NCBI GenBank assembly: GCA_039111535.1
Contig: JBCCIM010000003.1
Coordinates: 4,974-68,973 of the forward strand
DNA: 64,000 bases
Direction: 5' to 3'
Origin: Bacteroidota bacterium
GTDB taxonomy: Bacteria; Bacteroidota; Rhodothermia; Rhodothermales; JAHQVL01
Position numbers and translations under genes: made by a program. The notes beneath the pieces were generated by a model. That model saw only the letters and a program-made list of their open reading frames with translations. It did not search any database and was not told the DNA's origin. Positions 1 through 64,000 of this stretch are shown one piece after another. The stretch's first letter is position 1; every line of letters starts with the position of its first letter.

Positions 1-2551
1 CACGCCCCTGTGGTGCGACAATTGCAAATGCCTTGCCGGCCAGTTCCTCCCGGTTTTTAACAGACATATAGCCCGAAGCAAGAACCGAGTCTGATTTGGT
101 ATGGTAATACCCGACCACCTGCGCTTTTGTTGTTGGTTCAAAGCCCTGGTTGCCAAACTTCAGGCTAAACAGGGTCCGCGGCATGCCGTAAGCCAGAGGA
201 TGTGTTGTATCGAGATAACTGCGCAACGCGGAGCCCGGGATGTTATCCAGGTCACGTAAGTCTTTCCTGGCTTCCAAACCTACATACGGATCTTCGAGCG
301 AGCCAGCTTCAAAGGCAGGTTTATCATCTTCTTCTTTCTTCTTCTCTTTCTTATACAGTGATACGTCAGCCATGCCGGCGCCCGACTTACTCAAAAATAT
401 TGCGCTGTTCTCCGTGCCAACGAGCGTACCGCCGGCTTTCACCCACCCACGGAGCGCAGCAACGGTAGAGCTATCCATTTGGCTGGATAAGTTGCCTCGC
501 GCCCCTGGCAAGATCAACACGTCGTACTTTTTAAGTTCAAGGGAAGCCAACTGCGATAACCGGATACGGTTGATGGGCAGATTTGTCCACTCTTCAAACA
601 AAAACCAGAGCTGACCGGCCGTATAGCTGTTAAACGGCGTATCCATCACCAGGCCCACGGTAGGATTTTTCACCGGCAAGCTTTCACGAGAAGCCGGGTT
701 GATACTGCCTTCGGTCCAGCCGGAGTCATAGCCATAAATAGACACGCCGGCTTCACGGGCAATGCGCTGCATGTCTGCAGCCATACTCGAAAGTTTCGTA
801 CGATTTCTGCCGACCAGTACAACCAGGCTGCCGCGCCCGAACTTCTGCTCACCAATTTCCATCGGTTTTTTGATACTCCGCACGGCATAGCCCGCCTTCC
901 AGAGTCCGGCCAACGCAGTGGGTGCGTTACGCTGTGCCCAATCGATGATATACGCATAGCCGGCACCTGCATTTTCCACCATGCCGGTAGTTTGCGGTAC
1001 AGTTGTGATAGGCGAAGCATTTACCTGCACACCGCGCACGCTTGTTACCCAACCGGCTTTCAGGTTATAAGCAATAGGAGCCGACCACGTGGCCATGTCG
1101 TACATGATAGAGTCCTCAATAGCCATCTGCTTTTGCAGCAAGGTATTGACAAAGAGGTGACGGGGCTGGTCTGTGTCAACAACAAAAGTGCCGGCCTCAA
1201 ACGTTCGCCGGGTTGGTTGTTGTGACCAGTAATCATACACAGCCGGCGCGGTAAACTGTTCGTCTACACGAGATACTTCTACACCATGCTCCAATAAAAT
1301 GTGCACCAAATCACGTGCATAACTGTTTTTATCGTCTTCAATGAAGTAGCGTTTCTCAGGCCGCTTGTTGGACTTCGACGGATTCATAGCATCCTGAAAA
1401 TAGCGCATCAACGCTGCTTTGTTGTCGAGCGAAGTCTCCATGCCGGCGACCGACGTGAGGTAGTGATCGTATACCCGCTGGCGTAATGTAAGTATGTAAT
1501 CATCGTTCACTTTAACAGCGCGGCCACCCCGGCTGTGTCCCCCCTGCTCCCGCAACATCCCAATGCCACCCATGAGGGAGGGGTAGGAAGAACCATATCC
1601 CGGGTAGTAAAAATCAAAAGCCTCGTTGGTGAAATACGAAATGCCTTCTTTGTCGAAAGCGGTTGCATCCCCTCTGCCAAATTTGGCCTCCCAATCGAAA
1701 TGTGCCGGCGGCAGATTCAGGTTTCGCGGCGTTGTACCCGGATGGGTGAAGTAGTTGTTGTTAAAACCCTGCTCATGGTAGTCGATATGGACCTGCGGCA
1801 ACCATTCCTGGTAGGCCTTTATTCTGCCTTGCGACTCTGGGTGAATGAGCCACACCCAATCACGGTTGAGGTCAAACCAGTAATGGTTGGTGCGGCCTCC
1901 GGGCCAGGGCTCATTGTGCTCCAGATCGTCTGCACTTGTGTTGAGGTGTTTGCTGTGCATAGACTTATACCAGTATACGTACCGGTCGCGCCCATCTGGA
2001 TTGAGGCAAGGGTCGATGATGACAACCAGATCATCCAGCATTTGCTGCGTTTTTGCGTCTGTACCAGCTGCAAGCCGATAGGCAATCTGCATGGCCGTTT
2101 CCGTGGAGGAAGGCTCATTGCCATGCACGTTGTAGCTCATCCAGTGGATCAGCGGTTGGTTTTCCATCAGTTGAGATGCTTCGCCGTTGGCTAGCTGCTG
2201 GTTGGCTGCTTTTATCTCATCAATTTTTGCATGGTTCTCAGCAGATGTAATCACAGCATAGACCAGCTTCCGCCCTTCATAGCTGCGTCCGTATTCGTGG
2301 AGCGTCACGTTACCAGAAGCGGCAGCGAGGGCTTCAAAATAGTCGAGTGCGTGCGCGTGTAACGTGAAATAGTCTCCCAGTTTATACCCGAGAAAAGAGG
2401 CAGGAGAAGGAATTGCATCCTTGTAGGTAATCTCGGGACTGAAAGTAAAACGTGCCTCGCCGGCATCCTGTGCAATGCTGTTTTGGACAATGCCGTTTTG
2501 GGCAACGATCAAACTGCACAAACTGATTAAAATCACTCGAATGACTTTCAT
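1..2551 (-). CDS. M14 family zinc carboxypeptidase, secreted (3' end runs off the window)
   Basis: Hand translation of the minus strand from the ATG at 2549-2551 gives MKVIRVILISLCSLIVAQNG... (signal peptide) and stays open to position 1. It has no stop in the window, which is why the ORF track omits it. It contains WMSYNVHGNEPSSTE (M14 HxxE zinc site) and HIDYHEQG. The listed + strand ORFs such as 1535..2194 are antisense shadows. Confidence 0.8.
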   Translation of the reverse strand, partial: MKVIRVILISLCSLIVAQNGIVQNSIAQDAGEARFTFSPEITYKDAIPSPASFLGYKLGDYFTLHAHALDYFEALAAASGNVTLHEYGRSYEGRKLVYAVITSAENHAKIDEIKAANQQLANGEASQLMENQPLIHWMSYNVHGNEPSSTETAMQIAYRLAAGTDAKTQQMLDDLVVIIDPCLNPDGRDRYVYWYKSMHSKHLNTSADDLEHNEPWPGGRTNHYWFDLNRDWVWLIHPESQGRIKAYQEWLPQVHIDYHEQGFNNNYFTHPGTTPRNLNLPPAHFDWEAKFGRGDATAFDKEGISYFTNEAFDFYYPGYGSSYPSLMGGIGMLREQGGHSRGGRAVKVNDDYILTLRQRVYDHYLTSVAGMETSLDNKAALMRYFQDAMNPSKSNKRPEKRYFIEDDKNSYARDLVHILLEHGVEVSRVDEQFTAPAVYDYWSQQPTRRTFEAGTFVVDTDQPRHLFVNTLLQKQMAIEDSIMYDMATWSAPIAYNLKAGWVTSVRGVQVNASPITTVPQTTGMVENAGAGYAYIIDWAQRNAPTALAGLWKAGYAVRSIKKPMEIGEQKFGRGSLVVLVGRNRTKLSSMAADMQRIAREAGVSIYGYDSGWTEGSINPASRESLPVKNPTVGLVMDTPFNSYTAGQLWFLFEEWTNLPINRIRLSQLASLELKKYDVLILPGARGNLSSQMDSSTVAALRGWVKAGGTLVGTENSAIFLSKSGAGMADVSLYKKEKKKEEDDKPAFEAGSLEDPYVGLEARKDLRDLDNIPGSALRSYLDTTHPLAYGMPRTLFSLKFGNQGFEPTTKAQVVGYYHTKSDSVLASGYMSVKNREELAGKAFAIVAPQGR

Positions 2552-2820
2552 GGAAGGACTATAGGTATGTGGCGCAACTGAGAAAATGATAGACCAGCAT
2601 GCACAAACTGCAGCAACGACGGACGAAGCAGTTCAATCTGCATGCGCGATCGCTCAAATTTACACAACCCGGTTCCAATTTCAACATTGGGCATTAGTTT
2701 TTCGGCAGTCAGCCAGCATACACCAATGGTCTACCTGCGAATAGGCCGAAATAGTGTACAATTGTATTACACAACTTGTATCTTTCAGCATATTACTTAT
2801 TCATCCCAAGTCCTGATATC

Positions 2821-3762
2821 ATGTACCGTTTGAATACATTTGCCCGCTCAGTTTTTGTTGCGGGTTTTGCGCTCTTCATGCTCGTCGCCGGCTTTGCCCA
2901 ACAAGCCCAGGCCCAAGAGTTGAAAAAAAGGTTGGCTGTCCTCACTTTCGAAGATAAAACAAGCCAGGCCTATGCTTATGGCTTTATGGGAAAAGACGCC
3001 GGTGATGCTTTCTCCGAAATGCTTACCACGGCACTCGTAAAATCTGGCAACTACATCGTCATTGAACGCAATGAGTTGCAGCAACTGCTTCAAGAGCAAG
3101 GGCTTGGTGTATCCGGGATTGTAACGCAGGAATCTGCTGCTCAAATGGGCAAGGTGCTGGGTGCAGAGCTCGTTATTATCGGTGCTGTTTCGGAATTTGG
3201 AAACTCCAAAGGTACGACCGGCGGCAGCACAAGACGGATTGGCGTCGGCATCGACAATTCAAAAGCGACGGTTGCCGTAGACGTACGGATTGTTGACCCA
3301 AGCACCAGTGAAATCATTGCAGCGGAAAACATCCGGAAAAGCAAAAGCAAAAAAGGCTTGAGCGTACGGGTAAAAGACATCAAAGTAGGGAGCCGCAATG
3401 AGTTTGATGAATCGATTGTGGGCAAAGCTGCGCGTGAGGCAGTGGACGGCGTTGTAGATCTGCTTGTTGATAACGCAGACAAAGTACGCTGGCAGGCCAA
3501 AGTGGTTACGATGAACGGTGGGCAGGTATTTATCAATGCCGGCTCGAAAAACGGCGTCAAAAAAGGCATGCAGTTCAAGGTATTCCGTGCCGGTGAAGCG
3601 CTTATTGATCCTGACACGGGCCTGAACCTTGGCTCTGTTGAGTCTACCGTTGGCGTAATTGAAGTGAATGACAATGAACTTGGCGAAGGCAAAGCAGCCC
3701 GCTGTACAGTCATTGAAGGCAGCGGTTTTGAACGCGGCGACATTGTGCGTGTCGACGGCTAG
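2821..3762 (+). CDS. CsgG/HfaB family periplasmic/outer-membrane protein
   Basis: The internal ATG at 2821 gives the signal peptide MYRLNTFARSVFVAGFALFMLVAGFAQQAQA. LAVLTFEDKT...GNYIVIERNELQQLLQEQ...MGKVLGAELVIIGAVSEFG matches the CsgG-family core as I recall it. The ORF-track start at 2776 adds a non-signal extension. Confidence 0.7.
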   Translation: MYRLNTFARSVFVAGFALFMLVAGFAQQAQAQELKKRLAVLTFEDKTSQAYAYGFMGKDAGDAFSEMLTTALVKSGNYIVIERNELQQLLQEQGLGVSGIVTQESAAQMGKVLGAELVIIGAVSEFGNSKGTTGGSTRRIGVGIDNSKATVAVDVRIVDPSTSEIIAAENIRKSKSKKGLSVRVKDIKVGSRNEFDESIVGKAAREAVDGVVDLLVDNADKVRWQAKVVTMNGGQVFINAGSKNGVKKGMQFKVFRAGEALIDPDTGLNLGSVESTVGVIEVNDNELGEGKAARCTVIEGSGFERGDIVRVDG

Positions 3763-3780
3763 CCACCTGCTTACCTTACG

Positions 3781-4377
3781 TTATTCAACCCTCACAGCCG
3801 GATCTTCCCCCAGCGCTGTGAGGGTTTTTTCGTAGGCTTGCAGGAGCATTCGTTCATTTTCAACAAATACAAAAGAGATCCACTGCAATACGGCAAGTTG
3901 TGCGTCTTCTTTGTCGGCGCCATAGTTATTAATGCTGAAAGAGGATGACATCATATTTTCAGTCAGCTTATTGTAGGCTTCCTGAAAGGTGTACACTTCA
4001 GCAAGTGCAGTAGCCTGTTTGTATTCCATGTGAATCATGGCCCCCGTTTCTGATGCGGTTCGCCAGGCTGTGCCACGCAAGATGATTGGTAAAAAGGTCA
4101 GTGAATCTGTTGACATCTGCGCCACGTCGCCCCCCTGCCGGCTGTAGTTCCGCACCCGTTCGTGGGAGGGCAACATTTGTTCGATCAGGTGCTTGTTGCG
4201 GTTTATTTCATCGACCATACCTGCTAACGCAGTAGCTGCCAGCGCCTTGTTTTTTCTTACCTCACGCCACTCACTAACGCCAAATGCCAGAAACACAGCA
4301 AGGAAAATGGAGAGCACCTCAAAAACAATCAGGCGGAAAGACGAAGATGAAGCAGTTGTAGTTTTCAAAACATGCAA
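3781..4377 (-). CDS. Hypothetical membrane-anchored protein (single N-terminal TM helix)
   Basis: 198-aa ORF with one hydrophobic helix (RLIVFEVLSIFLAVFLAFGVSEW) followed by a soluble helical region. No family recognised with certainty. Confidence 0.5.
   Translation of the reverse strand: MHVLKTTTASSSSFRLIVFEVLSIFLAVFLAFGVSEWREVRKNKALAATALAGMVDEINRNKHLIEQMLPSHERVRNYSRQGGDVAQMSTDSLTFLPIILRGTAWRTASETGAMIHMEYKQATALAEVYTFQEAYNKLTENMMSSSFSINNYGADKEDAQLAVLQWISFVFVENERMLLQAYEKTLTALGEDPAVRVE
3789..3830 (+). terminator. Rho-independent terminator of the CsgG-like gene, embedded in the 3' coding end of the convergent gene
   Basis: CCCTCACAGC (3789-3798) pairs with GCTGTGAGGG (3815-3824) and is followed by TTTTTT (3825-3830). 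Confidence 0.6.
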
Positions 4378-4460
4378 CCAAAAGAGACGGGTTTCGGCAA
4401 TATCCTGCGACGGATGCGATCAGAATATACTGGTAAGCATGTTATTTAGCGAGTTGCAAA

Positions 4461-5189
4461 TCAGCCTTCGCGGCTGAGTACCCTGGCCATATCATCAAGG
4501 ACGCCGGCAGCCCGGGGATGGGCACTGCTCAAGAGCAATTCCAGGGTTGAGTGCAATCCACCATATACCGAGATTTTAGCCTCCGGATCTGCGCCGGCAT
4601 CCAACAGGTATTGCAAGACGCTTGCTGCGTTGGCCGGCACCACCTGGCGCCACGTTTCTACCCCGTTGGCAGCCATATAGATGAGCAAGGTTGCGCCGTG
4701 TCCAAATTGAGAGCGCTGGGTGGCCAGCGCGGGTTTTGCCCGTATCAGCTCGTCCAGTTTCTTAAGGTTGCCACTAAGCGCTGCATCTACAGCGGCTTCA
4801 AATTGCGCATCGAGTTTTGTATTCCCGTTTGCTTCTGCGGCACGCCACGATTCGAATCCGTGTTCTCGCGCTACGGCAAGGCGCATATGGTGGATGGTAA
4901 GATCTTGCCGAAAAATGCCCGCAGCATCAAGACCAATACATTCGGGCAACCAGTTGCTGAGTTGCACACATACGGCTTCATCTTTCAGTTTAAAATGTGA
5001 AAGCAGCACCCTGGCCTGGTGTTCGAGCACACCGATCACACGCAAATTTCCGGGGTATACGGATAGCAAAGCAGCGTGAAGCGCTACGGTCTCCTTGATC
5101 ACTTGATGGCAATAAACATCCGGCACCCCGGCTGCATCCTGCTCAATAGCTTTCAGTGCCGGCGTACCCCTACTTTTGCTAACAGCCAT
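4461..5189 (-). CDS. Hypothetical protein with a C-terminal ankyrin-like repeat
   Basis: 242-aa ORF. GATLLIYMAANG....VLQYLLDAGADPEAK...GGLHSTLELLL resembles the ankyrin repeat consensus. The N-terminal part is unassigned. Confidence 0.45.
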   Translation of the reverse strand: MAVSKSRGTPALKAIEQDAAGVPDVYCHQVIKETVALHAALLSVYPGNLRVIGVLEHQARVLLSHFKLKDEAVCVQLSNWLPECIGLDAAGIFRQDLTIHHMRLAVAREHGFESWRAAEANGNTKLDAQFEAAVDAALSGNLKKLDELIRAKPALATQRSQFGHGATLLIYMAANGVETWRQVVPANAASVLQYLLDAGADPEAKISVYGGLHSTLELLLSSAHPRAAGVLDDMARVLSREG

Positions 5190-5455
5190 TACATACTCTC
5201 AGCTTTGCTGTGTTGCGGGGATTGTATGATGACGTCATTTTGCAAGCTTATTGTCCACATGCTCCAGGAAGAACTTGCAATTGCAAGCGAAGTTTTCTGC
5301 GCCGCCATCTTTGTACATACTGCCAGAAATAACATTTGTCTGAAACAGCCGCATAAAAGATAGCGACGTACTAAACAGCGTTCAAAACAAAAGCGTACAA
5401 AAAGGCCTCATAGGGTATTTCACCTACGAGGCCTCCCGGGTTAATTTCTGCTTGT

Positions 5456-8173
5456 TTAACGGCGATACCAGTCAAACTGCATAAAAAACTCGTGCAAGGC
5501 GTCTGCTACCTTTTTCGCTCCATTTGCAGATGGATGCTGATTGACGCCGCCATCCTGGAAGTCTGAAAGGTCCCAGAAAATGCCACTGGCATTTGGCGTA
5601 GTACCGTTCGCCCAGATGTAAGGGCCCCAACCAATCCACGGCGGAGCGTTCGAGATCTGTCCTTGCTGGAACTGCTCTATGACCGTATTTGTCGCGAAAC
5701 CGCCTTCGTATGAGATAGGCTCGCCACGTGCAGCCTGCTTGTTATCACTCACGTAGCCTCCCCAAATGCGGCTGGAGTTGAAGACTGCCTGCACGGAAGG
5801 GAATTCAGCGTGAATCCGCTGCATCAAGCTACCGATGTTGTTCACCAGGTCATAATAGTCAGCATTCGGATCCGGCAACGTCAGCCCATGCTCGGTGAAC
5901 TGGTCAGCGTTTTTGGCCCAAATAACTTTCACCTGATCGAGTGAATGCTTGTTGGTCACTTTGTCTTTACACTTGGACCATAAGTCGTTGTTGGTTTCGA
6001 TCCAACGCTCAATGGCGCTGCCCCCTACCGCACAGTTGACCAGTTCGATCTGATCTGCCATGTCCGGATGGTTTTCATACAACTCGATAAAGCGGTTGTA
6101 CTCCTGGAAACCATTGCTCATGGAAATTGCGACGATCACAATTTTGCCATTTGTGGCCGTTACTGTTGGCGTGCCATTGTCTACCAATCCGCCATGGAGG
6201 CCATAGTAAGAATCAGACGGACTCATCAGGTCAAGGGCAATCATTTCATTACTTGAACCACCTTCGCCCGTGGTAAAGCTGAACACAGCTGACCAATCGC
6301 TAGAACCGCCGGCATCGTTTGCGCGCACGCGCCAGAAATGCTCGGTGTTTGCAACAAGCCCCGTCACCACTTCAGACGTGCCGGCAACTTCTCCCTTTTC
6401 ATGTACAATTACAGAGAAGTCGCTCACCGTGGTAACTTGCAACGTATAGTTCGAAGCACCCGCTACCGCGTCCCAGCTAAAGCCGGATGAAGAGGGCGAA
6501 ATACCGGTTGCACCGTCAGATGGCGCCAGCAATGTTGGCGGCGTAAGCGAGGAAGTCTCGCCGGCCGTTGTAAAGCTGTAAGGAATGGACCATTCGCTAA
6601 GTCCACCCGGGCCACTTGCCTGGATACGCCAGAAATAAGTCTGGTTGCCTGCCAACTCGAATACAGCCGCTGCATTGGTACTGATGCCGCCAGACTCCTG
6701 TGCAATCAACGAGAAATCTGATACAGTGGACAACTGCATGTTGTAGGTAGACGCGCCGGCTGCATTCTGCCATGAAAGCAGAAGGTTCGACGTTACCTGA
6801 TCAACTGCACCATCCATTGGCGCAGAAAGTACGGGTGTATCGGGAATTGACCCAACTTGCTCGGTTGAGAACGAGTAGGCATTTGACCAATCGCCTGTGC
6901 CCCCTTCCCCATTGGCTTGCACGCGCCAGAAATAGGTGGTGCCGCCGGCCAGATCAGGTGTTGTAGTCGTGGTTGCCGGTAATGCTGCAGCATCCAGAAT
7001 CAGCCCTGTGAAGTCGCTACTGGTTGCAACCTGCACATTGTAGTTCAATGCATTCGAGGCTGTAGACCAGACAAGCTGCGCTGTTGGTAGCACAACGTTG
7101 TTTGTACCGTTGGCCGGACTTTCAGGGGCCGGTATGCCCGGTAGTGGCACACCGTTATCAACGGTTGTAAAACGATAGGCCAGCGACCATTCACTGGTGC
7201 CATCTGCACCGGTTGAGCGGACGCGCCAGAAATAGGTTGTCGCTGGATCGAGGCCGGTAATGGAAGCAGTTGTGCCGCTGAGGTTTTCCTGCTGGAAATC
7301 TACACTTGTAAATTCAGAGCTTTGAGAAACCTGCACGGCGTAATAGTCCGCAAGATCGTCACCCAGCCATGCAACAGATACGCCGGCTTCGAGGATGCCT
7401 ACAGCGCCGTTGGCCGGCGAAAGCAAAAGGGGCGCAGAAGGCACGCCTGGCAACAGCTGCTCCATCTGTAGCGTTATTTCGGTGCCATTAGAGATATCCT
7501 GCGTTGTACGAGCGGACAGGTAGCCCTGACGCACCGCATCAAACGTGACTATCATATCCTGTGGTTGTGATGCGCTCGCACGCACCTCAGGGAATTCCGG
7601 TACAATTTCATAGCCGGCATCAAGGGTTGCATGCACACCACCGCCGGTGCTGCCAATAGCCTTGACAACTTTACCAGAAACCACACCGCCTGCTGACTGG
7701 ATGCGGTACACATAGAGTCCGGGTACAAGCCCGCCCATATCTACATTGAACCGATGGTAGCCGGCTGTGACCTGTGCGTCGAAGGCAGAAAGAACTTCCC
7801 GTCCTGTAATATCATAAAGAGAAAGTGTCACCTGCTGGCTCAAGTCAGCAGAGAACGGAATTGAGACGGCCTGCTGAACTGGGTTAGGATAAGGCGCGGC
7901 AACCTGGAATCCGCGCGTTGGCAATTCGTCTTCAGTGCTGGTAGAAGTCGGCGGTTCAATTTGGATGTACACACACCCGTCAGATGAGGTCGTACCAGCG
8001 ACGGGCTGCTGATCAGCAATCTGGGCGACAATGGTTGTGCCCTGCAACGGTATGTTGCCACTGGCGTCGCGGGTACAAACGCGTGCCTGAACGGTGTCTT
8101 GTGCTAAGAGGGGTTGGCTGGTAAAGCAGAGTGTGAGCAGCAGAAAGCTGCTAAACATATATCGCGTGTTCAT
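5456..8173 (-). CDS. Secreted multidomain protein: small N-terminal domain, internal T9SS CTD-like domain, four Fn3-like repeats, C-terminal SGNH/GDSL-like esterase domain
   Basis: The start is set at the internal ATG at 8173, which gives the signal peptide MNTRYMFSSFLLLTLCFTSQPLLAQ. The ORF-track start at 8407 adds 78 non-signal residues. There are four ~95-aa repeats, each ending ..TYFWRV(R/Q)..G...WS..F.FTT. The C-terminal domain has IVAISMSNG, AVGGSA and GVNQHPSANG blocks (SGNH-like). Confidence 0.75.
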   Translation of the reverse strand: MNTRYMFSSFLLLTLCFTSQPLLAQDTVQARVCTRDASGNIPLQGTTIVAQIADQQPVAGTTSSDGCVYIQIEPPTSTSTEDELPTRGFQVAAPYPNPVQQAVSIPFSADLSQQVTLSLYDITGREVLSAFDAQVTAGYHRFNVDMGGLVPGLYVYRIQSAGGVVSGKVVKAIGSTGGGVHATLDAGYEIVPEFPEVRASASQPQDMIVTFDAVRQGYLSARTTQDISNGTEITLQMEQLLPGVPSAPLLLSPANGAVGILEAGVSVAWLGDDLADYYAVQVSQSSEFTSVDFQQENLSGTTASITGLDPATTYFWRVRSTGADGTSEWSLAYRFTTVDNGVPLPGIPAPESPANGTNNVVLPTAQLVWSTASNALNYNVQVATSSDFTGLILDAAALPATTTTTPDLAGGTTYFWRVQANGEGGTGDWSNAYSFSTEQVGSIPDTPVLSAPMDGAVDQVTSNLLLSWQNAAGASTYNMQLSTVSDFSLIAQESGGISTNAAAVFELAGNQTYFWRIQASGPGGLSEWSIPYSFTTAGETSSLTPPTLLAPSDGATGISPSSSGFSWDAVAGASNYTLQVTTVSDFSVIVHEKGEVAGTSEVVTGLVANTEHFWRVRANDAGGSSDWSAVFSFTTGEGGSSNEMIALDLMSPSDSYYGLHGGLVDNGTPTVTATNGKIVIVAISMSNGFQEYNRFIELYENHPDMADQIELVNCAVGGSAIERWIETNNDLWSKCKDKVTNKHSLDQVKVIWAKNADQFTEHGLTLPDPNADYYDLVNNIGSLMQRIHAEFPSVQAVFNSSRIWGGYVSDNKQAARGEPISYEGGFATNTVIEQFQQGQISNAPPWIGWGPYIWANGTTPNASGIFWDLSDFQDGGVNQHPSANGAKKVADALHEFFMQFDWYRR

Positions 8174-8768
8174 AGAACGGAAGAAAGTGCAGAAAAACGA
8201 GGAGGGGGCGACAAATCGCCTCCCAGACCTGCGAACATGAGCGGTCTGGCGATCCATAATCTGAATGAGATGGGTTATTGATACTGGGGAATGGGAGGCA
8301 TTTGGTCCGTTTACAAGAAGTATGCCATGCAGCATGAATTGCGTTGAAATAAGCAAGCGGATGCATGAACATAAAAAACAGCAGAGCGGGCCAGATTCAA
8401 GTCTCATTTTTGGAACGAGGCCGGCCGCAGGTATGCAACTCCTTAAAATTGCAGTTTCACAACCGGGCCACCTGAATTGGTTGTCCTTATACTATACACC
8501 TGCCCCTCCATCAACCCCTATCCTGACTGATTTTCACCTGAAAAGGCTGCAAAAATGCCTTAAAACAGCCGGCGCATACCAGCTGTTTTGTAGTCAAATT
8601 CCTCTACAGTGCTTTGTGCTTTATAAACGCGAGCAACGCGCCACACCCCATAGATATACCCAACAATAAGCCTTTGATTATTTCAACAGACCTCAATCCC
8701 CCACTTCCGCTACAGCGGGCCAGACACCTCCTGGAGCGTCACTTCTACAATCAAACATATCGAGATCC

Positions 8769-9509
8769 ATGAACCGAACAGTTGATTTCTATTTCACCCA
8801 GCGCCTGATCGACCTGATGATCAAGGTAGCAGGTGTTGTACTCACCTCTGTAGCAACGTACCAGGTCGCAAATAGCACGTTTGCGCACATTGAAGGCCCC
8901 TGGCAGGTTGCAGTAACCCTGGGTGCGCTTCTTTTGGTGGAAGGCGCTTTTGTGCTGACCTGGTTCGCGCTGGATACACAGCGTAACGCCCCGATGGCGA
9001 TGAAAGTATCCTGGTCGATTACCCTTGTTACCATTTATGTTGCCCTCCTTGTGATTGGCATCATCAACGGCGAAGGCAGCGCCGGCTGGGCTTTTCGCCT
9101 TGTGCTCGGCATCATGATTGGCAAAAGCGTCTACGAAGCTGGCGTATATGAAGTACTCAAAAACAGCCGTAAATCAGATAAGGACATTATGAACGCCTAC
9201 AGCGTTCGCAAACTTAAACTCAAAGTAGAACGACAAAAAGCGATTCATGCAATGATTGACGCCAACACGGAAGCAGCATACCGCCGCGAGTTAAATGACC
9301 AGGTAGACCGCGCCCGACTAGAAGCTGAACATGAAGCAGCGCTATTGAATGTAGAAATTCACCGTACAAACCTGTTGCAGCGCATCCGCGCAAAAGACAG
9401 CCTTGCCCGAGGCCAGCTCCTGGCTAGTCTTGCCCGTAACGAAGAAGGCCAATCACAGGCCCAGGCGCTCAGAGAAATGACACGCATGCAAATAGAAATG
9501 CGAAACTAG
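8769..9509 (+). CDS. Hypothetical integral membrane protein with a C-terminal coiled coil
   Basis: 246-aa ORF with about four hydrophobic helices in the first 130 aa, then a charged heptad-like region (RRELNDQVDRARLEAEHEAALLNVEIHR...). Confidence 0.55.
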   Translation: MNRTVDFYFTQRLIDLMIKVAGVVLTSVATYQVANSTFAHIEGPWQVAVTLGALLLVEGAFVLTWFALDTQRNAPMAMKVSWSITLVTIYVALLVIGIINGEGSAGWAFRLVLGIMIGKSVYEAGVYEVLKNSRKSDKDIMNAYSVRKLKLKVERQKAIHAMIDANTEAAYRRELNDQVDRARLEAEHEAALLNVEIHRTNLLQRIRAKDSLARGQLLASLARNEEGQSQAQALREMTRMQIEMRN

Positions 9510-9719
9510 ACTGAATCTGGAAAGAACGTGCAATACAGCGTCTACGTACAACCTCAGATGTAAAGGCCCTGTTTTGCACGTCATTCCCCCACACTCCAAA
9601 CGCCTCACTCATGCGCATTAAAGCTTGCGTTTAATGCCGAGTGCTGAATGTCGATTGACGATTGATGTGCCACAGCAGTATTCAACAGAAACACGGAAAC
9701 ACAAAGAACCGCAGATCAC

Positions 9720-9784
9720 CTCCTCACTCCAAAAACTCCTCACTCCAAAAACTCCTCACTCCAAACTCCTCACTCCAAACTCCA
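9720..9784. repeat. Tandem repeat of CTCCTCACTCCAAA(AA), 4 units
   Basis: Direct reading gives ctcctcactccaaaaa x2 followed by ctcctcactccaaa x2. A degenerate copy (cacactccaaacgcctcactc) lies at about 9590-9612. The same motif recurs at 21984..22137. Confidence 0.9.
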
Positions 9785-10334
9785 TAAAATAAACAAACGC
9801 GCACTGCTCAAAACTTTACTGACTCCTTTGCCCCCCGATAAAAGATGTCAGTATTGTCTTACGCTGTGCGCGTCTGTCATTTTCGGTTTCAAGATACTGC
9901 AGGCATCAGCCGGTACATAGCGCTTCTCGCCAATAAAAATTCCTGCAGGTGCGCCGATTCGAGTGCGCCGGCCCAAATCCCACCTTACAGGCAGTTTTGA
10001 GTCTAATTTCCACCAGAAAAAAATCGGATGTGCCTGTCTACTTTTACAACAACTCAAAAAAATATGTATGCATGTCTTGACCGCACATATATCACACATT
10101 ATATTATGTCTATCATATGAGCAGATAGAATCGTTCCAACTCTTTCACAGGTCTCGCGCATACTGCCTGCTCTACGTTCGTTAATACCTTTGCACCGCTG
10201 CGTCAGAAAATCAGCATACCTGTTCTGGTTGGTCACACAGACGACTTCTACCCGAACCGTGGTTTTCTTAAATATCGTTTTCCGCTAATGCTGTGCGCGG
10301 TCCCCAATTGATCACCCTTTGACAGGAGCAACCC

Positions 10335-11045
10335 ATGAAGGAAACCGTCTTGCATCGTCGTATAGTTCTGCCGGCTGACCAGTTGAAACAGGAAATGGCG
10401 GCACAACACCATGCAAAGACGGACACCCATGCCTATTTCATTGTACTGGGTATGCGCGCCGGCGATTTGGGCTACCGCCAGGTGATCCATGAAGTCTCCA
10501 AGCTCGGTGAAGTGGCCCATTTTAATGACGGGTTGCTCTACCTGACCACCACCCTATCCATCGACGAGGTGTTCAAGCGCGTCAACAAGAGCATTGTTGA
10601 CCCCGGTATTCCCAGCGACGTTGGCCTCCTGATACTCGACCCGAGCCAGGAGCAAGCCAAATGGTACCTGAATCGCGACATATCGCAAGTCCTCGTTGAA
10701 AACTGGCACAACAAATCCAACCTGTTTGTCTGCCATGACAATGGCGCAAACAAAGACCTCGTCTATAACATCAATGCACTGGGTGAAGCGATTCCGCTTA
10801 GCGAACATATCTGGTACGTGAGCACTTCGTACCAACCGCGTGAGGCCTACCAGATTTTAACGGCGGATAATCACGCAGACGAACGCGTCACCGTTTTTGA
10901 TGCTTCGGGACGTGCATGCTCATGGCAGTCAGACAGTAATCGCATTACCATTCAGCTCGAACACGAAACGCCTGACCTCCCACAGCGCGCCACCATTCAC
11001 CAGCCCAAAAGCTGGCAAGCCTCTATGCTCGCTTCATTTCTATAA
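10335..11045 (+). CDS. Hypothetical protein with an apparent internal duplication
   Basis: 236-aa ORF. Two ~90-aa halves show a similar hydrophobic-strand / helix / strand pattern (..YFIVLGM...LLYLTTTLSIDEVFKRV.. and ..LFVCHDN...IWYVSTSYQPREAYQIL..). No family recognised. Confidence 0.5.
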   Translation: MKETVLHRRIVLPADQLKQEMAAQHHAKTDTHAYFIVLGMRAGDLGYRQVIHEVSKLGEVAHFNDGLLYLTTTLSIDEVFKRVNKSIVDPGIPSDVGLLILDPSQEQAKWYLNRDISQVLVENWHNKSNLFVCHDNGANKDLVYNINALGEAIPLSEHIWYVSTSYQPREAYQILTADNHADERVTVFDASGRACSWQSDSNRITIQLEHETPDLPQRATIHQPKSWQASMLASFL

Positions 11046-11221
11046 TAAATTGCAGTGAGTTGTGTAGCCGATGGTAGAATTTGCCCTTCTGATTCCAGAT
11101 ATTGTTAATCTGCGCCTGCACCCACCCATCTGACCTTGTTCGGAATTGGCAGGAGGCAGCTAAAATCTCGGACCCACCCCATCTGGAAGTTCACAGTAAT
11201 ATCTGTATAGAGGTAAATTTA

Positions 11222-12058
11222 ATGCGCTGGAAATCAGGCCGACGCAGCAGCAACGTAGAAGACCGACGCGGTGGCCGTGCCCCTATGGGCCGCGGCGTCA
11301 AAATTGGTGGCGGTGCAGCCATCATTGCGTTGCTACTCACCTTACTACTCGGACAGGATCCTACTGGCATTCTGCAACAAATGAGCGAGCCGCAAACGCA
11401 GTCTGTGCCTAACCAGGCCAATGCTGCGCAAGACGAAGCAGCAGACTTCGTTTCAGTTGTCCTGGCTGATACCGAAGACACCTGGAAAGGATTGTTTGCA
11501 GCAGCCGGCTCTCGCTATATCAATCCAAAACTTGTTCTTTTTTCTGATGCCGTGAATTCCGCCTGTGGCTATAACACAGCGGCTACCGGTCCTTTTTACT
11601 GCCCCGGTGATCAGAAAATTTACCTCGACCTGAGCTTTCTCCGAGAGCTCCAACGGTTTGGCGCCCATGGAGATTTTGCCGTTGCTTATGTAATTGCACA
11701 CGAAGTAGGGCATCACATCCAGCGCATTGTAGGTACCGAGCAACAGGTTCGACAAACACAACGCCGTGTCAGCAAGCAGCAGTCAAACCAACTCTCGGTA
11801 GCCATGGAATTGCAGGCGGATTGCTATGCCGGCGTGTGGGCCCATCATGCGCACAAACAACGCCAGATCCTTGAGCAGGGAGACGTCGAAGAAGGCCTGA
11901 ACGCTGCAGCATCTGTCGGTGACGACCGGATGCAACGCATGGCTGGGCAACGTATTCAGCCGGAAGCTTTCACCCACGGCTCCTCCGAACAACGGGCACG
12001 CTGGTTCAGACGTGGGCTCGAAACGGGAGATACTAACCAATGTGACACGTTTTCCTAG
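11222..12058 (+). CDS. ypfJ: YpfJ family neutral zinc metallopeptidase
   Basis: The internal ATG at 11222 gives MRWKSGRRSSNVEDRRGG, the characteristic YpfJ N-terminus. It is followed by a TM helix, then HExxH (IAHEVGHHIQ) and ELQADCYAGVW. Confidence 0.8.
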   Translation: MRWKSGRRSSNVEDRRGGRAPMGRGVKIGGGAAIIALLLTLLLGQDPTGILQQMSEPQTQSVPNQANAAQDEAADFVSVVLADTEDTWKGLFAAAGSRYINPKLVLFSDAVNSACGYNTAATGPFYCPGDQKIYLDLSFLRELQRFGAHGDFAVAYVIAHEVGHHIQRIVGTEQQVRQTQRRVSKQQSNQLSVAMELQADCYAGVWAHHAHKQRQILEQGDVEEGLNAAASVGDDRMQRMAGQRIQPEAFTHGSSEQRARWFRRGLETGDTNQCDTFS

Positions 12059-12081
12059 CGAGGCTAACGGATTCAGGAATT

Positions 12082-12118
12082 AAAAAAGCCGACTCCCCTT
12101 AAGGGGGTCGGCTTTTTT
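12082..12118. terminator. Bidirectional rho-independent terminator between convergent genes
   Basis: AAAAAA-GCCGACTCCCC-ttaa-GGGGGTCGGC-TTTTTT. The stem has a 1-nt bulge, with an A-run on one side and a T-run on the other. Confidence 0.75.
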
Positions 12119-12183
12119 ATAAATCAACAGCTATCCTGCTGGGAATGCGCAAGCGCAACTTGCTTCATCGGCAGGATAAATCA

Positions 12184-13257
12184 CTACCCCTCAGCGTTGA
12201 AGTAGCTGGGGGCGTCAACTTTCTTATACTTCGAAGGGACCGTAAATCTGCTCGGATCATCCCCAACAGTTTTGATCATCAGGTAAACAGTTTCCGTTTC
12301 AGTGAGAATCGACTGTTTTGTGATTTCTTCTGACTGATCAGGCTGCTCCTCTTCGCCGCCCAGGTTTAGGCCCTGGTTTTTGAGTGCATTTTTAGCCAGC
12401 CGGCCAAGTCCACCCCGCCGTTTCTTTTTCTTGGCTTCCTTCTGGTTAAAAATAGCATCCAGATCAAGCTCCTGATCTTCCGGCCCAAGCACAATGTAGG
12501 TCACTGTTTTGAGTGGTGCTCCTTCGAGCTTTTCCATCTCTTCAGCCAATTGCTCCATGGCCGGCCCCATGCGTCCGTCGCTCATAAACGCCTGCTGCAT
12601 GCCTGCCATCCGGCCCATATTTGCGCCGCTAAACGCCTGACCAACAGACGCTGTGTAGTTTTTGCCAAATGCCTCAACAACGTCATATCCAGGAACGTCT
12701 TTGCTAATCCACATTTCCGAAACGGTGTAAAATTTCCCGGCAGCTGTCTCCGTATTCCCGGCGTCATTTGTTGTTTCTGCGGTATATGTCAACTCCATGA
12801 TCATAAGCTTTTTGCTTGTGCTGAAGCCGGCAACATCACCACCATTACCCTGATCCTCGACCTTAACGCTGAACTCCATGGCTGCTGGATCATAACCAGC
12901 CTCCCCCATCTCCTGCTCAGCGTCTGCGGAAGCTGTAGAAAACATGTTTGCCATTTCGTCAAAACCCATTTCGAAATAGGTTTTTTTCTTATGGTCCATC
13001 GTTTTAAAATTGCCATCCACCGCGCTTAATATCGTAGAAGTGCGTTTGCCTTCTTTAGTAAGCATATACTTGTCATTGACGTATACCTCGCTTACTTGTG
13101 GCTTATTGCCAATCATGTTGCCCATTGCGCCGAGCATATGCATTTTCATGCGCGTTTCAGTTTTATAGTGCACCGTCTGCGAAAAGGCGGTGCCGGCAAA
13201 AGACAACATGCAAAAAACCAGCAAGCACGTTGTTTTTGTATTGATCCAGTTGTTCAT
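12184..13257 (-). CDS. Hypothetical secreted protein
   Basis: 357-aa ORF with a signal peptide (TCLLVFCMLSFAGTAFSQ). It is Met-rich and has a basic KEAKKKKRRGG stretch. No family recognised. Confidence 0.6.
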   Translation of the reverse strand: MNNWINTKTTCLLVFCMLSFAGTAFSQTVHYKTETRMKMHMLGAMGNMIGNKPQVSEVYVNDKYMLTKEGKRTSTILSAVDGNFKTMDHKKKTYFEMGFDEMANMFSTASADAEQEMGEAGYDPAAMEFSVKVEDQGNGGDVAGFSTSKKLMIMELTYTAETTNDAGNTETAAGKFYTVSEMWISKDVPGYDVVEAFGKNYTASVGQAFSGANMGRMAGMQQAFMSDGRMGPAMEQLAEEMEKLEGAPLKTVTYIVLGPEDQELDLDAIFNQKEAKKKKRRGGLGRLAKNALKNQGLNLGGEEEQPDQSEEITKQSILTETETVYLMIKTVGDDPSRFTVPSKYKKVDAPSYFNAEG

Positions 13258-13288
13258 AACCTAGGAGTGAGTAATTGGAATGTTGCTT

Positions 13289-13945
13289 TTAACTGTTCGT
13301 GACGGCACGGCGGGTCATGTGAATCAGGTAGTGATTCCATAAAATGCAGGCCGCCACCGAGCGCCATGGTTGCCACGCGCTGGCAATCGTTGCCAGGTCA
13401 TCAGCTGTTGCAGTGACAGGTAGCTGTTTGACTTGTCGGATGGATTTGACCAATGCCAGATCGCCACCTGGCCAGACATCAAGCCGCCCCAGTGCCATCA
13501 AAAGGTATATGTCTGCTGTCCAGCGACCTATCCCCTTTAATTGCGTAAGATTTGCACGAATTGCGTCATCATGTTGCAAAGAAAGCGTTTCAAGAGACAA
13601 TGTACCACGAAGCAATGACTCTGACAACCCACGGACATAACGCGTTTTTTGCCGGCTAAAGCCTATCTCTTTTAAGGCATCATCACTGAGGTCGAGAAAA
13701 GCTGTCGGGGAAAAATCAGATAACGCTGCCTGCAACCGATCGAAGGCAGCCTGTGCTGACGCCAGCGACACTTGCTGTTCCAGTATAATGTGTACCAACG
13801 TAGCAAACCCGGGCTTGCGGCGCCACATCGGAGGTGTACCATCGCGGGCCACCAGCCTGGCCAGGTCTGCATCTCGTTTTACCAGCGTCTCTACACCAGT
13901 CTGAAAATCAGCATCATTTCGAGCAGTAGGGTCACTCAGCATCAC
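13289..13945 (-). CDS. alkA: DNA-3-methyladenine glycosylase II family (HhH-GPD, AlkA-like)
   Basis: FATLVHIILEQQVSLASAQAAFDRL, the LTQLKGIGRWTADIYLLMALGRLDVWPGGDLAL hairpin-helix-hairpin/GPD region and the WQPWRSVAACILW tail are typical of this family. Confidence 0.75.
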   Translation of the reverse strand: MMLSDPTARNDADFQTGVETLVKRDADLARLVARDGTPPMWRRKPGFATLVHIILEQQVSLASAQAAFDRLQAALSDFSPTAFLDLSDDALKEIGFSRQKTRYVRGLSESLLRGTLSLETLSLQHDDAIRANLTQLKGIGRWTADIYLLMALGRLDVWPGGDLALVKSIRQVKQLPVTATADDLATIASAWQPWRSVAACILWNHYLIHMTRRAVTNS

Positions 13946-14372
13946 CAGACAACCGTCCTAGTTTCAATTCAGAAAGGTCTGCCTGTACCACGGACACCAG
14001 CATCTTCGCGTTGTTACGCTCGCTGCGCCCCACCTGAAGCACCAGCTTTTCGTCGCGCGCACCATGTACTTTTTCGAAAGCTGTAAGGCTGTTGGCAAAT
14101 GCCGTAATTTTGCAAGAAAACAGGTTCGATTTGACTGTCAATTCGCGCAACAGCTGCAGCTCAAATACGTGCCGAATGATTTCGGATGTTTTCGCCGAAT
14201 GCGAGTCTGCCCCTACCACAACTTGTACTCCCGGATTGCTGTTCAATTTGTACTCCAGCCCCAGTTTCTGATTGCTGTAGGTAAGCAACCCACGTATTTG
14301 ATAGACGCCATTTGTAAAATCCTGCATATTGGGCGACATGACAAACGATACAGAATCTGCAAATCCTAACAT
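13932..14372 (-). CDS. Hypothetical protein; its 3' end overlaps the alkA-like start by 14 nt
   Basis: 146-aa ORF on the same strand as, and overlapping, the downstream glycosylase gene. No family recognised. Confidence 0.45.
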   Translation of the reverse strand: MLGFADSVSFVMSPNMQDFTNGVYQIRGLLTYSNQKLGLEYKLNSNPGVQVVVGADSHSAKTSEIIRHVFELQLLRELTVKSNLFSCKITAFANSLTAFEKVHGARDEKLVLQVGRSERNNAKMLVSVVQADLSELKLGRLSGDAE

Positions 14373-14510
14373 AAAAAACTGCCTCTATTACAAACGCGCG
14401 TGCTATATTCAACAATCACCAGACCAACCAGTTGCCTCTATCATAAAAGAACGCAGATTAACGCAGTGACGTCAGAAGATAAACAAACATTTCCAGATGG
14501 ACCGACTGGT

Positions 14511-14864
14511 ATGGACATTCATCCTTATTTGAAACGCTGGACAGACCTGGAATCGTTGTACTGCAAACACATTGACGAGGACCAATGGCAGTTTACCTTT
14601 GCGAACGGAGCACAGATCACATGCGATGTTGTTTCATTCCATGGCACAGGCACCATTGAAGACCTTATCAAAGAACGCGTAACCCGGCGTAAAGGCTGGG
14701 CTATTACCCTGACGTTTGACCGAGACGAAGAAACGTTCTCTGCCCACCTCGACACGCCACAACAATACGGTATTACCGGACAGACCTCGCTCAATCCCAG
14801 CATAGCACTGCTTAGTGCCTACCTACGGGCGTTGCAATTCCCTCCCGGCACTTCGCAGAAATAG
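14511..14864 (+). CDS. Hypothetical protein, paralog 1 of a tandem pair
   Basis: The start is set at the internal ATG at 14511 (MDIHPYLKRWTDLESLYCKH...). It shares N- and C-terminal motifs with the next gene. Confidence 0.5.
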   Translation: MDIHPYLKRWTDLESLYCKHIDEDQWQFTFANGAQITCDVVSFHGTGTIEDLIKERVTRRKGWAITLTFDRDEETFSAHLDTPQQYGITGQTSLNPSIALLSAYLRALQFPPGTSQK

Positions 14865-14940
14865 CCGACTTAAGTTTGAGGGCGTGTGGGCGTTACCCTA
14901 AGCTCCACTCTCCAGATCTCCCCACAACCTTCTGGTTTGT

Positions 14941-15597
14941 ATGCCCATTGTATCGTTGCTAAAAGAATGGTCAGACATTGAACCTGACCGATGCAGCCAT
15001 GTAGGCGATATGTTTGCCATTCGCGGCTGGACGCTAACCCAGGAAACTGACATTGCCGACCGACTGGTCAATGCAGAAATACAGTGTGCCGTTCAGGAAT
15101 CGATTGAGGCACATGGCTGGCATTGGGTTGTTGGCCGTATTGCCATTGAAAAAGGAGTATACTACAAAGGACGAATTTCCATTCAACCACTCGCTGAGCA
15201 AACAGAGCAGCAAGCGCCAGTCGAGCAACCAAATCCTGAAAAACCGTTAGCGCAAGCCGCATCACCCAGGCTTAACACCTATCTTTCTACCCATTCACCA
15301 ACCCATGTGCTGCTGCAAGCTTATGTTGATGCACTCAAGGTAATGCAAACTGCAAAGCCTGGTGATGAAGAGGCCATTCACGGCGAAATAATAAAAAAGC
15401 CCTCCGCTACAGAACCAGAACCGGCAGAAGACGGAGCTATCCCGATATCTGTATCAGCAACCCCAGAAACTGAGGCCGTCAATGCTGAGGATGGCACTAC
15501 CAGTGAGGCAGTGCAGCAAATAGATCAAAGCACAGCTGAGGTTGACGAAGAGGAAGAAGAGATTGCAGAAGGAGAATTGGTGACAGCTTCATCCTGA
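14941..15597 (+). CDS. Hypothetical protein, paralog 2, with an acidic/Pro-rich low-complexity tail
   Basis: MPIVSLLKEWSDIEPDRCSH... and ...THVLLQAYVDALKV parallel paralog 1 (LKRWTDLESLYCKH, ALLSAYLRALQ). The C-terminal 90 aa are E/P/A-rich (..VDEEEEEIAEGELV). Confidence 0.55.
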   Translation: MPIVSLLKEWSDIEPDRCSHVGDMFAIRGWTLTQETDIADRLVNAEIQCAVQESIEAHGWHWVVGRIAIEKGVYYKGRISIQPLAEQTEQQAPVEQPNPEKPLAQAASPRLNTYLSTHSPTHVLLQAYVDALKVMQTAKPGDEEAIHGEIIKKPSATEPEPAEDGAIPISVSATPETEAVNAEDGTTSEAVQQIDQSTAEVDEEEEEIAEGELVTASS

Positions 15598-15751
15598 AGC
15601 AGTCTCGCCGGCGCAATAAAGCAGTTCTAAAATCACCGCATAAGTTACATTATCCTATTGTTACCCAAACATTTTTTTACTACAATGAATGCATCACTTG
15701 CGTGTGATTCACTTCGGTTGGCTGCTCCCCTTCAAGCAAAACGGATACTCA

Positions 15752-16003
15752 ATGGAAAGTCAAAAAACTGGGGTCTGGAGCATTTGGGTAAAAGATCAAG
15801 GCGGTGACTTACATGTAGTTGGACTTGTGTGCGAAGAAAAAGTGGTGATGGACTACATGGAATTTCTGGAATGCGCCCCCGAATGTGACCGGGTATATTG
15901 GAGCGCGGATGTTGAGCAAGTCGAAAATAGTGTACAGGGTGAACGGGAAGAACTCCGCCTCTATGTCGTCACCAAATTTACTGGTCCCATCTACATGAAC
16001 TGA
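15752..16003 (+). CDS. Small hypothetical protein
   Basis: ORF 15689..16003. The internal ATG at 15752 (MESQKTGVWSIWV...) is preferred. No family recognised. Confidence 0.4.
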   Translation: MESQKTGVWSIWVKDQGGDLHVVGLVCEEKVVMDYMEFLECAPECDRVYWSADVEQVENSVQGEREELRLYVVTKFTGPIYMN

Positions 16004-16026
16004 CGCCGGGTAGTGTCTTTTATCCT

Positions 16027-16890
16027 CTAAAATTCCCGTACCCGAAGTTCTGCTTCATACTTGGCGCCCAGGTTTGTATTGGAAAACAACAACGCGTTGC
16101 TGTTAAATACAAAATCCCTGTTGCTAAACACATCTGTAAGATATGGCGGTCTGTAGTGTGGATACCGTAAAGCACGCGATGGCTCCCGACGCATAAAAAT
16201 CATCGTATTCACGCCTACAACTTCGTCTGTATCTACACCAGAGAATACGATATTTTCAAGCGCCTGACCGGTGGTTAGCGGCTTCGCTATAGGCCCCACA
16301 GATTCTTGCATGGCCTGGTGGAGTTCATCGATAAATGCCGTTGTCTCGAGATCTGGCTCTTTTCGCCCTTCTACAGCACGCGCTACCGCATTATTCAATG
16401 CTTCTCTGACTTCCTCAATCCTGTTTCTAATAATCGCCCACGGCGTACGATCAGACTCAAGGGCAATAACCACTACGCCTACAACTTCGGAATTGGAAAC
16501 ATCATCAAAACGCAGAGATCCCATGCCTACCGGGATGTTGCGTTGTTGTCCGGCTTTCAAGTGGCCGGCCCACTCATCATCTTCAAATGTATTGACCGTA
16601 ATCTCTGTGGTGCCAGAGGTGCCAAACGTACTCTGAAACCCAAACATGATGATATACGGCTCATCCCCGTCACTGATAGGCACGCCCAGCAAAGAACGGT
16701 CTTCCTGTGCATCCAGAACTTTCAATCGCGTTAAAGCAATCTCCCAGCTTTTGCTTGCACCGCCTACTAGCCGCGGGGTGAAATTGCCAGAAGTCAAGCC
16801 ACCACTACAACCTTGAAACAGACACACCACAACTGCTAACATCAGGATGGATGCGTTTTTTCTAACTGGGATCATCTTCTTTTCAGCCAT
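16027..16890 (-). CDS. Hypothetical lipoprotein
   Basis: The internal ATG at 16890 gives MAEKKMIPVRKNASILMLAVVVCLFQGCSG, which is a signal peptide plus a lipobox Cys. The ORF-track start at 17007 adds a non-signal extension. Confidence 0.6.
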   Translation of the reverse strand: MAEKKMIPVRKNASILMLAVVVCLFQGCSGGLTSGNFTPRLVGGASKSWEIALTRLKVLDAQEDRSLLGVPISDGDEPYIIMFGFQSTFGTSGTTEITVNTFEDDEWAGHLKAGQQRNIPVGMGSLRFDDVSNSEVVGVVVIALESDRTPWAIIRNRIEEVREALNNAVARAVEGRKEPDLETTAFIDELHQAMQESVGPIAKPLTTGQALENIVFSGVDTDEVVGVNTMIFMRREPSRALRYPHYRPPYLTDVFSNRDFVFNSNALLFSNTNLGAKYEAELRVREF

Positions 16891-17269
16891 AAGTTTGGGA
16901 GGCTCCGCACGGCAAAAAGGGATATACGGAACGCATTCCTGCAGGGTACAGGCCGTAAACTTAATAAATATAACATTTAATGCACAATCGTGCCCACCCA
17001 ATTTCACGCATTATTAGGTGTTTTGAAACATACTCAATGCCTTAAATAACGTGATTTTGCTAAAGGGGAGAACACAGGCAGGCTAATCGTCCTGTAGCTG
17101 AGGCAGGTAGTAAGATGATGAAGTGCTTTGAAAATGCGTTTTCGATCAACTTGCAAGCAGATCTTTTCGACCTGAATTTAGTCATAGAGACAACACCAGG
17201 GGTAAAAGATATACAGCTTACCCATCACGGGTGTGTTATTAATAACAGGTTGGCTTTACGCGTCGCAGC

Positions 17270-19225
17270 ATGATCTTGCGCTACACAACATGTTTGTTGT
17301 TCATTTTCCTTTGCCTGGGCACCTTTTCGGTATCTGCACAGGATACTGGATATCAAGGCTGCCAGGAAATTGATCAGCTTGTTGAAGACGAGTGCATCGC
17401 ACTGGAACGCTTGTTTGAAAATGCAGGTGGACTGGACTGGTTCAACCGCACCGGTTGGCTCAGAGCAAATCAACCGTGCTCCTGGTTTGGCGTAACTTGC
17501 AATTCCAAAGAGTGGCCCCTCAACGTTATCAAAATCGAGTTGGTCGACAACAACGTAAGCGGCGGCTTGCCTGGCGAGTTGGGTAACTTGCATGAACTGC
17601 AGGAGCTAATCATTGAAAACACCTCGCAGCGCGGTGGATTCGAAAAACTCGGCAACATCCTCCCCTCTACGCTTGCTACGGCAAAAAACCTGCGGGTTAT
17701 TCGCCTCGGGCAAAATGCTATTCGTGGTGGTATTCCCAATACATACGGCCGTCTCCAGAATCTCGAAGTATTTGATCTACACGACAACCTGCTCGACGGC
17801 TTCCTGCCTGATTCTTTGGGCCGCATTGCATCCCTGACAACCATTAACCTGAGCACCAATGATCTGAAAGGCAACATTCCGCCGGCCTGGTCAGCATTGC
17901 CCAATCTTGAGTCGATCGACCTGTCTAATAACCGGCTAAACGGCACCATTCCGGAAATGCTTGGTGATCTCCAAACACTTCGCAGCCTCCGTCTGAACAA
18001 CAATGCCTTTACCGGCAACATCCCGCGAGCTATCGCCGATTTGCCCGAACTAAATTGGCTTTTTGTATCAGACAATCAACTGGAAGGCCCCCTGCTGCCG
18101 GCTATTGGTCAACTTAAAAACCAATTATCTGCCTGCTCGCTGGAAAATAATAGTCCAAACTTTTGCGTCCCTGACCGTGAGGCCTATACCACAGATGCTT
18201 CAGGTCTTTTTTGTGGGGTGCCGGTATCCTCATCCTGTACCATTTGTGATACAAATACGTCTATCGATGGGGCAACGTGCGAAGGCCTGGAGTCATTTTA
18301 TTTTGACACGCGCGGCTATGCATGGGAAAACAACGCCGGGTGGCTTGTCCACGATTCGCCCTGTGATTGGTTTGGTATTGGATGTGAGAATGACAACATA
18401 ACAGAACTTACCCTCCCGAATAACAACCTCGATGGTAATATCCCTGTAGAACTCGGGCAGTTATCCAGCCTTGTTGCGCTTGATCTTTCACAAAATGAGC
18501 TGCACGGTACGTTACCTTTTTCTGTGGCGGCGCTGGCACCCAATATGCAAACTTGCTCACTTTCTGATAATACGGTCGATTTGTGTGTGCCAGAAAACGA
18601 ACAATACCGCGCGATAGGCCTCGACCCGATTTGTCAGATTCCATTGACAACCAGTTGCACCCCGCTGCCGGCAAAAATAAGCGACGTTCAGGCCAAAATC
18701 GAAGGTAACCTTGTTATCGTTTCCTGGGTAGCCACGTCGGTTAACCCTGCATCAGATTTTTATGTTGAGAAAAAGGCAGGCAATGACTTTGTCCAAATAG
18801 GTGGCACCAACGGAGCAGCCATTCTGCAAAGCCCTTCCCCTTATGAGTTGCCGCTGGACGCAGGGCCGGCTGGTGTTCATGTTTACCGTGTTCGCGAAGA
18901 CCTGCCAGACGGCACTGCGAATTATAGCGAAACCATCGAAATATGGACGGGCGTAACCGCTGGATTCCTGGTGGGCGCGCCCTACCCTAATCCAGCTAAA
19001 AGCACAGCCTACCTTGATTTGCTCGTGGAAGCTGGCGATGAGGTTCACGTTGAATTGTACAATGCCCTGGGCCAACGCATCAAAACCATTTTTTCAGGTA
19101 CCCTCGCCCCCAACACCCCACATCTCCTCGAAGTAGAAAAAGCCCAGTTAGCCGGCGGCCTATATTTCATCCAAGTCAGAGGCAGCGCGTTCTCAAAAGT
19201 ACAAACGCTCGTATTCAGGCCTTAA
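17270..19225 (+). CDS. Leucine-rich repeat protein with two LRRNT-like Cys caps and a T9SS C-terminal sorting domain
   Basis: Signal peptide. Two cap motifs are present (C..L..L....GG..W....GW....PC.WFGV(I)TC(GC)). About 24-residue LRRs are visible (L.L..N.L.G.IP..LG.L..L). The C-terminus reads GAPYPNPAKSTAYLDL...GLYFIQVRG...KVQTLVF. Confidence 0.8.
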   Translation: MILRYTTCLLFIFLCLGTFSVSAQDTGYQGCQEIDQLVEDECIALERLFENAGGLDWFNRTGWLRANQPCSWFGVTCNSKEWPLNVIKIELVDNNVSGGLPGELGNLHELQELIIENTSQRGGFEKLGNILPSTLATAKNLRVIRLGQNAIRGGIPNTYGRLQNLEVFDLHDNLLDGFLPDSLGRIASLTTINLSTNDLKGNIPPAWSALPNLESIDLSNNRLNGTIPEMLGDLQTLRSLRLNNNAFTGNIPRAIADLPELNWLFVSDNQLEGPLLPAIGQLKNQLSACSLENNSPNFCVPDREAYTTDASGLFCGVPVSSSCTICDTNTSIDGATCEGLESFYFDTRGYAWENNAGWLVHDSPCDWFGIGCENDNITELTLPNNNLDGNIPVELGQLSSLVALDLSQNELHGTLPFSVAALAPNMQTCSLSDNTVDLCVPENEQYRAIGLDPICQIPLTTSCTPLPAKISDVQAKIEGNLVIVSWVATSVNPASDFYVEKKAGNDFVQIGGTNGAAILQSPSPYELPLDAGPAGVHVYRVREDLPDGTANYSETIEIWTGVTAGFLVGAPYPNPAKSTAYLDLLVEAGDEVHVELYNALGQRIKTIFSGTLAPNTPHLLEVEKAQLAGGLYFIQVRGSAFSKVQTLVFRP

Positions 19226-20529
19226 CCTGCCTCCTTGGGTTGTGGACGCACGGGTTGAAAGAAGGTGTCTGCAAAATCCATAAACACGCGCCAATCGTCA
19301 TCACCTACTCCGTGCCCGCCGGGGCGGATATGATAGCCTAATTCAGCGCCAACGAGGTTATTATTGCCGGGCATTTCTTCCTCAATGAGCCCGGCTTTAC
19401 CATACAGGCTATAAACAGGTCCAGCAGCTTTCAAGGCAAGAAATTCTCCTTCAGGATCCGCCCATGCGTCTTCTTCCGCACTCGCTACTAGAACAGGTCT
19501 TGGTGCCATAAGCGCAATGAGTAGATGTTGATCGAATGGGAGCTGGTCTTCATTTTCGTTGAATGCCCGGAATGCTACATTAAACCAGTGAGGGAAGCGG
19601 TCGTTGATGGCCTTGACGGTCTCACCTACGCGCCGGCGGCTAAGGGCTGCCCCACCACAACCCGACTGATTTGAGACGACAAGCGCGATGCGCGGGTCTA
19701 TTGCGCCGGCCCACAAAGCGGCCTTGCCATTCCGGGAATGGCCCATAACCGCAATGCGATTGGGATCGATGTCCGGGTCCGTTTGCAAATAATCTACCGC
19801 ACGGTGGATTCCGTACGCCCAGGCGCTAAGGGCACCCCAGCTGTTCTCGTCTCTTGTTTCTCCACTGGCTAAAGGGAATGCCGCATGGGCGCCGTCTGAA
19901 AAATCATCGTGGTCCGGATCGAGGTCGCCATGGTAAAATGTGGCAAGCGCATACCCACGGGCCACTGCCTGCCGGAAGCTCCACCGTGATGCGCTCGTGC
20001 CACGGGAGGCCTCAGTTGCACGATGATCCACAACCCCCTCTCCTCGAGCCGGCTGCCACTGATCCAGTATAGCTACATCTGTGTCGGCAACTACAGCATG
20101 ATTGCCATGAAAGTTCGGACCGAGAAAAACCGGTACTTTGCCCGTCACCAGCTTGGGCACAACCAGTAACAGCCGCATGGAGAGGGCGTCACTGCCAACA
20201 TTAATGGTTACTTGCTTTTTGATGGCCGTATCGTCCATGTAATGTTCATCAACAGCATCTACCACAAACGTTACCTGCTCCGCAGCCGGTACAGCACCAT
20301 ACATGTAATGCGCAAACAACGCCTGCACCTCAGGCCGGCGATCCGCTTCCCAGTCAGCCACCGACGCAACCTGCTCGCCGGCACTTGTGATCAACGGATG
20401 TGGCAGTTCGCTTTGCACAGGCAAGGCCGTAGCATCAGGTAATACATTGTTGTCCTGTTTTTCCATTTTGCAACTTGCCGTGATGAGTAAGACAAGCAAA
20501 AGTATGTTATTTGTATGCTTTATGAACAT
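19222..20529 (-). CDS. CE15-like glucuronoyl esterase / alpha-beta hydrolase, lipoprotein-type signal
   Basis: MGHSRNGKAALWAGA matches the CE15 G-x-S-R-x-G-K nucleophile motif as I recall it. The N-terminus LLLVLLITASC is lipobox-like. The stop overlaps the LRR gene stop by 4 nt (TTAA). Confidence 0.65.
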   Translation of the reverse strand: MFIKHTNNILLLVLLITASCKMEKQDNNVLPDATALPVQSELPHPLITSAGEQVASVADWEADRRPEVQALFAHYMYGAVPAAEQVTFVVDAVDEHYMDDTAIKKQVTINVGSDALSMRLLLVVPKLVTGKVPVFLGPNFHGNHAVVADTDVAILDQWQPARGEGVVDHRATEASRGTSASRWSFRQAVARGYALATFYHGDLDPDHDDFSDGAHAAFPLASGETRDENSWGALSAWAYGIHRAVDYLQTDPDIDPNRIAVMGHSRNGKAALWAGAIDPRIALVVSNQSGCGGAALSRRRVGETVKAINDRFPHWFNVAFRAFNENEDQLPFDQHLLIALMAPRPVLVASAEEDAWADPEGEFLALKAAGPVYSLYGKAGLIEEEMPGNNNLVGAELGYHIRPGGHGVGDDDWRVFMDFADTFFQPVRPQPKEAG

Positions 20530-20768
20530 GACACTGCCGGGTGGTAAAGGGCGCGTAGGATAACAAGAAGATTAAATTCTCCTCAAATAAGCAAAATGTC
20601 TGGTCTATCACAAGATCTTGGCGCAGGGCCATCCATCAAATTGTGACATTCTGTGCTTTATATAGAGATTAGTGGTCCACTCTTTGAAGCATCACAGATC
20701 ATACAAAATCACCAACGGTTCAGCCCACATCAGGAGTCACATATTCTAATCTTAGCACGTCCATCTTC

Positions 20769-21548
20769 ATGTTGAATTTCAAAAAACAACGATTCTGCAC
20801 CCTGTTTTGCCTGCTGTTTGCAAGTATGTTTACAGGCACGGCGTATAGTCAAACCATCAGTGTAGCGCTGCCCGATACATTTGTCACCGAAACTGATGCG
20901 GTTATGGTACCGGTCACAGTGAGTGACGTATCAACGCTTGGTATCATTTCCTTTGACATGACCATTGCCTTCGACCCTGAGATCATCCAGATAAACAATA
21001 TCGCAAAACTTGATGGCATAGCCGCAGGGTTTTTCTATTCAAATAACCTTGGCCTGGATGGTAAAGTGGCCATTGCAGCTGCCGGCGTAGATACCCTGAC
21101 GGGTGCTGGTCCGCTGTTTTATTTAGAAGCCGGTTTTCTGAAAGATGGATCCAGTGAAATGAGTTTCGATAAAGTAAACTTTGAAGTTGATTCTTTAGAA
21201 GTTGAAGCACAAAATGGCCGCCTGCGCAATATCAGCCCGGCAAGTGTAGAAGACCCTGTTGCAGTATCAGGCGCTACGCTATTATCTCACATGTATCCAA
21301 ATCCATTTTTTGCTTCGACTACGTTAACTATGGATCTTCCGGAGACAGCTCTGGTATCTGTTGAAGTATACAATCTAGCAGGTCAACGACAAGATTATTA
21401 TCCGCCTCGCCCCCTGGCGGCTGGCGCCAACCAACTTTTCAACATAGACGCTTCATCGATGCCTGCCGGCTCCTACTTCTACCGGATAACCGCCCAGAGC
21501 CAGGGCACTACACGTTACGGTGGTGGCATGATGACCATAATCCATTAA
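20769..21548 (+). CDS. Cohesin-like domain protein with a T9SS C-terminal sorting domain
   Basis: Signal peptide. The region ISVALPD...VMVPVTVSDVS.LGIISFDMTIAFDPEIIQI is cohesin type-like. The C-terminus reads MYPNPFFASTTLTMDLPE...VEVYNLAGQR...GSYFYRITA. Confidence 0.7.
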   Translation: MLNFKKQRFCTLFCLLFASMFTGTAYSQTISVALPDTFVTETDAVMVPVTVSDVSTLGIISFDMTIAFDPEIIQINNIAKLDGIAAGFFYSNNLGLDGKVAIAAAGVDTLTGAGPLFYLEAGFLKDGSSEMSFDKVNFEVDSLEVEAQNGRLRNISPASVEDPVAVSGATLLSHMYPNPFFASTTLTMDLPETALVSVEVYNLAGQRQDYYPPRPLAAGANQLFNIDASSMPAGSYFYRITAQSQGTTRYGGGMMTIIH

Positions 21549-21550
21549 AT

Positions 21551-21982
21551 ATGTTTTTAGAAAAATCCGGAGAATCATCAGAATCCCCAGTTGAATTGGA
21601 AATCAGCGAAAAAGACGAAACGTATGGCCGGCCGCTCGCGCAGATTCTTAGTGATCTGAGGCGTCCTATTCCCGGTCACATCGTCCACACCCGGCAACAA
21701 GCCGGCCGGCGCGTCAAATATCTCACAATGCAGGATACCATTGCCATTCTGGATCAGTATGCACCTGGCTGGGAAGGTACAATTACCAACATTTACAGCT
21801 CCCGCGATCGCATCTATATTGCTTACCGTATCACCATCCACGCAAAAGAAGGCAAGTTTGCCAGAGAAGCGACTGGCAGCAGCACACTGGAGCCCAATGC
21901 CCAGGGCGATCCAAGTACGATGGCGGAATCAGCTGCTATTCGCAATGCTGCGGCCAAATTTGGACTAGCACTTTACCTTTAA
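21551..21982 (+). CDS. Rad52/22-family (DdrA-like) single-strand annealing protein, short form
   Basis: L..L..PIPGHIV.....G..V.YLTMQDTIAILDQYAPGWEGTI....... and the terminal MAESAAIRNAAAKFGLALYL parallel the conserved Rad52/DdrA N-terminal domain pattern (..PFP...V..., LD...p..W, A.sdAlKR.a..FGiGrYLY), recalled from memory. Confidence 0.5.
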   Translation: MFLEKSGESSESPVELEISEKDETYGRPLAQILSDLRRPIPGHIVHTRQQAGRRVKYLTMQDTIAILDQYAPGWEGTITNIYSSRDRIYIAYRITIHAKEGKFAREATGSSTLEPNAQGDPSTMAESAAIRNAAAKFGLALYL

Positions 21983-21983
21983 A

Positions 21984-22137
21984 GAGTGAGGAGATAGGAG
22001 TATTGAGTGAGGAGTTTCTGGTTAACCTCGCAAGGCCGGCGATCTTAGCGTTGAGCATAACTTCAGATTGTTGCGTCACAAGACTCAGCTATATACCAAA
22101 CGCCAAACTCTCCTCACTCCAAACTCTTCCCTCACTC
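21984..22137. repeat. Imperfect inverted repeat (arms 21984-22017 and 22105-22137) built from the CTCCTCACTC motif, flanking 87 bp
   Basis: The left arm is GAGTGAGGAGATAGGAGTATTGAGTGAGGAGTTT. The right arm is AAACTCTCCTCACTCCAAACTCTTCCCTCACTC. The inner 13-15 nt pair with a 2-nt bulge. The motif is the same as in the tandem repeat at 9720. Confidence 0.6.
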
Positions 22138-22251
22138 TACCATTAATCCACCGGCTGCCTTATCTTTAAGCGCCCCTCAGCTCCGCGCCAGCTCCACACT
22201 GGTGATTCCTGGTACCCCAAGGCCTCATTTTTTAATTGTAAAGAGGTCACT

Positions 22252-22425
22252 ATGAAGTGCTGCGCCGAATGCGGAAGCAATGAAGTGGTTTTTGTTCTTA
22301 TTAAAAAAGACCGGCGCTATCTGAACGTGCAATGGATGTGCATTGAGCATATGTTGCAGCTGATTCAACGCATGAACAAGATATTTCCCGCCACGGACTA
22401 TGAGGCCAAAATCCGTAAAGCATAA
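22252..22425 (+). CDS. Small (57 aa) Cys-containing protein, possible zinc-ribbon mini-protein
   Basis: Hand translation gives MKCCAECGSNEVVFVLIKKDRRYLNVQWMCIEHMLQLIQRMNKIFPATDYEAKIRKA*. AAGAGG lies 6 nt upstream of the ATG. The stop abuts a perfect terminator hairpin. The ORF is below the ORF-track size cut-off. Confidence 0.4.
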   Translation: MKCCAECGSNEVVFVLIKKDRRYLNVQWMCIEHMLQLIQRMNKIFPATDYEAKIRKA

Positions 22426-22475
22426 AATATAAAACGGGAGCTGCAACATGCATTGCAGCTCCCGTTTTATATTTT
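22424..22475. terminator. Bidirectional terminator, 23-bp perfect inverted repeat
   Basis: AAAATATAAAACGGGAGCTGCAA-catgca-TTGCAGCTCCCGTTTTATATTTT lies between the small + strand ORF and the convergent transporter gene. Confidence 0.8.
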
Positions 22476-22493
22476 GCTCGAAAGGAAACCAGG

Positions 22494-23786
22494 CTACGCT
22501 TCAACAGGCACCTTTAACTGGCCCTCACTTGCGGCAACGATTGTTGCAACGGTCACGTCCCCTGTTACGTTTGTTACCGTTCGGCACATATCCAGGATAC
22601 GGTCTACACCCAAAATCAACGCAATACCAGCATTGGGCACACCAACCGCCTCCAGTATGATGACCAGCATAATGATGCCGGCGCCCGGTACAGCTGCCGT
22701 TCCTATTGAAGCCAGCAGTGCCGTAAATACAATGGTAAGTTGGGCGGTAAGCGAAAGGTCCATGCCTACGGTCTGCGCAATAAACACCGCAGCAATGGCC
22801 TGGTAGAGTCCTGTACCGTCCATGTTGATGGTTGCCCCAAGCGGTAGCACAAAAGACGATACTTCTTCAGAAACCCCGATGTTTTTTTCGGCTGTCTCCA
22901 TCGTTACTGGCAGCGTTGCGCCACTGGACGATGTAGAGAAGGCAACCAGCTGCGCTGGCGCTATGCCCCGGAAGAAGGTTTTAAGGCTTACAGGCGTAAA
23001 GATCTTCAGCAGCGTAGGGTATGTAACACAGGTGTGAATAATCAAGCCGAGCAGCACTGCGATACAGTAATAGCCAAGCGCTGTAAGTAACTCGATTACT
23101 GCGCCGCCACTGGCAATCGACGTGATCGTGCCGGCAAGGAGCGCAAACACCCCAACTGGCGCTGTATACATAATCAGATCAACCAGCTTAATGATCAGCT
23201 CATTGAGGCTGTCAAAAATATCCAGCAACGGTTTGGCTTTTGCACGCTCCAGCAAAATCAGGCCAATCCCAGCAAAAATGGCGAAGAACACGATCTGCAA
23301 CATGTTGCGGTTGCTGGATGCCGCTGAGAAAAAGTTGGCCGGCACGATGTCCACCAGAATCTGCAAAGGCCCACGCTCTTTGGCCTGATCAGCTTGTTGC
23401 TGACGAGACGCCGCATCAGCGCTGTAGGTCTCTTGCAACTGGTCCCGCACGTCAGGCGGTACCGTGCTGCCGGGCTCCATAACATTAACCAGCACCAGGC
23501 CAATGACCAACGCGATAAAAGTTGTAGCCAGGTAAATCCCTATTGTCTTCCCGCCAATGCGAGAAAGTTTTTGCAGGTTAGAGAGCGACGCAACCCCGGT
23601 AATCAGGGATGCAAGCACCAGTGGTACTGCAATCAACTGTAGCAGGCGCAGAAAAATGGTACCAAATGGGGCAATGTAGTCGTTTGTAAATTCAATCCAG
23701 CCGGCTGAGGCGGCAATAATGCCATAAACAAGGCCCAGCAGCAATCCGATGATAATCTGCCAGTGCAACTTCTTATACCAGGGCAT
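22494..23786 (-). CDS. Dicarboxylate/amino acid:cation symporter (DAACS family)
   Basis: 430 aa. LLQLIAVPLVLASLITGVASL, SSSGATLPVTME and the GATINMDGTGLYQAIAAVFIAQ...GVPNAGIALILGVDRILDMCRT motifs are typical of GltP/GltT-type carriers. Confidence 0.85.
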   Translation of the reverse strand: MPWYKKLHWQIIIGLLLGLVYGIIAASAGWIEFTNDYIAPFGTIFLRLLQLIAVPLVLASLITGVASLSNLQKLSRIGGKTIGIYLATTFIALVIGLVLVNVMEPGSTVPPDVRDQLQETYSADAASRQQQADQAKERGPLQILVDIVPANFFSAASSNRNMLQIVFFAIFAGIGLILLERAKAKPLLDIFDSLNELIIKLVDLIMYTAPVGVFALLAGTITSIASGGAVIELLTALGYYCIAVLLGLIIHTCVTYPTLLKIFTPVSLKTFFRGIAPAQLVAFSTSSSGATLPVTMETAEKNIGVSEEVSSFVLPLGATINMDGTGLYQAIAAVFIAQTVGMDLSLTAQLTIVFTALLASIGTAAVPGAGIIMLVIILEAVGVPNAGIALILGVDRILDMCRTVTNVTGDVTVATIVAASEGQLKVPVEA

Positions 23787-23994
23787 AAAACTTCTTCCTT
23801 ATTCCGTTCAGTGATTTAGCGGAATCATCTTACTGCTTTTTTGTGACTTAGGCAAAGAAGTGTTACCAACCCCAAACAGCACCTCCAGGAAATCTTCTTC
23901 TTTTCATGGTCTGCATACGCAGCCCCCTCCCCCCCTCACCGGGAACAGCCTTTGCAAAACATAGTTTTAGTCAAGTCTAATAATTATTTTAGCC

Positions 23995-24459
23995 ATGAAA
24001 ATAACACTGCTCATTTTGATGCTGGGCTTGTTGGCCTCCGTGCCTGCTCAAAACGACTGGCATTCACTTTCCGAGGCACTCCCGCTGGCAGCGAAGCAAC
24101 AGCAACCTGTGCTTGTTTACGTAAGCGCGCCCTGGTGTGGCCCTTGCCTCACGATGGAAGCCGAGGTTTTCCCCAAGGCGGCGCCCTTGCTTGCTCGCTT
24201 TGTCAAAGCCAGGTTGCGCTATGACGACAACGACAGCAGGATTCAACTGGGGCATCGGGTGTTAACACCATTTGAATGGACGCAGCATCTTGGCATTGAA
24301 GCAACCCCGGGGTTTGTCGTGCTCGATCATGCCGGCAATGTGCTCACGCAACACACGGGGTATCTCGATTCAAAATCTTTCAATTTACTCCTCGCCTTCA
24401 TCGCTACTGACGCTTACAAACATGCCTCATTTGAAGTCTATGTTAGCAAGCATGGATAA
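23995..24459 (+). CDS. Secreted thioredoxin-fold protein (WCGPC)
   Basis: Signal peptide MKITLLILMLGLLASVPAQ. The active-site motif is YVSAPWCGPCLTM. Confidence 0.75.
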   Translation: MKITLLILMLGLLASVPAQNDWHSLSEALPLAAKQQQPVLVYVSAPWCGPCLTMEAEVFPKAAPLLARFVKARLRYDDNDSRIQLGHRVLTPFEWTQHLGIEATPGFVVLDHAGNVLTQHTGYLDSKSFNLLLAFIATDAYKHASFEVYVSKHG

Positions 24460-24514
24460 ACTTTCGCTCCATCCCATATGCAACCGCCTATTTCAACGTT
24501 CTATGGCAGTTTAC

Positions 24515-26818
24515 ATGAATAATCGCACCGCCTTGTTTCCAGTCCGCGCCTTGTTGCTCGCAGCCTGTTTGCTGGTTGCCTTTACGCAAATAACAACCGC
24601 CCAGCCAGCGCAGACCCAGAGCTCAATCGAAGGTATAATCCGTGCATCGGATGGCATGCCGGTCCCTTTTGCCAACATCACGGTGAAAGGCACTGCCGAG
24701 GGCACAGCTGCAGACATTAACGGGCACTACACGCTTACACTGAATCTCGCAGCGAATGCCAAAAACCGTACGGTAACGCTTGTTGCTGCAGCCATTGGAT
24801 TCCAGTCTTCAGCAACCACCCTTACTGTTAACACCACATCCACTTACACATTAGATTTCAACCTGGATGAAGGTTTGCTGGAATTAGATGGTATTGTTGT
24901 TTCTGGCAATCTGGTCGAGACGCATGTCAAAGACACCCCCGTCAAAGTAGATGTGATTTCAGCCCGTTACCTGGAGAAAATTCCATCAGCAAACATTATG
25001 GAGGCACTCGAAAATGTAAACGGCCTCTCTCAGCAAATTGATTGCGGTGTGTGCGGCACCAATAACATTCGTATCAATGGTATGGACGGGCCCTACACGG
25101 CCGTGCTCATTGACGGCATGCCCATCATGAGTAGCCTTGCAACGGTGTACGGGTTAAATGGCATCAGTCCAGCCCTTATCCAGCAAATTGAAGTTGTCAA
25201 AGGTCCCATGTCTACCCTCTATGGGTCAGAAGCCATGGGGGGTGTCATCAATATCATTACCAAACAAGCACAGACAGCACCCGGCCTTACCCTGAACGCC
25301 TTTGGGACAAGCGACGGCGAATACGCCATGGATATCGGTGTTGTACCAACCCGCGGCAAACTGTCTACGCTCGTTTCAAGCACCCTCTTTTACAATGACA
25401 GGTTTGTAGATAAGAATGGCGACAACTTCTCTGACCTCACACTAAACAAACGCGCCTCTTTATTTGGAAAAGCGTTGCTGACTGATGAGGAGGGGTTCAA
25501 AAGGCTTGCCGTCTCTGCCCGCTACTATTTCGAAGACCGTATGGGCGGGACGCATGACTTCATTAGTCAATTCACGCCCGCGTTGCGTGGTTCTGACCAA
25601 CTCTACGGCGAAACGATCAAAACATCGCGTGTTGAATTGCTGGGTAGTTACTACTTCCCTTTCACAGCCCCACTCAGGCTTGACATAGCATTCAACACCC
25701 ATGCGCAGGAGAGCTTTTACGGCGACCAGCAATACGACGCGCGACAGCTTGTAGCGTATGCCCAGGCGGTTTTACCGCTGTATTTAAATCCGGCCAACAC
25801 GCTCACATTGGGCGCCGCCATGCGGTTACAGCAGTACGATGACAACACCGGGGCCACAGGTGTGTTTGCAGGAGATATGCTCATCCAAAACCAGGTAGAT
25901 ACCCGGCAAACGCCAGGCATTTTTGCACAACACGAACTCCTGCCGACGCAAAACATGCGACTGCTAACCGGCTTGCGGCTGGACTATCAGGAAAGCCACG
26001 GCATTATTCCGTCTCCCCGCGTAAGTCTTAAAGTTAATCCGGCTGACAACACAACACTGCGTTTCAATGCCGGCACCGGCTTTCGCATTGTAAACCTCTT
26101 CACGGAAGACCACGCAGCCTACGCTGGTGCCCGCGCTACCGTGCTATTGGAGAAAATTAAACCCGAACGCTCGGTAAACGGCACCATCAGTGCGCAACAA
26201 ATTGTGCCCATCCCAGCAGGGCCGCTCACTGTCGACCTGGATGTCTTCTACTCTTATTTCACAAACAAAATCACACCTGACTATGCGACACCAGGTGTGA
26301 TCCGCTATGAAAATCTGGATGGCAGCGCCACAACGCGTGGCATCTCGCTGTCGCTGAATCAGAATTTTATTGGTTCAGGACTGCGTTACACGCTCGGTGG
26401 GACCTTGCTGGATGTGTTTACAAAAGAAATGGGCGAGAAACAGGCATTGGAATTTGCGCCGGCATTTGAAGGCGTCGCAAGCATTACGTACGACGTGGCG
26501 CTTGTCAACCTGACGATAGATTACACGGCCAACCTGAAAGGTCCCATGCACCTGCCAGTGTTTGCAAGCCCCTTTGAGCGTCCTGATACTTCTCCTGCGT
26601 TCAGCGTGCACAACCTGCAGGTCACGCGTGAATTCAACACCGGGGCTGGCGACATCGTGCAAGTATATGCAGCTGTCGAGAACCTGTTTGATTACACGCA
26701 GCCAGCACCATTAATAGATCCTGGCAATCCGTTTGGTCCTAACTTTGACACCTCCTACGTATACGGCCCCATTCACGGCCGGCACTTTGGCCTTGGCGTG
26801 CGGCTGATGGCGCGCTAA
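24515..26818 (+). CDS. TonB-dependent receptor with an N-terminal carboxypeptidase-regulatory-like domain
   Basis: The internal ATG at 24515 gives the signal peptide MNNRTALFPVRALLLAACLLVAFTQITTAQ. It has a CarbopepD_reg-like domain (IEGIIRASDGMPVPFANITVKGT...TAADINGHYTL), a plug (IRINGMDGPYTAVLIDGMP...VVKGPMSTLYGSEAMGGVINIITK) and a terminal barrel strand ending in F/R-rich sequence. Confidence 0.85.
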   Translation: MNNRTALFPVRALLLAACLLVAFTQITTAQPAQTQSSIEGIIRASDGMPVPFANITVKGTAEGTAADINGHYTLTLNLAANAKNRTVTLVAAAIGFQSSATTLTVNTTSTYTLDFNLDEGLLELDGIVVSGNLVETHVKDTPVKVDVISARYLEKIPSANIMEALENVNGLSQQIDCGVCGTNNIRINGMDGPYTAVLIDGMPIMSSLATVYGLNGISPALIQQIEVVKGPMSTLYGSEAMGGVINIITKQAQTAPGLTLNAFGTSDGEYAMDIGVVPTRGKLSTLVSSTLFYNDRFVDKNGDNFSDLTLNKRASLFGKALLTDEEGFKRLAVSARYYFEDRMGGTHDFISQFTPALRGSDQLYGETIKTSRVELLGSYYFPFTAPLRLDIAFNTHAQESFYGDQQYDARQLVAYAQAVLPLYLNPANTLTLGAAMRLQQYDDNTGATGVFAGDMLIQNQVDTRQTPGIFAQHELLPTQNMRLLTGLRLDYQESHGIIPSPRVSLKVNPADNTTLRFNAGTGFRIVNLFTEDHAAYAGARATVLLEKIKPERSVNGTISAQQIVPIPAGPLTVDLDVFYSYFTNKITPDYATPGVIRYENLDGSATTRGISLSLNQNFIGSGLRYTLGGTLLDVFTKEMGEKQALEFAPAFEGVASITYDVALVNLTIDYTANLKGPMHLPVFASPFERPDTSPAFSVHNLQVTREFNTGAGDIVQVYAAVENLFDYTQPAPLIDPGNPFGPNFDTSYVYGPIHGRHFGLGVRLMAR

Positions 26819-26842
26819 AACCCAACAAGTACTTGCTCGATG

Positions 26843-27361
26843 TTAGCGCAATTGCTTGCTCATTTTTGCAATCTGGAGCGCAGACATACTTTCAGGTTCG
26901 TCCTGCTCCTCCAGTTCTTCCCACTTCTGGCTGGTCACAATGGCTTCCAGGTTTTCGAGCCGGCGCTGTAATTTTTTGATTTTCTCGTCTTTTGCGCTGG
27001 TAATATTGATGAGCTTGCGCTTTTCGACGGGTGCAATTTCTATTTCAGATAGCTGTTCAGGCAGCTCTTCCCCATACATAAACTCGTGAAGCATCGCCTC
27101 TTCCCATTTGCGCTCAACTGAACCTTTTCTGCCAAAAACACGCTTCCAGTGAACAAACAACACGCTTCCCCAGGAGAGAAAAGGTAGAAGGAACAAAGGA
27201 CCGTCGGGCCCCTGGGTCACATTCAGCATAAAAAAGGCCATGTTGAATGTAAAAAAGGCTGCCGCATGAAAACCAAATTTCTTGACGTCATTGATGCGGT
27301 CTTTAACGGAGGCGAGGAGGCCTTTTGCTTCGCGGCGTGTCATAGGAGTTGTGTTTTTCAT
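26843..27361 (-). CDS. 2TM domain-containing membrane protein with a C-terminal coiled coil
   Basis: FGFHAAAFFTFNMAFFMLNV....LFLLPFLSWGSVLFVHW has the 2TM pattern. The tail is charged and helical. Confidence 0.6.
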   Translation of the reverse strand: MKNTTPMTRREAKGLLASVKDRINDVKKFGFHAAAFFTFNMAFFMLNVTQGPDGPLFLLPFLSWGSVLFVHWKRVFGRKGSVERKWEEAMLHEFMYGEELPEQLSEIEIAPVEKRKLINITSAKDEKIKKLQRRLENLEAIVTSQKWEELEEQDEPESMSALQIAKMSKQLR

Positions 27362-27473
27362 CCAAAATAAAAACGATACCCAAAGGGTACGGGACTATTT
27401 AGACAAAAGTTGTTCTATCCCCGCAGAAAAGTGTTGCATGAGCCTGTCTCATGCCGGCGATCTTCAATGCCAG

Positions 27474-28244
27474 CTATCGAAAATACCAGCAAACCATTGC
27501 TGCAACAGCCCCGGCAAGCGTACAACAGCAGTTAACCATGTTGTTGTCCATCCACCGCAGCCCGCTAATAAGATGGGTACGCTCGTCAGGGTACTCACTT
27601 ACTTCACCCGTCTGCTGATTTTGATAGCGAGCCTGCACCGCTGCCCCAAGCAAGCTATCTGCAAGGCTACCAGCAATACCTGCAAGGGCAATACACAAGA
27701 AGAGATGTAAGTCAATCCCTGATCCACTGTACCACGCAATACCACCAATCAGGCCGGCGCCGATGGCCCCCCCAAGCGTGCCCTGCCAACTCATTCCGCC
27801 AGAAGTACCGCGGGACACAACCCGGCCCGTTAGAATTGAACGTGTAACGCCATTGCCCAGCCGCCCCAACTCGGTCCCCCAGGTATCTGCTGTAGCCGCA
27901 GCTAAGGCGCCGGCAAATCCTACATAGCATAAAAGGGCATTTGTATTAAATGCGCTCAGTAGCAACAGCCCCCATGCTACGCCGCCATTGCTCAGCACCT
28001 GCCAAGCATCCCGAACATCCTCCCCTCTTTCTGCATCTTGCGAAGTTATTTTATTGATTTTGGAAAGGATACTTGAAGTTGCGAAAAAAAACAGGACCGG
28101 TGCAATCCAGGCAGCCCCCCCCAATACCAGCAGAGAAAAGCCAAAGAATGCGGCCGTTGCAGCGCCGGCAAATGACAACCATTTCAGTCGATACGTTGCC
28201 AGCAGGAAGCCGGCACAAATCGCGAAATACAAAAAAAACTTCAT
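27474..28244 (-). CDS. DUF92/TMEM19-family integral membrane protein
   Basis: 256 aa and polytopic. The ATADTWGTELG and RGTSGGMSWQGTLGG...GSLADSLLGA motifs are typical of DUF92. Confidence 0.7.
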   Translation of the reverse strand: MKFFLYFAICAGFLLATYRLKWLSFAGAATAAFFGFSLLVLGGAAWIAPVLFFFATSSILSKINKITSQDAERGEDVRDAWQVLSNGGVAWGLLLLSAFNTNALLCYVGFAGALAAATADTWGTELGRLGNGVTRSILTGRVVSRGTSGGMSWQGTLGGAIGAGLIGGIAWYSGSGIDLHLFLCIALAGIAGSLADSLLGAAVQARYQNQQTGEVSEYPDERTHLISGLRWMDNNMVNCCCTLAGAVAAMVCWYFR

Positions 28245-28511
28245 TTATCCTTCATCATTCTTATATTCTGCCATTCGCAACCCAAAACCACCTGTTCATA
28301 ACAACATCAATTAGCAAAGCAACCCAGCGACAAATTGCGGACATCAGCCGGCACGACCTGCAATATCTCCACACTCTCTCTGTCTTTTAGAGAGGATATT
28401 AACAGAGATATCTCTTTTTTTCAGGTTTAATGTTACGCAATTCTCTTTAGCTGCAAATTCCCGCGTGTGAATTTCAGTTTCTCCCGGATTTACCCTAATG
28501 TACCGAATAAC

Positions 28512-29759
28512 ATGAATCGTAAAGCGATAAGTTCAGGCGTTTTTCTACTGGTTCTCCTTTTATCCTCTTCCCTTTCATCAAATCAATTACTCTGGGCCCA
28601 AGACGCCCCAAGTGCTGGAGATGACGCATACAACGTTCGAGAAGACAGTTCACTGAGTGTCACAGCTCCCGGCCTCTACTTCAACGACAACCTGCCAACC
28701 GACTCCCTTTTCCTGATCCTCGTTGACCCGCCTGCAAACGGTGAAGTCACGATCGCGCAAGATGGGTCGTTTTCTTACGTCCCTGATCTTGGGTTTGATG
28801 GTACGGATTCGTTTTCCTATATGCTCAAAACGCTGCCAAAACAAGAGTTGGCAGTTGACTCAACACGGTCCAGCCTGAACTTCGACATGGAAGTATCGCT
28901 TCCTATCGGTACGGACGACGATAATATTACCGTTAGTATCGGTGGCATGACATCTATGTTCTTGCAACCAGACAACGAACCGTTTGAGCAAGCACAATTG
29001 TATGAAATGGACCTGGTTGTCACGGACTCGATAGACTTGGCTTTCAGGTTTGGAGGCCTCATTACGCTCGGCCGGCTCTTTGTGGATGCAACACCCGGTG
29101 CATTTAATCTGAACCTGTCGGAGCGCGGCGCCCCGTCAGGTGTAACCGACGGCTTGTTTACCCAGGAAGCCAACAAAATCAGTGTGATTGGCACAGTAAA
29201 TCTAGAAGGCACAGGGCTCATCGCTGGAGAAATCCCGGATGACCCGCAGGACTTCGACACCGAAACGGAAACGGATATTACCATACAGACTGCAGTAGCA
29301 GACACCTTATTGACTGCAGAACTTCCAGTATCGCTGGAAGAGGAATTTGACTTGAGTGGCACAGAAGTACTCCTCAAGGTAGATGGTACATTGTTCGCCT
29401 CAGGCAAACTAAAGCCTTCGCTAGAATCAAACGTAGCCACGGTGTCCATTACCGTAGAGCCACTCATCCGCGCGGATGTGGATAGAGAGTTGCCCTTCCA
29501 GTACGCCCTCTCTCAGAATTTCCCGAACCCATTCAATCCAGTCACCACCATTGAATACAGCATCCCTACAGCAGAGCAGGTTACCTTACGGGTATTCAAT
29601 ATGCTCGGACGCGAAGTTGCAACGCTTGTTGAAGGCATACAGGCGCCAGGCATTCACGAAGTGCAATTCAATGCCGGCAACCTGCCAAGCGGCATGTACG
29701 TCTACCGCCTTGAAGCCAGTGGTTTTAATGAAACCAAAAAGCTGGTACTGCTAAAATAA
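28512..29759 (+). CDS. Cadherin-like/Ig-like domain protein with a T9SS C-terminal sorting domain
   Basis: The internal ATG at 28512 gives a signal peptide. DDAYNVREDSSLSV....NGEVTIAQDGSFSYVPDLGFDGTDSFSY is a bacterial cadherin-like repeat. The C-terminus reads NFPNPFNPVTTIEYSIP...LRVFNMLGREV...GMYVYRLEA. Confidence 0.75.
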   Translation: MNRKAISSGVFLLVLLLSSSLSSNQLLWAQDAPSAGDDAYNVREDSSLSVTAPGLYFNDNLPTDSLFLILVDPPANGEVTIAQDGSFSYVPDLGFDGTDSFSYMLKTLPKQELAVDSTRSSLNFDMEVSLPIGTDDDNITVSIGGMTSMFLQPDNEPFEQAQLYEMDLVVTDSIDLAFRFGGLITLGRLFVDATPGAFNLNLSERGAPSGVTDGLFTQEANKISVIGTVNLEGTGLIAGEIPDDPQDFDTETETDITIQTAVADTLLTAELPVSLEEEFDLSGTEVLLKVDGTLFASGKLKPSLESNVATVSITVEPLIRADVDRELPFQYALSQNFPNPFNPVTTIEYSIPTAEQVTLRVFNMLGREVATLVEGIQAPGIHEVQFNAGNLPSGMYVYRLEASGFNETKKLVLLK

Positions 29760-29779
29760 ACCCACGCTTCATAGCCTAT

Positions 29780-29817
29780 AAAAAATCCCTTTCCGGTACG
29801 CCGGCAAGGGATTTTTT
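29780..29817. terminator. Bidirectional rho-independent terminator
   Basis: AAAAAA-TCCCTTTCCGG-tacg-CCGGCAAGGGA-TTTTTT. The stem has one mismatch. It lies between convergent genes. Confidence 0.7.
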
Positions 29818-29842
29818 ATTTCGATACCTGCAGGGTACCTCT

Positions 29843-30253
29843 TCAGCCAGCCCCTACGTCAGCATGCTGCGCGTTGTCCATTTTGTTTTTCAGGATCATC
29901 CAACCAACAAATGACACGATCATAATGATCAGGCCATAAACTGGTGCAATCATCGAAACCCGCAATCCTCCAACAAGCATGGCCGGGCTTACACCCCCCA
30001 TCGCTTCGATCGCCTGAAAAGCTGACATCAACCCCAATGCTTGAGACAAAATGCCAAGGAAAAAGGCCAGAATGCCAAGTTGTACAATCAGATTGATCCG
30101 AACCTGGTTTTGTGCTGCGATACTTTTCCCGGCACTACCAAAAAGATCAATGCCCTTTTTAATCATCAGGATAAGAATCGTTATTCCCAATACCGTCAAC
30201 GGTATCATAAACATACCGCCTGCACTAAAATACCCGCCCATTCCAGACCTCAA
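29843..30253 (-). CDS. Short MotA/TolQ/ExbB-family proton-channel protein
   Basis: 136 aa with 3 TM helices. GILSQALGLMSAFQAI....SPAMLVGGLRVSMIAPVYGLIIMIVSF follows the ExbB/TolQ C-terminal pattern. Confidence 0.6.
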   Translation of the reverse strand: MRSGMGGYFSAGGMFMIPLTVLGITILILMIKKGIDLFGSAGKSIAAQNQVRINLIVQLGILAFFLGILSQALGLMSAFQAIEAMGGVSPAMLVGGLRVSMIAPVYGLIIMIVSFVGWMILKNKMDNAQHADVGAG

Positions 30254-30481
30254 GTTTTGTTATCGCAATGCCTTCAATTTAACCCTGCCGGCCACTGTTT
30301 CAGTTTACAAAACAGAGATATGAGTACCAACCAACTGCTGGTTATTGCACAGACCAGCCCTATGCTGCATTTCGTCGACTAAACTCGGTAGAATCCTGCT
30401 ACACGCGTATATGTAACCATCAGCAAGGCCAAACTCCGCATTTTTGACGTATCTTGTCATTCCAGTTTTCTGTTTCAAATC

Positions 30482-31603
30482 ATGCAAACATCCAGGCCCA
30501 TCAGTCAGCCAGATCCCCTGCAATGGATCTCTAGCCTGCTTCTGTACAAAGCACGCCCGCTTGGGCACGTGGCCTTCTGGCTTGGTGTACTATTCTTCTA
30601 TACCCTCTATTTTGGTGGCCGACAAGATGGGTATGAGCAAAATCTGGTCTTTATTGGCCTCTTGTTGCCCATCACTATTGCAACAACCTATTTCCTGCTT
30701 TACTGGCTGATTCCACGCTACCTCTTCACCCAACGGTACGGGCTTTTTATTCTATACCTGTGTTACTCGCTACTCTTTTCGCTGTACCTGGAACTGCTGC
30801 TGGTCCTGCTGCTCTACATCAATGTGTCTGGTTACCAGACAATGTTTGTAAAACCTGGCCTGGTCGACCTGCTCGATGTACTGGTTGGGATGTACCTCGT
30901 CGTTGCGCTGGCAGTGGCGATCAACCTGCTTAAACGGTGGTCTTCCGCGCAGGCACAAAATGCTGCGCTGGAGAAAGCCAAAATGGAAACAGAACTCAAA
31001 CTAAAAGAAGCAGAACTGCAGCTGTTGAAATCACAAATACACCCACATTTCCTGTTTAATACCCTCAACAACTTGTACGCGCTTGCGCTTGAGAAATCAC
31101 CACATGTGCCAGATGTGATACTCAGGATTTCTCAACAACTCGACTACATTCTCCATAAAAGCAACCAGGCCGAGGTTAGTCTGGATGAAGAACTTGGTCA
31201 GTTGCAAAACTACATCTCCCTTGAAGCCCTGCGCCACGACCCAGAGCGGGTATCCGTCTCTTTCGAGACCACAGGTAATACACAGCATTTATCAATTGCC
31301 CCTCTCCTGCTGATCCCTTTTGTAGAGAATAGTTTTAAACATGGCATTGATGGTTCAGCAGCGAAAGCCTGGATTAAAATTCAGACTGAAGTTGCGGATG
31401 ATAAGCTTCATTTCTCGGTATCCAACAGCATGCTCCACCCCAAAGCACAACTTACTCTGAAAAGGCCTCCTATTGCTTCTGGCATTGGACTTCGCAATGT
31501 CCGCCGGCGCCTTACGCTGCATTACCCAAACCGGCACACCCTCGACATCAGCCATACTGACGCAATGTATTCTGTTAACCTCACCCTGCTGCTCCATGCC
31601 TAA
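30482..31603 (+). CDS. LytS/YehU-type sensor histidine kinase (His_kinase PF06580-like)
   Basis: N-terminal TM helices, a coiled coil, the H-box QIHPHFLFNTLNNLYALA and an ATPase region (LLLIPFVENSFKHG...GIGLRNVRRRL). Confidence 0.8.
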   Translation: MQTSRPISQPDPLQWISSLLLYKARPLGHVAFWLGVLFFYTLYFGGRQDGYEQNLVFIGLLLPITIATTYFLLYWLIPRYLFTQRYGLFILYLCYSLLFSLYLELLLVLLLYINVSGYQTMFVKPGLVDLLDVLVGMYLVVALAVAINLLKRWSSAQAQNAALEKAKMETELKLKEAELQLLKSQIHPHFLFNTLNNLYALALEKSPHVPDVILRISQQLDYILHKSNQAEVSLDEELGQLQNYISLEALRHDPERVSVSFETTGNTQHLSIAPLLLIPFVENSFKHGIDGSAAKAWIKIQTEVADDKLHFSVSNSMLHPKAQLTLKRPPIASGIGLRNVRRRLTLHYPNRHTLDISHTDAMYSVNLTLLLHA

Positions 31604-32306
31604 AACGCGCTGCATGATTGTTGATGATGAGCCGCTCGCCGTCCGTGTGATTGCGTTGCATCTCGAGCAAGTACACGACATGGAGGTGGTAGCAACTTGC
31701 ACGCGGGCACTTGATGCCTATGCCCAGTTGCAAGACACGGCAATTGATCTGCTTTTTCTTGACATCCATATGCCAACGCTAAGTGGCATCGACCTCATCA
31801 AATCGCTTGAGCAGCCCCCAAGGGTGATCTTCACAACGGCGCATCGCGACTACGCACTCGAAGGCTTTGAACTAGATGTTGTTGACTACCTGCTGAAGCC
31901 TGTTGCACTTCCGCGCCTGTTGCGGGCACTCGACAAGTACCGCCGGCTGGTATTGCCAGCAGACGCCCACCCTGCGCATGAGCAGCCGGCTTCGCATCAC
32001 ATTATCATCCGTGCAAACAGACAAACCGTACGGCTGGACATCAACGATATTGTGTACATCGAAAGCCTGAGCGATTACGTTCAGATCTTCACCGACAGTG
32101 AAGTCATTATAACTAAAGAGAGGATTAGCCACCTCGAAGAGAAGCTTGAGAAACGCGGATTCCTACGCATCCATCGCTCTTTTCTGGTGGCAGAACGCAA
32201 GGTCCGCGCTTACAAAACAGAAACACTGACTATCGGGGACAAAACGCTGCCCATTAGCCGCACCTATAGAATGCGCGTAAAGAAGGTGCTGGATGCACTA
32301 CGTTGA
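31596..32306 (+). CDS. LytTR-family response regulator
   Basis: The internal ATG at 31596 overlaps the kinase stop by 8 nt. The receiver reads CMIVDDEPLAV...LLFLDIHMP...IFTTAH. The LytTR domain reads VYIESLSDYVQIFT....LRIHRSFLV. Confidence 0.85.
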   Translation: MPKTRCMIVDDEPLAVRVIALHLEQVHDMEVVATCTRALDAYAQLQDTAIDLLFLDIHMPTLSGIDLIKSLEQPPRVIFTTAHRDYALEGFELDVVDYLLKPVALPRLLRALDKYRRLVLPADAHPAHEQPASHHIIIRANRQTVRLDINDIVYIESLSDYVQIFTDSEVIITKERISHLEEKLEKRGFLRIHRSFLVAERKVRAYKTETLTIGDKTLPISRTYRMRVKKVLDALR

Positions 32307-32319
32307 GGGTTAGCGAGGC

Positions 32320-32569
32320 GATCGCGAATCAAGTTCGGGAGACGGCTTTGGCTCCGGTTGTTGATTTTACGCTGCGCCTGGTGCTATGAGATCCCGAATC
32401 AAGTTCGGGATACGGCTTTGGCTCTGTTTGTTGATTTTACGCTGCGCTAAGCCCCATGAGATCCCGAATCACGTTCGGGCTCTGTTTGTTGATTTTACGC
32501 TGCGCTAAGCCCCATGAGATCCCGAATCACGTTCGGGATACGGCTTTGGCTCTGTTTGTTGATTTTTTT
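32320..32569. repeat. Tandem array of about 70-bp units (70, 70, 58 and about 50 bp), each carrying a CCCGAA-tca(a/c)g-TTCGGG hairpin
   Basis: Units start at 32320, 32390, 32460 and 32518. The consensus is gatcccgaatcaagttcgggatacggctttggctctgtttgttgattttacgctgcgctaagccccatga. Unit 3 lacks atacggctttgg. The whole unit repeats, so there are no unique spacers. Confidence 0.9.
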
Positions 32570-32577
32570 GACAAAGC

Positions 32578-33615
32578 CTAATTCAACTTAATGCGTAAAG
32601 AGGCCATTGCACGTGGCTCGCCGCTGCCGTTGCTTCCGATTTCTAGGGAAGGGACAACACGGTCGTTGTGCAGCTTTGCTGATACGGCTGCTTCGATGGC
32701 AGAGATAAAGTGGGTTGCTATGAGTAGCGTAGTCACGCGGGAAGCACGGCGCAGTACATCGTTAGCGTGTGCATGATCAGTAGCATACTGGAAGAAGCGC
32801 GGCGAGACGTTGGGTCGGCTATCATCGGGGCCGGTCATCGATGGGTCAATAGCAGCTGTGTATTCGCCGTTCTCAGAACGCCAAGCCGGATAATCTTCCC
32901 AGCCTGGTGCAAACTGATAATACTTGCCAACGAGTTCATAATACTGCTGCTCACTAAAATCAGGCAGCGTATGCGAGAAAGCAGCAAGGGTCTCCAGGTG
33001 AAACATCTCGCGTTCTAGCGACTGGATCTGCGAGAAGAAATCCAAAACAACAGCCCATTCCATATCATTCCAGGCATCAGGATTTCGAAAATCAATCTGA
33101 TTGGGCACCCCAACTGCCGGCGAAACAACCGTAGCATTAAAGTTCGTTTGCAGATAACTGCTGTAATCGTTCAGCCAGTTTGCGTATTTAGCCGGATCCC
33201 AAAAGGCATGGGCATACTGCTGGTAATCACCCTCAAGATTTGTCCCCTGGTTATTCCATACAATTGCTCCGGTAATAACCGCAGCTTCGATGGCAAACGC
33301 TGCAATGGCTTTGCCCCACTGCTTATTGTAAGCCTGCCCCAGTCCGGGTATTAATGCAGACATACCAAAAGCTGCGCCTACGCTTCGCTTTTTCGGTGCT
33401 TTCTCAGGAAAAACACCTTGCGCAGGTGCAAACTGCAGCGGTTGCTCATAGAGCAGAGCAGCTTTCAGGCTACCTTGCGTATGGGCGTGCGCCTTCTTCG
33501 GTTTTTTATCGTCATCATCCTCGACGGGTGATGCGTTGGCTGAGCATATGCCAAAACCCAGCAATAACAAGGCAAGCAAAAAAGAGGTTTGCTGTGCAAC
33601 TTTCATGATGCGCAA
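32578..33615 (-). CDS. DUF5683-like membrane/secreted protein
   Basis: Signal peptide. SALIPGLGQAYNKQWGKA followed by a hydrophobic helix resembles the DUF5683 signature as I recall it. The remainder is unassigned. Confidence 0.5.
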   Translation of the reverse strand: MRIMKVAQQTSFLLALLLLGFGICSANASPVEDDDDKKPKKAHAHTQGSLKAALLYEQPLQFAPAQGVFPEKAPKKRSVGAAFGMSALIPGLGQAYNKQWGKAIAAFAIEAAVITGAIVWNNQGTNLEGDYQQYAHAFWDPAKYANWLNDYSSYLQTNFNATVVSPAVGVPNQIDFRNPDAWNDMEWAVVLDFFSQIQSLEREMFHLETLAAFSHTLPDFSEQQYYELVGKYYQFAPGWEDYPAWRSENGEYTAAIDPSMTGPDDSRPNVSPRFFQYATDHAHANDVLRRASRVTTLLIATHFISAIEAAVSAKLHNDRVVPSLEIGSNGSGEPRAMASLRIKLN

Positions 33616-33643
33616 CCCTAGATCTATTTACAAATATGGGGCA

Positions 33644-34288
33644 TTAAAGATACGGGGCGATGGAGGCCTTGAAGAACTCATAATTTCTGGCACCCAGAAT
33701 GAACTCACGGATGGTGCCATCGCGGTCGATTACGTAGGACTCAGGCCGGCCTTCCATCATTTTGACATACGGCAGCGGAAGCGCCATCCCGTCATCGATG
33801 TAGCCGCTTTCTGTATCCAGCGGTATAAATTCGTTGAACGCGACCAGTTCTTCCCGACTTTCATCAGAAATGGTAATCACCCGCAGGCCTTGCTCGCGGT
33901 AATCCGCATAAAGGCGGTTGAGATCAGGCATTTCATCGAGGCATGGCGGACACCAGGTTGCCCAGAAATTGAGCAGCACTACTTCCCCTTTGTAATCGTC
34001 CAAAGATTTCGATTCCTCAGAGCCGAGCAAGGTAAAAGAGAACGCCGGCGCATCCCTGCCAACCGATGATTTCTGATCAGAAAACGGACCATGTACGGTG
34101 TCGCCGATGGTAAAACCCATCACCAGTAACATGCCAGAGAACACAATCAACAGTGCAGACAGGCCAACGCCAATCAACTCAGTCGGCGTCCGGGTATTCG
34201 GTTTTTTATTCCGGATTATCATGTAGATAAACCCCAGACCCACAAGCATCATCACAATGGCAGATGAAATCAGCGTATTCAGGTCCAT
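33644..34288 (-). CDS. TlpA/ResA-like thiol:disulfide oxidoreductase, membrane anchored
   Basis: Two N-terminal hydrophobic helices, followed by APAFSF....GEVVLLNFWATWCPPCLDEMP. Confidence 0.8.
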   Translation of the reverse strand: MDLNTLISSAIVMMLVGLGFIYMIIRNKKPNTRTPTELIGVGLSALLIVFSGMLLVMGFTIGDTVHGPFSDQKSSVGRDAPAFSFTLLGSEESKSLDDYKGEVVLLNFWATWCPPCLDEMPDLNRLYADYREQGLRVITISDESREELVAFNEFIPLDTESGYIDDGMALPLPYVKMMEGRPESYVIDRDGTIREFILGARNYEFFKASIAPYL

Positions 34289-34375
34289 GTCTGTACTATA
34301 TCTGTTTAATTAACCCTTACAGTGTTACGCCTAAAATAGGCTCCTGGTTTTATGACAAGGCAAGAAGTTGAACTA

Positions 34376-37300
34376 CTAAAGGTCAAATCCAAATAATACA
34401 CCAAAATGCCACTGCAATGACTGGCCATAGCGCACAGTATTTTCGCCAGTAGGTGTCAAAAACCCTTCATCCAGTTGGAAATCAAAGGCATCAAGGCCAT
34501 ACGTAGCACTCACGAATAGCGCCGTAGGCAGCAAGTAGAACGAACCCATGCCCAGGCGTAGTTCTGCGCCAACATCCTGACGCAGCGCGCCCATGTCACC
34601 CAGTCCGCCGTTCCAGGCAGCAGAGAAATCTGTGTATACCCTGCCATAGAGTTTGTCAAAATAGGCAAACATAAACTGCTTGTTGATCCGTGGAATCAGT
34701 GGCAGGGTATAGCTTGCCTGTAACCAAAGGGTCTCGTTGCCTCCTAGCGCATAAAACGGGTACCCGCGGGCGCCAACCAGGCCGCCAACGTAATCGTTGA
34801 AAAAGTCATCAACGGTCTTGCCTAAAATTGTAGATCCACGGGCACGCAAACCCAGGCCGTGCGGTGCGTTCATTATCTGGCCGGGCAATACCATGCTAAA
34901 CTTGGTATCAAGCGACAGCCGGTGCACCCGGTGCCGTTCGTAGATCGGCTCCAGTATCCCGTCTTCCAGATCAAACCTGTCGAGAAGCCGGCCTATTTCT
35001 CGCTCAAACCGCGCCTCCACCCGTAATCCATTGGGAATCACATTGCTGTGCCTATGGGGCGCAAACCATTCGAGGTAGCCCGCAAATTGGAAGGTGCTGC
35101 CGATGTAATACTTTGAAGTGAAGTCATCGACAAACCCGTCAAATTCCTTGGAGAAGAAGCGCTCCGTGGTCACGCTGTACGGACTGTACCGATAGCCGGC
35201 CTCCAGCATTGCAAAACGCGTAATTTTACTCCGCGCAGTTACACTCGCTTCCCACAGGTTGTACGACAAGTTAGCAAGGGTCGTATCCGGCAAACAGGCT
35301 GTACAGGGGAATTCTTCAATCGAGAGCCCTTTGTCTACATTCCGGCGAATATTGAACACCTCAAGCGAAATCTGCGGCGACCAGCGTTTCGGCAATAATC
35401 CCAGTCCCTTGCTGTAATCGAACTGAAAGAATACATCACGCTCAAGCTTTAGCAGACGAGAAGGCGAGAAGAAATCACCCACAGATGAGGCATCACGGGA
35501 AGTCAACCCTACCATCACGCCACCAAAAATACTCAACCCTTCGAGGATCTCCCGTGAAGACGCCAGGACGCCAACTTTGGTGTTGCGCAGCAACGTCTCG
35601 AGCCGGCCACGGTCTGCAAGGCGGACGTCGAGGCTCTGCTGCCGGCGCGACACATACTGGTCAAGCCGTAACACCGGGTAAATACTCCACGAGGTGAACT
35701 GGTTTTTGTACGGCGTTATCTCAAACGATTCTGAAGCGGGTGCCTCACCCTGTATCTCAGTAACCGACGGCCCTTTCAGATCGGTATCATTAAATGCATT
35801 CAGTTGTAACGCTTCTGGTGCCGCTGTGAAGGCCGTAGCATCTTTGAGGATAGCAGCAGGCGGTGTGTACGCCATGGTCGCAGCGGAAGGTGTTGCTGCC
35901 GGCAGTTCGTCGAAGTAGCCAATTTTGTAGCCGTCGTAGTCGTAGTGTGCGTATACCAGCCGGTTATTGCGCACGTCTGGCATAAATGCGCCGCCGAGCA
36001 CGTTTGTTACCTGCTCCGGCGCTGCATCAGCGTCCAGATCAAGCTTGTAGATATTGAAGATTCCTGTTTTGTCAGACGAGAAATACAGGGTACCGGCTTC
36101 GTCAAATGCCGGGCTCCGCTCATCATGCTTTGTTCTCAGTACACCTTCAGCTACACCTCTTCCATCTGCCGCAATACGATAGATGTCGCGGCCAACCGAG
36201 TGCTGCAAGCCATAATACAAGACGTCCCCGCCTGGGTGCCAGACCGGATCGGTTACTTGCGTGCCATCATTGTAAGTGGTGAGCTGCCGGATGCTATCAG
36301 AACTGGCATCAAGGACAAACAAATTTGTTGAGCCGTCAAGCTGACCAACAAAGGCAATTTTATCGCCGGCCGGGTTATAGACGGGCGCGGTTGCGCGTTG
36401 CCGCGTGGTCAGGCGTTTTGACTTTTTGGTCTCCAGGTCAATTTCATACAGATCAGCATACAAATAGCCTTCTGCTGTGTCTTTCCGCCTTACATAGGTC
36501 ATTTTCTGCCCACCCGGATGCCATGTATACGCACGTCCCACGCCCGATTTCACCTTGTGCCCAAAGGCGCAGGTATGGGTTAGCAGCGGTGCAGCTTCAA
36601 CATCCTTCAGATCCAGTGAAGTCAGCTTTCCTGATTCAAGGTCCTTGATGTATAAACTGAGCAGGTTGAAGTCTTTGCCTTTATTGGAGACGTAGGCTAC
36701 CCGATCTCCCGTTGGCGAAAAATGCGGATAAAAATTGCTAAAGCCGGCTGGTTCAAGCATATCGCCTTCAACCAGGTTCTGGCGCAAATCGTGGGTACTT
36801 TCTGTATAGGCATGCCGCATTTCCTGCACCCAATCCTGATACACCTGTCCGCCCGGGACACCCGTAGCATCCTTGATGGCGCGCTCCACATTCCAGTTTT
36901 CCCATTTACCCAGCGCAGCACTGACTTCCATGAGTGTTTCTTCGCCAAAGCGTTTGGCGAGGTAGTGGGTAAAGGCAAATCCCTGGTTATACACCGTCTC
37001 GCGCAGCAGGCTGTTGTGTGAGTAAAATCCGCCCATATCTTCGAGCGAAAGCTGCTCGCCTTCAAGCATGCGCGTGCGCAAGAGCATGTCGCGGTGGCTA
37101 TCCCAGCTGTCATAATTCAGCCACTCGCGCTGGTATTGCGCGGTACCTTCGGCCAGCCATGCGGGGTTGTTCAGGGTTGTAATGGGATAGGTTACAATGA
37201 CGTTGGGATACCCATACAGCACGTCGGGCCGGCGCACGTTTTCATAATCCAGCAACTGGAAATAGATAAAAGGTAACCGGCGATTGGCCTTCATCGACTT

Positions 37301-37753
37301 TTGCACCTGAACGATGTGCGTAAACTCGTGCGTGATTACATTGCGCAACCAGTTGTGATCACCACGCAACGGTGCATCGAGGCTGGGAGACCAGATTTCT
37401 ATTTTATTGTCGAAGAAGTAGGCCGCACCGTTGGAATAGTCTTCGTAATCCTTCAGAATGATCGCAACTTTGGTGTCCGGCTCAAGATCATAAAGTGAAG
37501 TTATAGGTCCGTACACATCCTCCGCAATGCGCGCTACAACCTGTGCCGTACGGCCACTGCCCTGCCCCTGCTCATCAGCATGGAAAATGATATTGAAGTG
37601 CTCGGTCTCGATGTTGTACCACTTCAATTCCGGCCGCGCGTAGTCATAGAAAGACAACGGAATCTGTGCTGACGCCTGTCTGGCCGGCAGGTAGCCCGAG
37701 AACGAGAGCCCGAGCACGATGAAGCAAAGCGATATGTAGAGTTTATTTTTCAG
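34376..37753 (-). CDS. Outer-membrane fusion protein: HExxH (MA-clan-like) domain + TolB/PD40-like propeller repeats + Omp85-type beta-barrel; probable CTG start
   Basis: NWLRNVITHEFTHIVQ is at nt 37316-37330. PD40-like repeats are present (PHFSPTGDRVAYVS, PVYNPAGDKIAFV, PVWHPGGDVLYY, RSPAFDEAGTLYFSS). The C-terminal barrel motifs are GGLVGARGYPF and DVGAELRLG, ending HFGVLFGFDL. The ORF-track GTG at 37717 truncates an otherwise canonical signal peptide, (M)KNKLYISLCFIVLGLSFSGYLPARQASA, which is only reachable from the CTG at 37753. Confidence 0.7.
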   Translation of the reverse strand: MKNKLYISLCFIVLGLSFSGYLPARQASAQIPLSFYDYARPELKWYNIETEHFNIIFHADEQGQGSGRTAQVVARIAEDVYGPITSLYDLEPDTKVAIILKDYEDYSNGAAYFFDNKIEIWSPSLDAPLRGDHNWLRNVITHEFTHIVQVQKSMKANRRLPFIYFQLLDYENVRRPDVLYGYPNVIVTYPITTLNNPAWLAEGTAQYQREWLNYDSWDSHRDMLLRTRMLEGEQLSLEDMGGFYSHNSLLRETVYNQGFAFTHYLAKRFGEETLMEVSAALGKWENWNVERAIKDATGVPGGQVYQDWVQEMRHAYTESTHDLRQNLVEGDMLEPAGFSNFYPHFSPTGDRVAYVSNKGKDFNLLSLYIKDLESGKLTSLDLKDVEAAPLLTHTCAFGHKVKSGVGRAYTWHPGGQKMTYVRRKDTAEGYLYADLYEIDLETKKSKRLTTRQRATAPVYNPAGDKIAFVGQLDGSTNLFVLDASSDSIRQLTTYNDGTQVTDPVWHPGGDVLYYGLQHSVGRDIYRIAADGRGVAEGVLRTKHDERSPAFDEAGTLYFSSDKTGIFNIYKLDLDADAAPEQVTNVLGGAFMPDVRNNRLVYAHYDYDGYKIGYFDELPAATPSAATMAYTPPAAILKDATAFTAAPEALQLNAFNDTDLKGPSVTEIQGEAPASESFEITPYKNQFTSWSIYPVLRLDQYVSRRQQSLDVRLADRGRLETLLRNTKVGVLASSREILEGLSIFGGVMVGLTSRDASSVGDFFSPSRLLKLERDVFFQFDYSKGLGLLPKRWSPQISLEVFNIRRNVDKGLSIEEFPCTACLPDTTLANLSYNLWEASVTARSKITRFAMLEAGYRYSPYSVTTERFFSKEFDGFVDDFTSKYYIGSTFQFAGYLEWFAPHRHSNVIPNGLRVEARFEREIGRLLDRFDLEDGILEPIYERHRVHRLSLDTKFSMVLPGQIMNAPHGLGLRARGSTILGKTVDDFFNDYVGGLVGARGYPFYALGGNETLWLQASYTLPLIPRINKQFMFAYFDKLYGRVYTDFSAAWNGGLGDMGALRQDVGAELRLGMGSFYLLPTALFVSATYGLDAFDFQLDEGFLTPTGENTVRYGQSLQWHFGVLFGFDL

Positions 37754-37762
37754 CGTCTTCCC

Positions 37763-40700
37763 TTAACGTATAATCGCAAGTTTGATCAACCGGGTTTCTT
37801 GAGCCCCATCAGCAGCCAGGGCTTCGAGGCGAGCATAGTACAGGCCGCTGCCGGCATCCGTCTGCCAGCGGATATCTGTGGCTGTCCCACCGACAACTTC
37901 TTCCACCACCAGTTTGTCGATGAGGCCGCCAGCAGAATCGATGATGGTAATGGTTACCTGTACATCCTGTGATGGAGAAAGCCGGAAATGTGTTTCACCG
38001 TTTCGAATTGGGTTAGGCCAATTGTAGTTTTCATTTTCTACAAAGATTCCGCTCGGTCTAGGCCCTGATGTAGACTCAAAAACTTCTTCTGCGTCTACAA
38101 AATTGGTTCTATAAAGATTGTGCGCCTGCTCTCCCCACCAAATATCTATCAGGTTTTCCAGCACCCAGGCTTTGACACTGCCTTCCCGGTCTATAGCATA
38201 GAGCGTGTTGCCACGAATAAGCGGTGTAGCAATAATATCAGCGCCTACCGCTAGTGGAAATCCTGGGATTTGTTGCGTTGCATCTTCTTCGTCCAGGCTA
38301 TAGCCGTAGATATATCCATCACGCGCAGCTACTAGAATTTCCCAATTTGAAGAGCCGCCTGTTAAGTTGGCTACAATAGGTTGGGTTGACGCCTCAGCCG
38401 GTATGACAATCGGGAATCCCTCAAATAGTCCACCACCGGCATGGAAAGCGAGCAGGTTTGGCCCAGAGGTAAGCAGTACCTCAAGTAGTCCGTCGCGATT
38501 GACATCTAGCAAAATGGGCAGTGCACTTGCTTGATAGGTAGCTCCGGACGGCGCAAACTGCTGCAAGTCTATTACACTTGTATTACCATCTGCGCGTAAG
38601 AATACCACCTTCTCCCCGACAACATCGGTAAACGCACCAACTAGTCCGGATTCGTCTTCCCCCATGACCAGTTGCCCTACATTACCGGCATTTGCCGGAT
38701 CATAGCGCCAGGAAACACCACAGGCATCACAGGTAACGCCTCCTTCATGCAATCGGACAACATCGCCGCGCTTGTTCAACGCAATCGCAATATCATCTGT
38801 ACTGGGTAGTAGCGTAGATGCAAACGATGCGTCTGGATCAAGGTCAATCGAAACAAGTGACGAAGCGCCATTAGGATTGCCAAGCAACGCATATAGCCGG
38901 TTCTCGCGGTTATCATAGATCAACTGATTCCGCGTTGAGCGCACCCGTAAGTCGGGTAACACAATCTCGCGCTCTGCTCCGTTTTCGAGAAGCACCAAAC
39001 GGGCCGTCTGGGCATCACCAGAGGCACCAAGTACAGCCAGACGATTCCCCGGCAACAAAACCGGGCTGTCTACGACGGCGCGCTGGATAAGCAAGGGATC
39101 AGCAACACCTTGGGATAGCACCGCAACTTCATTCACCCTGCTCTGCACAACAATGCCATCTGACACATCTGCAAATGCCGTGAGATAAGCATCTGATGAC
39201 ATCGTAGGATCCTCAATGACAGGAAAACCGTCCAGCGGGGTCACATTCGGGTTAGCCGGCCGGCCATACGTAAACGACATCGACGGCCCAGGCGGGGTAA
39301 AGCCATTCAACTCGACGAAGCTTGCCCCACCCGCGTTTGTATTGCTATTCGGATAGGTATCCTCACCAAACCGGTTGGTATACAAGCGAATTTCTTCGCC
39401 GGCACCGTTGATCACAACAACCGGATTATCCTGGTAAAAGAAATCAAATGGGGTACCAAGAAAGGCCTGGGGCCCAAAAATGTTGTCAGAAGGAAAGCCA
39501 ATGTCTTGCGCGCCATCTGCTTCTTCAAGGTCAATTGCGCGTAAGTTCACGTCGTTGTTGACCTGGTTTAAAGGCAGGCGCTCCGCAAGCAGCCGCTCAT
39601 CGATATGCCAGATCAGAATGCCGCCTTCGAGCCGGTTGCCATCAACATCCAGCCCGCCCGGCATGGCCCAGTCGTAGTCATCTACATCAACAACTACCCC
39701 GCCAACAAATGCGTCAATTGATGTAGAATTAAAGTCTTCTTGCCCCATTTCTACCGTCTGGGTGACCAGCGCGCCATCCTGGTAGATGGTCATGGTCAGT
39801 TCGTCGTTGGCAACATCGCGGTTGCGGTTTTCGACGAGGAAATATTCTGATGCCGAGATAGGCACACGCGCCATTTCGTTGGGCGTATTGAGGCCGGCTG
39901 CATTTAGCGTAATGGTCTGGGCATCAGCGCCTTCTACAACAACAGGATCAGCCCAGCCAAGGTACAACTTGGTCCAGGCACTGGGTTCAGGAGGAAACAG
40001 GCCGTTGAAGGCAAAAAGTCCTAGCGGATCCATGAGGCCAAACGGCCCGATAGCGCTCTCCCCTGTTGTGGTGTCAAACAGGTCCGGGACTTCCAGGAAG
40101 TTGAAAAAGCTGGAGGCCAGCAATCCGTTGATTGAAAACTCAACCAGAAATGGAATGTCCTGGATAAAATCAAAGCCTAACCGCGACTCTGTACGCGGCA
40201 TCAGGATGGTGTGGTTGACCGGAAAGTTGTTGAACGAGATTGCATTCCCCGGCAATAGTCGCTGCAGCGAAGGCTCGTTGAAGTAAATGGTTGGGAGGTC
40301 CTGCGGGGTTTTGTCGAGGCTGGTGCCTACCAGTTCAATGTCGCGGCCCACGCCGGCGTGAAACAGTACAAAGGCTGTAGTCGCCGGGTTAAACTGCGAC
40401 ATATCAAATGAAGACTGCGCATCCGCAAGGCCCCATGCTTCGTCTACTAGCGAAGCCAGTTTGCTTAGCTCAGCATCTGAACTCGCTTCCAGGCCGGTTG
40501 GGCTATACGCAGCCATTTCCTGCGAAACCACTACCACTTCGGGAATGAGGTGTGTATTGACAGTGGTTTGCCCGTCGGACACGCGGGCCACGTAATTGGA
40601 CAAAAAATCGAGATGGGCTTCGAAGTAGCCGGCGTCGTGCGGGAGCGGGTCAACAATGCTCCGCAGCGTATCAAAAAGGGCGCCTGAGAATTGCCCTGTA

Positions 40701-41002
40701 CCGGTTGTAAAGCGAGAGGTGTCTGCCTGAAATGCTACGCGGAGGGCAACGACGTCGTATTGTGGTGCAGCGGGGCTTTGCAAGAGACCACCGGCAACGG
40801 CATCAAGGGGCAAAGCCGGCAAATCACGGTTCACCGCTGCGCGTGCATTCAAGTAAGAGGAAGACAGGTTCAGTTGCCGATTCCCTGGTGCTTCATTTGC
40901 TTTCTGCTGTGCAAAAAGCGAAGCAGGCACCCATAAAATGAGTGCCAGCAAAAGTAAGAGAGATCGTTCCAGAACACCGTCAATACGCTTCGCTTTAACC
41001 AC
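37763..41002 (-). CDS. T9SS cargo-type protein: M6-like metalloprotease domain with a degenerate active site + beta-propeller/FG-GAP-like region + C-terminal sorting domain
   Basis: GTG start with a signal peptide. FVLFHAGVGRD, INGLLASSFFNFLEVPDLFD, GLMDP and PPEPSAWTKLYLGW align to M6/InhA-type blocks, but HExxH is replaced by SSFFN. The C-terminus reads NYNWPNPIRNGETHFRL...GLYYARLEA...KLAIIR. Confidence 0.7.
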   Translation of the reverse strand: MVKAKRIDGVLERSLLLLLALILWVPASLFAQQKANEAPGNRQLNLSSSYLNARAAVNRDLPALPLDAVAGGLLQSPAAPQYDVVALRVAFQADTSRFTTGTGQFSGALFDTLRSIVDPLPHDAGYFEAHLDFLSNYVARVSDGQTTVNTHLIPEVVVVSQEMAAYSPTGLEASSDAELSKLASLVDEAWGLADAQSSFDMSQFNPATTAFVLFHAGVGRDIELVGTSLDKTPQDLPTIYFNEPSLQRLLPGNAISFNNFPVNHTILMPRTESRLGFDFIQDIPFLVEFSINGLLASSFFNFLEVPDLFDTTTGESAIGPFGLMDPLGLFAFNGLFPPEPSAWTKLYLGWADPVVVEGADAQTITLNAAGLNTPNEMARVPISASEYFLVENRNRDVANDELTMTIYQDGALVTQTVEMGQEDFNSTSIDAFVGGVVVDVDDYDWAMPGGLDVDGNRLEGGILIWHIDERLLAERLPLNQVNNDVNLRAIDLEEADGAQDIGFPSDNIFGPQAFLGTPFDFFYQDNPVVVINGAGEEIRLYTNRFGEDTYPNSNTNAGGASFVELNGFTPPGPSMSFTYGRPANPNVTPLDGFPVIEDPTMSSDAYLTAFADVSDGIVVQSRVNEVAVLSQGVADPLLIQRAVVDSPVLLPGNRLAVLGASGDAQTARLVLLENGAEREIVLPDLRVRSTRNQLIYDNRENRLYALLGNPNGASSLVSIDLDPDASFASTLLPSTDDIAIALNKRGDVVRLHEGGVTCDACGVSWRYDPANAGNVGQLVMGEDESGLVGAFTDVVGEKVVFLRADGNTSVIDLQQFAPSGATYQASALPILLDVNRDGLLEVLLTSGPNLLAFHAGGGLFEGFPIVIPAEASTQPIVANLTGGSSNWEILVAARDGYIYGYSLDEEDATQQIPGFPLAVGADIIATPLIRGNTLYAIDREGSVKAWVLENLIDIWWGEQAHNLYRTNFVDAEEVFESTSGPRPSGIFVENENYNWPNPIRNGETHFRLSPSQDVQVTITIIDSAGGLIDKLVVEEVVGGTATDIRWQTDAGSGLYYARLEALAADGAQETRLIKLAIIR

Positions 41003-41057
41003 AGCCTCTGTATTCTTTAAATGACCTATATGACCTGGAACGATCTCTAACCCTTAC

Positions 41058-42230
41058 TTACCGATTCAGATTCAACAGCAGAGAGAAACGCATGGTGTTG
41101 GCCAGCGGCGAATCTTCTTCAACAGCGTAGATATACGAGAAGTCTACCCCGATGATGTTGTAACGGATACCAGCACCCAGCGTGAGGAATTTCCGGTTAC
41201 CGTTGTATGGGTTCTCGTAGAAGTAACCCGTACGCAGCGCAAACAGGTTGTTGTACCAGTACTCAAGGCCGGCGCCGATGGTCAGCTGGTCGATCACGCC
41301 AAGCGTTTCGAGTTCAGCGTCTTCATCCTGAAACGCGTTTGTACGCACTTCAATAGGTGACCAGGAAGAGAAAATGGCTTTGTAGAACGGATCCGCAACG
41401 TTGTTTTCATCAACTTTGATGAGGTCTTTGTTGAAGTCGTTTACAAGCGTCAACTTGTTAAATTCGTCGAACTCAACCGTGAACGCATAACCAAAGCGGA
41501 GGTTGGTTGGAATCGGGTCAGCCTGCTCACTATCTGAGTACTGTACTTTAGGTCCCATGTTGGCAAGGTTGAAGCCGGCAGAGAACTGACCCTGCGAGCT
41601 ACCCAGCGGGAATGGACGTGTACGGTAGAGGGCTGCGAGGTCAAACGCCCCAACAACACCTGCTTTTGTTTCCTGCCCTTCTACCTGGGTGCCAGGTGCG
41701 AGGTTGGAATAGATGAAGCGAACGCTTGTACCAATTGAGAACGTTTCTGACAGCTTCACACCGTAAGACAGACCAACCGCGAGGTCATAAGACCGGAACG
41801 TACCTGTTGGGTTGTTCTGGCCGTCACGTCCTTCGTGTTCGCCGAGGAACAGGTAGGTAACATGTGCACCAAACGTTCCCCAGCCTGGGAAATGTTTTTT
41901 GGCCATGAAGTATTCGTAGAACAAGCCGGCGTTAAATTCAGGCAGCCAGTTGGAGTGCGTAAGGCCCAGTTCGGTACCTTCCTGGAATGCAAGACCTGCA
42001 GGATTCCAGAAGTTGGCGCTAGCATTGTCGGCCAGGGCTACACCCGCATTACCCATACCGGCAGAGCGGCTATCGGGCTCAATCTTCAGGAAAACAACAG
42101 CTGCGCCACCCACCTGAGCCTGCGCAGGAGAAGCAAATCCTAAAACCCCGAGGACCGCGACCAGGCATGCAGTAACTGCATTGCGGCGCTTGACATAGGA
42201 GGCCAGACGGATAACAAAATCAGAAGTCAT
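41058..42230 (-). CDS. porV: Type IX secretion system outer-membrane shuttle protein PorV (LptO)
   Basis: The internal ATG at 42230 gives a signal peptide ending ASPAQAQ. AAVVFLKIEPDSRSAGMGNAGVALADNASANFWNPAGLAF and the following beta-barrel pattern are characteristic of PorV. Confidence 0.85.
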   Translation of the reverse strand: MTSDFVIRLASYVKRRNAVTACLVAVLGVLGFASPAQAQVGGAAVVFLKIEPDSRSAGMGNAGVALADNASANFWNPAGLAFQEGTELGLTHSNWLPEFNAGLFYEYFMAKKHFPGWGTFGAHVTYLFLGEHEGRDGQNNPTGTFRSYDLAVGLSYGVKLSETFSIGTSVRFIYSNLAPGTQVEGQETKAGVVGAFDLAALYRTRPFPLGSSQGQFSAGFNLANMGPKVQYSDSEQADPIPTNLRFGYAFTVEFDEFNKLTLVNDFNKDLIKVDENNVADPFYKAIFSSWSPIEVRTNAFQDEDAELETLGVIDQLTIGAGLEYWYNNLFALRTGYFYENPYNGNRKFLTLGAGIRYNIIGVDFSYIYAVEEDSPLANTMRFSLLLNLNR

Positions 42231-42373
42231 GATTGTAGAAAGATTATAATGAGTAAGCATTGCTGTGAGCTGCAAGCCATGTTTAAAACTGCATGACGCG
42301 GCGCACAATATCGTTTATTTCAACATCCGAGGATGCGAAGTACTGGTAGAGGTTGTCCCTCAAATTGAGGCCA

Positions 42374-45300
42374 TTACCTAATAATGGCCAGTTTTTCAAT
42401 TTTCTCGGATACCTGTCGTTCGCCATCCTGGCGCTCAACCTCTACCCGAAGTTTGTATAGATATACCCCTGTTGCAAGGCGGTCTTCGTCTTCGTCTCTG
42501 CCATTCCACGGTAGCTGAATTACACCGCCGATCAGGGGTTCGTCCGTTTCGATAGAACGGATGAGCCGGCCGCTCAGCGTGTAGATCCGGATCTGGATTG
42601 AAGCACTGGTGCCAATTGGCTGATTGTGCTCAAACACAAATTTGGTATCTCCCGCAGTTGGGTTGGGATAGTTGTAAACGTTCTTCAACACCAGGTCTTC
42701 ATCCGCAGCCACAAAATAATCCAGTGTGGCGGATGAGGAGTTGTTGAGGACATCCCAGGCACGTAATGACAAAGAATTAGAACCTAGTTGTTGCTGCGAC
42801 AAATCCCACTCTACGACACCGTTCTGGAATGAGTTGGTCTCGCTTCTGAAGCCGCTGCTAATGTCGATGGCATTTTGTTCATCTTCATTAACAACAAGCA
42901 GCATTTCGTGACCAACACCAGCACCTACGGTGTTGATTCCGCTCTCGTCAAACAGCTTAACAATAAGTTTAGGTTCAGGAGACGTGAGTCCACCTGAAAC
43001 AAAGGTGGTATCGTTCAGGAATAGCGTTATCTGTGGTCCATCGTTGTCATTAGGAGGGTTGGCCGACGTGCCACCCACCAGGAAGTTTTCGTTATACCCC
43101 AGTGCATGGGAATTATCACCGAAGGCATATACTGAAAGTCGTCCCGCTTGATTGCTGTACGAAATATCTTTTGGCACAACGAACGTTGCATTAAACGCAC
43201 CACTGTTTGCCTGCACCTGTCCGCGCCATATTAAATCTTGTCTTACTGTGTAATATGGTGTAGCAAGATGCTGCTGGTTGTCAATCGGAACGCGTCTTTC
43301 AGCGTCAAATACTGTTAAATCTACTACGCCGTTAAAACTATCATCAATCGTGCCATTCAACGTTTGAACTTCACCTTTGATGTTAATTTTATCAAGCGCC
43401 CTTACCTGTGCCTGTTCTCCATCTACAGCAACATCATTAATTTCTGTCACCGCAACGTTACGACCGGGCAGCCCCAGGCGCATTGTTGGATCGCCAAGCA
43501 GGTTGAATTTTCTGTTGTTACCCTGCAGCCCTACACGGGTATTTTTGGTAAGCAACAGCACATCACCCAGCCGGCGCGGACGACCTTCATCATCCGCTTC
43601 AAACATGTCACGGGCCAATTGGCGGTTCAAGCCAACATTAAGGCTGTTAATGTCTGAAGATGTATAAACAAGCCGCACGGTTGTTAGCAGTGCAACGGCA
43701 CCACCATTCGGGTTCAGCAGCAATTCTTCAGCACCACTCTGGTAGTTGGCAAGGTCCCACCAACCAAAAGAACACGTTGCGGTCACAAATATGGCGAGCC
43801 GATCATAGTTGTCGAGCTCCTTTGCGTCTTCAGCGGTGAAAATGCCTTCCTGTGCAAGGCCTTCTTCTCCACCATGTCCGCTATAGTTAACCAGCAGTGT
43901 GCCCTCTTCGAGGCTGTTAATAATCTCTTCCCGCGCACCCGGAATTTTGAAGCCGTTTCGAAAAATGCGATCAAATGAAGAAGCGTATATCTTTTTCACG
44001 TTCACATCAGCAAACTGGCCTTTGACCAGTTCAGCAACAACATCCGCGTTTTGCAAATGAAGATCTTTATCGTCTGTTGTACCCGACAATCCGGTAGGAC
44101 CGTCATCAGATATAAACGTATAACGCGAGCGCCACGCGCCATACGTTACAGGATTTTCATAATGTTTGATCTTTTCGAGCAGTACCTGGGCTTCTTCCTC
44201 GTTCTGTACGGTGAGCCGGCCCACGCCAATATCCATGCGATCAACAGGCTCTGTCAGCGCGCCCCCAACAGAAGGAATGCCAAAGCCGCGGTACACCCAG
44301 GCGCCTTCCTCCTCATCCAATAATCCGAAGTAGTCGTCACTCGTGTAGGTACGATCTGGGGTAAACGAGTCAACCGTCGCGTACGGCGGAATCCAGTTTG
44401 AGAGGCCAATGGCATCGCCCCCCAGGTTTCTGAAGTTGAAATGTCCATCTCCGTAAAAGAGGGCATACTTGAGGCGCTGCGCATCTGTCGGGGCCTTGTC
44501 ATACACAAAGCGCAAATAGTCCCGTACTGCGCGCATATCAACAAGGCCACCGGAAAACTCGTTGTAGATTTCTTCAATCAACGTGACGCGTACATTCAGG
44601 CCGCCTGCAGTTCGCATGGCTGCGAGTTCATCCGCATAGGGTTTGAATATGGCCGGCGTCACGATCACGAAATCAGGAAGATCGGTGAGCCCATGCAAGT
44701 TCTGCGCAGCAACAGGCGTGATCTGGCTGCCGTCGAGGGTGACAGCTGACTGTTCAGCAAACGCAATCAGTTCACGTGGCGTGGTACCAACTTCAAGCTG
44801 AACGCGAAATGCATTGCCTGACCCGGAGACGCCAAGACGGGTAATTTCATCAGGATTTGTGACATCCCACACTTGCGGCGGAGCGCCAAATCCAGCCAGC
44901 ACAAACTCAAGCCGGCCTGATGCGCCTGCCGGCGTTGCAAACCGTACAATTCCATTTTGCGCAGCCAGCGTTTGCGGATAAAAGGCACGCATCCAATCCA
45001 GCGCAACTTCAGGGCTGTTTGGTTGCTGCTCCAGCGTCATAGAAAGATTGAGCCGGCCACCAGATGCCACGGTCTCAGTAAACGTTGTCTCTGCAAGGCG
45101 GGCAGAAGGTTCTTCCTGTCCAGCCCGTACCGTACCCGTACGTACCTGTCCCAATTGCGTTTCGCCGTTACTAAATCGTGCAAAGGCAGATGGGTTCGAC
45201 TTGATGGCCACGCGGCCCTGGTACAAAACATCGCCTCCGGTAAATCCAGCGGGTAGCGAGTCTGTCACAATATCCAGCCGGCCCGTAGGGTCAATCGGAC

Positions 45301-46420
45301 TGCTAACCCATGTGAGGCCACTTCCGTTTTGTTTGCTCCAGTTAAAATCGTCAAAATCAACAAACAGGCGGCCCGTGACTTCGGAAAAAACGGTCGCATC
45401 GGGGTAATCAGGAAACGCCGGCGCTTCAACCCGAACGCCCTCTTCAGCGCCTACTTTCAGGAAATAAAAGTTCTGAACAGAAAACGGGTTGACGTAGTGC
45501 TCCCAGGCTTCGTCTTCTGCATTGAAGGTCCAGCCAGTTGTTGCGGCACCATAAAACAGTACGACATCTGCATCATCAAACGAACCATCTCCTCCGCCTC
45601 GCGAAAATACCGGGTTCTGCAAGAGGTCGGCTGCGCGTTCATCGCCATTTAATTCCGGCACAGGTGCACCGCCGTTACCAAAAATCTGAATACGATCTGG
45701 ATCAATGGTATCTGGATTGAGGCCAGCCTCGCTGAGGAATGTGCGGTCGATGCGATAGATACCGTCGCGGGTAACGGGAAACTTGATTACACCGTCTTCA
45801 GCCAACACACTTTCTGTGACGGCAAGATGTGCGTTGAATACGATAGGGTCTCGGCGACCAGCAGTAAAACCAGTGTTGGTACCGTTATAGCCCGTTGCAA
45901 CATTGTTGCCCTGCGGGTGCGATACGCGCACAACAAGCCGGCGGTACCGTTTCAAGGTGCCGGCACCGCGGTCATACGTCAACAAACGGAAATTCAGAGA
46001 AGCTACAGGCGCTTTACGGAATGTGCCGGGGCTCGATACGTAGACGGGTGTGCCTTCGAGGGCCAGTGCAACAGAATCTGAGGCGACATTGAGCGGCAGT
46101 GCAATTTCGTCGTAGTCTGAAGCAAGGACGCTGACCTGCGGGATCGCACGCGTTGGTAACCGCAGCATCTCACTCACATCAAAGGTGCCGGCCACCGCGG
46201 CATAAGCGCTTCGGTTAGTCAGGGATACGCTTTGGGAAGAATCCATGGCAGCCTTGAGGGACTGCATCCAGGTCGCCTTAATTTCATAAGTCGTCTGGGT
46301 AGCCTGCTCATCGAGCACTACAATGGAGGTCTGCTGCCCGAATGCAATATTCGGTACCATACCTGGCAATACCAGGCCGGCAACCAGAAAAAGAAGAGCT
46401 ATATACTTCTTCAAGCGCAT
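42374..46420 (-). CDS. porU: Type IX secretion system sortase PorU (peptidase C25 family)
   Basis: 1348 aa with a signal peptide. C25 blocks are DFVIVTPAIFKPYADELAAMR, YALFYGDGHFNFRN, the VNYSGHGGEEG catalytic His region and the FVTATCSFGWWD catalytic Cys region. The CTD-like end reads YNYPNPTAGDTKFVFEH...GVYLYKLRV. Confidence 0.85.
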   Translation of the reverse strand: MRLKKYIALLFLVAGLVLPGMVPNIAFGQQTSIVVLDEQATQTTYEIKATWMQSLKAAMDSSQSVSLTNRSAYAAVAGTFDVSEMLRLPTRAIPQVSVLASDYDEIALPLNVASDSVALALEGTPVYVSSPGTFRKAPVASLNFRLLTYDRGAGTLKRYRRLVVRVSHPQGNNVATGYNGTNTGFTAGRRDPIVFNAHLAVTESVLAEDGVIKFPVTRDGIYRIDRTFLSEAGLNPDTIDPDRIQIFGNGGAPVPELNGDERAADLLQNPVFSRGGGDGSFDDADVVLFYGAATTGWTFNAEDEAWEHYVNPFSVQNFYFLKVGAEEGVRVEAPAFPDYPDATVFSEVTGRLFVDFDDFNWSKQNGSGLTWVSSPIDPTGRLDIVTDSLPAGFTGGDVLYQGRVAIKSNPSAFARFSNGETQLGQVRTGTVRAGQEEPSARLAETTFTETVASGGRLNLSMTLEQQPNSPEVALDWMRAFYPQTLAAQNGIVRFATPAGASGRLEFVLAGFGAPPQVWDVTNPDEITRLGVSGSGNAFRVQLEVGTTPRELIAFAEQSAVTLDGSQITPVAAQNLHGLTDLPDFVIVTPAIFKPYADELAAMRTAGGLNVRVTLIEEIYNEFSGGLVDMRAVRDYLRFVYDKAPTDAQRLKYALFYGDGHFNFRNLGGDAIGLSNWIPPYATVDSFTPDRTYTSDDYFGLLDEEEGAWVYRGFGIPSVGGALTEPVDRMDIGVGRLTVQNEEEAQVLLEKIKHYENPVTYGAWRSRYTFISDDGPTGLSGTTDDKDLHLQNADVVAELVKGQFADVNVKKIYASSFDRIFRNGFKIPGAREEIINSLEEGTLLVNYSGHGGEEGLAQEGIFTAEDAKELDNYDRLAIFVTATCSFGWWDLANYQSGAEELLLNPNGGAVALLTTVRLVYTSSDINSLNVGLNRQLARDMFEADDEGRPRRLGDVLLLTKNTRVGLQGNNRKFNLLGDPTMRLGLPGRNVAVTEINDVAVDGEQAQVRALDKINIKGEVQTLNGTIDDSFNGVVDLTVFDAERRVPIDNQQHLATPYYTVRQDLIWRGQVQANSGAFNATFVVPKDISYSNQAGRLSVYAFGDNSHALGYNENFLVGGTSANPPNDNDGPQITLFLNDTTFVSGGLTSPEPKLIVKLFDESGINTVGAGVGHEMLLVVNEDEQNAIDISSGFRSETNSFQNGVVEWDLSQQQLGSNSLSLRAWDVLNNSSSATLDYFVAADEDLVLKNVYNYPNPTAGDTKFVFEHNQPIGTSASIQIRIYTLSGRLIRSIETDEPLIGGVIQLPWNGRDEDEDRLATGVYLYKLRVEVERQDGERQVSEKIEKLAIIR

Positions 46421-46850
46421 GATTGAGTCAGAATATCAGACTGACAATGGAGTTCTTTCCTTATACACATAAAACGTGCAGTCAGGAAAATCGTACAGTA
46501 GCGAAACGTACTGTGTACTCCTTGCTGTTACGGTTAGATGATGGATATCTCAAAAATGAGACTAAATTTGTTCGTAACAGTCTTGATCGATAGGCAGGTT
46601 GCTTGAAGAATTTTAATTAAGCGTACGTAAGCGACAGTTCGCTAGCCATGGTAATACTGATTCAACAAATCAGCAAATTTCCGGCCGTATTACGTGATAG
46701 GAGATAAAAACATCTTTCGCTCCTTGCAAGTTCCGTTAATTGCACGAAAGAATGGAATGTTACCATATGATCATATGGCTTGCCCCAATGCCGTACGTGT
46801 AAAGCAGCCGCCCGGCCATTTTTGCAGGCCGGCTCACCACAGGTATCGGT

Positions 46851-47555
46851 TCAAAGCTCTCCTTTTTCAAGATTACCCGCTCTGATTTTTTCTTTCAGGG
46901 CTGCAATGGCTTTCAGGTCTTCTTCAAACCTGGCACTCACCGTAGCAATATCAGCGATGGGCTTCATCAAATCCGCCGAGATTTGCATCGAATCTGTTAA
47001 CATTTGGAGCAACTGAATATTGCCCGACAGAATGGTAAGTGGATTGCTGATGCTGTGGTAAAACACAGAAAGCTCGTTGCCAATTTGGGCAAGCCAACGC
47101 TCCTGTTGCTCGTTTTGCAAAGCCAGTTGCAGGCGCTGGGTATCGCTGCTCGGGAAGAGCCGGCTCCGCACCTCGTCAGCCACCCTTTCACCCGTTTGCT
47201 CATCGATGGCTACAGGTATCATATTTTCAGTGAGCTCCGCAGGTCCAACAAGGGCCCCAGCCAACATGACCGACGCAAATGCAGGTAGCTCATAACGCTG
47301 CGAAAGTTGCTCCAGCGGCCAGTCGGTTACAAGAAATACGTGCGCAGCCTGCACTAGCCGGGCTGGTTCGATATCTACTGACTCAGCACGCTCCGACAGG
47401 GAGACACAGGGAATACCAGCAACATGATCACTCAGTTGGGTAACAACCATTTGCGCCAACGCATCATCATTAAATAAAAGGCCAATACATGGGGCATCGG
47501 AGTTAGTACCTGACGGCACAACACCACCGGTGCGCACAAGCGAGACATTGTGCAT
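46851..47555 (-). CDS. Receiver-like domain + HisKA/DHp-like helix protein lacking an ATPase domain
   Basis: 234 aa. The N-terminal ~120 aa show a receiver-like pattern (IGLLFNDD ... HVFLVTDWPL). The C-terminal region LAQIGNELSVFYHSISNPLTILSGNIQLL resembles an H-box. No HATPase_c follows. Confidence 0.5.
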   Translation of the reverse strand: MHNVSLVRTGGVVPSGTNSDAPCIGLLFNDDALAQMVVTQLSDHVAGIPCVSLSERAESVDIEPARLVQAAHVFLVTDWPLEQLSQRYELPAFASVMLAGALVGPAELTENMIPVAIDEQTGERVADEVRSRLFPSSDTQRLQLALQNEQQERWLAQIGNELSVFYHSISNPLTILSGNIQLLQMLTDSMQISADLMKPIADIATVSARFEEDLKAIAALKEKIRAGNLEKGEL

Positions 47556-47785
47556 ATCGATCAGAATCTATAGAAGTGCAAAAAGGAATACGAGACAGAG
47601 ATGCAATGGGCTGACACGGTATACAGCGAAAGAGTAGCAAAGCTTTTAACTAACGCACTTCAATAGTGCAGTAATACTGTAACACGATGCCAACAGATCA
47701 GCTATGCCAGCCCAGCAGAATCAAGATAGAAAGGTATAAAAAGAGAGGTACACACAGGGGATGTCTCGAAAACCCGAGAGGTAGC

Positions 47786-48640
47786 TTACAGTTCCGCTAG
47801 CGTTCGCGTATCTACCACCTGGACGCCCCTGTCGGTTTGTTTGAGGCTCGCTACAGCTACTTCAGGATCATGCTCAAAAAACAGGTGCCAATTCTTTGCT
47901 ACAGCTTCAGCCAGGAATGCTTCTTTCTCTTCGATGGTGACCATCGGCTGTAGATCATAAGCCATATTCCAGGCAGATGGAATGTGGGCATGCGTAGGCA
48001 ACAAATCTGCCGTATACACCAGCGTTGTGGAGCCATCTGCAATTTTCACCAATTGCATCGCTTCCGTGTGCCCATGGGCGACAAACACTTCGATGCCGGG
48101 CGCCAGCTGGGTTTTGCCATCAAGAAAATTTAATACGCCGGCATCTTCGAGTGGCTGCAGATTTTCTTTCAGAAATGAATTGCGTTCACGCACGTTCGGA
48201 TGCTGGGCCCAATCCCAATGTTCGCGCTGTACGTGGTGTCGTGCATTTTTGAAAACAACTTCCAACTTGTCGCCTACCCTGCGGGTGCTGCCACCACAGT
48301 GGTCAAAATGCAAATGGGTTATGATGAGGTCTGTTACATCATCCGCGGTATAGCCGAGGGTATTCAGCGAGCGTTCCAGCGAAGCGTATTCCTGGTCTAC
48401 AGCAAAAATACTGGCAAACTTTTCGTCGTATTTATCACCTAATCCGTTATCGACCAACATGAGCCGGTCTTCTCCTTCGAGGAGCAAACACCGCATGTTG
48501 AGGGGAATACGGTTTTTTGCGTCCGCAGGTATTTTGCGTTCCCAAAGGGGTTTGGGCACAATGCCAAACATGGCGCCACCATCGAGTCCAAAACGCCCTG
48601 TTTCGACCGTGTGCAGCGTATAGTTTCCAATTTTAGGCAT
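47786..48640 (-). CDS. MBL-fold metallo-hydrolase
   Basis: The LIITHLHFDHCGG zinc motif and downstream AHGHT and D/H ligand positions are present. Confidence 0.8.
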   Translation of the reverse strand: MPKIGNYTLHTVETGRFGLDGGAMFGIVPKPLWERKIPADAKNRIPLNMRCLLLEGEDRLMLVDNGLGDKYDEKFASIFAVDQEYASLERSLNTLGYTADDVTDLIITHLHFDHCGGSTRRVGDKLEVVFKNARHHVQREHWDWAQHPNVRERNSFLKENLQPLEDAGVLNFLDGKTQLAPGIEVFVAHGHTEAMQLVKIADGSTTLVYTADLLPTHAHIPSAWNMAYDLQPMVTIEEKEAFLAEAVAKNWHLFFEHDPEVAVASLKQTDRGVQVVDTRTLAEL

Positions 48641-48658
48641 GTCCTGCGTGGGATAGAA

Positions 48659-49309
48659 TTAATCTACAGAAGGTAAGTCTTCAGAGGGAAAATCTTTAAA
48701 GTGGCCGTTACTTTGCACTTTCTTGCGCACGTCTTCAAACTCCTCTACCCGTGGGATCAGCATTTCCAGGTGGCCAGCCAGGTAACTGATGCGTTCGTTT
48801 TCTGAATTCAGCTCCAGGATTTCCTGTTTCTGATTGGGTTTCAGGCCGGCGTTGTGCGCGATAAAGAACGAAACGCCCGTCAGGTTCTGATACGTCGTAG
48901 GGCGCACTTTACGGCCAGCCAGTTCCAGCAAGCGCATGTGCTGGGTGATCACGCGCTCTCGCATGTCGTTTTTCACTGGCTCATCGGGCTCGCGCAAAAA
49001 GTCGATAGATGCCGTCATGTAGACCTTGTTTTCAAACACTTCTTCAACACGAAACCGTTGCATGCCGTGTACAATGATATCGAGCCGGCCATCATCATAT
49101 TTTGTCACCACCTGCTCGATGTGCGCTGTACATCCGATGTTTGCCATTTTGCCTTCGTTGACCAGCAAAATACCAAAAGGTGCTTCATCTTCAAGGCAGT
49201 AAGCCACCATCTCCCGGTATCGCTCCTCGAAAATATGCAACGGCAGTTGCTCGCTGGGGTATAGCACCAGTTCCAGCGGAAAAATGGGTATTATCGTGGC
49301 TTCAGACAT
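48659..49309 (-). CDS. LON N-terminal (substrate-binding) domain protein
   Basis: IIPIFPLELVLYPSEQLPLHIFEERYREMV is the canonical LON-domain start. The protein is 216 aa with no AAA or protease domain. Confidence 0.8.
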   Translation of the reverse strand: MSEATIIPIFPLELVLYPSEQLPLHIFEERYREMVAYCLEDEAPFGILLVNEGKMANIGCTAHIEQVVTKYDDGRLDIIVHGMQRFRVEEVFENKVYMTASIDFLREPDEPVKNDMRERVITQHMRLLELAGRKVRPTTYQNLTGVSFFIAHNAGLKPNQKQEILELNSENERISYLAGHLEMLIPRVEEFEDVRKKVQSNGHFKDFPSEDLPSVD

Positions 49310-49339
49310 TCATTTTTAAAAATTACGCGGTACGCAGCA

Positions 49340-51118
49340 TCACATCCAGCGGAGCCGGCGCAAAAGCAAACCGCCAGCCAACGCGATCAAGAACATCACG
49401 ATGGCTACACCTGTTTTCAACAGCAAGGCACCACCTACGCCAAACATAACGCCAAACAGCAACATGGTAGCCCCCAGCACACGCAACAGGTCTTTACCCA
49501 GCGCCTGCTCTATTTCAACCTGTGCCCGTTTACTTATATGTTGCCAGCCGGGTCCGGCAGGCCGCACCTTTTCATAAAACTTCAGCAATACCGCATCCTC
49601 TTCCGGGCGGGTGGCATACATAACGGTTACCCAGATGACCGTTGTAATGCCCACAATGACAAACAAACGCAAGCCAAAATCGGCGATGGTAAACTCGGGC
49701 ACCAGCGTAGTAAACAGGCCGATGCTAAAGCCGGCCAACATAGCGGAGAGCTCTGCCCATGCATTGATCCGCCACCAGAACCACCGCAGAATCAGCACTA
49801 CCCCCGGGCCTGTCCCGATAGCAATCACAAGCCGGAATACCTGGCCCACGCTTTCAGCATAAAGCGCAGCCAATGCCCCAAATGCGGTAATGACCACCGA
49901 AGCAAGACGCCCCACGCGTATTAACTCTGCCTGGGTGGCCTCCGGATTGATAAACCGGTTGTACAGGTCATTTACGATGTAAGACGCGCCCCAGTTGATG
50001 TTTGTAGATACCGTACTCATAAACGCCGCAAACAACGACGCTACCACCAATCCAAGGAGGCCAACCGGCAAGAAGTCCAGCATCAACATTGGATATCCCA
50101 GCTCTTTGTCTTCCAGATCAGGGTAGAGCACAAGCGCGGCCAGCGCAACCAGGATCCATGGCCACGTACGCACCACATAATGCATCACGTTGAAGAGCCA
50201 TGCTGCTTTAACAGCTTCATCTTCATCTTTTGCAGCAGCGAGGCGCTGGATAAACTCCCCCCCACCGTCGGATCGGCGAAAGGTCCACCATTGCAGGAAT
50301 ACATACGCACCAAACGTCGAGGCAGAGATGCCGGCAAACGTACTCCACCCAATCCCCAACAACGTATCTGCATCAAAGGTCAGCGGCACAAAAGCCAGCA
50401 CATCAAACGCAGTATTTTCCTGTGCACCAGCGATCAGATTGGTTAATCCGCCTATTTCAGGGCTGGAGACGGCAAAATAGGCGACCAGAATAGCACCAAA
50501 GAGGGCGAGAAAGAACTGAAAGAAATCGGTTATCACTACGCCCCACAACCCCGAAAAACTGGTATACAACAACACCAGCGCTGAAACCCCTATAACCGAC
50601 AACAGCTTGGGGTCCATCCCCAACACGGTATCCCCTTCCAGGATACCCAACCCGTCCCATATCCCTAGGGTGCCCACAACTTTCACCGTAGCCAGCATGA
50701 TGTAGCCAATTGCTATACAATTGATGGGTACGGCAAATAGAAACGCCTTGAATGCACGCAATATAGATGCGGGGCGTCCGCCATAGCGAAGTTCGATCAA
50801 CTCAGCGTCTGTGACAATTTCACTGCGGCGCCAGAGCCGGGCAAAAATGTAAATCAGCACGACATGTCCAACACCAAACGCCCACCACTCCCAGTTGCCA
50901 GCAATGCCTCGGCTTCCCACTACACCCGCGATATAGAGCGGTGTATCTACCGAAAAAGTGGTTGCAGCCATCGACGTGCCGGCCAACCACCAGGGCAAGG
51001 AGCGGCCCGATACAAAGAAATCTTCAACAGAGCGGGATGCGCGACGGGAAAGGTAAACACCAATGACAACTGTGATCAGGAGATAACACAGAACAACAAG
51101 CCAGTCAACAAGAGCCAT
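49340..51118 (-). CDS. Sodium:solute symporter family transporter
   Basis: 592 aa and polytopic. The N-terminus DFFVSGRSLPWWLAGTSMAATTFSVDTPL is typical of the SSS family. Confidence 0.85.
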   Translation of the reverse strand: MALVDWLVVLCYLLITVVIGVYLSRRASRSVEDFFVSGRSLPWWLAGTSMAATTFSVDTPLYIAGVVGSRGIAGNWEWWAFGVGHVVLIYIFARLWRRSEIVTDAELIELRYGGRPASILRAFKAFLFAVPINCIAIGYIMLATVKVVGTLGIWDGLGILEGDTVLGMDPKLLSVIGVSALVLLYTSFSGLWGVVITDFFQFFLALFGAILVAYFAVSSPEIGGLTNLIAGAQENTAFDVLAFVPLTFDADTLLGIGWSTFAGISASTFGAYVFLQWWTFRRSDGGGEFIQRLAAAKDEDEAVKAAWLFNVMHYVVRTWPWILVALAALVLYPDLEDKELGYPMLMLDFLPVGLLGLVVASLFAAFMSTVSTNINWGASYIVNDLYNRFINPEATQAELIRVGRLASVVITAFGALAALYAESVGQVFRLVIAIGTGPGVVLILRWFWWRINAWAELSAMLAGFSIGLFTTLVPEFTIADFGLRLFVIVGITTVIWVTVMYATRPEEDAVLLKFYEKVRPAGPGWQHISKRAQVEIEQALGKDLLRVLGATMLLFGVMFGVGGALLLKTGVAIVMFLIALAGGLLLRRLRWM

Positions 51119-51202
51119 GGGTACCGGGGATTGGATGCTGCGCCGGCCGCACCAGCAGATTACCTCTGCCAGGGCGGCCTGGGCAGTTGAATTACAATAC
51201 GG

Positions 51203-52195
51203 CTACTTTATGGCCGCACTCATTTCGAGCATGCGTTCGATAGGCAACAAAGCGCGCTTGCGCAACGCTTCTTCCATTTTGATTTCTGGCTGCTCGTGTT
51301 TGAGACAAAGATACAGTTTTTCAAGGGTATTCAAGCGCATATGCGGACATTCGTTGCAACTGCATCCGTTGTCTGGTGGGGCTGCAATAAACGTCTTGTC
51401 TGGATTTTGCTTCTGCATCTGGTGCAAAATGCCCACTTCGGTTGCAACGATGAATGTATCCAGTTCACTTTCTGAAGCGTGACGGAGGATATTAGACGTT
51501 GAGCCAATAAAGTCAGCATGCCGCAAGACGGCCTCTTCACACTCAGGATGCGCCAGCACTTCTGCTTTCGGGTGCTGTACCTTGAGTTGGACGAGTTTCT
51601 GTTCACTGAACACTTCATGCACAATACACACCCCATCCCAAATCACCATGTCTCTACCGGTTTCTTTGGCAAGGTAGCGGCCCAGATTTCTATCCGGCGC
51701 AAAAATGATGGGTTGGTCTTCAGGAATCTGGCGGATGATGTGCTCAGCATTGGACGAGGTGACAATGATGTCACTCAACGCCTTAACAGCCGCAGAGCAG
51801 TTGATGTAGGAGATTACCGTATGCCCGGGATGCGCCTTAATGAAGGCCTCAAAAGCATCAGGCGGACACGAATCAGCCAGTGAGCAGCCGGCATTCAGGT
51901 CTGGCAAAATTACTTTTTTGGATGGATTTACGATAATCGCCGTCTCCGCCATGAAGTGTACGCCGGCAAAAACGATGATATCAGCATCCGTGTTGGCAGC
52001 CTGCCGGGCGAGCCCGAGGGAATCACCGATATAATCAGCAATATCCTGGATTTCGGCCTCCTGGTAGTAATGCGCAAGAATGATTGCGTTTTTCTCGCGT
52101 TTTAACCGCTCAATTTCTTCGTAGACATCCAGGGTTGGAGCTATGTCTTCTGTAACGTAACCGGCGGTCAGGTCCAGTAGCATGGTATCGTTCAT
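51203..52195 (-). CDS. nadA: Quinolinate synthase NadA
   Basis: [45 protein letters not shown] and CPHM Fe-S cluster motifs are present. Confidence 0.9.
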
Positions 52196-52310
52196 GTGGT
52201 ACCCCCCATGTTTAAAAGCGCAGGATTAACATCGCGCAATTGTTGCAATAAACAGGTCGGACAGTTTTCTGGTTAGATCTTCTGGGTCTGTTTAGATGTT
52301 CTGGATCGGG

Positions 52311-52994
52311 TCAGGCATATTCTTTCAGCAAGCCCTGCTCGATCGTCAGTACGCGGTCAGCCATTTTTGCAAACGCAGGGTTGTGCGTTACAATGACAAA
52401 CGATTGTTGGAACGTTCGGCTAAGGCGGATCAATTCGTGGTGCAGGGACTCGGCAGTTTTAACATCCAGGTTACCCGTAGGCTCATCTGCCAATACAAGT
52501 CCCGGCTCGTTCATCAACGCACGCGCAACGGCAACGCGTTGCTTTTCTCCACCAGACATTTGTCCTGGACGGTGAGAGACGCGTTCTTTTAAGCCTAGGA
52601 GTTCGAGTAAATTTGCCGCGCGGTCTTGAACTTCGTCGAGGGGTTTATTCTGGATAAGGGCCGGCATCGCGACATTTTCAAGCGCAGTAAACTCGGGCAG
52701 CAGGTGGTGAAACTGGAAAACAAAACCAATGGACCGGTTGCGAAAGCGGGCAAGCGCCTCGTCATCTTTCTGGTAAATGTCTTCGCCGCCAAAGTAGACG
52801 GTGCCAGAAGACGGTCGGTCGAGTGCGCCCAGCAAATGCAGCAAGGTGCTTTTGCCGGCACCGCTCTCTCCTACTACGGCAACAACCTGCCCTTTTTCTA
52901 CACTGAACGACATGCCGCGTAACACTTCAAGCGTCCCGCCATCTCCCGTTTTATAAGCTTTGCGCAGGTCTTCCACTGCGAGCAATTGCGACAT
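52311..52994 (-). CDS. ABC transporter ATP-binding protein, LolD/MacB type
   Basis: Walker [35 protein letters not shown], the signature [15 protein letters not shown] and Walker [13 protein letters not shown] are present. Confidence 0.8.
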
Positions 52995-53055
52995 ACGTTA
53001 TTGTTCTCTATTAAGTCTGTACGGTGTTAAGTCCGTACGGTTTAAGCCCGTATGG

Positions 53056-54438
53056 TCAGGTACGCTCAATTTCATACTTGCTCATCTTATTGTACAGATG
53101 AGAACGCTGAATACCAATGGCCTCAGCAGTTCGGCTGATATTCCAGTCGAACTGGTCAAGTTTGTGTTGGATAAACAGTTTTTCTGCGTGATCGCGGAAA
53201 TCGCTAAATGCTTCGTATTGGTCAACGAGGCCCGTAATGGAGCCGGCGCTGTTGCCATTTGGTTGCACAAAGCGATCTACGTCCCGCACTTCTACCTGGT
53301 CGCCTTCACTCAGAATCAGCAAACGCTCCACTACATTATGTAGCTCACGCACGTTACCGCGCCAGTCGTACTGCATCATGCGCTCCAACGCACTCTGGTT
53401 GAACGTTTTCTGTGGCATGCCATTGCGAACCGAAAGGTTTTCACAAAACGCCACAGCAATTTTGGGGATGTCTTCTCTGCGCTCTCTAAGGGGTGGAACG
53501 TGGACCAGGATAACGCTCAGACGGTGGTACAAATCTTCCCTGAACTGATTTTCCTCAATCTGATTCAACAGATTTTTATTTGTAGCAGCAACAACACGCA
53601 CATCAACAGGGATACTGCGGTCTCCCCCCACCCGGCTGATACGGTTTTCCTGCAGCGCCCGAAGCACCTTGGCCTGGGCGGAAAGGCTCATATCGCCAAT
53701 TTCGTCGAGGAAGAGCGTGCCGCCATTGGCCTGTTCAAATTTACCAATCCGTTGTTTGGTAGCACCCGTAAATGAACCTTTTTCATGCCCAAACAGCTCG
53801 CTCTCAATGAGTTCGCTTGGGATAGCAGCGCAGTTTACCTCAACCATGGGCCCATCTTTACGGCCCGACTGGTGGTGTACCCATTTTGCAACCAGTTCCT
53901 TGCCAGTGCCGGCCTCGCCAGTAATGAGCACCCGCGCTTCGGTAGGGGCAACGCGCTTGATGGTGTCTTTAATCCGGTTTATCGCATTGCTGTCCCCGAT
54001 GATGGGCGTAAGCTTACGCTCACGTTGCTCTACGATGGCTTGCCGCATGCGCTTGTTTTCTTCCTGCAACGATGCGCGGTCCATTGCATTGCGCAGGGTA
54101 ACAAGCAAACGATTCAGATCGGGCGGCTTCTCGATAAAATCAAAAGCACCGAGTTTTGTGGCTTCAATAGCCGTCTCGAGATTGCCATGGCCCGAAATCA
54201 TAACTACGGGCAGTTCGGGCATTTCATTATAGAGGACCTGCAAGACCTCTAGCCCATCCCGCTTGGGCATTTTCACGTCGAGTAGCACCAGGTCGTAAGC
54301 ATGTGCTTTAACCTTGGCAAGGGCATCCTCGCCGTCTACTGCTTCGTGGACCTCGTAAGATTCATATTCCAGGATTTCCCGGAGTGTACGTCGAATACTG
54401 GCTTCGTCGTCAACAACCAGAATATTCGCAACTGCCAT
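53056..54438 (-). CDS. Sigma-54-dependent response regulator (NtrC family)
   Basis: A receiver (ILVVDDEASIR...LLDVKMP), an AAA+ domain (GEAGTGKELVA, GSFTGA, LFLDEIGDM) and a C-terminal Fis-type HTH are present. Confidence 0.85.
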   Translation of the reverse strand: MAVANILVVDDEASIRRTLREILEYESYEVHEAVDGEDALAKVKAHAYDLVLLDVKMPKRDGLEVLQVLYNEMPELPVVMISGHGNLETAIEATKLGAFDFIEKPPDLNRLLVTLRNAMDRASLQEENKRMRQAIVEQRERKLTPIIGDSNAINRIKDTIKRVAPTEARVLITGEAGTGKELVAKWVHHQSGRKDGPMVEVNCAAIPSELIESELFGHEKGSFTGATKQRIGKFEQANGGTLFLDEIGDMSLSAQAKVLRALQENRISRVGGDRSIPVDVRVVAATNKNLLNQIEENQFREDLYHRLSVILVHVPPLRERREDIPKIAVAFCENLSVRNGMPQKTFNQSALERMMQYDWRGNVRELHNVVERLLILSEGDQVEVRDVDRFVQPNGNSAGSITGLVDQYEAFSDFRDHAEKLFIQHKLDQFDWNISRTAEAIGIQRSHLYNKMSKYEIERT

Positions 54439-54480
54439 AATCAGAATCGTGTTTATACAAGCATCATCAAGAAGGCAGAA

Positions 54481-55188
54481 TTACCCCTGGTTTTCCTTCA
54501 GGTCAACGCGCGCCATAAACATGTCGACATCGCTGGCCTGTGCTGAATCCGGGAAATCTTCTTTGATCGTTTGGTAAACGGCGCGTGCTTTGTCGAACGC
54601 TCCAGCCTGCTCATAATTGCGGCCGGCATTCTGCAAGTAGCGCGCAGACGTAAACTCGCTGTTGTATGCTTCTGCAGCATCTTTATAGCGATCGCCGGCG
54701 GCGCTAAAGTCACCATTGCTTTCGAGGATGGCGGCTTCACCAGCATAAGCGCCGGCGCCAAGCGCGTCACCTCCGTTGTCAAACTGACGAAAGTATTTCA
54801 AAGCGGATTCATTGTCACCCAGTTTAAAGTAGGCATCTGCCGCGTAGTACAAGGCCAGGTTGCCGGCTTTGCTGGATCCAAAGTCACCAGCTACATCAAG
54901 CAAGCCTTTTACGCCATCAGAACCGTCGAGTGCAGCCTGCCAGTTGCTTTCTTCATACAAGCGAACTGCGCCCGCCAGCGCTTCCTGCGCCTGGTCTTCC
55001 TGACGATCTTTGAAAATGCCATACCCAAATCCCATGATAATGAGCAGCACGATACCGCCAAGGATACCAAATACAAGGTTTCTATTGCCCTCAAAAAACT
55101 CTAAAAACTGCGTATAAAAGGTTACAACCTTGTCTTCGCGCAATTCTGTGCGGCGATTTTTGCGTTTCGGTGCTTTGTAGGTGGCCAT
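54481..55188 (-). CDS. Membrane-anchored TPR-like protein (YfgM-like)
   Basis: The internal ATG at 55188 is used (MATYKAPKRKNRR...). It has a single TM helix followed by TPR-like helical repeats. Confidence 0.55.
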   Translation of the reverse strand: MATYKAPKRKNRRTELREDKVVTFYTQFLEFFEGNRNLVFGILGGIVLLIIMGFGYGIFKDRQEDQAQEALAGAVRLYEESNWQAALDGSDGVKGLLDVAGDFGSSKAGNLALYYAADAYFKLGDNESALKYFRQFDNGGDALGAGAYAGEAAILESNGDFSAAGDRYKDAAEAYNSEFTSARYLQNAGRNYEQAGAFDKARAVYQTIKEDFPDSAQASDVDMFMARVDLKENQG

Positions 55189-55608
55189 GTTTAAATGATC
55201 AAATTGTGTGTACAAAAAACTTCATGTTTGTCCTGCCAGGTTGACACTGGGTGCATGTTTTTCAGGACAGCCGCGCTGGCGGGCTGCATTCAGATTTTGA
55301 CTCTGAATCGGGTACATTACGCCATTACGGGTGCCCTCTAACGCACATAAGCCGCAAGATATCCCGCGTGGCTTTTTTTATACACGAATTCTCGAATACT
55401 GCGCAAGCGGTCATCGATGCGCCTGCACGCTGTGGGGCCTTATCCTCCCCCGTCTTTCCCACTGATCTGCTGCTGTTTTCATAAAAAGCTAAAATTAAAA
55501 GGGCATTTAATGGTTCGAGTTAAATTAATTTAACGGCAAGAACTCTTTAACGAGTTGGGCTTAGAAGCCCACTCTCAATCAACAAAATTGACAAGAAGAA
55601 CGACAACT

Positions 55609-56613
55609 ATGGCCATTAAGCTTGGAATCAACGGGTTTGGTAGAATTGGTCGCCTTGTGCTGCGCTCAATCCTCGCCCGGAAGTCGAACGAATTTGATGT
55701 AGTAGGTATTAACGACCTCACAGATGCGTCTACCCTCGCCCACCTGTTCAAGTATGATTCTGTGCATGGTGTCTACCCCGGAGAAGTAACTGTAGACGGT
55801 GACTCCCTCAAAGTTGGCGGAGACCGGTTCAAGGTATTCAGCGAGAGAAATCCAGAAGATCTCCCATGGGGCGAACTCGGTTGTGATCTTGTCATCGAGT
55901 CAACGGGTATTTTCCGTACCAAAGAGGCTGCATCCAAGCACATTACTGCCGGCGCAAAAAAAGTCATTATCTCTGCGCCGGCCAAAGGTGCAGTTGATGC
56001 AACAGTTGTACTCGGCGTTAACGACAGCATCCTTACAGGCAGCGAGCAGGTCATTTCCAACGCTAGCTGTACCACCAACTGTCTTTCTCCGATGGTTAAA
56101 GTGCTCGACGATGCATTTGGCATCAAACGCGGCCTGATGACCACCATCCACGGTTACACTGCTGACCAGCGCCTGCAAGACGCACCACACAGCGACCTGC
56201 GTCGCTCTCGTGCTGCTGCGCTCAACATCATCCCGACAACCACTGGTGCTGCTGTAGCTGTTGGACTCGTTTTGCCGCACCTTGCCGGCAAACTCGACGG
56301 ATTTGCACTGCGCGTGCCCGTACCCGACGGTTCAATTACCGACTTCACCGCTGAAGTTGGCACAGAAACTACGATTGAAGAAGTAAACGCCCTCTTCAAA
56401 GCAGCAGCAGAAGGCCCGATGAAAGGCGTACTGCAATTTAACACAGACGCTATCGTATCCAGCGACATTGTGGGCAATCCCCACTCTTGTATCCTTGATG
56501 CGCCGCTGACCATGGTAACCGGCAACATTATTAAAGTGGTTGGTTGGTACGATAACGAATGGGGATACGCAAACCGCGCCGTAGACGTCGCGCATAAGCT
56601 GATGTCTCTCTAG
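55609..56613 (+). CDS. gap: Type I glyceraldehyde-3-phosphate dehydrogenase
   Basis: The internal ATG at 55609 is used. The motifs are [27 protein letters not shown] and WYDNEWGY. Confidence 0.92.
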
Positions 56614-56648
56614 ACACCCCTTTCTGTGATGTGCAAAAACTAGACAAT

Positions 56649-56690
56649 GTGAGCGCGGGATATGTATTATCTCGCGCTCACAAGTTTTTT
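56649..56690 (+). terminator. Rho-independent terminator after gap
   Basis: GTGAGCGCG (56649-56657) pairs with CGCGCTCAC (56673-56681), followed by aagTTTTTT. Confidence 0.75.
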
Positions 56691-56870
56691 AACCCCAAGT
56701 GTCTACTTTTTCACGGTACGCTTACTTACCTTTGACTGACGTCGTGCGCCGGCATTTCCTGATGCCATCACCCTCAACGCGCATGATACGGCTGTGCTGC
56801 CTTGCATATTCAATCCTGCAACCTCCAGAATCGCACAGTTCGTTTTTGTAATTGCACCTGACGATTCAAT

Positions 56871-58070
56871 ATGAGTTACTATACACCTGCTGACCTGGAC
56901 ATCGAAGACAAACGCGTGCTTATCCGCGTCGACTTTAACGTTCCGATTAAAGAAGACGAAGCGGGCAACCGCAAAGTTGTAGATGACACCCGCATTCGTG
57001 CCGCGCTCCCCACCATTAAGTCGGTCATCGACAAAAACGGGAAAGCCATTCTGATGAGCCACCTCGGCCGGCCCAAAGGAGTGCCCAACCAGGCCTTCAG
57101 CCTTTCACCGGTGGCATTGAAGCTCGAAGAATTGCTCGGCAAAAGGGTTCGTTTTGCGTCACACCTTACCGGCGATGCCGTACGTGAGGTCATCGACCGT
57201 ATGCCCGGTGGTAGCGTAATTTTGCTTGAAAACACGCGTTTTTATCCTGGCGAGAAGCAAAATGACCCGGCGCTTGCTGAAGAAATCGCGGCGCTGGCAG
57301 ATGTGTATATCAATGACGCTTTTGGCACCGCACACCGTGCACATGCATCTACTGCCGGCGTCACAGAGCATGTATCAGTTGCCGCGATGGGATACTTGCT
57401 CGAAAAAGAAGTCAACTACCTTTCAAAAATCCTGAATGACGCTGAGCACCCCTTTGTAGGTATCATTGGCGGCGCAAAAGTATCCGACAAAATTGGTGTT
57501 ATCGAGTCGTTGCTCGAGAAAGTTGACAAACTACTCATCGGCGGTGCCATGAGCTATACTTTCCTTAAAGCGCTCGGCCATAACATCGGCACCTCCCTCT
57601 TTGAGGAGGACAAACTTGCTGATGCAAAACTCCTCTTCGAGCGCGCAGATGGCAAAATCTTGCTTCCATCCGACCATATCGCTGCTACAGCGTTTGACAA
57701 CGACGCCCCGCATGGTGTTGTAGCTGGCGATATTCCAGAAGGACAAATGGGCCTTGATATCGGACCAGACAGCGCTGCTGCCTACCGCGAGGTGCTGCTA
57801 AATGCCAAAACAATTGTATGGAACGGTCCGATGGGCGTCTTTGAACTGCCGAACTACGCCAAAGGCACACTTTCAGTGGCCCAGGCCCTTGCAGATGCCA
57901 CCGAACAGGGTGCCCTTACAGTTGTTGGTGGTGGCGATTCTGTCGCAGCTATCAAACAAATGCGCTTTGAAAACAAGGTGAGCCACGTCTCCACCGGTGG
58001 CGGTGCCATGCTGGAATTCCTGGAAGGCAAAACCCTCCCTGGCATCGATGCGCTTACCGAAAAGGCCTAA
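56871..58070 (+). CDS. pgk: Phosphoglycerate kinase
   Basis: RVDFNVP, SHLGRPKG, the FGTAHRAHAST motif and GGGDS..A are present. The protein is 399 aa. Confidence 0.92.
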   Translation: MSYYTPADLDIEDKRVLIRVDFNVPIKEDEAGNRKVVDDTRIRAALPTIKSVIDKNGKAILMSHLGRPKGVPNQAFSLSPVALKLEELLGKRVRFASHLTGDAVREVIDRMPGGSVILLENTRFYPGEKQNDPALAEEIAALADVYINDAFGTAHRAHASTAGVTEHVSVAAMGYLLEKEVNYLSKILNDAEHPFVGIIGGAKVSDKIGVIESLLEKVDKLLIGGAMSYTFLKALGHNIGTSLFEEDKLADAKLLFERADGKILLPSDHIAATAFDNDAPHGVVAGDIPEGQMGLDIGPDSAAAYREVLLNAKTIVWNGPMGVFELPNYAKGTLSVAQALADATEQGALTVVGGGDSVAAIKQMRFENKVSHVSTGGGAMLEFLEGKTLPGIDALTEKA

Positions 58071-58326
58071 GTTCGTTGTAAGCTGACAGGCTTTTCCCAC
58101 TGCCGTTATCATTGTTTTTATGCTATGCCCCGAGCACTCCCCGGGGTAAGTTCTCTTGTGTAGCATGCACCTCCTTTCCTCAAAATTTTGATCCTAAATG
58201 GATTGACTCGGAAGCGCTTTTTTTATAAACTGCTGCGTTTTTATCCAGCATGTTTGGCCGATACTGTTTTCAGTCGTCTATTTCACTTCATGCTGGACCC
58301 GTTCATCAGCTAAGACAAAGAAAACT

Positions 58327-59217
58327 ATGGTATACAAACGTGTTGAGGAAGTCGATTTTGATCGTGCTTCGTTGCCACATCTCCCTACCCCCAAAAATGT
58401 GCTGTTTACTTCTCCAGAGCATTTTGACGTAGCTTATGTAATCAATCCCCATATGGCGGCTCATGTCGGCAGTGTTGACACCGACGTTGCACGTGCCCAA
58501 TGGGAAACCCTTCGCGCAGCCTATAAAGAACTCGGCCTCAATACCCACGTACTGGCAGGCGCAGCCGGCTACCCCGACATGGTATTCTGCGCCAACCAGA
58601 CCCTCCCCTTTTACCAAAACGGAGACAGCAACCCCGGCGTTGTGCTCAGCAACATGCACGCCGACCAGCGCAAAGGGGAAGTCGCCCACCTGGAATCGTT
58701 CTTCAGTAGCCGGCGCTACACGGTAAAATCCGTTGCGCGCCTCGCTTTCGACTTTGAAGGTATGGGTGATGCTATCTGGCATCCCGCGCGTAAACTGCTC
58801 TGGGGTGGCTACGGATTTCGGACAAACATCCAGGTATACGAGAACATCGCTTCTTTGCTGGATGTCAAGGTTCTCGTACTTGAACTACTCGACCCAGACT
58901 TTTACCACCTGGACACCTGTTTCAGTGTTTTGAATGAGCGCACTGTAATGATTTACCCCGGTGCCTTCACACAAGAGGGACTGGACTTGATCCATCATTT
59001 TTTCGATCATGTGATCGAATGCCCCGAAGATGAATCGCGCAAGCTGTTTGCCTGCAATGCACACTGCCCGGACCAGCGCCATGTTGTCATCCAAAAAGGA
59101 TGTACCGTGACAAATGAATTGCTAAAAGCTGCCGGCTTTGTACCCGTTGAAGTAGACACAAGCGAATACATCAAAGCGGGCGGATCCGTATTCTGCATGA
59201 AGCAGATGTTTTGGTAA
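58327..59217 (+). CDS. Amidinotransferase-fold (arginine deiminase / DDAH-related) protein
   Basis: 296 aa. FYHLDTCF and the C-terminal GGSVFCMK (catalytic Cys position) are typical of the guanidino-group-modifying enzyme superfamily. Confidence 0.65.
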   Translation: MVYKRVEEVDFDRASLPHLPTPKNVLFTSPEHFDVAYVINPHMAAHVGSVDTDVARAQWETLRAAYKELGLNTHVLAGAAGYPDMVFCANQTLPFYQNGDSNPGVVLSNMHADQRKGEVAHLESFFSSRRYTVKSVARLAFDFEGMGDAIWHPARKLLWGGYGFRTNIQVYENIASLLDVKVLVLELLDPDFYHLDTCFSVLNERTVMIYPGAFTQEGLDLIHHFFDHVIECPEDESRKLFACNAHCPDQRHVVIQKGCTVTNELLKAAGFVPVEVDTSEYIKAGGSVFCMKQMFW

Positions 59218-59232
59218 CGTTACCCGTGACCT

Positions 59233-59913
59233 GTGCTCATTACAATAGTTATCCCTACTCTCAATGAGGCCGCCTGTATTCGGCGCACGCTCAGCGAACT
59301 TCAATCATTAACCCCGCCCTTTGAACTTATTGTGGTGGATGGCGGCTCTGTAGACGACACAGCCGCCATCGCCCACCCTTTTGCGCGCGTTGTACAGGCC
59401 GACCGTGGCCGCGCTGTACAAATGAATGCAGGCGCTGCTGTTGCAAGCGGTGACGTCTTGCTGTTTTTACATGCAGATACCGTACTGCCAGCCAACGCCC
59501 TGGATCTAATACGAGGCGCCGCAGAGAACAACATCTCAGCCGGCAACTTCCGCCTTAAATTTGATGCTTCCTCTCCCCTCCTCGGACTCTACAGCTTCTT
59601 CACCCGGTTTCGCGTCTCCCAGTTTAGCTTTGGCGACCGCGGTCTGTTTGTTACGAAAACCCATTTTGAAGAGACTGGCGGGTTTGCACCCATCCCCATT
59701 TTTGAAGACCTAGACCTTGCCCGCCGGCTACAAAAAAACGGCCCTTTTGCCTATCTCGATGCCTATGCGACCACGTCTGCTCGCCGATTTCGACAACACG
59801 GCGCATTACGGCAGCAGTTACGCAATGCCTATCTCTGGACCCGATACCTGCTAGGCACCTCCCCCAAACAGCTCGCGCATCTTTATCCATACGCGTCTCG
59901 GAAAACTACATAA
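59233..59913 (+). CDS. GT2 glycosyltransferase, TIGR04283-like
   Basis: GTG start. The sequence IVIPTLNEA...ELIVVDGGS.DDT......GRA.QMNAGA....GDVLLFLHADT.LP, then FRLKFD...PLL...SFFTRF......GD.GLF and SARR matches this family as I recall it. Confidence 0.65.
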   Translation: MLITIVIPTLNEAACIRRTLSELQSLTPPFELIVVDGGSVDDTAAIAHPFARVVQADRGRAVQMNAGAAVASGDVLLFLHADTVLPANALDLIRGAAENNISAGNFRLKFDASSPLLGLYSFFTRFRVSQFSFGDRGLFVTKTHFEETGGFAPIPIFEDLDLARRLQKNGPFAYLDAYATTSARRFRQHGALRQQLRNAYLWTRYLLGTSPKQLAHLYPYASRKTT

Positions 59914-59950
59914 TTCGATTTCAAGATTGAATCAATAGCGGCATTTCCTT

Positions 59951-60058
59951 CCGTCATGCCCAACTTGATTGGGCATCCACCCGGCTAGCAAAAGGCATGC
60001 GGCGAGAAGCAAAATCGCATTGCCATACCTGTGGATCCCGGAGACATCGAGATGACGG
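59951..60058. repeat. Compound hairpin element (outer CCGTCAT/ATGACGG; inner ATGCCCAA-cttga-TTGGGCAT and GGCATGCG.../...CGCATTGCC)
   Basis: Direct reading. The inner hairpin at 59956-59976 is the reverse-orientation relative of the CCCGAA-tcaag-TTCGGG hairpin in the 32320 array. It has the same loop and compensatory stem changes. Confidence 0.55.
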
Positions 60059-60162
60059 CTTACTCAGGTAGCTCACACTGGTGTTTCACCACACAGGAGC
60101 GGCACTTCAACAGATATTTTATCCCAAAAAATTTAAGCATACTGGAAACTTATCGACACAAA

Positions 60163-60192
60163 TACTATCATAGTAGTATTACTATCGTAGTA
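60163..60192. promoter_or_regulatory. Two tandem 13-bp palindromes, candidate BlaI/MecI-type operators
   Basis: TACTATCATAGTA (60163-60175) and TACTATCGTAGTA (60180-60192) lie 13-42 nt upstream of the blaI-like ATG. BlaI/MecI operators are TACA/TGTA-type palindromes. Confidence 0.5.
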
Positions 60193-60204
60193 CAGAAAAA
60201 AAGC

Positions 60205-60612
60205 ATGATGCGCAAAAAGAAAAACATGTCCCCCTTGGGCGAAACAGAAATGGAAGTATTGCAGCATATCTGGTCGCTGCAAAAAGCAACGGTTGCGCAG
60301 GTACACACCCGTGTCCTTGAAACGCGCAAAGTGGCTTATACAACCATCATGACAGTAATGAAAAAACTGGCAGACAAGGGGTATCTGTCTTTCGAAAAAG
60401 ACGGTGCCACGTATGTGTACGCGCCGGCCCGCACCCAGGAGGATGTGCAACAGTCGCTCATCAGCAGCCTGGTAGAGAAAGCATTTCAAGGGTCGTCGGC
60501 TGCACTCATTCAAACCCTGGTTAAAAAAGAAGCCCTCTCCGATGCAGAGCGGCAAGACATTCTGAAACTCATCGCAGACCTCAACGACGACGCAGGCAAC
60601 ACCAATGACTAA
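60205..60612 (+). CDS. BlaI/MecI/CopY family transcriptional repressor
   Basis: The internal ATG at 60205 is used. LGETEMEVLQHIWSLQKATVAQVH....RKVAYTTIMTVMKKLADKGYL is the winged-helix core of this family. Confidence 0.8.
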   Translation: MMRKKKNMSPLGETEMEVLQHIWSLQKATVAQVHTRVLETRKVAYTTIMTVMKKLADKGYLSFEKDGATYVYAPARTQEDVQQSLISSLVEKAFQGSSAALIQTLVKKEALSDAERQDILKLIADLNDDAGNTND

Positions 60613-62317
60613 CTTCGCAGATTTTCTATTCAACACGGGCCAGTTGAGCCTCGAACACCTCTGGCTCCCCCTGCTGTTCTGGACGCTGTTTGCCGGCTTG
60701 TTCTATCTGGCTGATCGTTCCAAACTCATACACGCACCGCAAATCCGGTATCAGGCAGCCACTGCGCTGCTGCTGGCCTTGCCGATTGGGATTTTGCTGT
60801 CTTTTGCAGCAATTCTGTCTGTCTCGGCGCCGGCGCCAAGCTATCTTACAACACCTGATACACCGCTCGTGCCAGACGTTGGCAGCGTCGCATCTGCGTC
60901 GCCAGTAACTCCTGACCTCATCTGGCACACATACCACCTGGTTGGCATATTTGTCCTTCTGATTGGCGCAATTGCGCTTTTCAAAACGAGTGTTTTGTTG
61001 CGGGAAACGCTGTATTTGCGCTGGATGGGCCAAACGCTACGCGGCGACAAACTGGCAGCTATTAGTCCGGCTGGAGACGCTGTACGCAAAGCCTGGGGCC
61101 TCAGCGATAAAATAAACGTGGTATTTTCAGATACACATGCAGCGCCTATGACCTTCGGCTGGCGCACGCCTGTCATTGTGGTGCCAGAATCCCTCCGCAA
61201 TCAGCCACATGATTTGCACCTCGCCCTCTTGCATGAGTTAGCCCATATACGTAATGCCGACTTTGCGAGAAAATGGATTGAGCGGCTCACTGCATCCTGG
61301 TTCTTTTTCCACCCGCTTGTACACAATCTCGTTCAGCGGCTCGCCCATTTCAGGGAAATGAACTGCGACCAGGAAGTCCTCAGCCGGCAAGACGTGTCAC
61401 CACGCCAGTACGCCTCGTTGCTGCTCAATTTTGCAGCTCCCCAACCCGTTCCGGCTCCCCTGCCCCTCAGCATGTCTGCCAACAAAAATAGCCTCAAAAA
61501 CAGAATCAGTGCAATGAAAGATTATTCGATTTTCTCTCCTTCGAAGCGCAGAACAGCGTTTTATGCAGCCATGCTGCTCCTGTTTTGTACCTCAGTACTC
61601 ATAGCCTGCGAAGTCAATTTTGTAGATGATAATAGTGTGACAGTTATAACCACACCGGACGGTACCACTGAGACAGAAATCCTGGAGCGAGAACTTGCTG
61701 AACGGGAGCTCATCATCGAACAGCAACAGGCAGATCCTTCAGGCGAAGTATTTATGATCGTTGAGGAAATGCCCGTATTGATTGGAGGGCTGGCCGGCAT
61801 TCAGGCACTTATAAACTATCCTGATGCTGCCAAAGCTGAAGGCATTGAAGGCCGCGTGTTTGTCCAGTTTGTGGTAGATACAAACGGGCAGGTGACCGAT
61901 CCGGTGATTGTGCGCGGCATCGGTGCCGGCTGTGACGAAGAAGCGTTGCGTGCTGTTAGTCAGGCACGGTTCGTGCCGGGCAGGCAACGCGGACAGGTGG
62001 TTAAAGTAAAGATGTCGCTACCGGTTACATTTCGCCTCAGCGATGAGACTGCAGAGGCCATGCAGGGCAATATCGACCTGATTTCAAAACTAATGGCTGA
62101 AACGCAACTGAAAATGTCTGAGAGTCAGCTAAAGAAGGAAAGCCTGGCAGAGCAAATGGTCCTATCTACTTTTAATAAAGAAGAAGAAGAAATGCTGGTT
62201 CTTGAGAAAAAACTACGGGAGATCCTTGTTCAACAATCAGCCTATGAGACCCAATTAAAAGGACTCAAAGAGGTCTACGAAAAAATGCTTGCCCATCAGA
62301 ATCAGATCGCATCATGA
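60605..62317 (+). CDS. BlaR1/M56-family membrane peptidase-sensor fused to a TonB C-terminal domain and a coiled-coil tail
   Basis: The start overlaps the blaI-like stop by 8 nt. TM helices are present, and the M56 HExxH is LALLHELAHIRNADF. The TonB_C domain reads MPVLIGGLAGIQALINYPDAAKAEGIEGRVFVQFVVDTNGQV.DP.IVRGIG.GCDEEALRAV...RF.PG.Q.G. Confidence 0.8.
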   Translation: MTNFADFLFNTGQLSLEHLWLPLLFWTLFAGLFYLADRSKLIHAPQIRYQAATALLLALPIGILLSFAAILSVSAPAPSYLTTPDTPLVPDVGSVASASPVTPDLIWHTYHLVGIFVLLIGAIALFKTSVLLRETLYLRWMGQTLRGDKLAAISPAGDAVRKAWGLSDKINVVFSDTHAAPMTFGWRTPVIVVPESLRNQPHDLHLALLHELAHIRNADFARKWIERLTASWFFFHPLVHNLVQRLAHFREMNCDQEVLSRQDVSPRQYASLLLNFAAPQPVPAPLPLSMSANKNSLKNRISAMKDYSIFSPSKRRTAFYAAMLLLFCTSVLIACEVNFVDDNSVTVITTPDGTTETEILERELAERELIIEQQQADPSGEVFMIVEEMPVLIGGLAGIQALINYPDAAKAEGIEGRVFVQFVVDTNGQVTDPVIVRGIGAGCDEEALRAVSQARFVPGRQRGQVVKVKMSLPVTFRLSDETAEAMQGNIDLISKLMAETQLKMSESQLKKESLAEQMVLSTFNKEEEEMLVLEKKLREILVQQSAYETQLKGLKEVYEKMLAHQNQIAS

Positions 62318-62955
62318 ATTGGAAAACAAGTATTCTCGCATGCGCCATGCTGCTTACAACAGTAAGCGCACAAGCACAACACAGCATTTCAGGTTATGTA
62401 TACGAAGTACAATCGGGTCAACCGCTTGAAGGCGTGCGCATCGACTTGAAAAACCGGCAGGGCCTGGACATTGGTTTGATGCCGGCTGCCTACACAGACG
62501 CTGAAGGTTACTTCACGTTCACCCACGTGAAATCACGCGACTACCGCGCTGAAATCACGCATACGTTCGACACGCCTGACGGCCCGTTTGGCATACGCTT
62601 GTTCACCAACAGCAGCGTCATTGCGGTTGATACCAGCGATTATACATTGAACATCGGACTGTCGCGCCACAAGGTAGACCAACATCGATTACACATGGCA
62701 TTGAACCACTTACGCCAGCAAGCCGACAATCCGGATTTCTTCAAACAGCACGAGCATAAACTAAGCGACCAGACACGCGAACTGATGCGCAAACTCCAGC
62801 CGGACTGGAAAAGGCGTATTAACAAATTGTTTATCGAGCAAAAACTACTCAGCTCGCGCGTACTGGGGAATTATCGAGAATTGCGTGCAATAGAATCTGT
62901 CAGTCCTATTCGTGGCCCTGTGAACGTGCCGGTGCACTCAGGAGGTAAGCCATGA
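62314..62955 (+). CDS. Secreted protein with a carboxypeptidase-regulatory-like domain, paralog A
   Basis: ATGA start/stop overlap with the upstream gene. It has a signal peptide, and ISGYVYEVQSGQPLEGVRIDLKNRQG...DAEGYFTF is CarbopepD_reg-like. Confidence 0.65.
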   Translation: MNWKTSILACAMLLTTVSAQAQHSISGYVYEVQSGQPLEGVRIDLKNRQGLDIGLMPAAYTDAEGYFTFTHVKSRDYRAEITHTFDTPDGPFGIRLFTNSSVIAVDTSDYTLNIGLSRHKVDQHRLHMALNHLRQQADNPDFFKQHEHKLSDQTRELMRKLQPDWKRRINKLFIEQKLLSSRVLGNYRELRAIESVSPIRGPVNVPVHSGGKP

Positions 62956-63578
62956 AATACTTTGCTTCTCTTTTGATTGGATGCTGTTTTCTTTTCACAG
63001 CACAGGCGCAACCCAGCATTTCCGGCTACGTGTATGAACTTCAATCCGGAGAGCCACTGGAAGGGGTGCGTGTACAGTTCAAAAACCGGCAGGGCCTGGA
63101 AATTGGCACCATGCAGGCTATATACACTGATGGTGAAGGGTATTACGAGTTTGCAAACGTAAAGCCACGGGAATATCGCGCTGAGATCACGCATGTGTTT
63201 GATACCTCCAACGGTCCCACGAGGCTACGCATTTTCACTATAAGAAACATCATTACTATAGACAGCTCAGACTACCAGCTCAATATTGCACTTTCACGAC
63301 TCGAAGCTGAGCGCGCTGCCACACGTGAAACATTCGCTTATAGATTCGTGAGTAAAGACGGGAAGACCCCCAATCGTGAAGTACGACGCGAGTACTACGA
63401 GGAAGAAATGCTTAAGCGATTTGGCCCAAGTTGGAAGAAAGTTGTAGCAAAACGGGAAGCTGAACATGGTATTTTTCAATCCCGAATGATCGATAGCAAT
63501 GGCAAGTTTTTCTATGGGGCGAGTGCAGAAATACTGACAGTAAATTCTTCGCAACTCAACGATAAAGCCACTAATTGA
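62952..63578 (+). CDS. Secreted protein with a carboxypeptidase-regulatory-like domain, paralog B
   Basis: ATGA overlap with paralog A. ISGYVYELQSGEPLEGVRVQFKNRQG...DGEGYYEF. Collinear similarity to paralog A runs through REYRAEITHVFDT. Confidence 0.65.
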   Translation: MKYFASLLIGCCFLFTAQAQPSISGYVYELQSGEPLEGVRVQFKNRQGLEIGTMQAIYTDGEGYYEFANVKPREYRAEITHVFDTSNGPTRLRIFTIRNIITIDSSDYQLNIALSRLEAERAATRETFAYRFVSKDGKTPNREVRREYYEEEMLKRFGPSWKKVVAKREAEHGIFQSRMIDSNGKFFYGASAEILTVNSSQLNDKATN

Positions 63579-63651
63579 ATAAATACATTCAAAGGGATGC
63601 AGCATTCGATATCCGGGCTTTGCAGGCTTGGCCGGCACCGTTAGTCATGTA

Positions 63652-63829
63652 AAACTGTAGCGTGCCCAGATGCTTCGCAAGGCTCAGCATGACATGGATG
63701 GGGCAAGTTGCCATTCCCAACACATCAATACCAATAGACATACTTCGGGCCGTTAATTGACCGAAACTGCAGTTCGCCCAGATGCTTCGCAAGGCTCAGC
63801 ATGACATGGGTGGGGCAATTCGTCATTCC
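63652..63829. repeat. Two direct copies (63652-63717 and 63764-63829, about 88% identical) of a 66-bp interspersed element of the 'MLSLAKHLG' type
   Basis: aaactg.ag...gcccagatgcttcgcaaggctcagcatgacatgg.tggggcaa.t.g.cattcc occurs twice, 112 bp apart. The minus-strand ORFs 63589..63792 and 63725..63955 simply translate these copies (..HVMLSLAKHLG..). Confidence 0.8.
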
Positions 63830-63835
63830 ACAACT

Positions 63836-63884
63836 CTCCTCTCGAGAGGAGACAGGCCGGCTAAGCCGGCCAGAGGTGTGTCTC
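63836..63884. repeat. Nested palindromes/hairpins
   Basis: CTCCTCTCGAGAGGAG (63836-63851) is a perfect 16-bp palindrome. GGCCGGC-taa-GCCGGCC lies at 63855-63871. The outer stem is GAGACA (63849-63854) / TGTCTC (63879-63884). Confidence 0.7.
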
Positions 63885-64000
63885 GCGCCCCCCCAGCGGC
63901 CTAAATCACCCAAATAACCGGCATCACACCCCACATCCCCCGTAAAACGCAACACTTCAGCCGCGCAAGATGTATATGGAAGGTGTATATTACCCTACCT

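Follow-up and report, generated by a model that had tools for sequence, protein, structure and literature searches.

A gene cluster linked to PorU and PorV across FCB lineages encodes three candidate components of the T9SS

A five-gene cluster that recurs across several deep FCB lineages comprises PorU, PorV and three candidate T9SS components: a pseudo-protease with a predicted CTD (M6i), a zinc peptidase predicted to be anchored by an Omp85-type barrel (P4) and a DUF5683-like protein. In no fewer than four named lineages the three remain linked to PorV, the gene of the shuttle, which suggests that they are undescribed parts of the T9SS, and we infer that M6i and P4 are dedicated accessory components with a role in attachment or processing. 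Work on the T9SS comes almost entirely from a few Bacteroidia, and the cluster bears on the handling of cargo after its translocation (processing, anchoring and clearance) and on how far these steps are conserved. The original prediction had described six co-directional T9SS genes, knowing of no account of such a module. The six genes, all on the minus strand, and the identities assigned to them are borne out: a dead M6-like domain, an HExxH domain joined to PD40 repeats and an Omp85-type barrel, a TlpA-like protein and a DUF5683 protein. The claim of novelty holds in part. The M6i family is already curated by NCBIfam, but for the module itself we found no description in the literature on PorU2/PorV2, on DUF5683 or on the T9SS of Rhodothermota or Calditrichota, and the T9SS papers found by full-text search describe none of the three candidates.

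The cluster occupies positions 32578–46420 of the window, the 64,000-nucleotide stretch of DNA that was analysed. It consists of six tightly packed genes, PorU, PorV, M6i, P4, TlpA-like and DUF5683-like, separated, from the PorU side, by gaps of 65–143, 55, 9–45, 87 and 28 nt. Its sole long gap is the 430-nt non-coding region upstream of porU (46421..46850, minus strand), which is the probable promoter region of the cluster; a single weak sigma-70-like match lies upstream of porU at 46447–46419. No minus-strand terminator-like site was found in any intergenic gap, and promoter-like sites occur no more often than in shuffled sequence. The scan thus gives no sign of separate transcription units, in keeping with the expectation that the genes lack promoters and terminators of their own. 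The M6i stop and P4 start codons overlap in ATGA fashion, or lie a few nucleotides apart, in many loci; in the window, 9 nt separate the M6i stop from the CTG start of P4. Downstream of the cluster lies a convergent LytTR two-component pair. The upstream genes (an MBL-fold lactonase-like protein, a LON N-domain protein, a Na/solute symporter, NadA and LolD) were checked and judged to be unrelated housekeeping genes.

The first two genes are true members of their families. PorU (42374–46420, minus strand, 1348 aa), the C25-type sortase of the T9SS, which ends in a type A CTD, scores 985 bits against the PorU model NF033707 (cutoff 420), 305.9 bits against PF01364 and 27.1 bits against TIGR04183. 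PorV, the T9SS outer-membrane shuttle barrel, is encoded at 41058–42308 on the minus strand, with a longest open reading frame of 416 aa; its true start is likely M27 at 42230, with a signal peptide directly after it. The protein scores 299.5 bits against the PorV model NF033710 (cutoff 250) and 128 bits against PF19572, and only 82.9 bits against the PorQ model NF033711 (cutoff 220).

M6i (37763–41002, minus strand, 1079 aa) carries a signal peptide, an M6-like domain without HExxH (residues ~80–600), one beta-propeller (~600–970) and a predicted CTD sandwich (~993–1078). It had been predicted to be propeller-rich; its AF2 model (pLDDT 80) instead contains a single propeller, together with seven CTD strands at 993–1078. 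The protein matches NF052323, the NCBIfam family "T9SS-dependent M6-like inactivated metalloprotease", at 775.4 bits (cutoff 600) over residues 77–1079 and model positions 39–1043, and distant M6i proteins match the same model over their full length at 454–573 bits. As the family name implies, the zinc site has been lost: the H[ED]xxH motif is absent from the window M6i and from four distant homologues, and TIGR03296, the model of the M6 domain, covers residues 303–401 only and stays below its cutoff. The sequence is nevertheless strongly constrained, with 137 invariant columns among 33 sequences. The CTD of the window protein scores 16.6 bits against TIGR04183 (cutoff 23), and those of distant M6i proteins 29.5–40.5 bits. 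We found no paper that describes family NF052323. Its name presents M6i as T9SS-dependent, hence as cargo, and is silent on any linkage to PorV, to an Omp85-fused peptidase or to a DUF5683-like gene.

P4 is encoded on the minus strand at 34376–37717 (GTG start, 1113 aa) or 34376–37753 (CTG start, 1125 aa), and the CTG at 37753 is the only start that yields a signal peptide. In GTG numbering, the peptidase motif HEFTH lies at 130–134 and its glutamate partner at E190, followed by a propeller (~319–602) and a predicted 16-strand barrel (~667–1113). H130, E131, H134 and E190 are invariant among 32 sequences, as befits an MA-clan (gluzincin) peptidase, and HExxH is kept in every P4 examined, including 7 of 7 distant homologues. 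The window protein reaches 19.3 bits against PF13485 (Peptidase_MA_2; GA 32.4), and its homologues P0437 and P0480 score 41.9 and 35.0 bits. The PD40/TolB-like propeller matches the Tricorn_N, Tricorn_2nd and DPPIV_N models and TolB structures; it accounts for all of the best 50 matches in a whole-protein fold search, which is consequently uninformative on the barrel.

The barrel had been called Omp85, and this can be upheld only through distant relatives. The AF2 model of P4 has 16 long barrel strands, with an invariant GARGYPFY in the loop that joins strands 11 and 12, in agreement with the Omp85 pattern of 16 strands and (V/I)RG(Y/F) in loop 6. Direct assignment of the window barrel failed: PF01103 matches none of 15 window-clade barrels, even at E up to 10, a PDB profile search with the P4 barrel gave no sequence match, and hhalign against E. 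coli BamA, and against BamA together with TamA, was non-significant (E 0.38 and 0.22), aligning only the RGY loop and strands 12–13. The assignment was recovered from six distant P4-family members, which score 28.3–34.5 bits against PF01103 (GA 24); the window-clade barrel profile aligns with one such member at an hhalign probability of 99.6% (E 7.6e-24). Placement of the P4 barrel in the Omp85 superfamily depends on this transitive homology. The PorV/PorQ-family models NF033709 and NF033711 do not match P4. No POTRA domain was found: the modelled linker at 603–666 lacks a beta-alpha-alpha-beta-beta unit, and Pfam gave no POTRA match. The barrel belongs to a small family that goes with this one architecture, with 256 representatives among 1.84 billion proteins and full-length members of ~980–1185 aa in which the barrel is C-terminal.

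The last two genes differ in how widely they accompany P4. The TlpA/ResA-like thioredoxin-fold protein (33644–34288, minus strand, 214 aa) has two N-terminal TM helices and a CPPC motif, and belongs to AhpC-TSA/Redoxin (PF00578 74 bits, PF08534 57 bits), while scoring below the NCBIfam cutoffs for ResA (NF002854, 87.5 bits against 170) and TlpA (55 bits against 230). Its gene adjoins P4 in 53 of 59 Rhodothermales loci; none was called at the same position in nine distant linked loci with downstream sequence. It is therefore an accessory specific to the Rhodothermales version of the cluster. The suggestion that it serves Cys-containing cargo of the window found no support, the sole Cys feature that tracks TlpA being a Rhodothermales-specific CTAC motif in P4. 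Even this is a coincidence between clades only; a correlation inside Rhodothermales had to be rejected, CTAC being universal there, also in the six loci without an adjacent TlpA. The DUF5683-like protein (32578–33615, minus strand, 345 aa) has a signal peptide, a hydrophobic PGLGQxYN segment, a soluble W/Y-rich part of ~190 aa and a C-terminal hydrophobic segment. Its membership in DUF5683 is given by a PF18935 match of 39.7 bits (GA 26.7) that covers residues 80–138 only, and NCBIfam has no family for the gene or its paralog. Homologues lie directly after P4 in 56 of 59 Rhodothermales loci and in nine distant loci, and the distant copies are related to the window protein at BLASTP E values of 1e-12 to 1e-22.

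To quantify the linkage, we scanned 80 M6i-centred loci from 79 Rhodothermales genomes, counting each neighbour where the contig reaches it. PorV is adjacent in 72/72 loci, PorU in 62/62 and P4 in 69/69, and the PorU-PorV-M6i-P4 order is kept at M6i identities down to 39%. As flank controls, the upstream lactonase-like gene is present in 44 loci and the window's downstream neighbours in 0; the core is kept in 100% of loci, the flanks in 0–70%. There is one locus per genome, with the single exception of a MAG in which the gene is split across two contigs. Outside Rhodothermales we sampled 12 loci, picked from P4 relatives and not from PorV, and the PorV-M6i-P4-DUF5683-like array recurs in 10 of them; those with taxon labels come from Calditrichota, Ignavibacteriales, candidate division KSB1 and the "FCB group". 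The other two P4-like genes (L086 and L092) stand alone, without PorV or M6i, which indicates that the P4 fold is not obligatorily tied to the T9SS. PorU is non-adjacent in L087, L091, L094 and L095. The conserved core is PorV-M6i-P4-DUF5683-like, with PorU sometimes elsewhere in the genome. The predicted synteny with porU-porV is thus borne out across the whole of Rhodothermales and in several further FCB lineages, and the proposed six-gene unit is narrowed to this core: the flanking genes are less conserved, PorU can be remote and TlpA is confined to Rhodothermales.

We lean, if only slightly, toward reading the cluster as an operon for the post-translocation end of the T9SS, in a form that would be typical of non-Bacteroidia FCB lineages, with PorV and PorU joined by M6i, P4 and the DUF5683-like protein as constant extras. 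M6i would use its predicted type A CTD for export by the T9SS. Because its M6 catalytic motif is lost but its fold is strongly conserved, the likeliest role for it is that of a binding or scaffold subunit kept on the surface; an enzyme, or a cargo that acquires nutrients, is less likely. P4 would be anchored in the outer membrane by its Omp85-type 16-strand barrel, with its intact gluzincin site gated by the TolB/tricorn-like propeller. By analogy with all Omp85 proteins of known topology, including PlpD, whose enzyme domain is periplasmic (PMC11116518), the peptidase and propeller most likely face the periplasm. Translational coupling would hold M6i and P4 at a fixed ratio, and the two probably pair across the outer membrane, next to PorV, with the DUF5683-like protein as a third constant partner. 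At the PorV/PorU station, the P4 peptidase may then clear away polypeptides that carry a CTD, or CTD fragments once these are released, and M6i may supply docking on the surface side. A bolder version, which we consider somewhat unlikely, joins M6i, P4 and the DUF5683-like protein in a so far unrecognised complex that would span the outer membrane and serve as an ancestral or alternative T9SS attachment and processing station in Rhodothermota, Calditrichota, Ignavibacteriota and KSB1. Such a station would replace PorZ/PorQ and couple the handling of surface cargo by PorU/PorV to periplasmic-side proteolysis of CTDs or stalled substrates.

The analogy with Porphyromonas drawn in the original prediction can be taken further, with M6i and P4 as functional stand-ins for PorZ and PorQ, such that the P4 barrel would anchor the retained M6i CTD on the surface and M6i would hand an anchor glycolipid to PorU, as PorZ does A-LPS. 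The gross gene logic fits, with a propeller-CTD protein and then a barrel protein directly after porU-porV, and the translational coupling of M6i and P4 and the NAD-dependent epimerase genes that follow the cluster in several distant loci are also consistent with it. The best match in the M6i fold search, among low-TM multi-propeller matches, is the BT4663 sensor domain, a propeller-plus-beta-sandwich architecture that the PorZ structure paper names as the closest to PorZ (PMC5121618). However, the TM-scores of that match are just 0.14–0.20, and the same search offers no route to PorZ kinship: PorZ is absent from the best 50 matches, in which PorU chain 6za2 ranks 46th. Sequence similarity between M6i and PorZ is confined to the CTD, where a distant M6i protein reaches 24 bits against the PorZ equivalog NF052228 and the window M6i has no match, and a PDB profile search with M6i found no PorZ match at E up to 1. 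Moreover, M6i has one propeller, not two, the P4 barrel is of the 16-strand Omp85 type and not of the PorV/PorQ family, and the conserved P4 peptidase site would be left without a role. The analogy thus survives as gross gene logic without homology, and a functional replacement of this kind appears unlikely.

On a plainer view, M6i would be an ordinary surface protein secreted by the T9SS, and P4, unrelated to it, a peptidase of the outer membrane or periplasm that might scavenge peptides or maintain envelope quality. Neither would take part in secretion itself, and their place beside porUV would reflect a gene order passed down by descent, or common regulation. The "T9SS-dependent" name of the NCBIfam family agrees with this, as do the further type A CTD cargo genes scattered across the window, the two P4-like genes without T9SS neighbours and the position stability, in many Rhodothermales, of some housekeeping genes upstream of porU. 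We nonetheless consider it quite unlikely, since the linkage survives across several named deep FCB lineages in which the surrounding genes have wholly changed, the core far exceeds its flanks in Rhodothermales, and the genes are single-copy and translationally coupled; the invariant columns of a protein that has lost catalysis would be unexpected in a dispensable nutritional enzyme. That the P4 barrel acts like BamA/TamA, inserting or assembling T9SS outer-membrane components or M6i/PorU surface proteins with the peptidase as attached quality control, is highly improbable: the transitive Omp85 homology and the L6 (x)RG(Y/F) signature with its following strand motifs, in the topologically correct position, speak for it, but the P4 model has no POTRA domain, the window-clade barrel is too divergent for detection by PF01103, and PlpD (PMC11116518) exemplifies Omp85 scaffolds that were put to uses other than assembly.

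Compared with the PorU-PorV-PorQ-PorZ attachment complex of Porphyromonas gingivalis, the cluster has true, adjacent PorU and PorV orthologues and likewise encodes two more proteins, one with a propeller and a predicted CTD and one with an outer-membrane barrel. PorZ has two seven-bladed propellers, whereas M6i is non-homologous to it, with a dead M6-like protease domain and one propeller; in place of a PorQ/PorV-family barrel, P4 appears to combine a divergent Omp85-type barrel with an apparently active zinc peptidase and a TolB-like propeller; and the DUF5683-like protein is a fifth constant member, for which the cluster provides a first functional context. The TlpA-like protein shares with TlpA/ResA/DsbE oxidoreductases a thioredoxin fold, CPPC in a WxxWCxxC context and an N-terminal membrane anchor, but it falls below every equivalog cutoff, has two TM helices and is linked to a T9SS cluster rather than to cytochrome maturation genes.

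Within the Omp85 superfamily, P4 would represent a new architecture of enzyme fusion. Like the patatin-Omp85 protein PlpD, it places an enzyme domain N-terminal to a 16-strand Omp85-type barrel. Unlike PlpD and the PF00149 'Metallo' subfamily (Heinz and Lithgow 2014), it carries an MA-clan HExxH peptidase and a propeller, has no recognisable POTRA domain and a very divergent barrel, and is encoded inside a T9SS cluster; the "Omp85-metalloprotease" subfamily of those authors was considered as a match and rejected, being built on PF00149 with a different architecture. Its propeller is of the type found in tricorn protease, the DPP-IV/S9 oligopeptidases and TolB. In contrast to such propeller-gated peptidases, P4 is a gluzincin-type metallopeptidase, not a serine peptidase, and is anchored in the membrane by its predicted barrel.

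All six minus-strand ORFs claimed in the original prediction were found at their positions. They run from PorU, the T9SS sortase (42374-46420, 1348 aa), through PorV, its outer-membrane shuttle (41058-42308; the longest ORF has 416 aa, with a signal peptide after M27 and a start at about 42230), to M6i, a CTD-bearing protein (37763-41002, 1079 aa), P4, a peptidase/propeller/barrel protein (34376-37717, 1113 aa counted from GTG), a TlpA-like protein (33644-34288, 214 aa) and a DUF5683-like protein (32578-33615, 345 aa). The genes are separated by gaps of 9-143 nt, a 430-nt non-coding stretch at 46421-46850 lies 5′ of porU, and the array ends at a convergent LytTR two-component pair. No minus-strand terminator-like site was found in any intergenic gap of the cluster. 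A perfect palindrome with an 8-bp stem (GGCCATTA…TAATGGCC) spans the PorU stop codon at 42369-42389; with no T-run after it on the coding strand, it is unlikely to be an intrinsic terminator. The hypothetical gene immediately upstream of porU (46851-47555, 234 aa) is weakly conserved.

To compare gene order, we scanned one genome per species with an M6i profile and obtained at least 416 relatives; the 80 that ranked highest define 80 loci in 79 genomes, all Rhodothermales/Rhodothermia and including Roseithermus sacchariphilus, with M6i identities down to 39%. Order and strand are the same wherever the contig reaches: PorV is in place at 72 of 72 such loci, PorU at 62 of 62, P4 at 69 of 69, the DUF5683-like gene at 56 of 59 and TlpA at 53 of 59. 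As a flank control, an upstream lactonase-like gene recurs in 44 loci and a LON N-domain gene in 40, and the window's two immediate downstream neighbors were found in none of the 80, so the core is conserved more than its surroundings. In the window, the upstream pair (47786-49309, minus) encodes a YtnP-like lactonase of the MBL fold and a protein with a LON N-terminal domain; their conserved position reflects background synteny that has no connection with the T9SS.

A second sample, centered on P4 where the Rhodothermales scan was centered on M6i, covered the contigs that carry 12 distant relatives of P4. An M6i-like CTD protein precedes P4 in 10 of the 12. The order PorU-PorV-M6i-P4-DUF5683-like is present in L084, L088 (a Calditrichota MAG), L089 (FCB group) and L093 (Ignavibacteriales). 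L090 has the PorV-M6i-P4-DUF5683-like core with a divergent PorU nearby, and the same four genes occur with a non-adjacent PorU in L087, L091, L094 (KSB1) and L095 (Calditrichota strain LG24). On the short contig L083, the M6i C terminus lies directly upstream of P4, with an ATGA overlap; P4-like genes stand alone in L086 and L092. NF052323, the M6i family model, matches the distant M6i proteins end to end (454-573 bits), and homology links the DUF5683-like genes of the distant loci to that of the window (E 1e-12 to 1e-22). Because the distant arrays share PorV-M6i-P4-DUF5683-like, these four genes form a conserved core, with PorU as a usual member and TlpA as an accessory confined to one order. 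The linkage to porU-porV on which the original prediction hinged is present, then, both in Rhodothermales and in distant loci. In a rival, less probable explanation, M6i would be ordinary cargo and P4 an unrelated peptidase.

PorU and PorV are clear orthologues of their namesakes (NF033707, 985 bits against a cutoff of 420; NF033710, 299.5 bits against 250). M6i matches NF052323, 'T9SS-dependent M6-like inactivated metalloprotease', with 775 bits (cutoff 600), and HExxH is absent both from M6i and from four distant homologues, which bears out the dead M6-like domain originally predicted. Its alignment of 33 sequences (41-77% identity) contains 137 invariant columns. In the AF2 model (pLDDT 80), residues from about 80 to 600 form the M6-like domain, those from about 600 to 970 make up one beta-propeller, and 993-1078 fold into a sandwich of seven strands. 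The NF052323 accession adjoins those of the 'putative PorU2' and 'putative PorV2' models (NF052323-NF052325), to which the window's PorU and PorV give weak matches. These neighboring accessions suggest that curators met M6i-like proteins alongside a second PorU/PorV-like system, for which we found no paper.

In P4, a GTG start falls in the middle of the signal peptide, and no ATG, GTG or TTG start that includes this peptide exists on the minus strand at 37717-37765. CTG 37753 is the sole codon that restores it (MKNKLYISLCFIVLG…ASA/Q); it lies 9 nt past the M6i TAA, in the same reading frame, and accounts for the earlier figures of about 1125 aa and 9 nt. The closest relative has the same CTG (L001, 13238-13300), whose counterpart in L018 (2169-2250) is TTG. 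Many Rhodothermales loci instead have an ATGA in which the M6i stop and the start of P4 overlap, a classic signature of translational coupling.

The peptidase and propeller of P4 agree with the original prediction: the gluzincin signature HEFTH…E190 is invariant, HExxH is retained in all seven distant homologues examined, and the propeller is TolB/tricorn-like. The Omp85 barrel fared less evenly. In the AF2 model (pLDDT 76), the C-terminal barrel has 16 long strands, and an invariant GARGYPFY sits in the loop that joins strands 11 and 12, where Omp85 proteins have the VRG(F/Y) motif of loop 6. Direct tests failed: none of 15 window-clade barrels matches PF01103 even at E up to 10, a PDB sequence search found no match, and hhalign against E. 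coli BamA or BamA+TamA was not significant, the aligned part being exactly loop 6 and strands 12-13. A barrel-only profile retrieved just 256 of 1.84 billion representative proteins at E up to 0.001, and those of full length are about 980-1185 aa long and end in the barrel; judged by sequence, the barrel is a small family bound to one architecture. However, six distant members exceed the PF01103 gathering score (28.3-34.5 bits; GA 24), and the window-clade profile aligns over its full length with one PF01103-matching member (probability 99.6%, E 7.6e-24). We therefore accept the barrel, via transitive homology, as a putative, very divergent Omp85-superfamily member. A second rival explanation, an improbable one, would give P4 an Omp85-type assembly role; no POTRA domain is recognizable in it. 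We rejected membership in the published 'Omp85-metalloprotease' subfamily, which rests on PF00149 and has another architecture (PMC4104836). The stand-alone P4-like proteins (L086, 9302-12484; L092, 10001-13306) have HExxH, propeller and barrel, with RmuC/LysR neighbors in one case and GH94/B3_4 in the other; lacking PorV and M6i neighbors, they indicate that the P4 architecture is not restricted to the T9SS cluster.

In the TlpA-like protein, two TM helices accompany a thioredoxin motif, WCPPC. P4 contains a CTAC (CxxC) motif at residues 805-808 (window 35294-35305), in what is predicted to be extracellular loop 3 of its barrel; the motif is invariant in 65 of 65 Rhodothermales loci. Because the distant loci have neither this motif in P4 nor an adjacent TlpA-like gene, there is a weak hint that the client of the TlpA-like protein is P4 itself, rather than cargo. 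The DUF5683-like gene scores above the PF18935 gathering threshold, over about 60 residues only. Directly after it, distant loci carry a shorter gene of 216-262 aa (L087 14085-14735, L088 14661-15407, L089 14119-14859, L090 14216-14911, L091 14256-15032, L094 13955-14743, L095 14252-14968), often followed by an NAD-dependent epimerase/dehydratase gene. In the three copies compared (L087, L088 and L089), it shares N- and C-terminal motifs with the DUF5683-like gene, which makes these copies its paralogs; the copies scanned (L088, L089, L095) match no curated family. Elsewhere in the window, three more ORFs have T9SS type A sorting domains (28467-29759, plus; 17270-19225, plus; 5456-8407, minus), one with tandem-95-like and one with leucine-rich repeats. 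In the one that measures 983 aa, the CTD match lies mid-protein (residues 173-249), so it may be two genes or have a wrong start.

From the linkage, motifs and predicted folds that the analysis establishes, we infer a complex, a topology and a substrate. M6i would be a surface-retained, non-catalytic T9SS component and P4 a zinc peptidase anchored in the outer membrane, the two produced in a fixed ratio and acting with PorV/PorU. The peptidase and propeller of P4 would face the periplasm, an orientation proposed by analogy to Omp85 proteins whose topology is known, among them the enzyme-bearing PlpD (PMC11116518). The most plausible job for the pair would be clearing CTDs or stalled CTD-bearing substrates. 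The original prediction knew of no such module; M6i is already curated and the PorU/PorV parts are known, and we found no paper describing the M6i-P4-DUF5683-like module or its PorV linkage, an MA-peptidase/propeller/Omp85 fusion, or any DUF5683 function. The module, with its putative function, is relevant to T9SS and Omp85 specialists.

The remaining rival explanation, that M6i and P4 functionally replace PorZ and PorQ, the partners of PorU and PorV in the Porphyromonas attachment complex, extends the analogy first drawn and receives no support from homology. In the fold search, M6i matched the BT4663 sensor best, a protein that the PorZ paper likewise gives as the closest architecture to PorZ (PMC5121618); with TM-scores of only 0.14-0.20 this match carries little weight, and PorZ itself does not appear in the first 50 matches. 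The likeness of M6i to PorZ is confined to the CTD, and the barrel of P4 belongs to a different family from those of PorV and PorQ.
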